Origin: Pecten maximus
Taxonomy: Eukaryota
Assembly: GCF_902652985.1 (NCBI RefSeq)
Contig: NC_047023.1
Coordinates: forward strand, 22,940,001-23,004,000
Reading direction: 5' to 3'
DNA length: 64,000 nt
Shown: piece by piece, positions 1 through 64,000 of the stretch
Layout of the letters: each line of letters opens with the position of its first letter
Numbering within the stretch: position 1 is the first letter of the stretch
Position numbers and translations under genes: made by a program
Notes under the pieces: generated by a model
Database searches by the model: none
The model's input: only the letters and a program-made list of their open reading frames with translations
What the model was told of the DNA's origin: nothing

Positions 1-2619
1 AAGAACACAAAACCCTCAATCATGGAATCGATAAAGCAGTAACCTCAACACATAAATCCACAAAATATCGACATTGTGTCACAAATTGTCCAAGACATAA
101 ACATATGTTATCAAGCCTTCATAACTTGTACAGGTGTATAAAAGATACGTGAAATACAACAGCGAGGATTTTAACAGGTACCCGGTGATCTGATAAGATA
201 TTCAAGCTTTACATTAGGTGATTATTTTAAATCAATCCCTCGTTTATGGTTGCGGATTCATTAGCCATAACAAATCGAAGACCGATAACATAACAATATG
301 TCTGGTTCAATAAACCACCAGGTCGAAGTCGTCATCGGGCCGTGTTAACATTTATAGGCCTGATAACCCTATTAACTGTTGAAAGAAATTTCACGTATAT
401 TCTATATAATAATAGTTTTTAAGAAATATGATTCCTCGTCTTTGTAACTTTTACCTATCTGCATGTGATAGGATTTAAAGCGCCCACTAATATCAAGCTT
501 TTGGATTGATTTTAATATTGTTAACACAGGTAAATAATACATATGTACAAACACTGACAGCTATCTACTGCTTGCGACTTACCAGTGTCATGCACATTGA
601 TTTTAAAATATCTTAATTTACCGAAATATTTTGTGTCCAACCATGCCGCGATTGTATCGAAAATCAATACATCTGTATGAACACTGATTTTAACACCTGA
701 TGCGCTCGAGACGACGACGAAGTAGGGATTCGTTGTTTGCGTAAGTGGTTTAACTGCTGACTGTGACAATGGTAAAACAGCTTTTTCTCACACTCAAACA
801 TTCCGAAAGGTGTTTGCAAGGTCGCCATGTCAAATGCTTCTCAAAAAAAGATGGCTTTGTTAACTGGCACCTGCATTATAGACGAGAAACCAGGAGTGGT
901 AGACAGTACCATTTGAGCCGTATTGACAGGAAACTGAATCAAATATTTATCAAAAATGAATAGTATAAAAGGATTTCTTATGTTCTTACATAAAAGATAA
1001 TCACGTATTTAATCAAATATTTTTGCCGAACTGCTACTGCTACAGATCGATAGACGAACTGACGTGGAAAGACATTGTAAAATAATAATGTAAAACTAAC
1101 CTAACATCTACATAACAGCCTCATCTGTCAGTAAACCATCGTTACACTGACATAGCTTATCAGAAAATTTCGTTATACTGTCATTTTGCATCAATGAACC
1201 ATAATTATACTGTCATCGCTTGTCAGAAGACATCGCTATACTGCCATCGTGTATCTGTTAACCTTAGTTATACTGCCATTCTTTGTCGGTTCAACCACCT
1301 TTTAATGCCATCGTTTGTACATGTAGGTAAAACCTCGTTATATTACAATCGCTTTTCAGTAAAACAATTCTACAGCTATAACCTCGCTAAACTGCTATGA
1401 GTTGCCCCGTAATACATTTTCATATTTTCGTTACTTGTCCAGTAAAACTTTCCTTCACTGCCACCGTTGGTAGAGCTGTAAAAGGGGCTGCCATATCGAA
1501 GGAGGCATATTGATGAAAATTGACATCGACTTACAATTAGCTTGGTAATTATGTGACGGAATTTCACTATATGTATGGAATCTTATTTCAGTTAGTATCT
1601 TGATATATATCAACAAATATATCATATTTTCTATTTTAAGCTGGTCGCTGGCGAACTAAAATGGAAATGTGGAGCAACTATTTTCAAAAATGCGGATGAA
1701 ATGCGAACGAATAAAGAACACGCTTTTCATAACCAAGTCCACTGGGATAACCCTTTGCTTGAACACGACTACTTTAAAGTTTATTAATGTTATGCTCAGT
1801 TCCGTAATGTTCATTTAGTGATTTGCACGAGTTAATGCGTTTTAATAAAATTATTCGAAGGAAAATGCCACTCTACACACTGTTGGGCTATAGTGCCAAA
1901 AACGACACAATTTGTTTTAAAGTACATTGGTATAAGACTGCCATTAAGTTGTCTTGATGAATAACTGTCTTGATTAGCTAAACAATAAGTGGCTTTGTTG
2001 TCACTCACCCTTCATATTACCACTTATCAAGCTGGACTATTATCAGCCAAGTGATATTTCCAATGATAAATCAAATATGTGACCGATACACCAGGTAGGT
2101 ATCGTTAGGATCTATATGTAACTTAAAATTCATACTTTGATATATCACTGCTATATGAACAAGTATTCGACGTTGATATCTTTACTTGATATTGCATAAT
2201 CATGAAAGTCACAAGAAATGATTCGTCACCCAAAAAATACAAAAGATGCAGTAACCGTATAACCGAATGATTTCAAAAATTATAAAGGTAGTTTTCAATT
2301 AATCAAGATACAAGCTATATATACAAAGGGTGCATTTAAATCATGAATATTGCACAATTTCCTCGTGTAATATAGATATACGGTGTACTTTTCTTTGTAT
2401 ATATTTATTAACTTAAAATTAAATACAAGTGCAAAAAGTGCGTATGTAAATATATCGTTGAAGATTCAGATTACCTCATTTGTAATACTCAACCTGTCTT
2501 GACCGACCTACATGCAATCAGATTTTTTTTAAAACAACAAATAATACCTACATCATAACGAATCTATAATTCAAACTCAAAATTGATTATAGTGAGTTGC
2601 ATGGAGACTCATGAACAAG

Positions 2620-2992
2620 AATAAGTCTGGATGTTCCGGAAGAGTAAGCGACTTTTGTTTCATTGACGACACCCGCCATATAAATCTAGATCAAATCCAG
2701 GTCAAAATTTCTAATGAGAGCTAGGGACCACTAGGCATATCAACACGTCTGACGTCATACCGCATCCAAATAGAATATTTCTAAATGAGATTTTGATGTC
2801 GACCATAACACTTTCCCATTGTCGCCATCAACACTCATCTCTCGAAACCTTATTAATTTCTCCGTCAGTAATGGACATCTATCATGGAAATCGGGATAAT
2901 GCGAACAAGCCCTTGAATATTGAATCAGCTGAGACACCGTAGCTAGGGGCTGCAGGAATGTTACTATCTAGAAAGGGGAAATTAACAATTGA
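2620..2992 (-). mobile_element. Degraded Penelope-like (PLE) retroelement RT C-terminal fragment
   Basis: Minus strand reads IVNFPFLDSNIPAAPSYGV, then after a frameshift SQLIQYSRACSHYPDFHDR. This matches the IVNFPFLxSNIPxAPAYGVYISQLIRYSRAC motif of invertebrate PLE RTs. A ccggaagagtaagcg motif at ~2636 recurs at ~62937. Confidence 0.75.
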
Positions 2993-4019
2993 AACTTGAA
3001 TTGAAATTGAAACATGAAACAATCTGTCTTATCCGGATAATGATATAAAAACCAATGCAGTTCTAAGCCAACTTGTGTATTTAATGCTCCGTGAAAAATG
3101 GACATTGTAAACAACAATAAAAAATTAAAATATCCATTACCTGTTCATCAGATTATAATTCCTATAACGTTATAATCTAAACCGTGTTTGCTTTTATCTT
3201 GTCGTGTTTCACACCTAAAAAATTATTTCAAATTCATTATAGACATCATCAGTCCTCGTCAAAAGTGTGCCAAGTGGCTGCCATTTTGATTTGATGATCT
3301 GATCCTACACCCATGATTCATGAAAAGATAGTGTTCTGTCGCCATGTCAAGCTACTTACAGCTGTTAAATTTGCTTTGATATTTGAGCCATTCTATCTGA
3401 CTTATTCATGTTAAACATTTGGATCGAAGCTATAATATTGTATAATGAACATTGAAGTGCTTAAATAAAAAGAAACTGCAACTTACTGCTCTCATTTCAA
3501 ACAAATCCCGGTCCGGTTACAAAATGGAGGTTAAATCCCTAGACACTGTCATCGTACAACTCCCTGTACTATCACAGGGTGTCATGTTAACATGATAAAC
3601 CAGTCACACAACAGTCCAATAAATGTAGTGTAGGGGTATTTATTGTGTCGTAAAAGGAATTAAAATTTAGTTCATGTACGAATGAATCCTGGATTGCATT
3701 TAAATGGACGTTATCATTATCATTGATTTAATTTTCTCTTTAAACAGAATTTGATAACGCCTAAATTATTTCGTTAACTCATATTATGTTTTTTTTTCTT
3801 GATTACAGCTTATTATTGTCATAGTGTTTTGAGTACATTCGACTTTGATCTTTCAAGGGATAACAAGTTATATATATATATATAGCGAAGTGATATTTAT
3901 ATTTATTTAATTTGAAAGAAGTAGGTTTCTTGATAGACATACTTAGTTCTTACAAAAATATGCATACAGATTTAAACTTGTTCTGTAATAATATAGGAAT
4001 CCGATCAGGCTAAGTCTAT

Positions 4020-4660
4020 TGTAGTAATAAATACATATCCTCATCCGACATACACCTTACTACAGATACGTAACTTGTCTAACAATAAGGTAGTAATAGA
4101 TATGTAGCCTCATCAGACTTACACCTTACTGCAGATACATAACATTGTCTTACACAAAGGTAGTAACAAATACGTATCCTCATCAGACATACACCTTAAT
4201 ACAGATACGTAACTCGTCATACACACAGATAGCAATAAATATGTAGCCTCATCAGACATACACCTTACTGCAGATACGTAACATGTCTTACACAAAGGTA
4301 GTAACAAATACGTATCCTCATCAGACATACACCTTAATACAGATACGTAACTCGTCATACACACAGATAGCAATAATACGTATCCTCATCAGACATACAC
4401 CTTACTACAGATACGTAACTTGTCTTACACAAAGGTAGTAAAAAATATGTAGCCTCATCAGACATACACCTTACTATAAATACGTTACTTGTCTTACACA
4501 AAGTAGTAAAAAATACGCACCTTATCCGACATACACCTTACTGCAGATACGTAACATGTCTTACACAAAGGTAGTAATAAATATGTAGCCTCATCAGACA
4601 TACACCTTACTATAAATACGTAACTTGTCTTACACAAAGGTAGTAAAAAATACGTATACT
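4020..4660. repeat. Minisatellite, ~69-bp unit, ~9 copies, partial dimeric higher-order structure
   Basis: cctcatcagacatacacc recurs at 4178, 4247, 4316, 4384 and onward; alternating unit variants. Confidence 0.92.
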
Positions 4661-7600
4661 ATTATATTGAGACTTAAATCTTACTACAAATGCTTATTCC
4701 ATCACACATGCAATCAGTAACAAATACGTATTCAATCGTAAACACACTTAGTATCGTATATACACTTAGTAACACGAATGTATTCCATCAAATACACAGT
4801 AACATATACGTATCCCATCATATATACATTTGTAGATAGTAATATATTACGTACAGCTAGTAACCAACATAGGTGTACAACATAAAGGTACACAGACTAG
4901 GTGTGTTACAATGCAGTAGCAAATTTCATTTCACCTGGAAAGTAATTCACTGTCATGTCAATAATAATCCACATAGTTTCAACCAATCGGTTTAAATATT
5001 TTGTTCTTTTCCAGATAAACAAAAAAGTATCAGAACTGAAAGGATATTTCATAATCATTGTTTGTTAAACGTTTGTTTCCAGTTCGAATACGGTATCGTA
5101 TTAACGATGTTACTTGAAGCAAACAATTTAGAAATATCGTTATATCTTAATGCTAAAATGTAATTGGAAAATGACCAAAGGAAAATGCATAATTATGAAA
5201 GAATACAAAATTAAGTGTCCTTACCTTGTTTGACTCGCCAACATACTCCCTGCTATTCCAAATCCATGTACTTCTTTAAGGTGATTTTGGTTAGCAATAC
5301 AATACTAACTGTCTTTAGACCATAGGCGTGTGATATTAATATATACCAAAACACCGTGAATACGCCAGGTCGATCGACAAGTCGTACTCGATTAAATGTA
5401 TTGTTGTATTTTATGTACCCTGTTCAGATACAGAATAATTTTCATTAAATTATTTCTTTGGTAAGTATAACAAAGTTGGGGGTTCTGTGGCCTAAAGAGG
5501 ACTGGTTGTCCCGGTATACGATATAATTGCTTCCTTTTGATACATTCAGCTAAAACGGTTTTGATTAATTTTGAAGGTTAACTGATGTGTAGAAATATTT
5601 ACTTTTAATTGAGGTTACAATACTAGGTAGCAAGCGTGCAACGATGTCTCAGCTGTATGGTTCAATTATCAGTATAATCGACCGATCAACTTATATACAG
5701 AAAACGTTTCCTTATATACACCTATTGTTCCTATATAAACAATAGAACAGGTGTTGTACCTGGTTAATTGGATTTTTTGAAAATTGGGTCGAATATAGAA
5801 TGGTTCATTGAATGCTTAGAGTGATATCATATGACCTTTAAACTTTAGTAACTATCTATATCTCCTTAAAATATTAGTACAACATATATTATGAGGTTTT
5901 CATTATCATAACCAATCGGAAAATAGCATATATACTGCGTTCCTGACACAAAAGTCTGGTTTCCTTATTTGATACATACGCTTACTAAAGTTAAAATAAT
6001 TTGCAAATGAATGTTCAAACATTCCCCGAGAAAATGGTCATTATTTGCTCTGAAGTGACCCTGTATGCATGCATTACAGTTAAACTAAAATTGTTAGTAA
6101 GTTAGTGGATTCTTCCTCCCAGTAAAAGTCAGTATTAATAGTCACTGTGAATGTTAAAACAATATCATTTTTTTGAATGTGGATAGTCTGACCTAAAAAT
6201 ATCTCTTTTGTATCATTTCATATGAGATTTTCTGAAAATCTCAACAATTCTCGAAAAAATAAAAACTCCTTAGACTTGTTTTATAAGATCTCTTATGAAA
6301 TGAAAGCTCATTTAAGATTCAATTTGTATCAGGTCTCCTATATTATGATACATTACCTACTTGACCCTGCTTTCCTATTTCTTAACTTTTAAATAACCTA
6401 GACATTGTTTCATACCTGTTGACAAATCAAGTTGATAATTGTTTACCAATAATTAGCTTTGCCAGGAATTCCTACATTTTACCTGAGGCATGACTACCTA
6501 CCTGAGAGATGTCAATATACAAAAGAGAGACTAGAAATAAAATCGTCAATGTACGCTAGAAAGATTAGATATAAAATCACGTATCACGTTTCTTGAATAA
6601 CAATGCTATTACATAATGATAAAAAGACGATATTCCTACGAAGAATATGATAAATTAATGAAGATAGAGTGTAATTCACTGATTGTTTTTTGGTGTGTTT
6701 TTTCATGTTACTGTTGTTTTCTAGAGGGTGACGCTTTATCACTGAGTAGATAACATATATCAAACAGAAATATAAGACATTAAAACATGTAATTAACAAT
6801 GTTGATATAAACAGGATTTCTTGTTTTATAGGGAAATCGAGATTTGCTTTCAAGATACACTGATCTTATCAGAAAATAAACAACAATAACATTAAATGGA
6901 AATTAATCAGAATTTGTCAGCAAATCAATATCCGTGTTTGTACACGTCAACATGTTTACAGGTAGAAGTGGGCGTGCGGAGATGGCGTCTATTTCACATT
7001 AATCACGTGATAGATCGTGATATCGGATCCCTCTCCAGGCATTGTCGACACACTACAAGTAAACAAGCAACGTAAAACAGTAAACATCTACGATACCGAT
7101 ATTGTTTTCGTTCACGAGATGAAAGGTAACACAAAGTACGCTGAAGCATGGTATTATCCCTGTTTTCACTTCTGACATTACGGTAAACACTGTATATTGT
7201 GCAACATATTGTATCCTGTCCTACTAGTCGATATACAAACAGATTTATCGGTACAAAGTACAGTTCAAGCTCAAAAGTATGTGCAATCGTTTAACATATG
7301 TACGCCAATATCTACGTCAGTATGAACCAATGCATAGAAGCTAAATATCAATCACTTAATAAAGGTATTTTATTATAACAACTTTCTTGTATAAATTAAA
7401 TCAAATATACGTTTTATAGTTTTTAGTTTAATACCTATTTTTGATTAATATATAATGTAATGCCTAAGTTTGTTTGTTTGTTGTTTTTTTTCTTTTATTT
7501 TTGTTATTGTTTTTTGAGGTTTTTTGTTTTTTGTTTTTTTTTTCGAACTCATTTCCGTTTTTAATATTTGTGCAATCATCACTTGAAATCGTTTCGTATC

Positions 7601-7727
7601 ATGCACATTATACATGTGATTCGCGATAGAATTACGTATATACTTACGAACAATAAACCTGTGAGGTGTACTAGAATTATGTTATGTCCTTCTTACCATG
7701 TTTTGGCTGATATTTGTGTTAAAGTAA

Positions 7728-7900
7728 ATGCTATATACTACCTTAAACAGTATACATATGCTTTGTGTTAGAGTTAAGGTTACATGCTACCTTAAACATC
7801 ATGGATGTGATTTGTGCTAGAGTTAAGGTTATATGCTACCTTAAACATCATGGATGTGATTTGTGTCAGACTCTAGAATAAATGCTACCTTAAACATTAA
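7728..7900. repeat. Short tandem repeat, ~49-bp unit, 3-4 copies
   Basis: gagttaaggtta(c/t)atgctaccttaaacatcatggatgtgatttgtg at 7771 and 7820, with degenerate flanking copies. Confidence 0.8.
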
Positions 7901-8043
7901 ACCTGAGATTTGTGCTTAAATTGGTTAAAGAAGAAAAGATGCAATCTAACGTGTTCTATTCGTAATTTGGTTTTAATCGTTAGTGGGTTTTTTTTATCAA
8001 TCGTATTTAATTATTTAAATAATTCATTATTTTTGTTCTTATC

Positions 8044-8267
8044 GGGGGCCGCGGTGGCCGAGTGGTTAAGGTGTCCCGACACTTTATCACTAGCCCTCCA
8101 CCTCTCGGTTGAGTGTTCGAAAACTACGCGAGGCAGTTGCCAGGTACTGACCGTAGGTCGGTGGTTTTTCTCCGGGTACTCCGGCTTTTCTCCACCTCCA
8201 AAACCTTGCACGTCCTTAAATGACCCTGGCTGTTAATAGGACGCTAAACAAAAAACAAACAAACAAA
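8044..8267 (+). mobile_element. tRNA-derived SINE with V-domain-like centre, full length
   Basis: Pol III A box (tggccgagtgg) and B box (gttcgaaa); central ttttctccgggtactccggcttt motif; (AAAC)n tail; near-perfect TSD ttgttct(t/a)atc at 8033-8043 and 8268-8278. Five more copies occur in the window. Confidence 0.9.
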
Positions 8268-10005
8268 TTGTTCTAATCAATCAATGAACTAGACACGTCG
8301 ATTTGTCTACAATAGTTTATGAGAGCTACAATCTGAACCTTTATTTGTTATAATGAAAATCGCATAACAGACGTCATCATTCCTGTCAAGGACATTAAAA
8401 ACATCAATATGTCTGTCATATTTTTTCTTCAGCTCTGCCTGTGACGTAATTGGAACGTGCTTCTCAATCTTGTTTTGAAAAGGTTATTTGAAAAGTATGT
8501 AATTCACCAAGGCGGCCAGAAAACAACCCGACAAGTCACATAAAAACGGTCTGGCCTTCATTCTTATCCTTAAACTTAGTTAATACTTATCCAGTAATTG
8601 GTACAATCAGGTGATCCTTATAAAGAAAATCAAGGTATTAACTGTTTGTAACGAAAATATCAGCAGAAATGCGTCAAACTGGTGGTATAAGTGAAATGAA
8701 ATACTGTTGCTTATAAACTGCCCACGTTAATTCAATAGGTTTCTTGTCAGCTCCAGAAAAGGTTTAATTTTCAGATAAAATATTTCAACGTGATAATTTG
8801 GCATGCTGTCATGTCTCTTGAGTTTTGAAGACGAAACTAATTGGCATTGCGTTATTGTCGACTCGTTGCAACAATAATATGTCGGGTGTTATTACGTCAT
8901 TGCAGCATCGAATTACACTGTATTGTATTCGTACGTTAAATGCTGACAAATGTGGCAATTTACTCATATTATAATTGAAAACATATATGTTTAAGGTTTC
9001 GAATAAAAGATAATAATCAGTAGATTGGACATTTTCCTTGTGTCAATGTGATGACTATCATATTGCTGTCTTGACTAATTTTTAAATGAATCAAAATACA
9101 GTTGAAATATATTTAATTACTTTTATTGGATAATTACCCTTCTGAATCATATTTTGTTAGCAGTAGAAAAATTAATACTTTCAATAAAAATCTCGAAATG
9201 TATCATCTTCAATAGTGTTGATTTATGTTTTATTTGGTAGGGTCAGTAAGAGCATATGCGACAACCCCACAAGATCGGGGTATGAATCAATACTGGTCGA
9301 TGTATTTATGAGTACGAAGCCCGTTCATTCCCATACATTACACCATACAGGGCAATATACGGAACGACCTGTGATAACAGTCACCATGCACTACATCAGG
9401 GTTATAACGTACTGACCGAGTTAAATCCCGATACTATCACGTTAATTTCATTTACTCCTACATTCAAATTTGGTTTTGAATCGCTCCAAAACAAATTGTA
9501 TGTCAAAGAAAAGACGAGGGGTTGTACATGTATGTAAACATCCCCATTGAGGTCTGTGGGCGGTTTTTGTGAAGGTCTTTCCCATTTTACTCATCAAACA
9601 AGTATGTTTTTATGGCCATGTAACACAAAGGAAATTGATTTTTCAAAAGACATACAGGAAATTAGTACTTTTAGATATAAATTCAAATATATATATACAA
9701 CACATGCTTAACAATGACCAGTATTACGTCATACTACATTTGCATCCTTGAATGAATCGTTAGTGAACGTATACAAATTAGGAATTAAAAGCAATAGATT
9801 ATTGATTTGCAATTAAAATATTTCGGTATCATAATGGAAAAATCATATGAATATAATAGTGTTTAAAGGCATATATTCTGTATAGTTGTCTGTCTTTTAA
9901 ACTTCTTTTAATATCGTTTTCTGGACTAATGTGATATTGTACATTAAGACTGTATACTTCATTTTTTGTCTATCTACGCTTCGAATTGTCTTGTTACACG
10001 ATCAG

Positions 10006-10418
10006 TGTCCCTAGCATCACTGATGAGTCCTTAAAATTGGAATACAGTATGGATGGCGGAACTATGATGTTGCTGGCATCACTGACGAGTCCTGAATGAC
10101 GAAACAACTGTATGATTTCATGGCAGCATTGAAGAGTTCTGAAGGCCGAAACAGCAGTATGATATTCCTAACATCACTAAAGAGTCACTAAAATAGGAAT
10201 ACGGTTTGAAAAAAACCTATGATGTCCCTAGCATTACTGATTAAGTCCTGAAATGACAAAATATCTGTAAGATGTCGCTAGCATCACTGACGAGTCCTTG
10301 AATGACGAAACAGCTGTTTGATGTCCCTAGCATTAATGACGATTCCCACAAGGACGGAACAGTTGTACGATGTCCCTAGCATCACATCACTGACGAGTCC
10401 TGTATGACTGTATGATGC
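10006..10418 (+). ncRNA. Tandem array of ~8 minimal type I hammerhead ribozyme motifs (47-62 bp units)
   Basis: Best copy 10281-10324: gcatca-CTGACGA-gtc/cttgaat/gac-GAAA-ca/gc/tg-TT-tgatgt (stem I, core, stem II, GAAA, minimal palindromic stem III, GUH site, stem I'). A second intact core lies at 10076-10116. The other units are degenerate. Confidence 0.8.
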
Positions 10419-11884
10419 ATATCCTTAATTAATGAATCCGTATATACTATATCTATATTCATATGCTCCCTTCAATTAATAAAATCCTCCGATGTGTGAA
10501 CAATCAATAACATCACTTTGTCAGTGCATTTTCACAAAGTGATCTTGTTCTAAAGAAGAAAACAAAAAAAGTGTTTTTTAATAATCTTCCATGTTATTGA
10601 AAACGAATATAGAGACAGTTTTTTTTTACAATTACTAAGGAGGTATGACAATTATTCACCACAAAATTGTCTTCAACGCCGGCTTTTTTAAGTCGTTCAA
10701 AAAATTTTAAACATGAACGCTGGAAATAGCAACATGCAGTTTTTTATAACATTGTATAAAGATTCCCAGTTTCAGATCATGACTTTGCGATGTGATATTT
10801 ACTGAAGTATGTACAACAATGCTGTCACATCCCCGCTTGTTTTTAAAATGAGACGAATTCGTTTCAGTAGTTCTAGAATCCTATAAAATATATTATGTGT
10901 GCAATGAAATATTCTTTAAAATGAATTAAAATGTTGAAAAGGAGAAAAACAAATAAACGAACACACAAAAATTGAGTACGGGTTATATTTTTATTATGAT
11001 CGGTGGAGTATAATCGCTACATTTTATTCACAAGCACTAGAATACGATAGATAACGAAGTAAAATGATTAATTATATAACAAGCGTCCTATGATATCATT
11101 CCTTTTAAACAATGAAACAAGATTAACCTAAGGTAAAATATACGTTGATTTACGTTGGGTAAGATACTGTAATTTAAGTAAGACCCAATTAGTTAAGGTC
11201 AGGCCATACTAGATAAAAAGTTTAAGATGTTTTAAGTCAGACAAATCGAAGTAAGATAATTTAGTTTGGCTAAGAGAAGTAATATAATTAAGTCGGACAA
11301 AGTTTTAGCCTTGCTCTAGCTAAGAGAGGTGAGATAATAAAATATTGCAAGAACGGTAAGATAATTAAGTCAAAGAAAAACAGAGAAAAATACTAAAGAC
11401 AGATTCAGAAACAAGGAATCAAAAAGTTAAATTCGTTATTCATTCATATCTTAACACATCAATAAGATATCAGAAAAAAATTAACTTGCTATTTAATTTC
11501 TTCACAAACTAGTACTCAAATCGCTTCTTTGATTATTAACACCAACGAACTTCAATAAAACAGTTTATGGTTAAATTTTATCAATTTACTTATTCGTAAC
11601 ATATAACCTCGTGGATTAAGATTGAACACCAAAAAAAATTATAATAAAACCATCACGAAAATTAACAATTTTACATTACATGTTTACTCTTAAAGTATTA
11701 ATTAGAATAATGATATACAACATTTATATACCGCACAATCCAATTTACAAACTTACTCCTATGCATTCTTCTTTACATAATAAAATTGAAATTGTTTTCA
11801 ATTGTTACACAATGTATAGAACATAGCTTATATAACATATATTCACTCGACTAATACGATGATAACGTGTGCAGGACGTTTGCG

Positions 11885-12120
11885 AAAGACTCTAAAAAGC
11901 AATCGTTAACGGGTGCGTTTTAACATCCTTCTTGAATTTGGTAAGAGTTTTCTACTTCCTGGTAGCAAATGGTAAGCTGTATCACAAAGTGGCCGCTATT
12001 TTTCCGAAGCAGTGGTTACCATAAGTCAGAGTACGATAGTTTAGAACGCATAACAAGGATTCTGTCTCCGACCGTAGTGATCGTGACGGCTGGTAGAGAG
12101 TGACAAGTTCCTGTACGTAC
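11885..12120 (-). mobile_element. Degraded L2-clade LINE ORF2 3' fragment
   Basis: Minus-strand translation YVQELVTLYQPSRSLRSETESLL...TYGNHCF...L*YSLP...FKKDVKTH matches the L2 C-terminal pattern YxPxRxLRS...GxRxF...LWNxLP...FKxxLKT; in-frame stops present. Confidence 0.75.
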
Positions 12121-12579
12121 TAAATATAGTAACCATTTGCATAGTGATTCTGCTTGTATCTTTTTAAACACATAAATGTAGTACAGAATATTTTTATGAA
12201 TGAATCAGGCACAATATTTTCAAAGCATACAATCACTCAAGTGGTTTGAATAAAATCAGTTTAATATTATTTTAAGACATTTCGCAGATATTTTGTCTTT
12301 GGTCAGTAAAACCAAAAAGACCATACATGTTTTATTATAAAATGGTAATTAATAACATTAGTGAATGTAAGCATATGTTCACTGAAAGGAACTCCAACGA
12401 GAATAAATATTTACTGACAAAGACGGCTACAAATGAAAAATATACCTTTAAAACACTCCCCACTCCATTTCATATACATTTAAAGTATAAATTTATAGAT
12501 AACATAATCCTTACTTGTCTGGAATTGTCTCCGTTATAAATGTGCACAAGACATCAGACATTGTTGGACAATGCTAAGG

Positions 12580-12789
12580 CATATGGAGTTCGACATCGGA
12601 CCGAGAAGGACCACCTAGCCGCGCCCAAGTCCGTCCCAGGGAGCTGTCAAGCCCTGTGGGCGTACCGGATAGATAGAACAAGTCTCACCTTAGGAGGATA
12701 CATGCACTGTAGGTACCCGACCACCAGCCCCTCACGTCGCCTTAAAACAGCACACGCAGTGGAAGGAGACGTAAAACCAGTCAACCAAC
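12580..12789 (+). mobile_element. 210-bp retroposed insertion (5'-truncated SINE or LINE tail)
   Basis: Exact 11-bp TSD caatgctaagg at 12569-12579 and 12790-12800; ends gacgtaaaaccagtc(aacc)n; the paralogous site near 16408 is empty. Confidence 0.88.
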
Positions 12790-13032
12790 CAATGCTAAGG
12801 GAAAGTAATTCATAAAATGAAATCTATTTTTAGAGGCATCAAATCAATTATCTTTTATGGTGTAGTCTTTCATTACGACAGGTCGTTATTGTTTGACAGG
12901 GAGTCGTGTGACGTTATTTCAGCCAATCAGAATTTGTCATCACATATCAGACAATGTCTTCTTCATAAAACTATTGATGTTAAAGAGGTAAGTCTTTAGA
13001 AGTGTGATAAGTTATTGACACTGATCAAAACA

Positions 13033-15180
13033 CTATTCATCCTTCTCAGCTCTGGAGGTTGGTGGTCCAAACATTTGGACAAGCTTGTTACAGACCTTGA
13101 TGTTTCTATCAGTTATTGCAATATAGTATCCAAAGCGTTTTAAAGCCTTGGATCCTATTAGAGTGTCATTGTTCATAGGTGTCGCGTGATCGAAATCGAG
13201 AAGTACCATGTTGCGTCGGCCGTCCTCAGTGAAGTAGGAGAATGCACATTTGTATTCGATTACTGTAAATACATTAAGCCGACTGTGCTCTGATAGGACA
13301 ACAAGAATCGAGCGGGAGTGATAGGTGTGGAGTTTCAGTTCGCTTTCCTTTACCTTTCCTACATCAGTATCCAAGCATGGTGTGTAGACTTCATATCCCT
13401 TTTCTAAAAGAAATGGACGCAGAATTGTTAATACAAAAAATCGAACATCATCATTTTCATCGTCGAAGGAGAGATATATGTCATGCATCCATGATCTGTG
13501 CTGCTTCTTAATGCGCAGTCTTCTGGTGAAAAGAAGTATCTCGAATTTAAAGTAAATGACTACCAGTATCGCCGTTACAACAAGCATAAACACTCCAAAT
13601 CCAGAAGCCATTATACTGATAAGCTTTATATTAGTAGTTTTTGTACAATGTAAGAAATCGTCTGTGACTTCCTGTGCTTCCATTACAACTTTATTCGTGG
13701 AGCACCACAATGGATTACCTGAAAAATTGTCTCCTTTAATTCTCTTCCACTCTCCTATCCAAGTATTATCACAGTCACAAGGAATAGGAGCTTTCCCAAA
13801 TTCAAATTGGTCAGGATCTAGAAGTCTTATTGTTTCAGGAAGACTTTGAAGTTTGTGACCTTTCATAATCACATGTGCTGCTGTTCCAAGCGAATGCACG
13901 GCAGCTTTTGTTAATGTTGCAACGGGATTGTCGCTTAAGTCCAGGAAAGATACATGTTTCAGATAATCTCTGTTCTCGAGGTGAGAAATGTTGTTATTAG
14001 CTAGGTGCAATTGTATAGGATAAATGCTCTCAGGCATCCGCTTTGGGAGAGAGTGCAGACTAGAATTTTGACAGTCAACATTAAGGCGATAACTCGACGG
14101 TTGGTCTACACATGTACAACCTTTTGGACAATCCACTTTAACATCACATTGGAAGAGATGAAGTAAGCTTCTGTTATGCATAATACTATAGAAACTGTAG
14201 TTTGTCATTTTAGGTGGGGCTTCACAGAAAACATCTGTGATATTTTTCATCACGAAGAAACGCTTTTCGAAATCACTTATTACCTTATAAAGTGTAAAAA
14301 ATAAACCCATATGACAATCACAAACTATTGGTGTTTCATCCATAACACATTTTCCATGTACCATCACTTTGGAGAGTAAAGAGTAATCTTCTGGGTTATG
14401 TGCCAATAACACATTAAACGGGTTGTCTACAAGCTTATTGTAGGATAGCCGAACTGTTCCGCTCCCGTAAGTTTTATTAGGGTTCAGTCGATAGTTCTTG
14501 ATGTTAGTGAATTTTCCAAAAATGCTATGGTTAAAGTTTAACTCACAGAACAATGGGTTTTCTTCCATTATATTTGTAACGTCCATAGTTTGAAATATAT
14601 TTTCGGAAAAGTCCATGTGATAGATATGAGTCTTCGCTAGATTAAAAACATTCGGATCCATTCCTTTGATCAAGTTGTGAGAAAAATCCACAACTCGTAG
14701 ATTTATCAAGTTGATGAAAGTCGTATTTGAAATGTATCTCAGCTTATTTCCTTTCAACTTTAACGAATCGAGATGAACCAGACATGATATATTTGACATT
14801 TGTTCTATTCGGTTTTCCGTGAAGTCAATGGTCACCAAATGTGGAAAATCGCAAATATTTACCGGAAAGCGTTTCAAGCGTCCGGATATGTGTACAACAG
14901 AATCCACTGACTGTGGTGTTCTGTCTGTAACGTTAATCAGTCCTGCAGCCCATCGTACAGACACGTACTCGACGAACACATTTCTAATTGGGACGGACCG
15001 GTTTAAAATCCATGTTGGTTGGGAATCGCATGCGCAGCAACGATCAATGTAATGGTTACTTTGACACGACGAAGGACACATTAGATTGTCTTTACGTGGT
15101 CCATTACTAGGATGAAAAGGCAGAAATTGACCTTTGGTTATTTGTACTATAAGGGCAACCACCACTATAGCAAGCTCCAT
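13033..15180 (-). CDS. Toll-like receptor, protostome multi-cysteine-cluster type, 715 aa, intronless CDS (copy A)
   Basis: Signal peptide MELAIVVVALIVQITKG; LRRs (LDSLKLKGNKL, LRVVDFSHNLI); LRRCT (PIVCDC...FCEAP); internal LRRNT (CPKGCTC); second LRRCT (PIPCDC...WC); TM helix; TIR (HDIYLSF...SRSILVVLS...IEY). The start is placed at the ATG shared with copy B. Confidence 0.95.
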   Translation of the reverse strand: MELAIVVVALIVQITKGQFLPFHPSNGPRKDNLMCPSSCQSNHYIDRCCACDSQPTWILNRSVPIRNVFVEYVSVRWAAGLINVTDRTPQSVDSVVHISGRLKRFPVNICDFPHLVTIDFTENRIEQMSNISCLVHLDSLKLKGNKLRYISNTTFINLINLRVVDFSHNLIKGMDPNVFNLAKTHIYHMDFSENIFQTMDVTNIMEENPLFCELNFNHSIFGKFTNIKNYRLNPNKTYGSGTVRLSYNKLVDNPFNVLLAHNPEDYSLLSKVMVHGKCVMDETPIVCDCHMGLFFTLYKVISDFEKRFFVMKNITDVFCEAPPKMTNYSFYSIMHNRSLLHLFQCDVKVDCPKGCTCVDQPSSYRLNVDCQNSSLHSLPKRMPESIYPIQLHLANNNISHLENRDYLKHVSFLDLSDNPVATLTKAAVHSLGTAAHVIMKGHKLQSLPETIRLLDPDQFEFGKAPIPCDCDNTWIGEWKRIKGDNFSGNPLWCSTNKVVMEAQEVTDDFLHCTKTTNIKLISIMASGFGVFMLVVTAILVVIYFKFEILLFTRRLRIKKQHRSWMHDIYLSFDDENDDVRFFVLTILRPFLLEKGYEVYTPCLDTDVGKVKESELKLHTYHSRSILVVLSEHSRLNVFTVIEYKCAFSYFTEDGRRNMVLLDFDHATPMNNDTLIGSKALKRFGYYIAITDRNIKVCNKLVQMFGPPTSRAEKDE

Positions 15181-16759
15181 TTGAAAAACTACAGTCACGT
15201 TTAAATATTTCCGTTGCTCCTCAAAGGAATAGTCTTTAAAACTCACACTGCCTTCAACAACTGTATGTTCTCAATAAATGGAAACCTTTATCGCTACCAC
15301 TTGAACTAATCTTAAAGTAAAGAGTCCACATTTTGTATATTAACTGAAAAATGTCCTTCCTGTGGATTTTTTTTATCTGTTGAGCAGAGCACTTGCACTC
15401 TGTGCATCTTACATTTGTTTTCAATCAGAATTTTAACAAGAAGGAAGTCTGTAAAGATGCCCTTTAATAGGTATGTGATCGCTATTCTTTCTTCCTTATT
15501 GATTCAAATGTTTGCTGAGAAATAATTTTGTCAGGTTTGAGTAAGAAGGATCTTTGATTCTTAGTTCTAGCTTGATACAAAAATATGTTAGAATTTGTTC
15601 CGCGTATGAAAGACGTATATGAGAATAGTTCAATATGTACATTCTTCTGTTGTGTTGATTTTCCTAAGCTTGTGCACGCTTGTAAAGCAGACGTATACCT
15701 CCCCAGGTAAAACACAGAAAGGCTTGAACACTTGCATAATAGTTGATATCAGACATTGTTTATCCAGAGTATCAATACATGTATATGTAAGATAATTAGG
15801 TCAAAGAAAGGTAAGATAATTATGTCAAATAAAGGTAAGATAACTAAATTATATCAAGGTCAGATAATTAAGTAAAATAAGGGTCATATTATAAAGACAG
15901 GTTAAGAAACATTGAAACCAAAAAGTCAATTTTTTGTATTCATATCTTTACGCTTCGTTAAAATATCAGTAAAGAATACTAGTAAATTGCCGTATTAACA
16001 CACATGCTAATACTGAAATCTTTTCGTTGATTATCAACACAAATGGACTTCAATAGAAGTGGTTTGCATAAAAGCAGTTTGATAGTAGTGTAAGATACGA
16101 GGTTAATGTTTTTATCTGGTTAATAAAACTACAAAATGTATGTATATACCGAAATCAAGACTAAATCAGTTTAATCATAGAATGGTTGTCAAAAATATTG
16201 GTGAATGCAAGAAAATGTCAAATGAAAGATATTTCAACCTGAAGATAATCACTTAAAAAGATAGCTACAAATAAAAAAATGCAAGTTTAAAACACTTCAC
16301 ACTCCATATAATATACATTTTATGTATTAATTTTTAGATTACATAATCCTTACGTCTCTGGAAGTGTCTCCGTTATAAATAAACACAAGACATTAGACAT
16401 TGTTTGACAATGCTAAGGGGAAGTAATTGACAACATATAATCTATATATATATATTTTAAGAAGCATCCAGTCAATTAGCTGTTTTGGTTAACACGTTTA
16501 GTACGTAAGGTCGATATTGTTTTTGACACGGAGTCATATGACCTTACTTCAGCCGACCCAAATTTGTGAAAAATGTCATTTTATAATCATAAATATCATT
16601 CTAAACACTTACTATTTCATCAGCCACAAAGCAACCACGTGTTGTAATACAATCTGATGCACATTTATTATCATCACATAACAATGTCTTCATAATACTA
16701 TTGATGTTAAGGAGGTCAGTATTTAGCTACGAAATAAGTTTTTGACACTGATCAAAACA

Positions 16760-18907
16760 CTATTCATCCTTCTCAGCTCTGGAGGTTGGTGGTCCAAACA
16801 TTTGGACAAGCTTGTTACAGACCTTGATGTTTCTATCAGTTATTGCAATATAGTATCCAAAGCGTTTCAAAGCCTTGGATCCTATCAGAGTGCCATTGTT
16901 CACAGGTGTCGCGTGATCGAAATCGAGAAGTATCATGTTGCGTCTGCCGTCCATAGTGAAGTAGGAGAATGCACATTTGTATTCGATTACTGTAAATACA
17001 TTAAGTCGACTGTGTTCTGATAGGACTACAAGAACCGAGCGGGAGTGATAGGTGTGGAATTTCAGTTCGCTTTCCTTTACCTTTCCTACATCAGTATCCA
17101 AGCATGGTGTGTAGACTTCATATCCCTTTTCTAAAAGAAATGGACGCAGAATAGTTAATACAAAAAATCGAACATCATCATTTTCATCGTCGAAGGAGAG
17201 ATATATGTCATGCATCCATGATCTGTGCTGCTTCTTAATGCGCAGTCTTCTGGTGAAAAGAAGTATCTCGAATTTAAAGTAAATAGCTGCCAGTATCGCC
17301 GTTACAACAAGCATAAACACTCCAAATACAGAATCCATTATGCTGATAAGCCGTGTATAAGTAGTTTTTGTACAGTGTAAGAATTCGTCTGTGACTTCCT
17401 GTGCTTCCATTACAACTTTATTCGTGGAGCACCACAATGGATTACCTGATAAATTGTCTCCTTTAATTCTCTTCCACTCTCCTATCCAAGTATTATCACA
17501 GTCACAAGGAATAGGAGCTTTCCCAAACTCAAACTGATCAGGATCTAGAAGTCTTATTGTTTCAGGAAGACCTTGAAGTTTGTGACCTTTCAGACTCACA
17601 TGTGTTGCTGTTCCAAGCGAATGCACGGCAGCTTTTGTTAATGTTGTGACGGGGTTGTCGCTTAAGTCTAGAACTGATACACGTTTTAGATATCCTCTGT
17701 TCTCGAGGAGTGAAATGTTGTTATTAGCTAGGTGTAACTGTATTTGATGAATACTCTCAGGCATCCGCTTTGGGAGAGAATGCAGACTAGAATTTTGACA
17801 GTCAACATTAAGGCGATAACTCGACGGTTGGTCTACACAAGTACAACTTTTTGGACAATCCACTTTAACATCACACTCGAAAAGATGAAGTAAGCTTCTG
17901 TTATGAATAATACTAGAGATACTGTAGTTTGTCATTTTGGGTGGGGCTTCACAGAAAACATCTTTGATACTTTCCATCACGAAGAAACGCTTTTCGAAAT
18001 CACTAATTACATTATAACGTGTCAGCATTAAACCTACATGACAATCACACACTATTGGCGTTTTATCCATAACAAATCTTCCATGTACAATTACTTTGGA
18101 GATTAAAGAGTAATCTTCTGGGTGGTGTGCCAATAACACATTGTACGGGTGGTCTATAAACTTATTGTAGGATAGCCGAACTGTTCCACTCCCGTAAGTT
18201 GTATTAGGGTTCAGTCGATAATTCTTAACGTTTGTGAATTCCCCAAAAATGCTATGGTTAAAGTTTAACTCACAGAACAACGGTTTTTCTTCCATTATAT
18301 TTGTAACGTCCATTGTTTGAAATATATTTTCGGAAAAGTCCATGTGGTAGATATGAGTCTTCGCCAGATTAAAAACATTCGGATCCATTCCTTTGATCAG
18401 GTTGTGAGAAAAATCCACAGCTCGTAGATTTATCAAGTTGATGAAAGTCGTATTTGAAATGTATCTCAGCTTATTTCCTTTCAACTTTAACGAATCGAGA
18501 TGAACCAGACATGATATATTTGACATTTGTTCTATTCGGTTTTCCGTGAAGTCAATGGTCACCAAATGTGGAAAATCGCAAATATTTACCGGAAAGCGTT
18601 TCAAGCGTCCGGATATGTGTACAACAGAATCCACTGACTGTGGTGTTCTGTCTGTAACGTTAATCAGTCCTGCAGCCCATCGTACAGACACGTACTCGAC
18701 GAACACATTTCTAATTGGGACGGACCGGTTTAAAATCCATGTTGGTTGGGAATTGCATGCGCAACAGCGATCAATATAATGGTTACTTTGACACGATGAA
18801 GGACACATGATATTTTCTTTACGTTGTCCATCGCTAGGATGAAAAGGTAGGAATTGACCACTAGTCATTTGCACTATAAGGACAACCACCACTATAGCAA
18901 GCTCCAT
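16760..18907 (-). CDS. Toll-like receptor, 715 aa, intronless CDS (copy B, tandem paralogue)
   Basis: Colinear with copy A, same length (2148 nt), offset 3727 bp, same domain architecture. Confidence 0.95.
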   Translation of the reverse strand: MELAIVVVVLIVQMTSGQFLPFHPSDGQRKENIMCPSSCQSNHYIDRCCACNSQPTWILNRSVPIRNVFVEYVSVRWAAGLINVTDRTPQSVDSVVHISGRLKRFPVNICDFPHLVTIDFTENRIEQMSNISCLVHLDSLKLKGNKLRYISNTTFINLINLRAVDFSHNLIKGMDPNVFNLAKTHIYHMDFSENIFQTMDVTNIMEEKPLFCELNFNHSIFGEFTNVKNYRLNPNTTYGSGTVRLSYNKFIDHPYNVLLAHHPEDYSLISKVIVHGRFVMDKTPIVCDCHVGLMLTRYNVISDFEKRFFVMESIKDVFCEAPPKMTNYSISSIIHNRSLLHLFECDVKVDCPKSCTCVDQPSSYRLNVDCQNSSLHSLPKRMPESIHQIQLHLANNNISLLENRGYLKRVSVLDLSDNPVTTLTKAAVHSLGTATHVSLKGHKLQGLPETIRLLDPDQFEFGKAPIPCDCDNTWIGEWKRIKGDNLSGNPLWCSTNKVVMEAQEVTDEFLHCTKTTYTRLISIMDSVFGVFMLVVTAILAAIYFKFEILLFTRRLRIKKQHRSWMHDIYLSFDDENDDVRFFVLTILRPFLLEKGYEVYTPCLDTDVGKVKESELKFHTYHSRSVLVVLSEHSRLNVFTVIEYKCAFSYFTMDGRRNMILLDFDHATPVNNGTLIGSKALKRFGYYIAITDRNIKVCNKLVQMFGPPTSRAEKDE

Positions 18908-19619
18908 TTAGAAAATTGCAGTTATGTTCCAACATTTCCTTCTGTCATCAGATGAATAGCTATATAAGTCACGCTGCCTTCAACAACTGTATGTTCTCAA
19001 TCATTGAAAGCTGTTATCAGCATCACTTGATGTTACCTGATAGAGCATAACAGTTTTTATACATCAACCGAAAAATGCACCTCCTGCTAAATTATTTTAT
19101 CTGTTTAGCAAGCACTTAAACTCTCTACATCTTACATCATGAATGAAATTTGTAAACGCGCCCTTTCCTTATAGATTAAAATATTTGCTTAGGTTTGAGT
19201 GAGAAGGACCTTTGTTTCTTGGTTTTAGTTGGATAAAATAGGATAAATTGTATTTGTTTTGTGTAAGAAAGACGTGTATGAGAAAAGTTCAATATGTACG
19301 TAATCTTATACACGCTTGTAAAGCAGACATATACCTCCTCAGGATATGACCTACATATATGACGTTGCAAACAAAAATGAAAAGATATAAGATGACAGGT
19401 TAAAATAAACCCAAGGAAAAAAACTAGTCGGCTCCAGTTTTTCACGAAACACACAGGAGATTAATTGTTGTGTAAAATTGCAGAATTGATGTCTAAGCTG
19501 TGGAGATAGAAAAACAAAAGTCGTAAGAGAACTCTTGGGTTTTTTTATGACAACACATGGCTTCCTTTTTTTCCTTGAGTCCTTAAAATTGGAATATGAA
19601 AGTTTGTCTGGAATGACCA

Positions 19620-19770
19620 AATTTCTGGTCCGAATTTTTTACTTATTGAGTTTAGTGACAATATTTTCCAACAATCTGTTGGCATACTAATGGGAACAAA
19701 CGTTTGGGCGACTTGTTCTTGTAAAGTCCTTTCATTTTACTTTTAAATACATTAACGTGTTGACTTTGAT
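19620..19770 (+). mobile_element. Degraded Penelope-like RT core fragment
   Basis: Reads IEFSDNIFQQSVGILMGTN...LGDLFL*...FHFTFKYI, matching the PLE RT pattern QQxxGIPMGTNCAPLLADLFLY...FxFTFRYIDD, with deletions. Confidence 0.7.
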
Positions 19771-21739
19771 ATCTATGCATAAAAACACCATGAATGGCAC
19801 TAAAGACTTTTCCAAATTCAGCCACTAACCTAGTGCTTTAATTACAGCGTAACCAACCAGTAAAACTAAACTATATCATGATACTGTCAATTTCACTACA
19901 GCACAATTATCATTCTAGATAGAGACATTTCTGACTCTCAAACTATTTCGATAAAGTTTGATAGGGATTGAAAGGCGGGTACCAATATCGCAGTTTCCGT
20001 GAAAGATGTCGACTTACAACGCAGGGTTTGGATTCATTAAATATACAAACATACAAGTCAATTAAATAATAATTACATTAACTTTTATCACATCAAACAA
20101 AATAATAAAGCTTTATTTGATTTAAATAGGACTTGTCAAATATTGATTTCGGATAAACGTCCAAAACTCATTTGTGGAAGTTGCGGCTGTGACCTTCACT
20201 AGAACATTTACCTTCTGAAATTGGTGAACGGACACACGTTGACCTTGAGGTCATTCACCCCGGCTAAGCGATTTAATTAATTTCGTCACAGTTGTTTTGT
20301 GTTGAGAACAGAAGATTGATTGCAGTAATTAAACAGCCATTGTCGTCAGTATATAGATAAGGTGTATGATGGTGGGTTGTTATCCTCAAGAACCGACCGT
20401 TTGTTACAGTGCATATTGATAGGATATATCTTAGATATTGTAAGGTATTTTTCCAAATCTCATTATGGATCTTGGCTCCTGTATACTCACCGCTAATGGT
20501 GATTAATTTCACCTGAATTTGGATATCCAGGTACTCACTCAACCTAACTATACAAATGTTGTTAATGTGTTTTAACGTTATCATGCTAGACTTTACAAAT
20601 ATGATTGATACATAATTGTTGTATGAAAAAATCAAAACAGAAATATGAAATAAATCAATTTTGTTAAAGGGACTGATTTCGATCCTGATCTTGGTAAAAT
20701 TACTCTAGTTGGTTTATACTTTTATATATAGTAATATAACAGTTAAAGATACATGGGTGAGCCAAAGTCTGAAATAAAACAGTTCCTATGGAAGAATATA
20801 TCTCTTATTGTCATTTTTGCATTGATGTGATTTTTACCACTTAACAGTGACGTAGTACTGCTTGTGACGTCACAGTGATAAGATTGTATCATTTGCAGCA
20901 AATACCAGCGTGTTTTATATAACTTCACAAACAATTGCAACGTTTGATATTTTAACAAATGATGTCAAAATGAGTTCATTGTTTTATTAAACCAATCAAA
21001 ACGTATTACAAGTCCCTGGTAGGATAGGTAGGGCGTACGAATTTACAAGATGCCATGATTTCAATATTCGGAAGGAGCGAGAAATCATGTAATTCTTGAT
21101 GACCCATTCTGAATAAATTGTCTCCTTCGACCCTACTTCACATTTGGTGTTTGGCGTTGACTCTGTGAGGAATGATATTGGTTTTTTTCCCAGGTCGTTA
21201 CATTCCAAAATCATTGAAAATGCTATTTTCTGTTCCCAGCTAGATGTTCAGCCATGACAGGATTGTTCAAGGAAATGTAAGTGACCAAATTCTGTGTCGT
21301 CATAATTGACGAGGAAAGATGTCACATCACTGTGTCTGCGGCATTACAAATAAGTGACACTAGCCAGTTACCGTTAAGGTGGCTCTGTTAAGACGGCTAT
21401 CCCAAATCACCTTTTTGTGGTGTGGTAGAAGCCGGTCGCTCACAGAAAAAAATAGATTGATGACAAACATGATAATTGGTATGGTCAATATCCTGATCTT
21501 ATTGGTCAATTGTCCATTCACCTGTGTGATATGAAGTTTTTAGTGCTCGCTAATGTGTCTGTTGGTCCGATTTTCATCACTGCGGTTCTCTTCTTGAGAA
21601 CGTTACATTACAAATGTGCCTACAATGTGTATTTAACCAAGACTAGCATTGTATGTGTTTTCGATGAGGCAGTGGGCGTTTACCCACCTGGTTTAACTTT
21701 ATTTTTATTTTTAATTAATTTATTGTGGAAAACACGTAC

Positions 21740-21822
21740 ATGGTAGGGAAAGGGCTTGGAATAAGTTGTACAACTTGTGCCCAATCCCGTTGCTTAAAGG
21801 CAATAAAACATGTTTAAATCAA
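21740..21822 (+). mobile_element. CR1-like LINE 3' tail remnant
   Basis: ggaaagggcttggaataagttgtacaacttgtgcccaatcc...aataaaacatgtttaaatc resembles the terminus of the CR1 remnant at 28757-28828 and the sequence at 35555-35640. Confidence 0.55.
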
Positions 21823-24800
21823 AATGGTGTGCTGTAATGACATAATATGGACTGTCTACTGGGTTAACACCAAAACTGTTTGTTGACTACTAACACGGAA
21901 TAATATGTTTACGATAGTGTAAGTTCAAGAGTACGTGTAATCGCTATTAAGACCAGTCTGGGTACATTGACATTCATCATCGTCCAGTAGGTAACAGACT
22001 CGCTGGGTGTATTGACCTTTATCTCAGCCCGGTAAACACAGACACACAGAATATCAGTCGGTGGATAAAACAGTGTTATAAATCAGGTAGATCTGTATTA
22101 TGTACTGTAGTAAACAACTTATCTACCTCAAAAGGAAATCCAATAAAATATCAACAAGATAAAGTAAGTAAGTATTTATCAAGTGACATGTCGTACACCT
22201 TTAACTACCTCCTCACACATGGAAGTGTATTTATCATTTTGGAAACCTTTATTAGAACTAGATGACGCTGGTCTGAAAGCAAAGACAGAAATCTTGTAGA
22301 TGCGCAATGCTTATCTTAATAATGGCTAGGATTTCCAATTTTTCCTACTAATTGTTCCAAGTTTCGTCAGTTTCAAATCATGCTGTCACTGTACATAGCT
22401 GCTCTCACAAGAACATAAACTAACACATAAAATTAACATCCATCGTTTTGTTAAAGTTTCTTTCCACGGCATTTTTAAATTTTGGAATCAGGACTCGATC
22501 TAATGTTTTCGAGTGTTCCTTCACTGAAGAACTATAAACTGCATCATTGGTTGCCAGCGTATTATCAGTATTTGGTACACTATGTACAATATGTTTGTTT
22601 CATAAAATGATAACAATGTAATGCAATATACATTTATTATCTCAAATGATATTTAAAGAACATCACAGTAACACAGCGTCCTCTTTTCAGGTATGATATT
22701 TTTTTTATAATACATTACATACAAGCAAGGAATACTCCAAAAACGGCGTATTGAAGAAATATCATAAACTGTTAGAAAAAAACGGTTTAACAGTCGCAAT
22801 AAAGTATTAATCCAAAATTTATTGAGAGTGATTTGATATGTGCATCGTCATGTTTGCAAATCTATACTGACTGGTCTTGATATGTAACATTATCTAAATT
22901 ATCCCTTTCGTGGAAACATGTACCCAGACGAAGTAAGGGAAATCGGACATTCCTGGAGGTTATAAGACGTTCGATTGTTTCGTGTCATATACATGTAATA
23001 TTGTTGTTAGCGTGATTGATGATGGCGTTAATGCGTTTCCTCACAGCACGATAAATACTCTATTGGAGTGGATAGTTTTACAGAAAATGTCCGAGATAAT
23101 TTTGAAGTACTTAGTGATTAACAGCAGTTTACTTGGGTCTTTAAACCTCTCCTACTTATGACCAGGCAGTACCATCAGATAATTTATTTATCTCGAGTTG
23201 TAAAACATATATATAACAAACATTATTACTCGATCTCACATAATTTCATATCATATTTCATAGTGAAACGAGTGTCCAAGGAAAATTATCCTTTAGTGAG
23301 CATCTACCGACCCGAAATGAATATTGTCGAGTTAATAAAGTTCCAATGGGATGAAAGGGAAGAAAGTGTATAATTGCGTATTACACTTAACTAGTATCAT
23401 TCAAATATTCGTGAAAGAGACATTTTCTTAGGCCGATAATATTTTTAAATTGTCTTTCATACGCTGCATTTTAAAACCTGAATATCGGAAATAAGACGAA
23501 AATTATTTTAATTGTGCTTTGCTTTATTGTTTGTAACGATAACGTGACTCGGGTGATTTGACCTAACGCAGTGGTTTGTGATCGGTACTGGCTATTACAC
23601 AAAGTCACCGTAGTCAAAGCTATCATTACAACCTAAATATATACCCATTAACCCCGACGTAATGACCTTAGTAGACAAAGCATTAGTCTTACATATATAT
23701 ATGATACAGATATACAAAAATCTTTGATCTTTGATAGTGTCTGTTAAGGGAAAGACATTCCTTCATGAAACTTTTTTATTTGGAGGCATTTATCTGAAAT
23801 GTAGGCGTCTATTTATAATTTTGTTAAGTACGGACAAATTAAGAATGTAGACTTTCAGTTTGTGGTACAGTGTTTAATTGGAGTTTTCTGTATGCATGAT
23901 TAAGTTCGCTTTCAAATGATGATAAATTAATGAGACATTAGAACTCTAAAATGGTTGTCCATGAGATCATATCTCACTTAACTCACCAGGAATTCTATAA
24001 TTCAGTAAAAGGACTTGCCAACCTGACCGTAACTCGTATCCTACAACGCGAATCATAAAGAAACTATGAATGGGGTTGTTTGTTTACGGGATGACTAACA
24101 CATGTTTTGGTTAAACCTTGAAATACCTTTTTTAAGACATGGTACGCATTTCCCTTAAATCCTCGAGCTGAACTTTTATATCTATATATATTTATCAGGG
24201 GGACATGAGTACTTACGCTGAACCGATCGAGCTAAAGAGAAGTTCTATCTAGCCCAGCGTTACATTGCGGCTTGTATTCAGCAGGGTTACATTTCCAAAT
24301 ATAGAAGAAATAGAACATGTTTACAATGTCGAGAGACAACAATGGATGGTGATCTATTGTTCTGGATGATGTATTGTTTTAGATCGATCCACTGAAACGG
24401 AACAAATCAAGTCACCTTAATTAGGATATTTCGGCCATATCACATGACCTTCATCAGCTGAATGGTTGGTCAGTGAGCACTGTCAGGTGATACTGACATG
24501 AAAAATCACGTGACAGGGATGATATTTCACTCTTCGTTTTGTATTGTTATCCTCGGATGTTAAGATCCTGTTGTCGTTAACTTCGATAGTGCTCCCTGTA
24601 CTATTGCAATGTCCATATATAGATAGGCCCCTCTCAGCTAGATATATAAGTAAATATCTAAAACAAAAGACCAGAGACTCATTATCTAGAAAATACAGCG
24701 AAAACATACCATTATAAAATGCAACAAATTTGACATTCGAAAACAACAGATAATACCGACAAAATAACGATACCGGAATTCTAGATAAAACGAGGTCATG

Positions 24801-25919
24801 ATATGAACAAAGAATATAGATTTGTATGGAGGCCTTAAAAGTACCAGGAGGACACGATAGGGTAATCTGGATTTAGACTTCAGACAAAATTAAAACTTCC
24901 CCTTGTGTACATTACAACTAACTGTTACCATTATATGAACGTACTGTACCGTCGAATTTAAATCTTGCCATGAGCTTTCAAGAGTTATTCCCCTTGAAAC
25001 TGTTCGTGATGGTAGAATATATTTATTTAATTGGGGATGTTTTTGTACGCAGTAACCTGTCTCTTGATTCTGTTTCACATGTAGAAATAGGCTTCGTTTT
25101 AATTTCACCAATACATTGTATACGACGGTAAAGGTCAGGTTGATTCGACCTGCTTGAAAGTGTTTTGAGTTATGAAAAATAATGTTTGCAGAAGAAAAGG
25201 AAAACAGAAATACGAAAAGTAATTTCGAAGACAGACAACTGTGTCAAAACAAGGCGAATTCCATGTTAAATATATTCTGCGTTACACACAGGATTTTGAG
25301 AGGCATAGAGGTATCGATATCAGTGATATTTGTTTGCCTTATTGGTATGATTTCGCGGTGAGAAGGTGACGTCACATGCTCTATTTGCCTGGTGTTGCTG
25401 ATGATTTCCCCTTGTAAAAGTCTGGAATCGCTTCTGTCACCCCATCCCTCTTATACTCATATGAACGGGCCTTACACGATTGTTGTTATAGGTGTTTTAA
25501 TTTTGAACGTTTAAGGCTGGTTAATCAATATATAAAATGGGGTCAAATTGTGATTTGAAAAAGAACACGATGTTATCGTTTTTCCCTAATATATTTTTAA
25601 TGTGCACCTTTAAATTTCAAGTCAATATTATAAAACCAAACTTTCGTTCGGATGGTACAGTGCACTTGGTTACACACTTGCTTTTCATCTTGGTTGGTTT
25701 TCCCATGGTACACCAGTTTTCTCCAACGGAAAGATCCCTCGCGTGCGTCCATCCGGCCAACAATCGTGATTTATATAAACTGGTAAAGCTTACAAATCAC
25801 TCAGTGTAAAAGAATGTTTTGGTCTCGGAACTTCTCATCAGCACATTTAATTTTTCTTTTGATTATATATGGAATATGTGTTAATGCTTTCTTCTAGAGA
25901 AGCAAGGTTAAATCACATA

Positions 25920-26335
25920 ATAATTTGTTTAGTCACAGAAATAATCTGTTTCGTCACAGAGATAATCTATTTAGTCACAGGTATATACAATATATTTAGT
26001 TACAGCGATAATCTATTTAGTCACAGCGGTAATCTATTTAGTCACAGACACAATCTATTTAGTCACAGAGATACTCTTTTTAGTCAGAGATAATCTATTT
26101 AGTCACAAACACAATCTATTTAGTCACAGAGATAATGTATTTAGTCACAAAGATAATCTATTTAGTCACATGATTATCTGTTAAGTCAACGACATAATCT
26201 GTTTAGTCACAGAGATACTCTGTTAAGTCACAGAGATAATATATTTAGTCACAAAGATAATCTATTTAGTCACATGAGTATCTGTTAAGTCAACGACATA
26301 ATCTGTTTAGTCACAGAGACACTCTTTTCAGTCAC
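25920..26335. repeat. Minisatellite, ~21-bp unit (gataatctatttagtcacaga), ~19 copies
   Basis: Directly visible periodicity. Confidence 0.9.
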
Positions 26336-26520
26336 CTAGGAATCGGCTCATGCCGGCTGAGAAGACTACATGGTGATAGGAGCTGTTTTGATTTGTGTTC
26401 GTTCCGGAATATTATTAATAGTAAACTGATTTACATATAACCGTTTAAACAATATTACGGTTATCTTTTGCATGACCTTTACAGTACTACTGAACAGTAA
26501 GGTTAGACTGTATGACTTGT

Positions 26521-27045
26521 TGTTGGAGGAGGGCAAACATCTGTGTGAGTTGATGTTGGAGGAGGGCAAACATCTGTGTGAGCTGATGTTGGAGGAGGGC
26601 AAACATCTGTGTGAGTTGATGTTGGAGGAGGGCAAACATCTGTGTGAGCTGATGTTGGAGGAGGGCAAACATCTGTGTGAGTTGATGTTGGAGGAGGGCA
26701 AACATCTGTGTGAGCTGATGTTAGAGGAGGGCAAACATCTGTGTGAGCTGATGTTGGAGGAGGGCAAACATCTGTGTGAGCTGATGTTGGAGGAGGGCAA
26801 ACATCTGTGTGAGCTGATGTTGGAGGAGGGCAAACATCTGTGTGAGTTGATGTTGGAGGAGGGCAAACATCTGTGTGAGTTGATGTTGGAGGAGGGCAAA
26901 CATCTGTGTGAGCTGATGTTGGAGGAGGGCAAACATCTGTGTGAGTTGATGTTGGAGGAGGGCAAACATCTGTGTGAGTTGATGTTGGAGGAGGGCAAAT
27001 ATCTGTGTGAATTGATGTTGGAGGAGAACAAACATCTGTGTAAGC
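26521..27045. repeat. Minisatellite, 33-bp unit (ttggaggagggcaaacatctgtgtgag(c/t)tgatg), ~16 copies
   Basis: Near-identical units; produces 11-aa periodic ORFs in several frames. Confidence 0.96.
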
Positions 27046-27829
27046 TTGAGTGTGTAACGGAAACACCTCACTGCAGCACCAGTACAACTTCGCTAGCCAA
27101 GGGTGTTCAATACGATACTCTCCTTTTCCTTTGCTAGCGATCGAAGTTATTACCAATGAGTAAGGGGAGATAACTCGAAGAGCAATAGTCGCAATTGACT
27201 AATATTTCATTTATGGTGTTATGCATACGGTTATTATTCTCATCGTTAAGCAGTCAGCCAGTGTGAATCAATATCCATTCATTCAGAAATATATTGGGGT
27301 TTATAAAACTTATAATTAGTTTTAATTATTTTTACAGCAAGACACTGTTGCGCCTTAGCCTTATGGCTCAACTGATTTGTTGTTTTGGGGCTGCATCCGT
27401 CGTCTGTAAACTTTCCATGACAAATTTTGATGAAATGTCAGGTGAATCATCGATTTCTTTCACGTTTTCAGTGAAAATGAAATTAGAGATAACCGCCATC
27501 TTTAGAATCGCTTTTGAAGTAAAAGCTCAAGTTATATTTGAATGAAACTTTGTCCGAATCTTAAGTAGAGGATTTGGCAAAACATTCGTGTGAACAAGTA
27601 CATCTACATGATTTTTGCTATTTTTTGTGGACATTGGATAAGTAACGTGTTATTTGTAGCTAGAATGTGCCATGCATTATATTTTAATTAGTTTTATTTA
27701 AGTGTATTAAAGATATATATTTAGTTCATCTTTAATAAACCCTAATTTTTAGTATATCGATATTGATTAGTAAAAGACGACGGGTACACAAGAAGGCTAA
27801 AATGACAAATAGGGTACATTACTGGGCAA

Positions 27830-28828
27830 AATGTCGGCACATTAGAAACTCATTTGTTAACGCTATACGTCTTTCCAAGCAGAACAACTCTACATTACTC
27901 AATTTGCAGACTCTAAAAAATGGTGGAGATCTATAAAAACCTTTTTTTACCCAACTCAGTAAAATGTCCTATCCCTCCTATCCCCAACAACAATTCAATA
28001 TTTGATGATGACCAAGACAAAGCTAACATTTTCAATGATTATTTTTGTTCCCAACCTATTGTTGACGACTCAAATGTTTCACTTCCACATATACAGTGTA
28101 CCTACCATAAATGAAAAGCGTCTAGCCGACATACACATTTCTCCTAGAGACGTAAGTGACCTCATTAAAACTCTTGACTGTTCCAAAGTCGTTGGACCTG
28201 ACCTTATCAATGCACGACTGTTAAAAGAGGCTGTTGATATTATAAGAACTTCGTTGAGTAAAATAATCTGTTCTATTCTTTCTAAACTCTGGAAACAGGT
28301 AAATGTAATACATTGTGTACGTGTTTTTAAGAAAAAAAATCATCCCCATCTAATTACAGACCGATATCCCTGCTGTCTATAGTTGGTAAAATTATGGAAA
28401 GACGTGTTTACATATATATACATGTATATAACTTTCTCTTAGAAAATTTTCTTTTATCACCAAATCAGTCAGGGTTCAGAACAGGAGACTCGCCTCAACA
28501 CCAGTTTTTTTTCTATTGTTCATGAGGTAACATCAGCGTTAGATAAAGGCAAAGAAAGATAGTTTGCCATCGTGGTTTATCTTTAAAGTTATCCTCTTTT
28601 GGCATTAGTGGAAATTTATTGAACTTTTTTTTAATATTACTTATCATACCGTACCCAGAGAACTGGTTTAAATGGTAAAATGTCAAATTGGCGTAATATA
28701 TCAGCTGATCTACCACGAGGATCAATTTTAGGCCCTCTGATGTTTTTGTAATATATATTTGTGGAGAGGGCTTTATAAGCTGTTAAAAATTTGTGCCCAA
28801 TCTAATCAATAGAATACGTTCAAATCAG
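27830..28828 (+). mobile_element. Degraded CR1-type LINE ORF2 fragment with 3' tail
   Basis: Frameshifted segments DDDQDKANIFNDYFCSQ, VSDLIKTLDCSKVVGPDLINARLLKE, QSGFRTGDS and PRGSILGPLMF, typical of CR1 RT; internal deletions. Confidence 0.85.
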
Positions 28829-29267
28829 ATAATTTGGTTAATATCACTACTGGAACAGTTATCGGTTAATTAGTCATGAAAATTACACAGTTTTTCTATT
28901 AATAGACAAGATATCTTGATACTGAAATGTCGTTTGTAATGAATTTTTGACAGTCATAAAGGAAGTGGATGAAATTCACGATAATCATATAATCATAATG
29001 AGTTGTTGAATTTTAATTGATTATAGGGGCCATACTAGAGGGGACTGTTGATAACGGCTGTGAATGCAGTCAGAATTAGCTTTGAGGGGTCACAAAAGGG
29101 AAACATGTTTTTTAGCTTTACTCTTTACCTGGTAACAACGGGCTGATTTGACTTGCAACCTTTTAAATCAGATCATTATCTACAAGAAAACTACAAGAAA
29201 ACTTTCGTTGGGAATTTGTTCATTTCATCAATTTTGTCTTGTATGACTGTGTGTATATCGCTACCTG

Positions 29268-29479
29268 AGCCCAGTTGTTCAAAAGGGGATTAGCTAATCA
29301 CAGCTTGACAACAATTTTAAAATCCTGATTAAATTGTTTCTGTTTAAACTGACTTGACAAAAGTTTATGAAACTATAGCACGCATTAGTCTCTTCCTACC
29401 TCTCTATGTTAAGGTATATTCATAAACACAGATTTGGAAGTAAAGGGGAAATGAGATTTCCACTTTGAACAACTGGGCC
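29268..29479. mobile_element. PIF/Harbinger-like MITE
   Basis: 16-bp TIRs (a/g)gcccagttgttcaaa ... tttgaacaactgggcc; 3-bp CTG TSD on both sides. Confidence 0.8.
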
Positions 29480-30194
29480 CTGGTGACAATAAGGGGCATA
29501 ACTCGTACAAAACCTAAAATGAAATATTTGTGAGAGTTATGTCCCTTGTGTCAGGATTCATGTAATCTACGCAAGGTGTCAGCTGAACACCCGTTTACTG
29601 TTAGAGTATTGTCTAATCCCTTGATTAATGAGAACTTTGCACGATTCATCTGAGCACGAATCACCTGGTCATCATCAACCAAATACACACGCCCTCGGTA
29701 TCAGTAACTTATAGGGAGTTCGTGAACAGATTTGGTGGGCCGCAAATATTTTGTCTATGATGTACATAACGATAAAATAAATTACATATTTTCAGAGTTA
29801 GATTATGACTTTTTGAAATTTTGAATTAGACCGTAAATAGTTTCTTTTAAAGATAGTCTTCTTATCCATTTAACATCTGAAATAAAAACAAGTCCGTTTC
29901 AATCAAGTCAAAGTTTTCTTTAGATGGACTTTTAAGCAATGCACCTACGTGTTTCAACATTGGGATTGCAATTGCTTTAAATGACTGACAGAAATGTTTA
30001 TCGGTTATATTAACCTGGGTGTTTTAATCAGATACTTCACAACACTGAGAACAAATTTTAGAATATATCAATTTAATAACAAAACATGTCAATGGAAAAA
30101 CATAAAAATATATCAATATCATAAATGAAAGATAAATCATAAACAACTGCTTACATATAAAAATATAGCAACACAAATGACGAAGGTAGACAAT

Positions 30195-30295
30195 GTTATG
30201 ACTCGATTATGCACTGACTGGGTTTCGAATTCACGATTTAAGGCACCTAATCGCCTAACCAGAAATACTCGCAGCTTATACCACTGCACCACATC
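30195..30295 (-). repeat. Short interspersed repeat with degenerate tRNA-like head (second copy 39364-39462, + strand)
   Basis: Reverse complement atgtggtgcagtggtataagctgcgagtatttctggttaggcgattaggtgcc...ttcgaaacccag...cgagtcataa aligns with 39364-39462; A/B-box-like motifs. Confidence 0.6.
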
Positions 30296-30974
30296 CACGT
30301 TCTCACATATAACACTTTCAACTCTAATTTACTATAAATATCCTCTAGTACAATATTATATATTAGTCTCTTGAGTATACCGAAACCTATTTACGAGAAA
30401 TATATTGAAATTCGATAAACATATGAATGCAACCGGATTTGGTTGTATAGGTATTTTAAAATAATTATCATTAGTTGGATTTCAAACAGAATCTTATTTC
30501 ATATTACATTGATATGAAATGGAATATGCTAAATTGTATAATTAACACAAATATTAAGACACAACTTCAATCATTTGGTAAAAACACAGGTCCTGATCTC
30601 GTGATCAACATTGACAAGTGTACCGTCACGTGGTAATAAGTAAGATCACTCGGATAATGTACAAAATGACAAATGTAGCGACATAAAAGACACAGGTAAG
30701 CTTAATGACATTTCCTATACTTCACAGCAAAATACGTTTGATAGCTGGGCTGCAGTTAACGCCACATCAGTACTTGAGAGGATATTGCGAAACAAGTGAT
30801 GCTAGGTATCAACAATGTCTAAAGATGAGATCAAAACATATGGACAGTTTTTGTACAGTAAAGTCTTATATTGTAAAACACCAAAATAGTTTGTTTGTTT
30901 GTTTGTTTCTCTCTTTTTTTTCTTCAAAAAATATTTCAGTAATAATCTTTCACATTTCACCCTTGATTACTGAT

Positions 30975-32918
30975 TTAATAGTGAAACGATTTGCATGTCA
31001 CATCAAACGAGGTCTGACGTGTAATACATCGGTTGTCTTCCCATTGCTTCTTCCGGTACCCCTTGCGCATGACGAGCCAAGGATCACTTTCGTACTCCTC
31101 TGCGATGGACTCTTCGTCCTTAGCAATGATCAGGCTGGTGAGGAGTTTTTTCAGGGCCGTCCATTCCTCTTCAGATTCTGTGTGAATCTTCAATAACGGG
31201 TCAGTGCTATTCACAAGACGCCTTGCTCTTCCAATAAGAGGCGAATTTCCTTCCTCTGACATATTGACGACTTCTTTAAGTTGATCCAGCAGTTCTGCGA
31301 TGCGAGTTTCGTCGATAGATTTGAGAGCAGTGAAGAGTTGTTCCCGGAGGGCGTCATATTCCTTGGTGATGGATCCTTCGAAGTACATTGTGTCTAGTCG
31401 GGCTAGGAGCTTAACACCTCGTCCGCGTGTGGTGTTTGCAGCGTCGTTTCGACTTTCAAGAATCTTTGGGATGTTTTCTTCTGTGTAGGGGCCATGCATT
31501 CCTGTCTGTCCGTCCATGAACCTGAGTACCTGGGCCCCACCGATGCCGATACCGTCCACACCAGCATACACAGCATGTTTGATTTCGTTGAATTTAAACC
31601 CGGCAGAAAAATAGGTGACAAGTCCCCTGATGTGGGCCTCATGGACAATTGTCAGAGCCTCCTCAAATGTCAACTGGTACATGATGCATTTGGAAGGGTA
31701 GGTGTCGCTAGCGCCGTCCCAGGTGATCTTATCAAAACCACCAATGGACGTAATCTCGATAGCTCTTGAAGCTATAGCCATTCTCTCATTCAGTTTGCAG
31801 GGCGGAGACTGCTCGTAGTCATCTGTAACGATTTGGTTAAGGTTCCAGGCGGCTGACAAGAACTGTTTCCTGTTTCTCTGAACCTGTCCCCTGAGTGACT
31901 GCATATATCGCACGGCCTGTGACGTGCTCAGTCCCTCCATAGAGACCTTACACTCTGCTGCTCCCTGTAAAAACGCTGCCGTGGCAGACGCTGCAGTTAT
32001 ATTGACTAGCTTCAAGAAATCCTCTTCAAAGTTCCCGGAATCTTTCACTCTTCGTCCAACAAAGTATGTAGTTGGAGCACTGGAACCAACGTGTAATCTT
32101 ACTTTGGAGAAATCGAGCATTGACGGAATTCGATACGACTCGATGTTCTGCCGCGGTAGATTTCGAGGACGCTCCAAATGTTCGACGTGGACAATTGAAC
32201 CTTCCATCCATTCATTAAATCGGGTGGTTCCTAACACATGGCCCTCTCCAGGGTCGGTGAGGGACATGTAGGTCTGTGAAGAAGGGCGGAACCCTGGGGT
32301 GCCCAACCCTCGCGCGTTTTGGTGGTGCCCCTGGTATCCATGGGACAGGTTGTAGTACGCCAACTGGAAGGCGAAGTATTCTACGGGAGTAGGTTGTCGC
32401 TTCTGATCACGAAGTATCTGTGCCATCCTAGTTACAGAAGCCATGTAATCTTTTGGCAGCGTCTCCTTGTCCCAGTGAAGGTGGACTCTGTTGTTGTCAT
32501 CGTCAATAGTCGCCTCAAATAGGGACATATCCCGAGGGGTCGGAATCATGCCCACGTATAACTCGTTTTCTACCCCCCAGGATTCTATCACCTTGGTTGC
32601 CTCTTTTCCTGCCTTCTCCACGTCGGACATAATGCATCTGACTTTCTTTGTTTCTATCATGCTTTCGCATATGTCCCAGAATGGACCCTGGCACTTATCC
32701 TGTCCAGGGGAGATGTGTTTTAGTCTCTCACACACATGGTCTTTAACGGTGCTGAAGTCCACTGCCGTTCTAACCGGAAGTTCTCTCTCGGACCGGAAGG
32801 GCTCGGTCTGACTATCGATTTTTACCCTTACATTGTAGACATTCTGTAGAACATCCTGGAGGTAGGCCAGTGCCACTTTCCTCAATTTCCCTATACCAAT
32901 AGTACACATGTTCTCAGC
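30975..32918 (-). CDS. Main coding exon of an uncharacterised ~648-aa protein with a putative MfnB/DUF556-like TIM barrel
   Basis: Uninterrupted 647-codon frame plus stop, visibly GC-richer than its flanks. Splice acceptor tttcag|GCT GAG AAC ATG at 32920-32919 (phase 0). Motifs: GAAECKV, GGFDKITWDGA, VHEAHIRGLVTYFSAG, GVDGIGIGGA. Coding status is high confidence; family assignment is moderate. Confidence 0.88.
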   Translation of the reverse strand, partial: AENMCTIGIGKLRKVALAYLQDVLQNVYNVRVKIDSQTEPFRSERELPVRTAVDFSTVKDHVCERLKHISPGQDKCQGPFWDICESMIETKKVRCIMSDVEKAGKEATKVIESWGVENELYVGMIPTPRDMSLFEATIDDDNNRVHLHWDKETLPKDYMASVTRMAQILRDQKRQPTPVEYFAFQLAYYNLSHGYQGHHQNARGLGTPGFRPSSQTYMSLTDPGEGHVLGTTRFNEWMEGSIVHVEHLERPRNLPRQNIESYRIPSMLDFSKVRLHVGSSAPTTYFVGRRVKDSGNFEEDFLKLVNITAASATAAFLQGAAECKVSMEGLSTSQAVRYMQSLRGQVQRNRKQFLSAAWNLNQIVTDDYEQSPPCKLNERMAIASRAIEITSIGGFDKITWDGASDTYPSKCIMYQLTFEEALTIVHEAHIRGLVTYFSAGFKFNEIKHAVYAGVDGIGIGGAQVLRFMDGQTGMHGPYTEENIPKILESRNDAANTTRGRGVKLLARLDTMYFEGSITKEYDALREQLFTALKSIDETRIAELLDQLKEVVNMSEEGNSPLIGRARRLVNSTDPLLKIHTESEEEWTALKKLLTSLIIAKDEESIAEEYESDPWLVMRKGYRKKQWEDNRCITRQTSFDVTCKSFHY

Positions 32919-34935
32919 CTGAAACGATAAAATAATGTACTTAACAAAAACCTTTACAGATTAATTAATAAAAAAAGAAGTAAGTATATATCTATGTATG
33001 CACATTCTTCTACGTTAATTGTATACTTATTCCTTATTATTCATAGTTGTTTTAATACTTAACAATTTTAGTGTATATTATGAGTATAAGTAACAGATAT
33101 TCATGAACAAATATTTACTAATAACCAGGAAAATAAGTTTAAAACTACATTTTTATATGTACATAGCCATTGAATAATACATGCTATATATCGTTAGCAG
33201 GAATGATTTTAATGGATCAAGTCTAAAGAAATGGATTATAGATTGGTTTTAATGTTTAGAATATATTTCATAATACTTGGTACACATATACGTGTGCACA
33301 CATTAACCTCAATTCACAAAGACTTGACACATCCATATGACCCAGAACTAAAAATAACCCCCTTAATAACTTGTCAATATTAAATGATCAAGGGTTGATC
33401 TTTGTGATTATCTTATTTCATTGGTGTTCCAGCATCGTGTCACGCCCCTGTACCATGGAAAACAAACTTCAATAACTTATCATTTCCGCCACCATTCCTC
33501 CCTAGATAGATTGTCTTCAGTTTTCTCAAACGTTTATTCAAAATAATTTACAAAATATGTATAGAAAAGCATTAATAATCAAGTACTTTCTATATTAAGA
33601 TCAAAGCCATGGTTTACTACGTTAAAATGTTCTCTGAATTAGACTAATTAAAGTAGGTATTATTATTTGATACTATCATTGTAACAACAATCAAATAGTG
33701 TTATCCTACACTTATATAATGTTTCAAGCATATGTATCTAGATATATGATTTCAATTATAATTACAGCTTCTATATATTAAATGGTAAAATAAAGAAAAT
33801 AATAAATTAAATTCAGACATCTCAGAATGTTATTCTTGTTGTCATAATATACAGTAACATAAATTGTATTCATTAATATAAATTTAACATCGCTATCTAA
33901 TTAGACAGATATTAAAACCCTCGTCTGCGTACAATAAATTAATGTGTCACTTCAATGTGATGTATTTTAGTTGTATACATGCATTACATTATTTCTTAGA
34001 CTTCCGGGTTGTGTTGTTCAAAAGGTGATTAGTATTATAATTTGATGTGTGATAATCACATTCTCCTTACGTCAAAGCCTCCGTATGCATATTCCTTTAA
34101 ATATGCATGTAGGAAGTGACTGAAGAGTGTGATAGTATCTGAAGAAGCTTATAAGGGCTTTCACATGAATATTATATCTCAATATTTTTACTTAATGCTC
34201 TTCCGTATATTTTGTAGATTTTTTTCCTTATTCAATTCATTAGTTCTGTTTTTCTAGACTTGTAAAATATTTCGTCTGCAAAGTCAGATATCTATGTTGT
34301 GTTAGTTACAAGAATTTAAATGTAAATGAGCAAAGCATTTTAATACTGCTACAATTGTAATTGTTTGTCAATATACGTTAAGTTGTTTTATGATATAAAC
34401 ATCTAGTAGTTATATTTTGTTCAATACTTACCGTATAAGATAGCTATAACTACATAGTTTATAAAGTGAGCTAGATTAATAGTTAAAACTTAAAAATTCA
34501 GATAATTATATTACGATCAGTACTTGTAAATATATATCATTGCAAATACAATAAGTCAAGATGAGGAGATGTAGTTCTTTACCAGGGATAATTAAGTCAA
34601 AATATTGAGATATATTTTTGTGATGGCCCCAATAAGCATCCGTGAATATACACCTGTATCAGAGACCCAATTATTCTCGTTATAAGCATTTTTTTGTTAC
34701 TTTGTATTTAAAGAAATTTGTAAGATATATGAAATAACTAAGATTATTTTATAGATATACAAGAAGTATGTCTGTCTAAATAAAACTACGTTTACATGTA
34801 TTTGTTTACCGGGATACGAATACCAATATTTATTACATTTTACCAGTGAAATATCGGAAATTATTCATCCTATAAAATGATATTTTTTCCAGTTAAAACA
34901 CTGTTTACAAATGATAATCGGGAAAAATAAACCGA

Positions 34936-35092
34936 ATATCTAACAGTATCTTCAATAATACCAAATATATTTCACTTCTGTGGCTAATATTTTGATATTT
35001 TTTTCACTCGTGCTGCGCGGTCGTGAAAAATATCATAATATAAGCCACACTCGTGAAATTTGTTTGGTATTACTGAAGACACCGTTAGATAT
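34936..35092. mobile_element. ~157-bp imperfect palindrome (foldback MITE-like) in the predicted intron
   Basis: atatctaacagtatcttcaataataccaaa pairs with tttggtattactgaagacaccgttagatat; inner arms tggctaatatt/aatataagcca and tttttcac/gtgaaaaa. Confidence 0.75.
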
Positions 35093-35815
35093 CTTCTATA
35101 TATCATTGTAATTGTTTAACATGTAAGCCTATAAGCTGTAGTTAATAAAAATGTAACTGAGCATTACTCATATTAAGCGTCAATTTATAAAGATAGATAA
35201 CGTGTATTGCTAAACTAAGACGCGTTTCTGTGGGATTTATAAATTAATTTGTATATTTTAGCAGTTGTACTTAGCTATCAAATTATGATGATTTTATTAT
35301 CAATCATTTTTGTTTTGCCAAGGTAAGCTGTTAACGACACTACTGGATGTGTATTAGATGTATATCAGATCGTTGATAGCCATGATAACGCATAAATATT
35401 GTGTACATCGTTCATGAGCCCTAATTTGTAGTATATCATAGTGCAGCAACATTCATCTTACTCTTAGATCTCTAGATCTGTCTCTCTTCCTGTCATTCTT
35501 CTTTGCTTTTCTTTCTTTATAATCAGTATACTGTGTCGCTATCACAAACTTTGTAATATATATTTGTGGAGAGGACTTTTATAAGATGTTAAAAACTGTC
35601 CTATCCAATTGTGTCTAAACAATTAAATACGTTCAAATCAACGCATATATTATATAAATACAATCCCTGAGAGATGTTTGAGGCTTACAAAAAATATTAA
35701 GTTATTTATGTGTTAATTTATCATCTTCGCAATTAGAAATATTTTTGATATTATAATTATACAAATCTAAATGCTAGCCTTACTTTTGACAAGCGTATTA
35801 AGTTTCCACACTTAC

Positions 35816-35864
35816 CATTTCTGTGAGTGGTTGTGATGTGAGCGCGATCAGTTGAGCTCGGAAT
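35816..35864 (-). other. Predicted first exon (5' UTR + ATG only) of the TIM-barrel gene
   Basis: Minus strand ...cacagaaATG|GTAAGT: perfect donor at 35815-35810, in phase 0 with the acceptor at 32919; purine at -3 and G at +4 after splicing. Confidence 0.7.
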
Positions 35865-35895
35865 GGCAAGGTAGGCTTACCAGGCTAGTTATATA
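35860..35895 (-). promoter_or_regulatory. TATA box + initiator core promoter
   Basis: TATATAA at 35895-35889 and Inr-consensus CCATTCC with its A at 35864, 31 nt downstream of the first TATA base. Confidence 0.6.
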
Positions 35896-36802
35896 TCCAG
35901 TACGTATCCTGTTCGTCACAAACTTAAACACGCTTACTAGCGTGGACTTCTCGGAACAAAATCTGTGGTATCATTCCGGATATCACTTTTATCTAAATCC
36001 GTTTTCATGTAATAATCTCAAGGTGAGGTCTTGTTTTTGTGTGTATGGCCGGAGTCTCACGTACCGCATCATATACTATTAGATCTCACCCTATTCATAA
36101 TTGTATGACTATACTTTTCGTAGTATTCTTAAATATGAAATTTTCTTTTCAAGTACATGTACCTAAATCAACCCTACTTTTCGTTTTCACAATACATTTA
36201 CAATTTTATGACAAATGCTCTCATTTTCTTACAAGGCTTAGAGATATTAACCTATCAATCGGAAATCTTTACAACAGTCAATACAAACGTTTTCATTTAT
36301 TTACTTTATCATTTATCTATTTATTTATTTTCATTTTCTTATTTTGTCAATAATAACACATTTGTTCACTAAAGCAAATTTACGGGAAATTCATTAATAT
36401 TTTTGAGAAATCTAAAAGCTCGAGTCCTAACGAAAGTGTGTTAATATTTTTTTATTTTTTATTTTTTTTGTAACTTATAATTTTATTCAGATTTTTTAAA
36501 CACATAAACATGAGGCATAGTGATCACAACATGTTTTCAGATTATGGCAAAGGAAATATATAATAATTTATCTGATTAACATACTTAATGCATAACCAAA
36601 TATATAATATTCTAAAATGTGGTCTTAATTATTGGGAAACATATATCTTGTTTAAAGAATGAAATTGACAGACACTAGACCTACTGCTTGCATCAATTTA
36701 CAAGAAATAAATGTTGATTTTTTAATTGATTGAATATAACATGCAAAATAATCGTCATTGTCAGTTGTACCTGCATGGAACAATGTAAGAAGCAAATATA
36801 AA

Positions 36803-36930
36803 TGCCAGGTACTGACCGTAGGCCGGTGGTTTTTCTCCGGGTACTCCGGCTTTCCTCCACCTCCAAAACCTGGCACATCCTTAAATGACCCTGGCTGTTA
36901 ATAGGACGTAAACAAATCAAACCAAACCAA
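36803..36930 (+). mobile_element. 5'-truncated copy of the V-domain-like SINE
   Basis: Matches the 3' half of 8044-8267; (AAACC)n tail. Confidence 0.88.
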
Positions 36931-37427
36931 CTTTGGGTCGTATAACACTCTGTTAGTTGTGACATCTTTGGTTTGTCATATGTCACCTGTGTCAATCTAT
37001 CTTACAGCATTCTTTGAAGTCATCATGTGGTCATGGTGTCAAGCCATCTTCGGAACTTCCAATACAACATCCTCCAGCTGGTTGTTCAGTAATGGCGTCC
37101 ATCAAGCTGTTCTTCCCGTCGGTACCATAGCCAGAACGATGCTGATTTAACGGCGTCTCCCTGATTCCCATTGATTGCATCATCTTCTTTGTTGACAATG
37201 TCGGCCATCGGCAGAAAGGAATGAGGAATGACCAAACCTTTTTCTCTACGCCGTTCCATCAAATCGTTAAACCGTTTTTTTAATTGATATTTTATTGCGT
37301 TTCTCAATACATATACATAACAGTATTTGGCATAACAAAAACTTATAATACTTGGTATGGAAATTTGAAAAAAATATAGGAAAACATACTGATGATAAAC
37401 AGGCGTACAGGTGAGGGCGTGTAAAAT

Positions 37428-37590
37428 GGAATAAAATATACAATTTGTGGCATGAGAGAGCTGAAATAAAATATACAATTTGTTGTATGGGAGGACTGCA
37501 ATAAACTATACAATTTGTAGCATGGGAGGACTGCAATGAAACTATACAATTTGTAGCATGGGAGGACTGAAATAAAATATACAAATTGTT
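37428..37590. repeat. Short tandem repeat, ~36-bp unit, ~4 copies
   Basis: tatacaatttgtagcatgggaggactg recurs. Confidence 0.8.
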
Positions 37591-38191
37591 TTTTTTATTA
37601 ACAAGCAAACCGAAATAGCAACGGCTGCAGCTTAGACACAATGATAACATCAGAGTTACAGGTTTTTAATGGTCTTTATATGACTTTCGTCATTAATTTA
37701 AAAATTAGGACTCATATAACCTGTAATTTAATTGTCCATTGCATAATTAAAGTGATCGCTCTTTTGGGAGTTTCTTAAAACGTTGGCTGAATGTCGACAA
37801 AGGGAAGGTCACCAAAACAGCTTGTTTAAAAAAAGAGAGTGTTTTTGACTACCGTTCATTAATGAGTGTGTCAAAGTGAAAGTGATTTTTTTTATTTTTG
37901 ACAATTTTCTACTTTAAAAGCAACTCTCAATATGGCTTAGTTCTCCTCAAACTGGCTTTATCAAAAGCTATCATTTGCTTAACTACCAGCATTCTGCTAA
38001 TAAAAATGAAACTAGATGACTCGTATATTTGATATTATCTTGCTTGAGTTCAATCCTGTTCAGAGTCTAAGGTACCCGATCTACCCACAACTACAACATA
38101 TAAAACATTTGGACAGACAGTCTGAACTCGTCGGGAGTTAATCAGTCAGTGCAAATAAAGCAACGGTAGAATGGTAACGTGTGTATGGGGA

Positions 38192-38634
38192 CTGATCACA
38201 GCCGTCTCAAATGGCGTGTTCAAAATGTCGTGTTCAAACTGTTGTGTTGGCGTGTTAAAAATGTCGTGTTGGAGTGTTCAAAATGTCGTGTTGGCATGTT
38301 CAAGATGTCGTGTTGAAGTGTTCAAAATGTCATGTTCAACCTGTTGTGTTGGCGTGTTAAAAATGTCGTGTTCAAACTGTTGTATTGGCGTGCTAAAAAT
38401 GTCATGTTCTAACTGTTGTGTTGGCGTGTTAAAAATGACGTGTTCAAACTGTGTATTGGCGTGTTCAAAATGTCGTGTTGGCGTGTTCAAAATGTCGTGT
38501 TGGCGCATTGGCGTGTTTCTGTGTTGGCGCCTTGTTGCGATCTAAAAACGCGAAAACTCGCTTTGATTTGAGAACGCGCCAAAGCGCCAACACGCCCACA
38601 CGCCAAATCACCAACAAGAGATGGCCGTTATCAG
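38192..38634. mobile_element. Inverted-repeat-bounded element with internal tandem repeats (ggcgtgttcaaaatgtcgtgtt)
   Basis: ctgatcacagccgtctc (38192-38208) matches the reverse complement of gagatggccgttatcag (38618-38634) at 14/17; internal ~22-bp repeats; additional inverted motifs ttggcgc/gcgccaa. Confidence 0.6.
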
Positions 38635-39616
38635 CCACCACTCGTGGGAGCCACAAATCATTATCATAAAATACTGCAAAAAAAAACTTGTTTTCGAATA
38701 CAGATGTATAAACAGATTCCTCACGTCCTTGAGAAATGAGGAATGACGAATCTCGCTTACAACCCCGTATGTCGTACATTGTATCAGCATGCTTTGTCAT
38801 TGACATATTATTTAATGACGTTTGTCTACATGCCTTTCGAACTGGACAATATCAATCGAGAGTGTTAATTGAAATTAAACTAGATAAATGCCTGGAGTCA
38901 TCAGTTTGCTGTTAGCTTACCAGCAATGGGTGTGGTACACACGTGATGCAATGCAAATTTTAGTGAGTTTCCCGGATGTTGGGTTTTAAGTGTGTGACTT
39001 ATCGATGTCGCAGTTCTATTGGTTAGGGTTGACTAATACAATCACATTATTTTATCATTAGCTTGACGGGAGTCATTTCTCTGATAACATTACGATAACA
39101 CGGAGCATATATAACTGCTTTATATGTTAGTGATGTTGATCGAACTGGCAGTTGCGTGGTAAAAAATTTTATCAAAATATATGACAAACCCTTCAGTTGT
39201 TTATTTGTTTGCGATTTTTTAACACTACCGTTTCGCATCCATATATGTATATATGCATTGCGATCCAGGTATGCATACTATCTAATAGACAACTTGTCAC
39301 TATGGTCACGTCAGGGTGTCGGGCCAACCATCACTGCGCAAGTAAAACGTTCTGTTTTTAAGAATGTGGATTAAGCTGTGGGTATAAACTGAGGGTACTT
39401 CTGGGTAGGGAATTAGGTGTCGTAGATCGTTAGTTCGAGGCCCGGCCAGGGCACGAGTCATAAAAGTACCTTCCTTCGTTATTTGTGTTACTATGTTATA
39501 TAATAGATAGGGTCTAGTAAGTAATAACGACGGTATAATCCAATGTAGGTACTGGATCCTAACAAACAATGTTTGTTGGATGCCTATTACTAGAAATAGA
39601 TAATTGTCAAGTACTA

Positions 39617-39900
39617 ATAACGACAGTACAGACAAGTAAATTGTCGAATTTTCGAGGTAATCCGCCCCTTTATCAAGACACAGGTAAATTACAAATGATC
39701 ACATATAGACATAGAACATGGATTAGTTACACAAATATATTAGATGTAATATATATATATATAATTGATCATATAGCAATAACGACAGTACAGACAAGTA
39801 GGCTGTCGAATGCTCGAGGCATTCCGTGTCTTTATTAAGATATAAGTAAATTTCAAACGATCACATATAGACATAGAACATGAGAAAGTGTATACAGATA
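39617..39900. repeat. Direct duplication of ~120 bp (period ~162 bp)
   Basis: taacgacagtacagacaagta...gatcacatatagacatagaacatg occurs twice. Confidence 0.8.
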
Positions 39901-40452
39901 TACATAATCTTTGTAGAAACACCCTTAACAATCAAAGAAACAAGAAAACATTCCGTCGACATCAAAGTGTAAAATCGAACAATTATTTTACATTAATTAT
40001 TCGAAAATAAATTAGAGAAAACCAGATAAAATACGTACTTACGAAAATGTTTGCACATGATTTTATAGAATTGATTTTACCTTACAATCACTACAATGAA
40101 ACATCATACATGGATTTAAGGGACCACGTGGTATTTTAATTTTAATCAGAACCATATATTAATTTTGTGATAACAATAAGATCGATTATATATAAGTAAA
40201 TAATTATATACAAGTCGTAAAATTGTCTTCCTTCGTCGTTTTTGATAATTATGCTCTACGGTCTAATATTTAATTATTAACAAACGATGTATCATATGTT
40301 CCATATGTTGTAGATCCTAAGGTGAAAGATTTAAATTTCCTGTTGTAATTGTACAGTTTTATTAATATTTATGTTATGTCTGAATTCTTGTAAGCTTCAC
40401 TGCGAGAAAATACAAACCTTGAACCTTGTAAAATGGTAAAACAAAAACAAAA

Positions 40453-40485
<33 letters not shown>

Positions 40486-42591
40486 GGAGGTATCAATAAT
40501 ACTCATATGCCAAACTACCATAAATGTATATAAAAAGACTTAAAAGAAAATTCAAAGTTATAAAAGGACATAAAAACACCACAATGGGAGCAATACAACG
40601 CTTTCGTTCGATTTACTTTTGTTTTAATATTCTGATTTGTCACTGGAGTGAGACAAGTTTACTTTTATTCCCTGTGGATTTCATTGTCCGCCACGATCGC
40701 CCACTCGTCCATACATTCCAGCCAGACACGGATCAATACAGGTCATGCCTCGCCCTTCAAGGTAAACCCGTGTACGTCGTTCAAACTTTCTCCTCACCGC
40801 TGATATCCGCATTCCGTGTGTGACGTCACGTGATCTAGGCTGGACCTTAGTTTACATGTACTTAATCCTACCTTATATTGATTACTCATCAGTATATACG
40901 GAGATGCTCACGTGAAGCTTTAATTAGATTACTGACACGTGATGCAAGCAATCCGTTATTTCCACTAAAAATAGTGACGTATATATATGCCTAATGTCCT
41001 TGTCTGTTCGCATGTTATAATGATGTATGTACACTGTATATAAACTGTGTCGAGGACTTTCTCTGAAGCCGTCGCCCGTAAACATTACACATAATTCACT
41101 ATTTCTTAACACTAACTCTTATAAAACTTAACAATTAAACAAAACATTTTCAAATATGTTATATTATTCAGAAATATTAATGTTCGACTGCTTCATCAAA
41201 TATAATGTATTTTGATTTGGAATGTTAATTTTTTTGTGAGTATTTATTAATTTCATATCATCTACACGCATTGTTCCTCCAGTATGACCCAATGTATAGA
41301 ATTAATTGACTAAATGATGATAATGTTAATTAAATAATGTACTCCAGTTCAATATTTCATTTCATTTTAATGTATTTCATTTGTATTATTAATATCACGG
41401 ACTTAGATTATTATCAATATATAGTCGAATAGCAAGAATAGATAAATAAATAAATAAATAAATAGATAAATCAATCAATAAATAGATAAAACAAATAAAT
41501 CATTATGTAAATAAATTTTATAAAAAATAAATTACAAATATAAACAAATAAACAAAAAAACAAATAAATAAATAAATTATGGTACGTGTAGGCACTTGTG
41601 CTACATCCTAAATTATTTTGAATATGTACTTAAAGTCAAGGTCAATTTCTCTGACACATGTTGTATCATGCATAGGGCACGTGCGCGTCCCTTGGTCGTA
41701 CGTGCGCGTCCGAAGGAGAGACGCATTTCTTGGAAAACTCGAATTAGGTCATCAATATTGAAAATTCACATTTCCCGAAAAGTGATAAATGGACTGAATA
41801 GTTTGGCTGATAATTGAGGCTATATTACCGAAATATCTTATAGATTTTGTATAAATGTACGTATTGTTATATAACTCATGAGATATGGACACAATTATAG
41901 TGTCAGATAATTACTGTAGTATGCCTCAATATAACCCGGCTATCAACAGAGGTTCCTGTGGCAGGTCAAAACATACTATAGATAGCAATGTACTACATGT
42001 CAATCTGATTAAAATAAAGATTAGCTTTTTATATATCTATAAGGACTAACTTTAATATTTCTTATATTTCGGAGATACAAAAAAACAAAAAACGATAAAA
42101 CAAAAACAAAAACACAAACACCACAAAAACGCTTTAGAGGGTACTCTAAACAAACCGTGAAGCGATTCGTGAGGAGAAAACACTCCCGCTTCCGTGTTAT
42201 ATAGCTACATATCGTGAACAATACAATTCTCATATTGAATAATATACAACTTGTTTATTTTGCACCCTTCTATTTCCTTAGAAATTTCTTTGAACAGGAG
42301 TATATCGTTTTATTGAACTCGATGGAACTTGTCGCTTGATAATATGATTAAGATAAAGAGAAAAATATGTATATATTTGTTTAAAATTAATCCGTCATTT
42401 TCTTGAGCTGAATTCATCAACATAATTCAACCTGATTGAACACATACTGTTACAATTATTTCAAGTATTCCTTTAATATATAAAACAAAAGCAGGACACA
42501 GCGGCAGTTTTGTAACTCAGTTGTTTTCAGGTATTACATGTCAGTCATTTTCCTGTTTAAACTAATACTTTCCTAAGGCTGCACTCGATTA

Positions 42592-42657
42592 GTCCTTAAA
42601 TGACCCTGGTTGTTAATAGGACGTTAAACAAAAGGAAACAAACCAAACTAAACCAAA
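42592..42657 (+). mobile_element. 3'-terminal fragment of the V-domain-like SINE
   Basis: gtccttaaatgaccctggttgttaataggacgttaaac followed by an AAACC tail. Confidence 0.8.
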
Positions 42658-43083
42658 TCGATTAGACTTGTTAAGTAAGACGGTTATATAACAAACAAAC
42701 AAACAAAATACCCCACATCCCTTGTATTCTCCAATGTATTCCAGACGAGATTTTTTTTTTTTTTTTTTTTTCTGTTTTGTTTGTTTATTTTGTGACGGAT
42801 ACTTTGCAGATAAAAGGATTGGCAATGCCTTCTCCAGAGCAATAACAATCATAGTAACAACGCCCATTGAGTACCGCTACAATATCCGTAAACATGTTAT
42901 ATCGAGGGTGAAGATGACTTCATTTGTACGTGATAAAATAAAGGTTATCTACTAAGTTTATGAATATGCATTTATATTTAAAAAAAAAATGATATCAACT
43001 TGAAAAAAAAACAACGTGTAGGACCTGACAAAGACCTCATGTCGTTAGGGGTTCTGTGCCCCTCCTCCCCTTTGCCTTCTTGA

Positions 43084-43270
43084 GGGCCGCGGTGGCCGAG
43101 TGGTTAAGGGGTCCCGGCATTTAATCACTAGCACTCCACCACTGGGTCGCGAGTTCGAAACCTACGTTTTTCTCCGGGTACTCCGGCTTTCCTACACCTC
43201 AAAAACCTGGCACGTCCTTAAATGACCCTTGCTGTTAATAGGACGTTAAACACAAACAAACCAAACCAAA
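43084..43270 (+). mobile_element. V-domain-like SINE with internal deletion
   Basis: A and B boxes, tail, TSD gccttct(t)ga. Confidence 0.88.
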
Positions 43271-44093
43271 GCCTTCTGATCAGACACAGTAACATTGGAG
43301 AGCCAAACAATGGGACCCACTCTACCCTACTGTCTGTAGATCGTACCGGGCGACTAGGCGACTAAAAGTGGTCCCCCGGAAGAATCATGGATTCCTCCGT
43401 GTCTTCTATTTAGGAGACATTGAAGATACTAAAAATAGACCTTCTGCCCCCGTTGCAATACTTAAGATCTTAAGCCCTGTCTTTCTTTTCCCATTGCTGT
43501 CTTTCTGTGTTTTGTTTTTCTCAGTTGGTGTCTATTTCATGACACCCTTCCTAATCTGGCCCTAGCTGTCGCGAGGACGTTAAACCCCTTAAACAATTAT
43601 AAACAGTATACAGACATTCACTTAGTCGACCTGTGGTTTAGTTGTGTAATATAAGAGTATAACAGAAACACATTAAATCGGTTATGTTACAGCGGTATTA
43701 TGTATATTTACAGGAAATAAGCCTGTTACACTATATAATCTACTGATGTGGCGGGTTTCCGTGTTTTTTCCGTTGATTGACCAATCCCTGTAGGCTTAAA
43801 GTATGAAGTCGTGAAAATGACATCTGTGCACGATTGCAGCATTAAATCCAATTGTACACAGAAAGTCAAAAGTATATCATTTGACCAAATATATAAGAAT
43901 TGCTCACAGGGGACAGCAAATTTCAGCGAACTGATTTATTGTCTAATAATAAATATGCAATTATTGTTTGTTGTTGAAGGAAGTATCTGTAAGGATTTTA
44001 CTAACCGAGTTTCCTCTGGCTCTGGTACAATGTCCGGTAATGGTGTCAGGCCCAGAGGAAACTCGGGTTAGATGTTTATTGGTATCACACATC

Positions 44094-44299
44094 TGCGGTC
44101 CGCGCTGGTCGAGTGGTTAAGGTGTCCAGACACTTGAACACTAGCCTCCACCTCTGGGTTGCTAGTTCGAAACCTACGTGGACCAGTTGCCAGGTACTGA
44201 CCGTAGGCCGGTGGTTTTTCTCCGGGTACTCCGGCTTTCATCCACCTCCAAAACCTGTTAATAGGACGTTGTACAAAAACAAACAAAAAAACAAACCAA
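44094..44299 (+). mobile_element. V-domain-like SINE with 3' internal deletion
   Basis: Exact 12-bp TSD gtatcacacatc at 44082-44093 and 44300-44311. Confidence 0.9.
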
Positions 44300-44387
44300 G
44301 TATCACACATCACTGCCCACGTCTAAGAAGTGGAGTATATAAATATATTTCATGGTACAGCTCGGAAGCTGTTTGCTTTGGACAACG

Positions 44388-44970
44388 ATATAACTCATCG
44401 CTCATATAACTCATTCCTAATATAGTTTATTGCTCATATAACTAATTGTTCATATAACTAATTGCTCATTTAACTCATTTCTCATACGACGCATTGCTCA
44501 AATAACTCAATACTCATATAATGTATTGCTCATACAACTAATTGAACATAAAACTCATTGCTCATATAACTTATTGCTCAAATAACTCATTGTTAATAAA
44601 AATTAAAATGTATTGATCATGTAACTCATTGATTATAAAACTCATTGCTCATATAAATCGTTATTGGTATAACGCATTGCTCATCAAACTCATTGCTCAT
44701 ATAACTAATTGCTTATATAACTCATTGTTCATATAACGTATTGCTCATATAACTTAATAATCATATAACTCATTGCTCATATAACGTATTGCTCATATAA
44801 TGCATTGCTCATACAACTAATTGATCATATAACTCATTGCTCATATAACGTATTGCTCAAATAACTCTTTTCTAATATCACGTATCCATTATATAACTCA
44901 TTGTTCATATAAATAATTCCTCATATAACGCATTGCTCATCTAACGTATGGCTCGTATAACGCATTGCTC
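44388..44970. repeat. Degenerate minisatellite, 16-bp unit (ttgctcatataactca), ~36 copies
   Basis: Directly visible periodicity. Confidence 0.92.
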
Positions 44971-45812
44971 GTTAGTTTATTATATTTTCAACGAACCAAC
45001 AACAATGAAAAGGTCATTTGGGTCATTACACATATTGTCACATAATTGTTTTATTATACAATTGTCATGCTATTAATTAAGTAGTAGTTATTAGCGAGGA
45101 AAACAGCAGTTTAGTTTTTGTGTGGTTTAAAATGAACGAGTCTAAAAAGAAATAAATTAATTTACTGACGTATATTTGAACAGTTAGTAACCGCATCTAG
45201 CTGTGATCTGTTTACCCTAGACGGTTATAAACAGTCACGTGACACCCTCAAGCACTTCTCTAGTTGCTTACGTCAAGCTTGCCGAGTGAGGATCTGGGAA
45301 GGTAAAGATTCGTGTGATTTTATGTGTATCTATACGCTACCTTAAGAGCTACTATAAAATGACGCACAACAAACAATACACAAATACTGCTTCGAAGACA
45401 AAAGAGAAATTTTGAAAGATACTAGTATATAGAATTATAAAAAATAACAGGCTGTTACATTTTCATAGATTACCAAAGTTTGATACTTTTCGCTGTCATC
45501 GCCTTCCGACAGTTTGAGCTTCTAGTTTTATATTTTACACTCAAAAGAAATCAATTATTAATTGCATCTCGAATAAATTCTATAGTACATCGACTCTATA
45601 TTTGATTTATTGTGTAAAGGTTATCATTTTTTGGTGTTAATTAGAAATATTGATACACTTTTGTGACAAAAAGTGTATACATTGTAGGCCCTGCAGCATA
45701 TTTAAATGAGCTAACCACACATTGTAATATATTTTGCTTCTTCAGCTTAGGAGAAGTTAAACAGCATTATCAAAGTAGTTAATTTGTAAAGTATGGCAAG
45801 CCAAGTTGTCAT

Positions 45813-46065
45813 TTATTCAATTCAATTCAATTCTTTTATTACTTTCGGCCGTACGGCCTATCAGTCACAAAAACATTGTACATGAAATACATAAATTATA
45901 GCACGGCGTATACAACAGTACATAACATATAGAGAATGAGACATCATAACATCAATGATTTGGTTTAGTAATAATTTCTTAATTTAGTAGCTTCATGTAT
46001 ATATTTTCCTAGAGCACACAGTTCCTTTACATTTTGTACTCTGAATAGCTTAATTAATCTTATTC
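45813..46065 (-). mobile_element. RTE-X-like LINE 3' end remnant
   Basis: Minus strand encodes LIKLFRVQNVKELCALGKYIHEATKLR, followed by a 3' UTR with a ggccgtacggcc hairpin, aataaa and a (GAATT)n tail. Confidence 0.6.
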
Positions 46066-46700
46066 GCGGAGCAATGTTGATTCAGTATTTTACCTTATAT
46101 AAGATATCTTATACGTTTATTATTATTCAACTTTTATGAGATATTTTATATAATATATAAGAAATCTCACCAAAAATGTATGCTATCTTACATATTACAT
46201 AATATATCTGATAATCATTTCTTTATGAAATATCTTATATATTATATAAAATATCTTATATGATTTGGAGCGTTGCTCCATGAATAAATGACATCTTCGC
46301 TCGTCATAGTACAGAGTCGTTATTCTTTTTTTGCCTGTTATCAGTTTGTTGACACAGGTGTACCAGCAAGTGATAGACATGAATAATGTATGGTTTAAAT
46401 TGTATCGCTATTTTGGCCTGGGAGCGGCTGGTTGAAGACTCCAGGAAGCTCATACATTCGAATTCATAAATGAACTATGTTCAAAATTATTCGGGGAAAC
46501 TGGCATGCCAACGCAAAATCAGTAAAATAGTCCTTCAATCTGATAAATAACTGGTACTGACTTTCTCGTTTGTGATAATTATCAGAAAATTTATAGATGT
46601 GATCAATTGGAAAATATCTTATGTAGATTTAATGCATCCTTTTATCCGTCTACAATCTACTAATATATCTCAACGGTTCAAAGTGTTCTTCTGCTTCACT

Positions 46701-49700
46701 AGTCAGGTTATATATATAACGTATTACTAAGGCTCTAGGTGTACAGTCAGGTTATATATATAATGTATTACTAAGGCTCTAGGTGTACAGTCAGGTTATA
46801 TCTATAATGTATTACTAAGGCTCTAGGTACACAGTCAGGTTATATCTATAATGTATTACTAAGGCTCTAGGTGTACAGTCAGGTTATATCTATAATGTAT
46901 TACTAAGGCTCTAGGTATACAGTCAGGTTATATCTATAATGTATTACTAAGTCTCTAGGTATACAGTCAGGTTATATATATAATGTATTACTAAGGCTCT
47001 AGGTATCCAGTCAGGTTATATCTATAATGTATTACTAAGGCTCTAGGTGTACAGTCAGGTTATATCTATAATGTATTACTAAGGCTCTAGGTGTACAGTC
47101 AGGGTATATCTATAATGTATTACTAAGACTCTAGGTGTACACTCAGGTTATATCTATAATGTATTACTTAGGCTCTAGGTATACAGTCAGGTTATATCTA
47201 TAATGTATTACTAAGGCTCTAGGTATCCAGTCAGGTTATATCTATAATGTATTACTAAGGCTCTAGGTGTACAGTCAGGTTATATATATAATGTATTACT
47301 AAGGCTCTAGGTATCCAGTCAGGTTATATCTATAATGTATTACTAAGGCTCTAGGTGTACAGTCAGGTTATATATATAATGTATTACTAAGGCTCTAGGT
47401 ATACAGTCAGGTTATATCTATAATGTATTACTAAGACTCTAGGTATACAGTCAGGTTATATCTATAATGTATTACTAAGGCTCTAGGTATACAGTCAGGT
47501 TATATCTATAATGTATTACTAAGACTCTAGGTATACAGTCAGGTTATATCTATAATGTATTACTAAGGCTCTAGGTATACAGTCAGGTTATATCTATAAT
47601 GTATTACTAAGGCTCTAGGTGTACAGTCAGGTTATATCTATAATGTATTACTAAGGCTCTAGGTATACAGTCAGGTTATATCTATAATGTATTACTAAGA
47701 CTCTAGGTATACAGTCAGGTTATATCTATAATGTATTACTAAGGCTCTAGGTATACAGTCAGGTTATATCTATAATGTATTACTAAGGCTCTAGGTGTAC
47801 AGTCAGGTTATATCTATAATGTATTACTAAGGCTCTAGGTGTACAGTCAGGTTATATCTATAATGTATTACTAAGACTCTAGGTGTACAGTCAGGTTATA
47901 TATATAATGTATTACTAAGGCTCTAGGTATACAGTCAGGTTATATATATAATGTATTACTAAGGCTCTAGGTGTACAGTCAGGTTATATATATAATGTAT
48001 TACTAAGACTCTAGGTATACAGTCAGGTTATATCTATAATGTATTACTAAGACTCTAGGTGTACAGTCAGGTTATATCTATAATGTATTACTAAGGCTCT
48101 AGGTGTACAGTCAGGTTATATCTATAATGTATTACTAAGGCTCTAGGTGTACAGTCAGGTTATATCTATAATGTATTACTAAGGCTCTAGGTGTACAGTC
48201 AGGTTATATCTATAATGTATTACTAAGGCTCTAGGTTACAGTCAGGTTATATCTATAATGTATTACTAAGGCTCTAGGTGTACAGTCAGGTTATATCTAT
48301 AATGTATTACTAAGGCTCTAGGTGTACAGTCAGGTTATATCTATAATGTATTACTAAGGCTCTAGGTGTACAGTCAGGTTATATCTATAATGTATTACTA
48401 AGACTCTAGGTATACAGTCAGGTTATATCTATAATGTATTACTAAGGCTCTAGGTGTACAGTCAGGTTATATCTATAATGTATTACTAAGGCTCTAGGTA
48501 TACAGTCAGGTTATATCTATAATGTATTACTAAGGCTCTAGGTGTACAGTCAGGTTATATCTATAATGTATTACTAAGGCTCTAGGTGTACAGTCAGGTT
48601 ATATCTATAATGTATTACTAAGGCTCTAGGTATACAGTCAGGTTATATCTATAATGTATTACTAAGGCTCTAGGTGTACAGTCAGGTTATATCTATAATG
48701 TATTACTAAGGCTCTAGGTGTACAGTCAGGTTATATCTATAATGTATTACTAAGGCTCTAGGTGTACAGTCAGGTTATATCTATAATGTATTACTAAGGC
48801 TCTAGGTATACAGTCAGGTTATATCTATAATGTATTACTAAGACTCTAGGTGTACAGTCAGGTTATATCTATAATGTATTACTAAGGCTCTAGGTGTACA
48901 GTCAGGTTATATCTATAATGTATTACTAAGGCTCTAGGTGTACAGTCAGGTTATATCTATAATGTATTACTAAGGCTCTAGGTGTACAGTCAGGTTATAT
49001 CTATAATGTATTACTAAGGCTCTAGGTGTACAGTCAGGTTATATATATAATGTATTACTAAGGCTCTAGGTGTACAGTCAGGTTATATCTATAATGTATT
49101 ACTAAGGCTCTAGGTGTACAGTCAGGTTATATCTATAATGTATTACTAAGGCTCTAGGTGTACAGTCAGGTTATATCTATAATGTATTACTAAGACTCTA
49201 GGTATACAGTCAGGTTATATCTATAATGTATTACTAAGACTCTAGGTGTACAGTCAGGTTATATCTATAATGTATTACTAAGGCTCTAGGTGTACAGTCA
49301 GGTTATATCTATAATGTATTACTAAGGCTCTAGGTATACAGTCAGGTTATATCTATAATGTATTACTAAGGCTCTAGGTGTACAGTCAGGTTATATCTAT
49401 AATGTATTACTAAGGCTCTAGGTGTACAGTCAGGTTATATCTATAATGTATTACTAAGGCTCTAGGTAGTACAGTCAGGTTATATCTATAATGTATTACT
49501 AAGACTCTAGGTATACAGTCAGGTTATATCTATAATGTATTACTAAGACTCTAGGTGTACAGTCAGGTTATATCTATAATGTATTACTAAGACTCTAGGT
49601 GTACAGTCAGGTTATATCTATAATGTATTACTAAGGCTCTAGGTGTACAGTCAGGTTATATATATAATGTATTACTAAGGCTCTAGGTGTACAGTCAGGT

Positions 49701-51382
49701 TATATCTATAATGTATTACTAAGGCTCTAGGTGTACAGTCAGGTTATATCTATAATGTATTACTAAGGCTCTAGGTGTACAGTCAGGTTATATCTATAAT
49801 GTATTACTAAGGCTCTAGGTGTACAGTCAGGTTATATCTATAATGTATTACTAAGGCTCTAGGTATACAGTCAGGTTATATCTATAATGTATTACTAAGG
49901 CTCTAGGTGTACAGTCAGGTTATATCTATAATGTATTACTAAGGCTCTAGGTGTACAGTCAGGTTATATCTATAATGTATTACTAAGACTCTAGGTGTAC
50001 AGTCAGGTTATATCTATAATGTATTACTAAGGCTCTAGGTGTACAGTCAGGTTATATATATAATGTATTACTAAGGCTCTAGGTGTACAGTCAGGTTATA
50101 TCTATAATGTATTACTAAGACTCTAGGTGTACAGTCAGGTTATATCTATAATGTATTACTAAGGCTCTAGGTATACAGTCAGGTTATATCTATAATGTAT
50201 TACTAAGACTCTAGGTGTACAGTCAGGTTATATCTATAATGTATTACTAAGGCTCTAGGTGTACAGTCAGGTTATATCTATAATGTATTACTAAGGCTCT
50301 AGGTATACAGTCAGGTTATATCTATAATGTATTACTAAGCTCTAGGTGTACAGTCAGGTTATATCTATAATGTATTACTAAGGCTCTAGGTGTACAGTCA
50401 GGTTATATCTATAATGTATTACTAAGGCTCTAGGTGTACAGTCAGGTTATATCTATAATGTATTACTAAGGCTCTAGGTGTACAGTCAGGTTATATATAT
50501 AATGTATTACTAAGGCTCTAGGTGTACAGTCAGGTTATATCTATAATGTATTACTAAGGCTCTAGGTATACAGTCAGGTTATATCTATAATGTATTACTA
50601 AGGCTCTAGGTGTACAGTCAGGTTATATCTATAATGTATTACTAAGCTCTAGGTGTACAGTCAGGTTATATCTATAATGTATTACTAAGGCTCTAGGTGT
50701 ACAGTCAGGTTATATCTATAATGTATTACTAAGGCTCTAGGTGTACAGTCAGGTTATATCTATAATGTATTACTAAGGCTCTAGGTGTACAGTCAGGTTA
50801 TATCTATAATGTATTACTAAGGCTCTAGGTATACAGTCAGGGTATATCTATAATGTATTACTAAGGCTCTAGGTGTACAGTCAGGTTATATCTATAATGT
50901 ACTACTAAGGCTCTAGGTGTACAGTCAGGTTATATCTATAATGTATTACTAAGGCTCTAGGTGTACAGTCAGGTTATATCTATAATGTATTACTAAGGCT
51001 CTAGGTGTACAGTCAGGTTATATATATAATGTATTACTAAGGCTCTAGGTATACAGTCAGGTTATATCTATAATGTATTACTAAGGCTCTAAGTGTACAG
51101 TCAGGGTATATCTATAATGTATTACTAAGGCTCTAGGTGTACAGTCAGGTTATATATATAATGTATTACTAAGGCTCTAGGTATACAGTCAGGTTATATC
51201 TATAATGTATTACTAAGGCTCTAGGTGTACAGTCAGGGTATATCTATAATGTATTACTAAGGCTCTAGGTGTACAGTCAGGTTATATCTATAATGTATTA
51301 CTAAGACTCTAGGTATACAGTCAGGGTATATCTATAATGTATTACTAAGGCTCTAGGTGTACAGTCAGGTTATATCTATAAT
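46701..51382. repeat. Satellite array, 44-bp unit (agtcaggttatatctataatgtattactaaggctctaggtgtac), ~106 copies
   Basis: Highly homogeneous head-to-tail units with about three recurrent variant positions and no spacers. Confidence 0.98.
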
Positions 51383-51660
51383 TTATATAGATTGTCTAAA
51401 AGAGTATTCCCCTTTGTTTGCAGAATTGTTTTTGTTTTGAAACGAGACTGACTGTATTGTTACATTGAAGAGCTTATTAGCACAAGTAACAAACATCTTG
51501 TGCAGTGTTTTAGTTTGAATTATAGGCATATTGACGATGGGATATATACTACAGATCTTGGAATAGAGAACACTACAGACCTTTCAATATATCAGCCGCT
51601 TATTTTTTTGATTGATTGATTGATATTTTTTTTTCTTTATTATTTTGATTTGAATTAATT

Positions 51661-52100
51661 ACACCTTCACCTATCCTGTAATCTGATGGACAGTTGGGTC
51701 GCCACAGATGATCTGGCAACCAGCTCTGTCCATCCTTCTCGCCTTTCTGCCTTCTTCTTTATGGTTGGGCAAAACTTCATGTCTGTAAATTCCTTGTCTT
51801 TCCTTCCCCTTTTCTATCCACTTCTTTTCCTTTTTGGTTCCGTGCAATAAGACGGTCTTAACAAGCCTTTCACATCTCGTCACGTGACCGTACTATCCGA
51901 AATTGTGTCGATTGGTCTTCGTGTGTCCTGATGGTTTGTCAAATTCCGTTTCACGTCCCCTCTTTGGATAAGCGTTACTTTGGATGATACTAAGGAGCTG
52001 TCATCGTCATTCTCCAAAACATGTAATTTTCTTTCTGTGGTTCTGTTCTCAATGTCCAAACCTCATAGGCACAAAGGAATATGCACGGTCATGTAACCTA
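51661..52100 (-). mobile_element. Degraded RTE (BovB-like) LINE 3' fragment
   Basis: Minus strand YGHVTRCERLVKTVL..GT and terminal ELVARSSVATQ...LQDR* followed by tgaaggtg, typical of RTE-clade 3' ends. Confidence 0.7.
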
Positions 52101-52189
52101 CGTAAGTAAAATTTTCCAGTGTGATCATTTTTGAATATATCTATCAAATATTATTAGATAACCGATCTTAAAGACTATGCTAACTTTTT

Positions 52190-52333
52190 TGTTTACTTTG
52201 TTTATCGCCCTGTCAACAGCAAGGGTCATTTTGAGACAGGGTCTTCTTGTAGTAGTTGATGAATACCGCTCTGAACAGTATACGGCATGCTAGTCGCATG
52301 CCAACCAAATCAATTAGGGTAAAGTGTCTTGCC
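52190..52333 (-). mobile_element. Degenerate 3' half of the CORE-type SINE
   Basis: Reverse complement aligns with 63355-63510 (ggcaagacactttaccc...ggcgataaac). Confidence 0.75.
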
Positions 52334-52629
52334 CTTAAAGACTGAATTTGATCGATAAGGTAAATGACATTAACGACTTTTATTGATATCCATTATAATT
52401 CTACACAATTTCTAACAAGAACATGTAGCTGTGGTTCCATGGCTCATTTCTTGTCATACTTGACATTAATAACACTTCCATATTGTTCTAGAACGTAGTG
52501 ACATTGAGTCATACACAAATTACGCCATGCCTTATCAGGGATTTCTCCTGTGAGTTGCTTGGTATGTAAGGTTGGAGGGTTATAAGTAAATCTATTTTAC
52601 AATGATTACGAAACAAGTTCCATTAATCA

Positions 52630-52810
52630 CTCTTGTTGGCCCGGATGGAAGCATTACGTCCTGTTTTACTGTGGGTGGAAACCGTGGAGTACTGGGGAGA
52701 AAACCCACGTGGCCAGGCAAGTGGTCCCGTAGCTTTTCACTTCCGGTCAGGGAATTGAACACAGACTGCTAAGTTAAAAGGGAATTTTGTCACTACTGTA
52801 TCGACCACCC
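52630..52810 (-). mobile_element. Old SINE with V-domain-like motif (different subfamily)
   Basis: Reverse complement contains a B-box-like gttcaattccc and gggttttctccccagtactccacggtttccaccc. Confidence 0.5.
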
Positions 52811-53290
52811 AAGGGTTGTAGGTGTAATGGTAAACTATGGTAAAACTTCTCTTGGGTGCACTTAGGTGTTCAGATCGAAATAGGATAGACGGAATATTCC
52901 TGATTAAGTGTCACAGACGTCTGAATCTCATCTATTGTAATGTGTATTCAATATGAAGCTAACGGCACTTAGCATATGCTTTATTTGGTTCGCTTCTCAT
53001 CAAAATTAGATACAATGCCAGATATGTCTATACAGATAGATTTGTAGCAGGTAAACTGATGTATATGATGGTGGCCATGCTTATAGTTCAATGCTGCTAT
53101 CAATCGATCGATACAGCAAATATATACCGACAACGTGAGGTTTGTTTGTTTTTTGGTTTGTTTTTTTTAATGTTCCGGTTTCTTCCCACATTAAGATAAC
53201 TTGTTCATAGATTGTAAGACAATAAAATGTAATGAAAATCAAATAAAAAATTTGAAATGTTAATAAAATCGAAATAAAATTTCTGTGTTA

Positions 53291-53510
53291 GAGGCCGCGG
53301 TGGCCGAGTGATTAAGGTGTCCCGACATGTTATGACTAGCCCTCCACCTCTAGGTTGCGAGTTCGAAACCCACGTGGGGCAGTTGCCTGGTACTGTCCGT
53401 AGGTCGGTGGTTTTTTCTCCGGGTACTCCGGCTTTCCTCCATCTCCAAAACCTGGCACTACCTTAAGATTAAATGACCCTGGCTGTTAAAAGGACGTAAC
53501 ATAAAATAAA
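53291..53510 (+). mobile_element. V-domain-like SINE, near full length
   Basis: Colinear with 8044-8267. Confidence 0.9.
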
Positions 53511-53867
53511 AAGTGTCCGTGTATCAACATCATTGTCACCAAGGGGAATTCAATGCAGACTCTGACCTGTACACCAGCTAAACCTACACCAAATTAACCT
53601 CATTATAGGGATAGCACACACGCCCGTTCTAATGTAAACGTTTACTCGACGGATTCTGAATTCTTATTTCCCGAACATCGCTTCCTTGTCAGATGAAGGT
53701 AAGAGAGCGTAGTCACCATAACGCAAGGAATAAAATTACAGTTCTGGTTGTGATTACAAAAAAGCCTGCTCACATTAATCTCGAGTGTGTAACTAAAATA
53801 TGACTCGTGCACCAGTGTGTAGTTGGAACAGAGATGTACACCATGCCATGTAGAGTACAGTACTTCT

Positions 53868-54071
53868 CAGATTAGAATTAATGAAGATTTCCCATTCCAA
53901 GTAAAGGAGGAGAGGAGGAAGTTGAGCCCGTTTTTTGCAGAAGCCAGAGAGAAAGGATCTAAAGTAGCAATGCGCTATGACAAGCTATTGATTGATGGGA
54001 AACTATACAGGTACAGCAGGGATTCGGACAACATTGTGCCAGTACAACGGTCAAATGTGCAGGATAAATAG
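53868..54071 (+). pseudogene. Truncated LINE ORF1 C-terminal domain
   Basis: IRINEDFPFQVKEERRKL...AREKG.KVAMRYDKLLIDGKLY is the typical C-terminus of invertebrate LINE ORF1 proteins; it begins exactly at the TSD. Confidence 0.85.
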
Positions 54072-57000
54072 CGGGGAGGCCAAGGTCCAAAGTGTGTAAA
54101 TAGTGCAGTACCAGCTACTTTTAACTCGGATAAAAACTGTTTGAAATGTATTGTGTGGAATATTGAAGGTTTATTATATAAACTCAAACATCATTTTCAT
54201 GAATTAAATGAAGTGGTAAAAGATACAGATATCTTTGCATTCACTGAAACATTTCAAAAGAAACCTAAGGAACTTAACAATGCCTTTAAGGGGTGTATTG
54301 CTTTTGAAAATATGAGAAAACTTAATCTGAATAAAGCATCTGGAGGTGTGGCTGTATTTATCAAATCCGAACTTGAACCATTTGTGACGCAAATAAAGCC
54401 TGAGAAATATGATGAAATGATATGGTTAAAGATCGACTTAAACAGAACTGGTGCAACTTCGAACATTATTATTGGGTTTGTTTATTTACCACCTGAAGGT
54501 TCAGTGTTCTATTATGATAAACAAAGTGATAGTGGTATAACAATGCTTGAAACTGCCATTAACGATATGAAGAGTGAATTTAGTGGTTATGATGTTGTAG
54601 TAGCTGGTGACTTAAATGCCAGATCAGGTACCCTAAGAGACTTTATTATTGATGATGATACAGACTATATTCCTGGTCTAGAGTATGCATATACAGACAC
54701 ACAAAATGTGCGTACAATCCGTAACAATACTGACTCACATCTAAATAACTTTGGGTATGAACTAGTTGAAATGTGTGCTGTACATAATATGTTGATCGCA
54801 AATGGGAGAATCCCTCCTGACAACGAAGGAAATCTTACATATATCAGTGGCACGAGTGGTAGTCAGATAGATTATGTGCTTGCGGATGGGTCATTGTTTA
54901 GGCATATTGAAAAATTAGATGTATTGTCTTGTGACATTTCTAAGCACTTCCCTGTATGTTTTGAGATAAAAATTGCAGACAGTCCTCTAGATAATGACCC
55001 ATCTACAGACACTGGTAGTACTGTATACAACAAATTTAAGTGGAAACCTGAAAATTCAGTTACCTTCTCATTAGAAGTAAATAGCGATGAATTTAAAGAG
55101 AGGTTTAACAGTGTATTGCTAGGCAATGATACAGATGTAGATACCCTGACTTGTGAAATCACCGAATTACTTTGGGATGTGGGTACTAAAGCCAAAATGA
55201 AATGTTCGAAGGTTAAGCCTACTGTCCGAAATGCCTTGTGGTTCGACAAAGAGTGCGAGGAATTAAAACATAGAAAGTGTACACTTTTAAATGACTTTCG
55301 AAAGACTAATAGTCCGGAATTCCTTGAAAAGTACATCAATGCCAAAAAATCATATCAATCTATGTGCCAGAGTAAACGCAAAGACTACAATGCAACACTT
55401 GAAAGTGAGCTTATAACATCTGCAAGTAACAAAAACTCTTGTGTTTTCTGGAATAAAATAAAGTGTATTCTCAAACGAGGGAACTTTGTCACTAACAATA
55501 TCAACCCAAGTGATTGGAGAAATTATTTTAAAGATCTTCTGAATCCAGTAGGTCAATCTGTTGAAGATGAATTCACCACGAGTGTGTCAGACTTTCTATG
55601 TGAGCATAATCAACACTGTGAGACGTGTGTTGCCTCCAACTTAAATTCACCACTTAATGACAATATAACGGATGGTGAAGTAACGGCCGCAGTCAGAAGT
55701 CTGAAAAACAGTAAATCACCCGGTGAGGATGCCATTCCTGGAGAATTCTACAAAAGAACTCTACATGTAGGTATGAGCAAATTACTTTGTAAACTTTTCA
55801 ATCTTATCCTTAGTAATGGCAAAGTCCCAAAAGCTTGGTACACAGGTATCATTATTCCGTTATTTAAAAAAGGCGATGTCAATAACACTGGCAACTACAG
55901 AGGAATATCATTATTATCAGTGATGAGTAAAATATTTACAAAAATTGTATGTGCACGTCTAACTAACTGGACAGCAAGGAACAATATTCTACCGGAAGAG
56001 CAGGCCGGTTTCCGCAAAGGTTACTCAACAGTGGACCAAATATTCAATCTACAATCTTTAGTACAGAAATACCTTTCTAAAAAAGGAAATAAGTTTTATT
56101 GTGCATTTGTAGATTTTGCCAAAGCATTTGACTGTGTCGACCAAAATAAATTATTCTATGCAATGATACACAACAATCTACATGGACGGATATTATCTGT
56201 GCTACATGACATGTACTCGAATGTTAAGGCTGAAGTTAAACTGTCTGACGGCTCGTTATCACATCCATTTGATTGTAGTTCTGGAGTGAGGCAAGGATGT
56301 ATTTTAAATCCACTACTATTTGCCATTTATATTAACGAACTTTCACACATGCTAAATGAGGAATTTGAGTATCGTACAGGGATCTGTGTATCAGATGTGT
56401 TCCGAAACTTAACCCACCTGCTATTCGCAGATGACTTAGTACTGATAAGTGATACGGTTATTGGTCTACAGAGAAAACTTGACATTCTGGCAAAATACTG
56501 CAAGAAGTGGAATATGAAGGTCAACTTGGATAAAACCAATGTGATTGTGTTTAAAAATGGTGGACATCTCTCAGCATCTGAAAAGTGGTTTTATAATGGT
56601 AACACCATCACAAATGTTAGTTACTATAAATATCTAGGGCTTCTCTTCTCGTGTCGTCTGAAATGGAGTAAAGCATGTAAAACGCTTGCCCAACAAGCGT
56701 CCAAGGCATTAAATATGGTAAAAAGTTGTCTCGTGAAACTTGGTAGAAGAGATCCCAAGGTGGCATTCAAACTATTTGATTCCATGATTTCTCCGATCCT
56801 ATTCTATGGAGCTGAAATATGGGGAACTGAATACCAAAAGGACATAGAAGCTGTCCATCAAAGATTCTGTAAATGGATCCTATGTACTGGTATCAACACC
56901 AATAATAATATAGCCATTGGAGAGTGTGGACGTCACGAGTTGTGTGTGAAGTACATGTGTAAACCTATTAAGTACTTATTGCGTCTATTCAAAATGGACC

Positions 57001-57620
57001 AAAATCGTCTCCCTAAACAATGTTATATGATGCTCCACAACCTGGATCAACATGGGAAAACTACATGGTGCACCAAAATCAAACACCTCCTTTTTAGCAA
57101 TGGTTTTGGATTAGTGTGGCAATTCCAATATGTAGGTGATGTCAAAACATTTATGGAGTTGTTCAGGCGTCGACTCTGTGACATCAATTTACAAAAATGG
57201 TCAGAATACATTCATAACTCGTCAAAGTGTGATTTTTACTGCAAAATCAAACCATATATTATGACAGAGCAATATTTAAGTAACATGTCGTTCACCTTAA
57301 GGTATGCCCTTGCCAATCTTCGCTGCTCCACACACAGACTAGAAATTGATCTAGGTAGGAAAATAGGCATTCCACGTGAGGAGAGGCTGTGCAAAATCTG
57401 TAATTCTAAGGAGGTGGAGGATGAACTTCATTTTATGTTGAAGTGCCCAATACTGAGGGATATACGAGTTGCATTCATTCCCCGTTGGTGCTATGTAAAC
57501 CCTTCCCTAGGTAACTTGGTGAAATTACTCGGGTCAGATGATAACTTAATATTGAGAAATGTTGCAATCTTTATTAAGAAGGCAAATGATGTAAAATATG
57601 AAATATTAACCATGACATAA
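54072..57620 (+). CDS. LINE ORF2: APE endonuclease + reverse transcriptase + C-terminal Cys/His motif
   Basis: EN motifs WNIEGL, TET, GDLNAR, IDY, SKH; RT motifs YRGISLL, EQAGFR, FVDFAKAFD, GVRQGC, LLFADD; C-terminal CKIC...HFMLKC. The frame is open from the ORF1 stop; the first ATG is only at 54312. Confidence 0.95.
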   Translation, partial: RGGQGPKCVNSAVPATFNSDKNCLKCIVWNIEGLLYKLKHHFHELNEVVKDTDIFAFTETFQKKPKELNNAFKGCIAFENMRKLNLNKASGGVAVFIKSELEPFVTQIKPEKYDEMIWLKIDLNRTGATSNIIIGFVYLPPEGSVFYYDKQSDSGITMLETAINDMKSEFSGYDVVVAGDLNARSGTLRDFIIDDDTDYIPGLEYAYTDTQNVRTIRNNTDSHLNNFGYELVEMCAVHNMLIANGRIPPDNEGNLTYISGTSGSQIDYVLADGSLFRHIEKLDVLSCDISKHFPVCFEIKIADSPLDNDPSTDTGSTVYNKFKWKPENSVTFSLEVNSDEFKERFNSVLLGNDTDVDTLTCEITELLWDVGTKAKMKCSKVKPTVRNALWFDKECEELKHRKCTLLNDFRKTNSPEFLEKYINAKKSYQSMCQSKRKDYNATLESELITSASNKNSCVFWNKIKCILKRGNFVTNNINPSDWRNYFKDLLNPVGQSVEDEFTTSVSDFLCEHNQHCETCVASNLNSPLNDNITDGEVTAAVRSLKNSKSPGEDAIPGEFYKRTLHVGMSKLLCKLFNLILSNGKVPKAWYTGIIIPLFKKGDVNNTGNYRGISLLSVMSKIFTKIVCARLTNWTARNNILPEEQAGFRKGYSTVDQIFNLQSLVQKYLSKKGNKFYCAFVDFAKAFDCVDQNKLFYAMIHNNLHGRILSVLHDMYSNVKAEVKLSDGSLSHPFDCSSGVRQGCILNPLLFAIYINELSHMLNEEFEYRTGICVSDVFRNLTHLLFADDLVLISDTVIGLQRKLDILAKYCKKWNMKVNLDKTNVIVFKNGGHLSASEKWFYNGNTITNVSYYKYLGLLFSCRLKWSKACKTLAQQASKALNMVKSCLVKLGRRDPKVAFKLFDSMISPILFYGAEIWGTEYQKDIEAVHQRFCKWILCTGINTNNNIAIGECGRHELCVKYMCKPIKYLLRLFKMDQNRLPKQCYMMLHNLDQHGKTTWCTKIKHLLFSNGFGLVWQFQYVGDVKTFMELFRRRLCDINLQKWSEYIHNSSKCDFYCKIKPYIMTEQYLSNMSFTLRYALANLRCSTHRLEIDLGRKIGIPREERLCKICNSKEVEDELHFMLKCPILRDIRVAFIPRWCYVNPSLGNLVKLLGSDDNLILRNVAIFIKKANDVKYEILTMT

Positions 57621-57929
57621 TAGTCCTCAGACATTATGCCAGTAAAATAACTAATTCTGGAATTACTCATGATCAATTACAACAAACATTTAACTTAATA
57701 TGACATTTTAAGAGACAGAAGTCAATATCCATTTGTGAAACCAGAATAGTCTATAGATAGCATGAATTAACTGAAGTACAGTGTAATTCCAAGATGAAAT
57801 GAAATATTGAGCATTGGAAAATGTAATTATATCATATTACAATTGTATATATATTTTATGTGATGTCAAAAATGTATTGTATATTGAAATGGTACTGTGG
57901 GCTGGAGGCCTGTAATGTGCAAATAAAAC

Positions 57930-57968
<39 letters not shown>

Positions 57969-58001
57969 AGTACTTCTAAATGTAGAGTACAGCTTAAATG
58001 C

Positions 58002-59150
58002 CTAATACACAAAAAGCTAACTAGCAAGATTGGGTTTGTAGACTAAAATATGACTAATACACAAAAAGCTAACTAGCGAGATTAGCTATGTACACTTTAA
58101 AATGACTTAGTAATACACAAGAGCTAACAACCTTTGTAAACTTTAAAATGACTAATACAAAAAAAATAGCAAAATTACCTTTGTACACTTTTATATGACT
58201 AATTCGCAAAAGCTAACTAGCAAGATTATCTATGTACATTTTAAAATGACTAATTCACGGAGGAGCTCCGCAAGCGGGAGCATGATACGCCCGTCACTAG
58301 AAAAGCTACCACAGGAAACTGTAGCGTCGTTTCAGGGCGTATAAAACCCCTTATATATGTTGAACATAATTGCTTCTTGTTGCAGTGAACAAAATCTTAG
58401 AGGAATTGAATAAGAAATAGAAAATTTCTTGCATTTTCTACACAATGCCAATATTTGGCAATAAAGGGGGCATGACTCTGGCAAAAATAATCACGAAATT
58501 CCGTAATACGAACTTGTTCGAGCTATTGTGGTGTAGAATATTTGTAGCAAGGTTCATATAAATCTGTTGATAAATAAAGTTTATGGAGTGCTAACAAATA
58601 ATTGTTGATGAATGAGCTTTACCTCAGCAAATGTACAATGCTCAAGGTAACCATGTACACTTTATGATAACTAATACACAAAAATCTAATTAGAGAAATT
58701 ACCTATGTACACTTTAAAATTATTAATACACAAAAAACTAGTTAGCAAGATAAGCTATGTACACTTTAAAATGACTAATACACAAAAATCTAATTAGAGA
58801 AATTACCTATGTACACTTTAAAATTATAATTACACAAAAAACTAATTAGCAAGATTAGCTATGTACACTTTAAAATGACTAATACAAAAAGTTCAATTAG
58901 CAAGATTATCTTTGTGCTCTTTAAAATATTTAATACACCAAAAAAATTAAGTAGCAAGATTAGCCATGTACACTTTAAATGACTAATACACAAAAAGCTA
59001 AGTAGCAAGATAAGCTTTGTACACTTACAAATGTATAATACACAAAAAAAAAGCTAAGTAGCAAGATTAGCTTAATGCGCTTTACAATGACTAATATTCA
59101 AGAAGGTGACCAGCAAAATTAATTTTTAGAACAATGAAAAATGACTAATG
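58002..59150. repeat. Degenerate ~52-bp tandem repeat interrupted by an unrelated ~380-bp insertion (~58260-58640)
   Basis: gactaatacacaaaaagctaactagcaagattagctatgtacactttaaaat-like units on both sides of a non-repetitive block. Confidence 0.85.
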
Positions 59151-61280
59151 TGCGCAAAACGGACAACTGAATAATACGAAACACTAACCTGACTAGAACA
59201 AGCATCAAAAACATTACTACTGTGAACATTCAACTGACTAGTGTACTTAGAGATGACACGTGCACCTAAAATGACTAGAAAATAACTCACATAGCCTGAT
59301 TAGAACATTAAAAATACACAGGAGACCTGTGTGGTCGAGATCCCCCACAAACCAAATCTCAAGGGGCAGAAGATGTCACAACACTGTTCTAAATTATTCA
59401 CAAGAACAAATTACTGACATCTACAATTTGAAAGGTATGGCTGCACAAAGGGATACACATCCAACGATTGACATGGGTATTCCTAGGCAGTATCGATTGC
59501 TGTCGAGTTAGTACTACACTGTGGCCATTGTAGGTAGGAAGGTTCGAGTACCTGGGCCAAGTACTAGTATTTGGCGCCATGTGTTGTAACCAGTCCCGGA
59601 TACGGTTTATTTATGCAATTAAACGTGTAACAAAAATTATAATTTGATTGTTAAATCAGTCAACTTTTCCCCGTATCCAACTCCTAAAATTTGATTTTGT
59701 TTTGGTTTTTTATTTTATTTTTTTTTATTTTTTTTTTTTCGTGTGACAACGATGGAGGTCAGACAGGTGGCCAGGTTCTTAAAATGTGCTCAAATGAGAA
59801 ATAAAATGGAAGTGAGAAATTCTTCCAAGACTTATTCAAACTTATGTACAATTGATGTCAGATGAAACAGAGGTTAGTAACTAAGGAGAATATATCTACT
59901 TAAACAACTTTTAAAAAGCCCAACTTATACCTATACCATAAAAAAGAAGGCTTAGACCATGTAAATATCACATGCTATTGTATTATATATATATTGTATG
60001 CCTTGTCATAGATAAAATATAGTCTGTCAAAGTTTCGTTTGGCAAACAGATATGAATGGGTCAATGTGATGAATAGAATTTAATGATTTAATACATTGGT
60101 CCAACTGTCTATATTAATATACGATAGAAGCATATAAATTATTCATATATCTATACAGAGTATGATTTGTATATAGCTCCCATCACCAGTTTCCTATAAC
60201 GAACATGCTAAATCGATCTCATATCTGTTACACACCTGTGTCACTCTCTCATAATTGGATGGTTTAGACGTTGAAAATAACGCGTAATTGATACTTAAGA
60301 TAATTATCTCGTATATTCGATTTACTGAGTAATTGTTCCTATCAATTTGATTCGTTTTTAATAACAATGCATACTTATATACTTACCTGTATAAAGCTGG
60401 GAATGTTTCATTGTGGAATTGTTTGCGCTTTGATACACACGACGTGTTATAGAAGTGTTAGATAGTTGTGCTGGCTACCATTCCTAAGCTGCACGCTGTA
60501 CAGTCTATGTTGGTCCTACTGCTGCGGAATGATACACAAATGGATAAAAGGGATATGGCAATCACTAAAAATACAATAGGTAAGTGATGATAAGAATAAA
60601 ATGTGTTAAAACAATAGGAAATTTATTATTGTCATACATTGTAAACAACACCATTGTATGTTGTACCAAGTTAACAATGTGTTTTAAATATAGACACAAA
60701 ATATACTTTCAAAATACTTCATTTCTTGTATTGTCTTATATGGTGACCTAGAAATATATCATATATTACTTTTATTACGTAAAATAGACATCTTGTGATA
60801 CAATATATCACTTTTGTTAAAATAGTAGCGATATTTTGTGATACATCACAATATCAGAATTTACGTTTGTTACATAAAAGTGACATATGGTGAAACATTT
60901 TAATATTACATTTGTTATTTGTGACACCTAGTAATATGCGATACGTAATACTAGTACATGTTTTGTGGAATTTCGATATCGTATATTACAGTATGATAAT
61001 ACGAGTGTTTCACTTAGGCGACATGTCAATGTATTGTAATATTTTATATCTAGATTACAGAAGGAAAATACATATTGTAAAATATTGCAATATTCCGATT
61101 ATCGCACTTTTTACCATTCAGTAATACAAGTAAATAATCTTTAGATTTTACTATAGTCTTTATATTTTACCCGATAACATGAACATAACATCGTTACTTG
61201 TAACGTTGCTCTTAATTGACTAATAGAGCTGCGTAATAATTTTTCAGAGGAAAGAGTCCATTCAAGAGAGTTGAAAATAG

Positions 61281-61511
61281 GGCCCGTATTCATGAAACCA
61301 TGCTTAAGCATGAGATTTGTGCTTCATCCAACTCGCTTAAAACATAAAAGAAACACCTAAACGTTAAAAATAATAACTCAACTGAACTCTTTCCAAAATT
61401 CCTTCAGGTAAACTAAAGACCAATTAATATGTCAAATTTACCACCAAACGTATTTAAGTCTGAAAACAACATTCCTATTTTAGCACGAAGACGGTTTCAT
61501 GAATACGAGCC
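61281..61511. mobile_element. PIF/Harbinger-like MITE
   Basis: 19-bp TIRs ggcccgtattcatgaaacc ... ggtttcatgaatacgagcc, flanked by tag/cag. Confidence 0.8.
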
Positions 61512-61624
61512 CCAGATATGAAATTAAAGCTAGATCTGTTCACGTTATAGACCATAACAAAGCAATTAAACAAATAAACAGTTACTGTCTTGACCTTTGA
61601 TGTAGACTACACTCGTTATTGTGA

Positions 61625-61800
61625 GGATGGGTGTGATAGGATGTGTGTATGAGAGGGTACTTGTGTGTGAGAGAGAGAGGGGGTGTGTATGAGAGGGTAC
61701 TTGTGTGTGAGAGAGAGGAGGGGGTGTGTATGAGAGGATGTGTCTTTGAGAGGGTGTATGTGCATGCGATGAAGCGTGTGTATGGAAGGGTGTGTGTGCG
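61625..61800. repeat. GT/GA-rich low-complexity repeat
   Basis: gtgtgtatgagagggtacttgtgtgtgagagaga units. Confidence 0.8.
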
Positions 61801-63218
61801 CACTCTTTGTCGACATTGTGGAAGTAATTCGAATCCACTTTCATATTGTAGATAGAAGTGATAAAAATCGAAGCAACTCTAATATCACAGGAGCCATACA
61901 TGGACTTGAAGTCACAAAGAGAAACTACTTGTATCGTTGTTATGGGATTTAATTTTTGTGGAGACAATGGTTGATGAAGTCATTCCTGACGGCAATGATT
62001 GATCAATCAGTTGTGTTAAAGATCGTCTGAAAATGACATCCTCCAATGTATTGGTTGTTACTAATACTTCTACTTCAGCCCCCTTCACTGACCAGGTTGC
62101 AATAACTTGGGACGATGCTACGTGGATTCTTACAAGTTCTTTCATCATATTCACCATGCAGTCGGGTAAGTATGGGTGGTCACCCCTCACAGTTCCAGGA
62201 TACTTTTAAAATGTCAGGAATTGTGTGACCCTCTTCAGGAAAAGTGACAAACACCACATATAGCCACATTTCAGCTCTTTTCCCAGTTTACCTCATATTT
62301 TTATTTTTCACAAAGTTAATATAGGAGAATTAAAGGTATACATATCCAAGCTTCAAAATACATCATGTTGGAAAATATTGCATTTTTTTTAAATACAAAG
62401 GTAGATAATTGTTCTTTTAGAATGTATGCAATGATATATATGAACATATGCTGAAGGAGAAAGATAATTACAAGTACAATGACATCATTTATTGGTCCAT
62501 GTTAATTTGTTTTTTTTTCGTGAGGTCTTAATGAGGGAGTTCTGAAGATACCGTGGTGAATATGAGTTAGCGTGGTGATATGTATACAGTATATACAGAA
62601 ACTGTTGGGTTTTTTTTTCAATATGATACACTTTTAATAAAAAGCTAAAATATGATCGTTGGTAAAAAATCATAAATATGTATTTTTAAGTTTAGAGTGA
62701 AACTGAAAATAGTCTGATTATTCCTACGCAAAATACAAAATGAACATGGTGATGTTTGTCTCTTTTATACATCTGTTACTGATCACCACTTTCCCTGATG
62801 GACAACGACGACAGTGCGATGACAATGCTAGATATTTAAAAGAATGAAATCACTTGGGATATAAAAAAAACAGTGGGGTAAAAGAAGGGCAAACAATAAA
62901 CAAAATATATCATGAAGATCGTTGAAGACCAGGTGATCCGGAAGAGTAAGCGTGTCCTGATTTCTACGTCAAATCCATGTAACGTCACGTTGATGAACGT
63001 TAATAATTAAAGCTGATATTATGATGATTAACTCATTAAATGGCCCATCCTGTCGGAGAGACATACCCTCAAACCCTTAATAAATCAAATGCTCATATCC
63101 ATACTCCGTGCATTTTCATGTCAGTGGAATGTGTTAAGGTGTGGCATTGCAGTGTGGTGACACTAAGAAATAAAAGCGATCATCAGTGTTGCCAATGTTC
63201 GTTTTCATGTGATCCATC

Positions 63219-63510
63219 CTCCTCGATAGCTCAGTTAGAGTGCCATCCACGTAACCTCAGGTGATGATCCGAAGTGCGTGGTTCGACTCTCCCTCTCCGT
63301 GCCGAATGTGTTTCTCAGAACGGGCCGGTCTGTGCTGTCGTGGTTGTGTCCTTGGCCAAGACACTTTACCCCAATTGCTCAGGGTGGCATGTGACGGGTA
63401 TCCCGTATATATTGTTCAGTGTGGTACTCACCAACTACTACAATGGGACCTCGCTTCAAGATGACAATGGCTGTTCGTGGGGCGATAAACCTAGCATACA
63501 AACAAACAAA
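63219..63510 (+). mobile_element. tRNA-derived CORE-type SINE
   Basis: A box tagctcagtt, B box ggttcgactc, CORE-like tgtgtccttggccaagacactttacc, (AAAC)n tail. Confidence 0.8.
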
Positions 63511-64000
63511 TGTACCAGTTATGAGGACACGGACTTATAAATAAAACACGTATATATATTGTTTATCATAACAATCTTGACGACCAAGGATATACTACAG
63601 GGCAGTATATGCTTCTTGTTCTGTAAGATATTGGACTGGTATACGATTGATCTGACCTCGGATTAAACATGGTTTACTCCATCAAAAACATAAAGATATA
63701 AATGATGGGTTAATAAGCAATCTAATTCAAATCTAGATGGTCATTCTCAGCACGTTACATTAGGTTATGTATATTATCAACCAATATAATTAGAATATAG
63801 ATGCTCATTCTCACCACGCTACATGAACATCTTACGACTTCGCATAAGTGGTCATGTCAGGATGACCTTTTGGATTAACCAATCAAATTACTATTTACAC
63901 AATCTTGGAATTGAATTTCGTATGTGCGATATAGCATGACTAGAGTGCATAGCTTGCATAATCAACCTGTTTCAAGTAATTACGTCCAACGAAGCATATA

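Follow-up and report, generated by a model that had tools for sequence, protein, structure and literature searches.

The window, a stretch of 64,000 nucleotides, lies on contig C9 of the AT-rich, 918-Mb Pecten maximus genome. Two paralogous long open frames with leucine-rich repeats are found on its reverse strand (13036-15270 and 16763-18907; 745 and 715 amino acids), followed by a 661-amino-acid open frame without a Pfam match (30978-32960, reverse strand) and a 1182-amino-acid frame with the endonuclease and reverse transcriptase domains of a LINE-type element (54072-57617, forward strand). The window also contains a 44-bp minisatellite of 106.5 copies with 97% matches (46701-51386; TRF) and shorter minisatellites at 4021-4657 (69 bp), 26508-27049 (33 bp) and 58653-59096 (52 bp). 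At 10006-10418 on the forward strand, about 2.6 kb downstream of the nearer leucine-rich-repeat frame, lies the feature discussed here: a decayed, eight-unit array of a 49-bp hammerhead ribozyme minisatellite family, delimited by TRF and unit comparison. Positions within the ribozyme (C3, G12, A13, C11.1) follow standard hammerhead numbering.

The hammerhead array in the window

The array consists of eight head-to-tail units, as the initial annotation had read it. Their starts, set two bases before C3, are at 10018, 10080, 10127, 10175, 10236, 10285, 10334 and 10388, which is 4-9 bases beyond those first given. Units 1-7 are 62, 47, 48, 61, 49, 49 and 54 bases long, unit 8 is truncated, and TRF reports periods of 47 and 49. 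Measured against the family majority, individual units carry 3/38 to 11/48 substitutions, which marks 10006-10418 as a worn copy of the family. A complete core (CUGAnGA, GAAA and UH) is retained by units 2 and 6 only, the two for which it had been claimed. None of the other six is canonical. All units but 1 and 4 had been described so, which fails for units 3, 5 and 7, with their core changes, and for the truncated unit 8.

Two of the units are longer than the rest because of a block duplication that relates units 1-3 to units 4-6 (10010-10166 and 10167-10333, forward strand), which places a longer unit at positions 1 and 4. Units 1 and 4 are each other's best match, and blastn aligns 10010-10174 with 10167-10333 (74% over 169 bases, E 4e-18). 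The alternation of ~61-bp and ~49-bp units in the initial annotation is thus real as regards the long units 1 and 4, but it does not reflect two designed unit types: it results from a single local duplication, and the motif of the ~61-bp unit is absent from every other family locus fetched. A match to this motif at 19576 was rejected, its context not being a hammerhead. The 17-base linker, as first written out, occurs nowhere verbatim in the window, since every copy differs by at least one base.

Unit 6 (10281-10324, forward strand) is the best hammerhead in the window, with a full core, a 6-pair stem I, a 3-pair stem II, an intact 8-base palindrome and a predicted cut after 10318 (GUU). Unit 2 (10076-10118, forward strand) combines a full core with a 4-pair stem I, a 3-pair stem II and a broken stem III palindrome, and its predicted cut falls after 10112 (GUA). 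Judged by sequence, both cut sites had been placed correctly, and the motif had rightly been called a minimal type I hammerhead with a palindromic stem III. Rfam Hammerhead_1, the check proposed at the time, does match both units, at 28.7 bits for unit 6 (E 2.4e-4) and 19.2 bits for unit 2 (E 0.34), with both scores remaining below the gathering score of 34. Unit 2 folds no better than its shuffled versions (z +1.14) and is likely a weak or dead ribozyme, while the minimum free energy (MFE) structure of unit 6 mispairs the core (z -0.16).

Between neighbouring units, the 3′ strand of stem I, a 5-nt loop and the next 5′ strand of stem I form a linker hairpin (10319-10335, forward strand). By sequence and folding, the junction of units 5 and 6 (10261-10317, forward strand) is the best candidate in the window for a type III hammerhead, the form with closed stem-loops I and II and an open stem III. 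This fold is not obtained there: an A-A pair sits beside the predicted cut site, and the MFE structure is not a hammerhead. No other junction in the window keeps the type III fold either. As core loss has spared units 2 and 6 only, the locus probably cuts poorly or not at all.

A dispersed 49-bp family and its parent element

The genome-wide copy search suggested by the initial annotation reveals a family. A junction 30-mer occurs 541 times exactly and 2,795 times within one mismatch, against 0 for the control in both cases (reversed in the exact count); given the exact counts, the window array is not a chance occurrence. A query of 191 array bases yields at least 172 matches from 40 of 1219 candidates, distributed over many contigs and lying in arrays with a 49-bp period. 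The first 100 listed matches of another pattern correspond to 34 places on the 60-Mb contig C1, which suggests a family of several hundred loci genome-wide. A perfect core together with stems II and III is present in ~580 units (75 in the first 100 of 770 pattern matches). The window locus is, then, a decayed member of a real, dispersed, genome-wide family. Spacing can deviate locally, as in the array at G000:C1:7806095-7807786, which is mostly spaced at 51 bp in the match list.

The sample that we analysed comprises 88 arrays of at least three units (1355 units), of which 45 belong to loci recovered with the window query or via flanks and 43 to 40 pattern-list loci. Unit calling left out windows with more than 16 mismatches or indels, and L058, L072, L116, L117 and L139 were removed as duplicates. 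Called units are spaced at 49 bases in 1122 of 1267 cases. Intact units number 330 of 1355, and 36 of the 88 arrays have none. At three loci (L023, L027 and L183), oppositely oriented arrays lie 1-2 kb apart, an arrangement reminiscent of inverted Penelope-type insertions.

Family arrays have common 5′ and 3′ flanks. Most of the 32 loci reached via the 5′ flank contain a single decayed hammerhead, and six carry long arrays between the same flanks. A profile built from 22 single-hammerhead copies describes the parent of the arrays: a non-coding unit of ~400 bp. It contains one type I hammerhead, and its 3′ end is often found ahead of its 5′ start. Copies of this parent are ~20% diverged. In a set of 86 copies, the 5′ ends are scattered, while 38 of the 3′ ends fall at model positions 460-479, about 95 bases past the cut site. 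Nineteen copies start in the previous unit, and 11 align over more than one unit (~1.4 units at most); long tandems were not seen among the 86. Two readings of the flanks, as the decayed end of an open reading frame (5′ flank) and as terminal inverted repeats of a DNA element, were dropped once the parent unit proved circularly permuted. At L097:716-1893, a parent unit that contains an array adjoins, in head-to-tail order, a second unit whose sequence has a single hammerhead and breaks off at the cut site; this hints at ribozyme cuts as the ends of some parent copies.

From its sequence, the parent is likely a non-LTR retrozyme. Metazoan non-LTR retrozymes are non-coding, with a stated range of 150-450 bp (PMC7229834) that includes the ~400 bp of the parent, and they share with this family an AT-rich, non-coding sequence and a type I hammerhead with a short palindromic stem III. 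The parent has one such hammerhead per unit and occurs in head-to-tail, more-than-unit copies. Unlike these retrozymes, however, it is found as old copies of 1 to 1.4 units rather than as long tandems. Its majority sequence is no more self-paired than shuffled sequences (z -0.29, a weak test given the age of the copies), which leaves a stable, rod-like circle unsupported.

The initial annotation was right to link the array to retrozymes and Penelope-type elements. Its more specific proposal, an amplified terminus of a Penelope-like element (PLE), comes close, except that the partly tandem parent unit is non-coding and ~400 bp long and that no coding Penelope sharing it was found. Were the arrays amplified termini (pseudo-LTRs) of a coding PLE instead of a small non-coding unit, the minimal hammerheads that sit in PLE pseudo-LTRs (PMC4209133) would provide a precedent, and the parent does resemble Penelope-type insertions in its constant 3′ end, truncated 5′ ends, partial tandems and the inverted piece alongside (PMC8557442). 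The genome moreover contains at least 150 GIY-YIG matches. However, what lies upstream of the unit start is the unit's own 3′ end (19/86 copies) and not an open reading frame. Parent homology is absent from the 30 GIY-YIG loci examined among those matches, and no GIY-YIG or reverse transcriptase frame is tied to the flanks in loci L021-L185. We found no coding Penelope partner in the loci covered and regard a coding origin of the arrays as very unlikely. Separately, a young GIY-YIG family with near-identical copies (L189, L190, L191, L199, L203, L206 and L209) carries half a hammerhead core downstream of the domain. This half core lacks proper stems and resembles the core-only motifs described for Naiads (PMC8557442).

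Traces of the parent are faint in the window. Parent flanks are undetectable at the array (scores of 20 on either side, under null 99th percentiles of 33 and 28). By sequence, the 3′ end of the array is in the parent breakpoint phase, with the last stem I strand followed by the first bases of the parent (10412-10420, forward strand). On the reverse strand, 240 bases upstream of the array, nhmmer detects an inverted, heavily decayed parent piece (9635-9766; model positions 340-466, 25 bits, E ≤ 0.01) that consists of a hammerhead remnant and the 3′ part.

Junction folds and the origin of the arrays

RNA from intact sister arrays is predicted to fold across two units into a type III hammerhead. 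The MFE structure of a natural three-unit stretch is a hammerhead of this kind, with a 6-pair stem I closed by a 5-nt loop, a stem II of 4-5 pairs and an 8-pair stem III in which the palindromes of neighbouring units are paired. For the 57-base intact junction, the folding energy is -19.6 kcal/mol (z -3.75), compared with -6.1 kcal/mol and a probability of 4e-5 for the one-unit type I fold. Among sister junctions at the 4 loci scanned, the best Rfam Hammerhead_3 (RF00008) match covers all 54 model positions at 44.9 bits (E 2.8e-7), short of the gathering score of 48.5, and sister single units reach 36.1 bits with Hammerhead_1 (RF00163), above its gathering score of 34. Core and stems are kept in 114 of 1122 junctions, and the hammerhead is the MFE structure in 61 of those. 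Sister junctions thus have the closed stem-loops I and II and the open stem III of the type III form. Three bases of loops I and II are complementary, and both loops diverge to a degree similar to that of other unit positions. The linker hairpin, which had been described as competing with the ribozyme, is in intact sisters stem-loop I of the fold across the junction.

This fold has relatives in several known systems. As in the minimal hammerheads of PLEs and their double-hammerhead fold (PMC4209133, PMC6765202, PMC7761336), stem III is unstable in the monomer and the palindrome pairs two copies. The junction fold corresponds to the inner half of the double hammerhead (PMC4209133, PMC6155905), with the spacer shrunk to a pentaloop; because 49 bases invariably separate a unit from its partner copy, the dimer's inner ribozyme would become a closed type III fold. 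This fixed distance sets the arrays apart from the PLE double hammerhead, as does the lack of a coding element among those found, and stem II has four pairs without the extra base of PLE minimal motifs (PMC4209133). Type III hammerheads of plant satellite RNAs, viroids and LTR retrozymes (RF00008, PMC6155905) likewise have closed stem-loops I and II and an open stem III, but the ribozyme described here exists only across two units, and its loops are not specially conserved. Finally, the satellite-DNA hammerheads of newts, cave crickets and schistosomes also place one hammerhead in each tandem unit, in units of a few hundred bases as opposed to 49 bases in short, dispersed arrays (PMC7229834, PMC6155905).

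The array unit equals the parent hammerhead plus six upstream bases, in line with the earlier remark that the unit is little more than the ribozyme. The array junction has a sequence that a duplication at a two-base microhomology could have produced by joining the stem I strands into a hairpin. The outer pair of this hairpin, C-G in the parent, has become U-G or U-A in arrays, a change that keeps the pairing and may be a founder effect. Array-bearing copies do not form a distinct young flank subfamily: their flank majority is only 4 positions off the parent, with a pairwise divergence of 0.339.

How the arrays reached their loci can be read from their ends. Parent flanks are detected on both sides in 28 of 87 arrays, on one side in 25 and on neither in 34, the window array being among the last. 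The 5′ ends lie at the parent breakpoint in 49 of 87 arrays and at the ribozyme cut site in one; the 3′ ends do so in 48 and nine, respectively, where about seven cut-site ends are expected by chance. The ends follow the parent breakpoints rather than the cut site, which argues against rolling-circle insertion of 49-nt circles and agrees with one duplication and later expansion in place. The rolling-circle product of the short unit that the initial annotation had envisaged is thus not supported. With at least one parent flank in 53 of 87 arrays, the 49-bp unit also does not show the pattern expected of a retrozyme inserted as cut or circular RNA, namely ends at the cut site or in free phase and no parent flanks. 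In this respect the arrays differ from non-LTR retrozymes, whose RNA-circle insertion their ends do not suggest, and they further differ in that the 49-bp repeat is nested in a larger retrozyme-like unit and has a mere 5-nt loop as its spacer.

We consider it quite unlikely that the 49-nt unit is nonetheless a mobile RNA, with cut monomers that circularize and are copied by rolling-circle reverse transcription into new sites or into old parent copies. Such an RNA would be served well by the junction, itself a good type III hammerhead, and would account for the 34 arrays without detectable flanks. Yet ends lie off the cut site even in flankless arrays (cut-site ends in 1/47 at 5′ and 6/46 at 3′), and the core is not conserved.

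Our preferred explanation, which we hold to be probable, is that the dispersed 49-bp minisatellite arose from the parent hammerhead by one tandem duplication and subsequently grew by slippage or unequal exchange, and not by pasting of 49-base RNA circles. Its starting point would be the ~400-bp element scattered in the genome, which carries a single type I hammerhead, ends at a constant 3′ position but varies at the 5′ end, and in some copies exceeds one unit. This element is presumably a non-autonomous retrozyme that was once moved by a Penelope-type enzyme. The hammerhead and six upstream bases, found head to tail in the arrays with stem I strands closing a 5-nt loop, would have been duplicated; copies carrying the duplication may then have spread, with arrays expanding in place. 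RNA from intact arrays would form the type III hammerhead across two units and be cut into 49-nt pieces. In most units the core has since been lost, as at the window locus outside units 2 and 6. We count against this explanation the 34 of 87 arrays, including that of the window, that have no detectable parent flank, as well as the weak self-pairing of the parent majority sequence and the failure to find an autonomous partner in 30 of the 150 GIY-YIG loci.

Very short units are not new in kind, as retrozyme families range in length from 51 to 972 bp in a study that also discusses growth as minisatellites (Li et al. 2026, 10.64898/2026.07.22.740005). The retrozyme definition given there, a hammerhead in every tandem unit, fits the arrays, and its 51-bp family, compared by length only, may be a similar case. 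A satellite born from the ribozyme inside a retrozyme is a route discussed in the same source. In the literature searched, which left most subscription papers outside reach, neither a genome-wide hammerhead-only minisatellite lying within a retrozyme nor a type III junction in hammerhead-only arrays turned up.

Divergence, G12 changes and transcripts

Sequence divergence gives no sign of purifying selection on the core, in keeping with our preferred explanation: over 1355 units, core positions other than G12 and A13 diverge like non-core positions (0.105 versus 0.100, p 0.92), and intact units are a minority. Units as a whole, by comparison, look younger than their own flanks (0.099 versus 0.221 in 26 of 45 arrays; 0.117 versus 0.204 in a second comparison, 12 of 45). 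The pairwise divergence of units is 0.175, against the value of 0.339 for flanks, and units are about half as diverged as flanks, whether G/C or A/T sites are compared. This difference is not what plain neutral decay would produce, and it therefore also counts against our preferred explanation.

For a mobile 49-nt RNA, in turn, the young units are a favourable point, while single hammerheads and their flanks age alike (0.199 versus 0.201, 38 copies). Against this, 20 single copies outside the model also have a less diverged hammerhead (0.161 versus 0.196 in flanks, p 0.017), so part of the gap between units and flanks is not specific to arrays. Preferential growth of pure repeat runs is a neutral candidate for the young-looking units; exchange between loci or RNA templates are alternatives.

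Within the core, G12 stands out. This base is the general base of the hammerhead (PMC6155905). Genome-wide, the junction 30-mer is found unchanged 541 times, changed at G12/A13 565 times and changed at C11.1 only 82 times. Among the first 100 matches listed are 40 single G12 changes in all three directions (14 A, 14 C and 12 T), nine single A13 changes and three double changes. In 67 arrays, single-copy G12 changes are ordinary (24 versus a median of 18), whereas amplified changes are raised (30 versus a median of 6, p 5e-5). G12 is changed more often than other sites, a pattern that our preferred explanation does not predict. The variants are not a few founder subfamilies, as there is no linked haplotype across arrays. 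CpG decay alone is rejected as well, in view of the low count at the partner C11.1 and of transversions as common as transitions; at the other CpG of the unit, the first 100 listed comprise 18 changed and 82 unchanged. A13 looked like a hot site in the first array set, a reading we rejected: the query of that set carried the variant, and the value for A13 is 0.12 in the second set.

One reading of the G12 excess retains the same origin of the arrays but has transcribed arrays cut actively, such that hosts, or the full-length RNA of the element, favour arrays changed at G12. The genome-wide counts, the three directions of change, the restriction of the excess to amplified changes and the unlinked alleles speak in its favour. 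Several observations point the other way. Changes at further core sites, which ought to abolish cutting too, are not elevated in the 88 arrays, nor does array length correlate with intactness. The excess is smaller with a second 32-mer pattern (25 G12 changes per 75 unchanged, first 100 listed); both array sets are biased at G12, the first through its query (p 0.067) and the second through its pattern, and the 7 flank-found arrays show no excess (p 0.61). As G12 lies in a CpG and next to two inverted repeats, template-switch repair could also favour such changes. Overall, we deem selection at G12 unlikely.

A bolder combination of these elements appears doubtful to us. One duplication would have turned a weak type I hammerhead into an efficient type III string, hundreds of intact junctions would shred transcripts into 49-nt RNAs, possibly circular, and selection or RNA-templated homogenisation would remove cutting via G12 while keeping the unit otherwise young. 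If true, a 49-nt, ribozyme-only RNA would be the smallest retrozyme-type RNA. Apart from this reading, the family is a natural case in which DNA duplication by itself permutes a type I hammerhead to type III, and intact copies of it exist. With ~580 units that keep a perfect core and stems II and III, transcribed arrays could act as RNA breakers, and the G12 excess and the young-looking units may bear on host selection against ribozyme activity in repeats.

Part of an array is present in 19 of 24 listed runs, of which one is on record as RNA, with most shares being small. The array is covered by contigs of four runs: one recorded as RNA, two guessed to be RNA and one of a second organism. The presence of family sequence in the three RNA or presumed RNA runs would suit a mobile 49-nt RNA, but such contigs carry no ends, strand, size or level and may include DNA. 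In the run of the second organism (X15), 24,625 contigs fall on one array, and their loose ends have the same parent flanks, which indicates that the family is common to this second organism.

What the first reader, a model, noticed from the sequence alone, without database searches (positions are those of the whole stretch)
30975..32918. Animal gene encoding a remote homologue of the prokaryotic MfnB/DUF556 TIM-barrel enzyme
Seen: a single 1.94-kb coding exon for a protein matching no animal family I recognise. Recalled knowledge: MfnB (4-HFC-P synthase, methanofuran biosynthesis) is a class I aldolase-like (beta/alpha)8 barrel. By eye, the segment at ~32275-31450 is colinear with it over all eight strands: TYMSLTDPGEG~LLVSPxDVEEA, IVHVEH~IIDVKN, TTYFVG~VSATVG, AFLQGAAECKVSMEG~AxSGADYIKVGLYG, FLSAAW~VVAAGY, GGFDKITWDGA~AGCDVAMLDTA, IVHEAHIRGLVTYFSAGF~FVDEAHxYGLxCALAGSI, GVDGIGIGGA~GTDIVGVRGA. 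About 210 N-terminal and 150 C-terminal extra residues flank the barrel. Inference: an undescribed metabolic enzyme, possibly horizontally acquired, acting on phosphorylated small molecules in a marine invertebrate.
Basis: partly seen in the sequence, partly recalled or inferred. Interest (0 to 1): 0.85.

Follow-up and report, generated by a model that had tools for sequence, protein, structure and literature searches.

The report
Scallop enzyme distantly related to MfnB
An expressed, spliced scallop gene encodes a member of an unnamed enzyme family, shared by bacteria, protists, fungi and molluscs, whose barrel-shaped core is a distant, rewired relative of the archaeal furan-making enzyme MfnB and probably acts on sugar phosphates.

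Summary
Window 30975-32918 (-) is the main exon of a two-exon Pecten maximus gene (648 aa). RNA-seq contigs splice it across a 2,897-nt GT..AG intron to an exon that supplies the ATG.

MfnB (MJ1099) is the top PDB match by two aligners: Foldseek E 2e-7, and VIA Z 21.2 against 16.2 for the next hit. Profile-profile comparison agrees (96-97%, E 1e-9 to 6e-11).

It is not an MfnB orthologue. PF04476 misses it, the Schiff-base Lys27 and Asp25 are gone (His241/Glu243 in strand register), and only the Lys85 and Asp151 equivalents remain.

The family has no Pfam or NCBIfam model and every named member is "hypothetical". It occurs in five bacterial phyla, Amoebozoa, diplonemids, green algae, fungi and molluscs. 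Bacterial operons pair it with a TIGR02817 dehydrogenase (fused once), an HxlR regulator and DJ-1/PfpI. Fusions add ribose-5-phosphate isomerase, LOG/SLOG, phosphatase and PhnD-like domains. I infer a sugar-phosphate (probably pentose-phosphate) lyase or aldolase.

The tree gives no positive support for horizontal transfer. A snail orthologue rises about 7-fold in parasite-encapsulating hemocytes. Another first-stage note (s1-792473) covers this same stretch.

The parts
35816..35886 (-). Exon 1 (3' part seen): 5'UTR ending in the start codon ATG at 35818-35816, followed by the GT donor at 35815-35814
   Evidence: Sequence. An RNA contig from X7 covers 35815-35886 and joins to exon 2. P0001 starts M|AEN.
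32919..35815 (-). Intron, 2,897 nt, GT..AG. It contains a repeated element at about 34830-35224.
   Evidence: The joint 32917->35815 (cut +1) appears in runs X4, X5, X7 and X2. The three RNA-Seq runs have no depth over most of the intron.
30300..32918 (-). Exon 2: codons 2-648, the stop at 30975-30977, and a 3'UTR that continues beyond 30300
   Evidence: Contigs cover 30300-32917 and run off the low end of the laid stretch. ORF; acceptor.
32283..32909 (-). N-terminal domain (ORF residues 1-209): helices plus a beta-hairpin. It is conserved in eukaryotes and in some Actinomycetota. It was not searched on its own.
   Evidence: Model secondary structure. Loci L004, L014 and L026 match from residues 3-7.
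31446..32282 (-). (beta/alpha)8 barrel (residues 210-488), remotely homologous to MfnB
   Evidence: Foldseek 4rc1/4u9p: E 2e-7, TM 0.77-0.81. VIA: Z 21.2, rmsd 2.7 A, 232 of 241 residues aligned. hhalign: 96-97%.
32178..32189 (-). beta2 motif H241-V-E243-H244. It occupies the place of MfnB's D25-V-K27-N28, so no lysine is present here.
   Evidence: H241 and E243 are each kept in 129 of 132 family members. Strand 238-242. MJ1099 numbering. The register is inferred from strand correspondence; hhalign is low-confidence in this region.
31947..31949 (-). K321 on beta4 (E-C-K-V-S), the equivalent of MfnB Lys85
   Evidence: Kept in 131 of 132 members. hhalign pairs it with the YIKVG lysine.
31716..31730 (-). 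beta6 K394-I-T-W-D398. D398 is the equivalent of MfnB Asp151. K394 is a family-specific, near-invariant lysine at a position where the MfnB sequences have a small hydrophobic residue.
   Evidence: K394 in 125 of 132 and D398 in 130 of 132 members. The alignment places WDGA on LDTA.
31536..31607 (-). beta7-beta8 glycine-rich motifs, S-A-G-F (435-438) and G-I-G-I-G-G (453-458). They correspond to MfnB's LAGS and GVRGA, but the arginine (R217) is replaced by glycine.
   Evidence: S435, G437, G453, G455 and G457 are near-invariant. Alignment. The role of R217 comes from PMC11365854.
31020..31445 (-). C-terminal all-helical domain (residues 489-630), conserved from bacteria to molluscs (motif R-L-D-x-M-[FY]-F-E-G-S). 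No solved structure resembles it.
   Evidence: The stand-alone model has pLDDT 92.8. The best VIA Z is 5.1, to generic three-helix bundles. The motif served as a search pattern.
30978..31019 (-). Low-confidence C-terminal tail (residues 631-644)
   Evidence: pLDDT below 50 for 631-638 and 641-644.

Best explanation
**What it is**
This is a bona fide, expressed mollusc gene. It has two exons, with the start codon split off by a 2.9-kb intron. It encodes a cytosolic enzyme of about 650 aa from an ancient family that has no name or model.

**Architecture**
- The catalytic core is a (beta/alpha)8 barrel that shares ancestry with MfnB (4-HFC-P synthase).
- It carries a family-specific N-terminal domain and a conserved C-terminal helical domain.
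- The active site is rewired. MfnB's Schiff-base Lys27 and Asp25 on beta2 are replaced, by His241 and Glu243 in strand register.
- The Lys85 and Asp151 equivalents (K321, D398) and the glycine-rich beta7/beta8 loops are kept.
- A new invariant lysine (K394) sits on beta6.

**Shown here**
- The gene model and its expression.
- The fold and the homology to MfnB.
- The loss of Lys27.
- The family's taxonomic spread.
- The gene contexts and domain fusions.

**Inferred**
- The enzyme binds a small phosphorylated sugar, most likely ribose or ribulose 5-phosphate.
- It carries out lyase or aldolase-type chemistry, such as phosphate elimination, dehydration or C-C bond making or breaking. It may use K321 or K394 as nucleophile or base, or a His/Glu/Asp metal site.
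- The product is a reactive carbonyl or enone. In bacteria the co-transcribed TIGR02817 MDR dehydrogenase then reduces it, under the control of an HxlR-type regulator.
- In molluscs it is probably a housekeeping or stress-type metabolic enzyme that is induced in activated hemocytes.
For: **Gene and expression**
- establish the ORF, the splice sites and the spliced transcripts.
- An intact paralogue (66% identical) lies on the same chromosome.

**Fold and homology**
- The model has pLDDT 89.3 and pTM 0.89.
- MJ1099 is the top hit by Foldseek.
- By VIA, MJ1099 scores Z 21.2 and the next barrel 16.2.
- hhalign of 132 family cores against 25 PF04476 proteins gives 96.4% and E 1.3e-9 (local), and 97.3% and E 6.4e-11 (global).
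- In the ESM Atlas the nearest named clusters are PF04476.
- Fusion protein P0249 scores 20.7 bits on PF04476, against a cut-off of 22.4.

**Active site**
- Conserved residues are listed, and MJ1099 numbering.
- Lys27 is the Schiff-base residue, and two Lys plus two Asp are essential (PMC6604932).
- Lys155 and R217 are discussed in PMC11365854.

**Substrate inference**
- The MDR gene sits directly upstream, overlapping or within about 20 nt of the family gene, in L031, L032, L041 and L025. It neighbours the family gene in 13 loci and is fused to it in L001.
- The MDR partner is always TIGR02817, at 407-467 bits against a cut-off of 284.
- An HxlR regulator is present in 10 loci.
- DJ-1/PfpI is present in 3 loci.
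- PhnD-like PF12974 fusions occur in L029, L037, P0144, P0148, P0160 and P0250.
- A barrel+SLOG+RpiA+phosphatase architecture occurs in Mastigella, Rhynchopus and P0214. P0188 (Cavostelium) and P0197 (Desulfobacter) combine the barrel with a SLOG domain. A permuted RpiA+LOG+barrel occurs in P0249.
- A nucleoside-phosphorylase-superfamily fusion occurs in P0238.
- G6PD is a neighbour in 4 myxobacterial loci, and GH65 plus two HAD hydrolases in 3 actinomycete loci.

**Mollusc biology**
- The Biomphalaria orthologue was detected as protein and rose from 4.05 to 28.37 spectral counts in resistant hemocytes encapsulating schistosome sporocysts (PMC6281880 Table 3).
Against: - No biochemical data exist for any member, so substrate and reaction are inferred only from context.
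- The contexts are heterogeneous (MDR/HxlR, multicopper oxidase, G6PD, GH65). They point to 'sugar phosphate or reactive carbonyl' rather than to one compound.
- No TIGR02817-type MDR was found in the scallop genome by six-frame search (inconclusive because of introns). The bacterial two-enzyme logic may therefore not carry over to molluscs.
- The beta2 register, and so the exact replacement of D25 and K27, could not be checked by superposition, because model coordinates are not exposed.
- The phosphate-clamping Arg217 of MfnB is lost.
- SLOG fusions could instead point to processing of nucleotide or ADP-ribose derivatives.
Confidence: 0.6

Rival explanations
1. It is a true MfnB orthologue that makes 4-HFC-P from glyceraldehyde-3-phosphate for a methanofuran-like cofactor.
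For: MfnB is the nearest fold and profile match. The Lys85 and Asp151 equivalents are kept.
Against: - The PF04476 HMM finds nothing in the scallop genome at E<=10. Only 1 of 30 members gives even a sub-threshold hit.
- There is no lysine anywhere in the beta2 region, where the Schiff-base Lys27 lies. Asp25, Lys155 and Arg217 are also not conserved.
- The protein is 2.7 times longer than MfnB.
- Streptomyces cinerochromogenes carries both a genuine MfnB and this family as separate genes.
Confidence: 0.02
2. The gene entered molluscs by horizontal transfer. The donor was either bacterial and recent, or a fungus or protist that transferred it into the mollusc stem lineage.
For: - Among animals, only molluscs appear in the 120 best hits.
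- The coding sequence is almost intron-free.
- In the free tree, molluscs sit next to chytrids and Mucoromycota inside the fungi, with weak support (85).
Against: - Recent bacterial transfer is excluded. The gene has an intron, is spliced and expressed, has two paralogues, and has orthologues in chiton, gastropods and bivalves. Bacteria and eukaryotes separate at 99.
- Ancient transfer from a eukaryote is not supported. Holding the fungi monophyletic gives an equally good tree (p-AU 0.53), which is what vertical opisthokont descent with losses predicts.
- Other animal genomes could not be searched with these tools.
Confidence: 0.25
3. It processes a nucleotide- or NAD/ADP-ribose-derived molecule as part of an immune or conflict pathway, rather than acting in central sugar-phosphate metabolism.
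For: - It is fused to SLOG/LOG, nucleoside-phosphorylase-superfamily and cytidylyltransferase-like domains.
- SLOG domains are linked to ADP-ribose-derived signals (PMC9503650).
- The snail orthologue is induced in parasite-encapsulating hemocytes.
- Two LRR+TIR genes lie 12-18 kb away in the window.
Against: - PADLOC finds nothing for the scallop or bacterial proteins.
- The commonest bacterial partners are an MDR dehydrogenase, HxlR and DJ-1, not defence genes.
- RpiA in the fusions points to free ribose 5-phosphate.
- The adjacency to Toll-like receptor-type genes may be coincidental; from general knowledge, such genes are very numerous in mollusc genomes.
Confidence: 0.12
4. It is an aldehyde-fixing aldolase analogous to 3-hexulose-6-phosphate synthase. 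It would condense a toxic aldehyde (formaldehyde, glycolaldehyde or methylglyoxal) with ribulose 5-phosphate as a detoxification route.
For: - HxlR-family regulators flank it in 10 loci. From general knowledge, the founding member HxlR controls the hexulose-phosphate synthase operon in response to formaldehyde.
- DJ-1/PfpI (glyoxalase III/deglycase) neighbours are present.
- RpiA fusions would supply ribulose 5-phosphate.
- Hexulose-phosphate synthase is among the next-best folds, at Z 15.9.
Against: - It is clearly closer to MfnB than to hexulose-phosphate synthase (Z 21.2 against 15.9).
- No 6-phospho-3-hexuloisomerase partner was seen in the loci.
- This is really a sub-case of the best explanation, not an independent one.
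Confidence: 0.12
5. It is a non-catalytic ligand-binding or scaffold protein, a pseudoenzyme that has lost MfnB's catalytic lysine.
For: The Schiff-base lysine and Asp25 are lost. The protein carries large extra helical domains.
Against: - About 20 polar residues at the C-terminal ends of the strands are conserved in at least 93% of 132 members from bacteria to animals.
- Scallop and bacterial proteins are 35-51% identical.
- It sits in operons with, and is fused to, enzymes.
Confidence: 0.06

Closest known systems
MfnB / 4-HFC-P synthase (MJ1099; PF04476, formerly UPF0264/DUF556; PDB 4U9P, 4RC1)
   Same: - It has the same (beta/alpha)8 barrel, with all eight strands colinear: VIA Z 21.2, rmsd 2.7 A, 232 of 241 residues aligned.
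- Profile-profile probability is 96-97%.
- The Lys85 (beta4) and Asp151 (beta6) equivalents are kept.
- The beta7 and beta8 loop motifs are similar.
   Different: - There is no Schiff-base Lys27 and no Asp25; H-V-E-H stands in their place.
- Lys155 and Arg217 are not kept.
- A new invariant Lys394 sits on beta6.
- It has about 210 extra N-terminal and about 155 extra C-terminal residues.
- It is not detected by PF04476.
- It occurs in eukaryotes and in non-methanogenic, non-methylotrophic bacteria.
- Its gene context is different (MDR, HxlR, RpiA, LOG).
Deoxyribose-phosphate aldolase (DERA) and other class I aldolase barrels
   Same: - It has the TIM-barrel fold (Z about 15.4).
- Its conserved Lys and Asp residues sit on strands.
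- Its invariant lysine on beta6 (K394) is, from general knowledge, on the strand that carries the Schiff-base lysine in DERA and most class I aldolases.
   Different: - No sequence similarity is detectable.
- Whether K394 or K321 forms a Schiff base is untested.
- The His and Glu pair on beta2 is not a class I aldolase feature.
3-Hexulose-6-phosphate synthase (HxlA), under HxlR control
   Same: - It is a barrel enzyme (Z 15.9).
- Its context implies ribulose 5-phosphate and HxlR-type regulation.
   Different: - It is a more distant fold match than MfnB.
- It belongs to a different superfamily, with different motifs.
- No isomerase partner was seen.
CutC
   Same: It is the second-best fold match (Z 16.1-16.2, about 215-220 residues aligned).
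   Different: It shares only 10% identity and no motifs, and it lies 5 Z units below MfnB.

Membership tests
MfnB / PF04476 4HFCP_synth | Scores above the Pfam gathering threshold (22.4 bits) | tested here: not met
   - There is no PF04476 hit for the protein at E<=10 or in the whole scallop genome.
- Only 1 of 30 family members gives a sub-threshold hit, at E 0.031.
- The best family score is 20.7 bits, for fusion protein P0249.
MfnB / PF04476 4HFCP_synth | (beta/alpha)8 barrel superposable on MJ1099 | tested here: met
   - Foldseek: E 2e-7, TM 0.77-0.81 normalised to the target.
- VIA: Z 21.2, rmsd 2.7 A, 232 of 241 residues aligned, 5 Z units above the next hit.
MfnB / PF04476 4HFCP_synth | Detectable common ancestry at profile level | tested here: met
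   hhalign gives 96.4% and E 1.3e-9 in local mode, and 97.3% and E 6.4e-11 in global mode.
MfnB / PF04476 4HFCP_synth | Schiff-base Lys27 and Asp25 on beta2 (D-x-K) | tested here: not met
   - The beta2 region, G-[AS]-I-V-H-V-E-H-L-E-R-P, contains no lysine in any register.
- H241 and E243 are each conserved in 129 of 132 members.
- The essential role of Lys27 comes from PMC6604932.
MfnB / PF04476 4HFCP_synth | Essential Lys85 (beta4) and Asp151 (beta6) | tested here: met
   K321 (131 of 132) aligns with Lys85, and D398 (130 of 132) aligns with Asp151.
MfnB / PF04476 4HFCP_synth | Lys155 and the phosphate-capping Arg217 | tested here: not met
   hhalign places D402 opposite Lys155 and G457 opposite Arg217, so G-V-R-G-A has become G-I-G-G-A. 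The roles of these residues come from PMC11365854.
MfnB / PF04476 4HFCP_synth | Converts two glyceraldehyde-3-phosphate molecules to 4-HFC-P | not testable with these tools
   This needs an enzyme assay.
Class I (Schiff-base) aldolase superfamily | A catalytic lysine inside the barrel that forms an imine with substrate | tested here: inconclusive
   Two near-invariant strand lysines exist, K321 on beta4 and K394 on beta6. Whether either forms an imine is unknown. The His/Glu/Asp cluster could instead bind a metal.
The unnamed ~650-aa family itself (bacteria to molluscs) | Full-length similarity, including the T-D-P-G-[DE]-G-H, H-V-E-H-L-E-R-P, G-G-F-D-K-x-T-W-D-G-A and R-L-D-x-M-[FY]-F-E-G-S motifs and the C-terminal helical domain | tested here: met
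   - The search found 187 homologues, and the exhaustive search found 320 clusters at 50% identity.
- 41 bacterial loci hold homologues 34-51% identical to the scallop protein.
- Conservation is shown.
Anti-phage defence systems (PADLOC) | Match to a known defence-system component | tested here: not met
   No PADLOC hit for the scallop protein, for two bacterial homologues or for the MDR partner.

The most novel reading that the evidence does not exclude
The family could be a missing enzyme that turns a pentose phosphate (ribulose 5-phosphate, supplied by the fused RpiA and LOG domains) into a reactive dicarbonyl or 4-hydroxy-3(2H)-furanone-type product. It would do this by phosphate elimination, dehydration and cyclisation, which is an enzymatic version of the known spontaneous route from ribulose 5-phosphate to 4,5-dihydroxy-2,3-pentanedione and on to furanone/AI-2. 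This would parallel MfnB's phosphate-eliminating, furan-forming chemistry. The TIGR02817 MDR partner would act as the enone or carbonyl reductase. In molluscs the product could serve activated hemocytes as a signal or a cytotoxic compound.
Probability: 0.12. Interest if true: 0.85.

Novelty: new variant of a known kind. Interest (0 to 1): 0.62.

Why it matters
- **An unnamed, ancient family.** It has about 650 residues and is 35-51% identical between scallop and bacteria. It spans five bacterial phyla, Amoebozoa, diplonemids, green algae, fungi and molluscs. It has no Pfam or NCBIfam model, and every named member is 'hypothetical' or 'uncharacterized'.
- **A starting point for the mechanism.** Tying it to the MfnB barrel shows an aldolase-type scaffold that lost its Schiff-base lysine and gained new invariant residues. 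This would be a natural case of active-site migration or rewiring.
- **A short list of testable substrates.** The conserved partners (a TIGR02817 dehydrogenase, an HxlR regulator, DJ-1/PfpI) and the fusions (RpiA, LOG/SLOG, phosphatases, a PhnD-like domain) narrow the candidates to a few sugar phosphates.
- **A handle on an immune-cell protein.** Protein-level induction in schistosome-killing snail hemocytes gives an otherwise anonymous protein of the snail-schistosome interaction a predicted fold and a candidate class of chemistry.

Tried and rejected
- **Sequence-level searches found nothing useful.** These were Pfam, NCBIfam and PDB phmmer, plus the A1 profile against the PDB. The weak hits (L15e, interferon-beta, HEAT_RRP12_N) are noise.
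- **PF04476 in the scallop genome:** nothing found.
- **PF04476 in 201 sampled Alphaproteobacteria:** none found, so this gave no MfnB sequences. A call using a locus id as the centre failed on syntax.
- **First hhalign attempts were mis-specified.** The forced-global run on the shallow A1 core gave 1% probability with a shifted register. A badly formed a3m gave 55%. Both were superseded by the clean mafft-based runs.
Gene context therefore rests on my own ORF calls in 41 loci plus Pfam scans. In the high-GC loci I trusted only neighbour clusters conserved across genera.
- **Defence-system reading:** PADLOC finds nothing.
- **TIGR02817 MDR partner in the scallop genome:** not found by six-frame search. 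This is inconclusive for intron-containing genes.
- **C-terminal domain fold search:** no meaningful match, best Z 5.1.
- **Complex prediction was not used,** because I make no binding claim.
- **A literature search for the family** under MfnB, SLOG or RpiA terms found no description.
- **The Plakobranchus annotation** 'pNRC100 replication protein H-like' (P0039) is taken as a spurious transferred name.
Full report
**1. The observation**

- The window holds a 644-codon ORF at 30975-32909 on the minus strand.
- A database protein identical to it, P0001, has 648 aa and begins M-A-E-N before the ORF's first Met. It comes from a 45.5-Mb contig that also carries a Pecten maximus paralogue.
Exon 1 ends ...ATG|gtaagt at 35818-35816.
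- Twenty public runs from eight studies hold the exon.
- I laid contigs from three runs recorded as RNA-Seq (one study) and a fourth run from another study. Contigs of 2,856-2,921 nt cover the exon and a 3'UTR that runs beyond 30300. They then jump 2,897 nt to 35815/6, and the skipped stretch has GT..AG ends on the gene strand.
- The three RNA-Seq runs have no depth over most of the intron.
- The gene is therefore real, spliced and transcribed.
- A second intact copy (66% identity) lies 1.97 Mb away on the same chromosome. Both copies have Mizuhopecten orthologues.

**2. Fold and relationship to MfnB**

- Sequence methods see nothing: Pfam, NCBIfam, PDB phmmer and a family profile against the PDB.
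- An AlphaFold2 model built on a 35-sequence alignment is confident (pLDDT 89.3, pTM 0.89). It shows eight beta-strands alternating with helices at 214-219, 238-242, 280-285, 319-323, 350-356, 394-398, 431-435 and 453-456.
- Foldseek against the PDB ranks MJ1099 (MfnB; 4RC1 and 4U9P) first: E 2e-7, TM 0.77-0.81 normalised to the target, 16% identity.
- An all-against-representatives search with a different aligner also ranks it first: Z 21.2, rmsd 2.7 A, 232 of 241 residues aligned, model range 210-488. It stands five Z units above CutC, hexulose-phosphate synthase and DERA.
- For a test independent of the structure prediction, I collected genuine PF04476 proteins. One came from a Streptomyces genome that also carries our family, eight more from related actinomycetes, and sixteen from Gammaproteobacteria.
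- I compared their profile with a 132-sequence profile of our family's core. The result was 96.4% probability and E 1.3e-9 in local mode, and 97.3% and E 6.4e-11 in global mode.
- The ESM Atlas feature search lists PF04476 clusters as the nearest named ones.
- One fusion member of our family nearly reaches the PF04476 threshold, at 20.7 against 22.4 bits.

**3. It is not an MfnB orthologue**

- PF04476 finds nothing in the scallop genome even at E<=10, although the same search rings in the methanogen controls.
- Only 1 of 30 family members gives a sub-threshold hit.
- Aligning the Streptomyces MfnB to the solved chain fixes MJ1099 numbering: D25 and K27 lie in I-I-D-V-K-N, K85 in Y-I-K-V-G and D151 in M-L-D-T-A.
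- The literature states that two Lys and two Asp are essential and that Lys27 forms the Schiff base (PMC6604932). It also describes Lys155 as catalytic and Arg217 as a likely phosphate ligand (PMC11365854).
- In our family the mapping is as follows:
  - K321 (131 of 132 members) aligns with Lys85.
  - D398 (130 of 132) aligns with Asp151.
  - The beta2 segment reads G-[AS]-I-V-H-V-E-H-L-E-R-P and has no lysine in any register.
  - Asp402 stands opposite Lys155.
  - Gly457 stands opposite Arg217.
- By strand correspondence, His241 replaces Asp25 and Glu243 replaces Lys27. hhalign's own placement here is low-confidence and shifted by five residues. I could not superpose coordinates, so this register is inferred.
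- A family-specific lysine, K394 (125 of 132), lies on beta6, on the same face of the strand as D398.
- Other near-invariant polar residues are D219, H224, R247, Y259, R260, R286, Q349, D364, S406, H423, H426 and S435.
- This agrees in part with the other first-stage note on this stretch (s1-792473). The H-x-E-H replacement is right, but 'other catalytic positions kept' holds only for the Lys85 and Asp151 equivalents.

**4. The extra domains**

- The barrel is flanked by about 209 N-terminal residues (helices plus a hairpin) and about 156 C-terminal residues.
- The C-terminal domain is conserved from bacteria to molluscs and folds confidently on its own (pLDDT 92.8). It has no structural relative among the PDB representatives: the best Z is 5.1, to generic three-helix bundles.
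- The N-terminal domain was not searched separately.

**5. Distribution and origin**

- The family is sizeable, with 320 clusters at 50% identity.
- Named eukaryotic members come from these groups:
  - bivalves, gastropods and a chiton;
  - chytrids, Mucoromycota, Basidiomycota and an ascomycete;
  - Tetraselmis and MMETSP algae;
  - as multidomain fusions, the amoebozoans Mastigella and Cavostelium and the diplonemid Rhynchopus.
- Bacterial members, 34-51% identical to the scallop protein, occur in Actinomycetota, Myxococcota, Bacillota (including Lactobacillaceae), Cyanobacteria and Pseudomonadota. A fusion member comes from Desulfobacter.
- Every bacterial member that carries a name is called 'hypothetical' or 'uncharacterized' and has no Pfam domain.
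- A maximum-likelihood tree of 63 core domains gives this picture:
  - bacteria separate from eukaryotes (99);
  - molluscs are monophyletic (100);
  - molluscs group with fungi (95);
  - green algae lie outside that group.
- The free tree places molluscs beside early-diverging fungi, but only weakly (85). Constraining the fungi to be monophyletic is not rejected: p-AU is 0.53 and the constrained tree is marginally better.
- Recent bacterial transfer and contamination are therefore excluded. The gene was present in the mollusc ancestor.
- Vertical opisthokont descent with loss in other animals is at least as good an explanation as an ancient transfer. Other animal genomes could not be searched with the tools at hand.

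**6. What it probably does**

Gene context in the 41 bacterial loci:
- An MDR-type dehydrogenase neighbours the family gene in 13 loci and is fused to it in Glycomyces (L001, 995 aa). It lies directly upstream on the same strand, overlapping or within about 20 nt, in Lactobacillaceae and a gammaproteobacterium. In all three tested cases it belongs to NCBIfam subfamily TIGR02817 (407-467 bits, cut-off 284).
- An HxlR-family regulator is present in 10 loci.
- DJ-1/PfpI, a deglycase/glyoxalase III-type protein, is present in three loci.
- A multicopper oxidase is present in six loci.
- Glucose-6-phosphate dehydrogenase is present in four myxobacterial loci.
- A GH65 phosphorylase with two HAD-type hydrolases is present in three actinomycete loci.

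Domain fusions:
- An N-terminal PhnD-like phosphonate/phosphite-binding domain occurs in Rhizobium, a Nostocaceae cyanobacterium and four further clusters.
- A barrel + SLOG + ribose-5-phosphate isomerase A + phosphatase architecture occurs in Mastigella, Rhynchopus and P0214. Cavostelium (P0188) and Desulfobacter (P0197) combine the barrel with a SLOG domain.
- The permuted order RpiA + LOG + barrel occurs in P0249.
- A cytidylyltransferase-like + nucleoside-phosphorylase-superfamily + barrel architecture occurs in P0238.

Interpretation:
- LOG enzymes release ribose 5-phosphate from nucleotides, and RpiA interconverts ribose and ribulose 5-phosphate (established knowledge).
- The common thread is a phosphorylated sugar, most simply a pentose phosphate, entering the barrel, with a carbonyl or enone product passed to the reductase.
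- PADLOC sees no defence signature.
- I therefore propose a sugar-phosphate lyase or aldolase, with K321, K394 and D398 and the His/Glu pair as the catalytic set. This part is inference; no member has been assayed.

A more specific idea rests on two points:
- MfnB's own chemistry is phosphate elimination followed by aldol condensation, cyclisation and dehydration to a furan.
- Ribulose 5-phosphate is known to convert spontaneously into 4,5-dihydroxy-2,3-pentanedione and then a furanone/AI-2. Enzymes for furanone ring formation are still unknown, and the one known downstream enzyme is an enone oxidoreductase first named a quinone oxidoreductase (PMC2443158, PMC6269858).

The family might catalyse such a conversion. 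I rate this at about 12%.

**7. Mollusc biology**

- The Biomphalaria glabrata orthologue (LOC106051655, which is P0032, 58% identical) was identified as protein in hemocytes.
- Its normalised spectral counts rose from 4.05 to 28.37 in resistant BS-90 hemocytes encapsulating Schistosoma mansoni sporocysts (PMC6281880, Table 3).
- This is independent protein-level evidence, and it links the gene to activated immune cells in an oxidant-rich setting.
- In the window the gene lies 12-18 kb from two LRR+TIR genes. I treat that as possibly coincidental.

**8. Verdict**

  - The gene belongs to a distinct sister family with a rewired active site, not to DUF556/MfnB itself.
  - The family is widespread in eukaryotes.
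  - HGT has no positive support.
- In novelty terms it is a new variant of a known kind: a new family within the MfnB/aldolase-type barrels.
- Interest is moderately high, because the family is large, ancient, entirely unannotated and now has concrete, testable substrate hypotheses.

Noticed in passing
window 13033-15246 (-) and 16760-18907 (-): Two tandem single-ORF genes of 737 and 715 aa carry LRR_8, LRR_4 and LRRNT domains and a sub-threshold TIR match, so they look like Toll-like receptor-type genes. They lie 12-18 kb from the barrel gene.
   Followed up: partly
window 54141-57620 (+): A 1,159-aa ORF has an endonuclease/exonuclease/phosphatase domain and a reverse transcriptase domain, which marks it as a LINE-type retrotransposon.
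   Followed up: partly
window 25913-26335 and 26508-27049: There are two minisatellites: a 21-bp unit x 20 copies (78% matches) and a 33-bp unit x 16.4 copies (95% matches). The second explains the three overlapping ~220-aa ORFs on both strands and the local GC-skew peak.
   Followed up: partly
window ~34830-35224 (inside the intron): A repeated element shows up here. Many short RNA contigs with loose ends pile onto it at high summed depth, presumably from copies elsewhere in the genome.
   Followed up: no
window 32415: All four runs read A where the assembly has T on the + strand. This is the third codon position of residue 165 and is probably an allele.
   Followed up: no
L065 (G000:C9:24945828-24947759, -): An intact paralogue, 66% identical, lies 1.97 Mb from the window copy. 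It matches LOC117334967 (P0009). In the beta6 motif it has Asn in place of D393.
   Followed up: partly
L042:1492-2247 (+) and L006: Streptomyces cinerochromogenes carries both a genuine PF04476 MfnB (E 1.6e-78) and a member of the new family, on different contigs. The two families are therefore distinct and coexist.
   Followed up: partly
P0051 (Lottia gigantea, 805 aa) and P0039 (Plakobranchus): One Lottia gene model joins the family to a PF08398 phospholipase A2-like domain, which may be a gene-model merge. A Plakobranchus member is named 'pNRC100 replication protein H-like', which looks like a spurious transferred name.
   Followed up: no
P0177 (5,969 aa; NCBI contig of 127,901 bases): A giant protein carries the family barrel at about residues 3229-3612. 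It was too long to scan for domains here.
   Followed up: no
window 10006-10418: Another first-stage note (s1-792195) reports a tandem array of very short hammerhead-ribozyme-like units here. I did not examine it.
   Followed up: no
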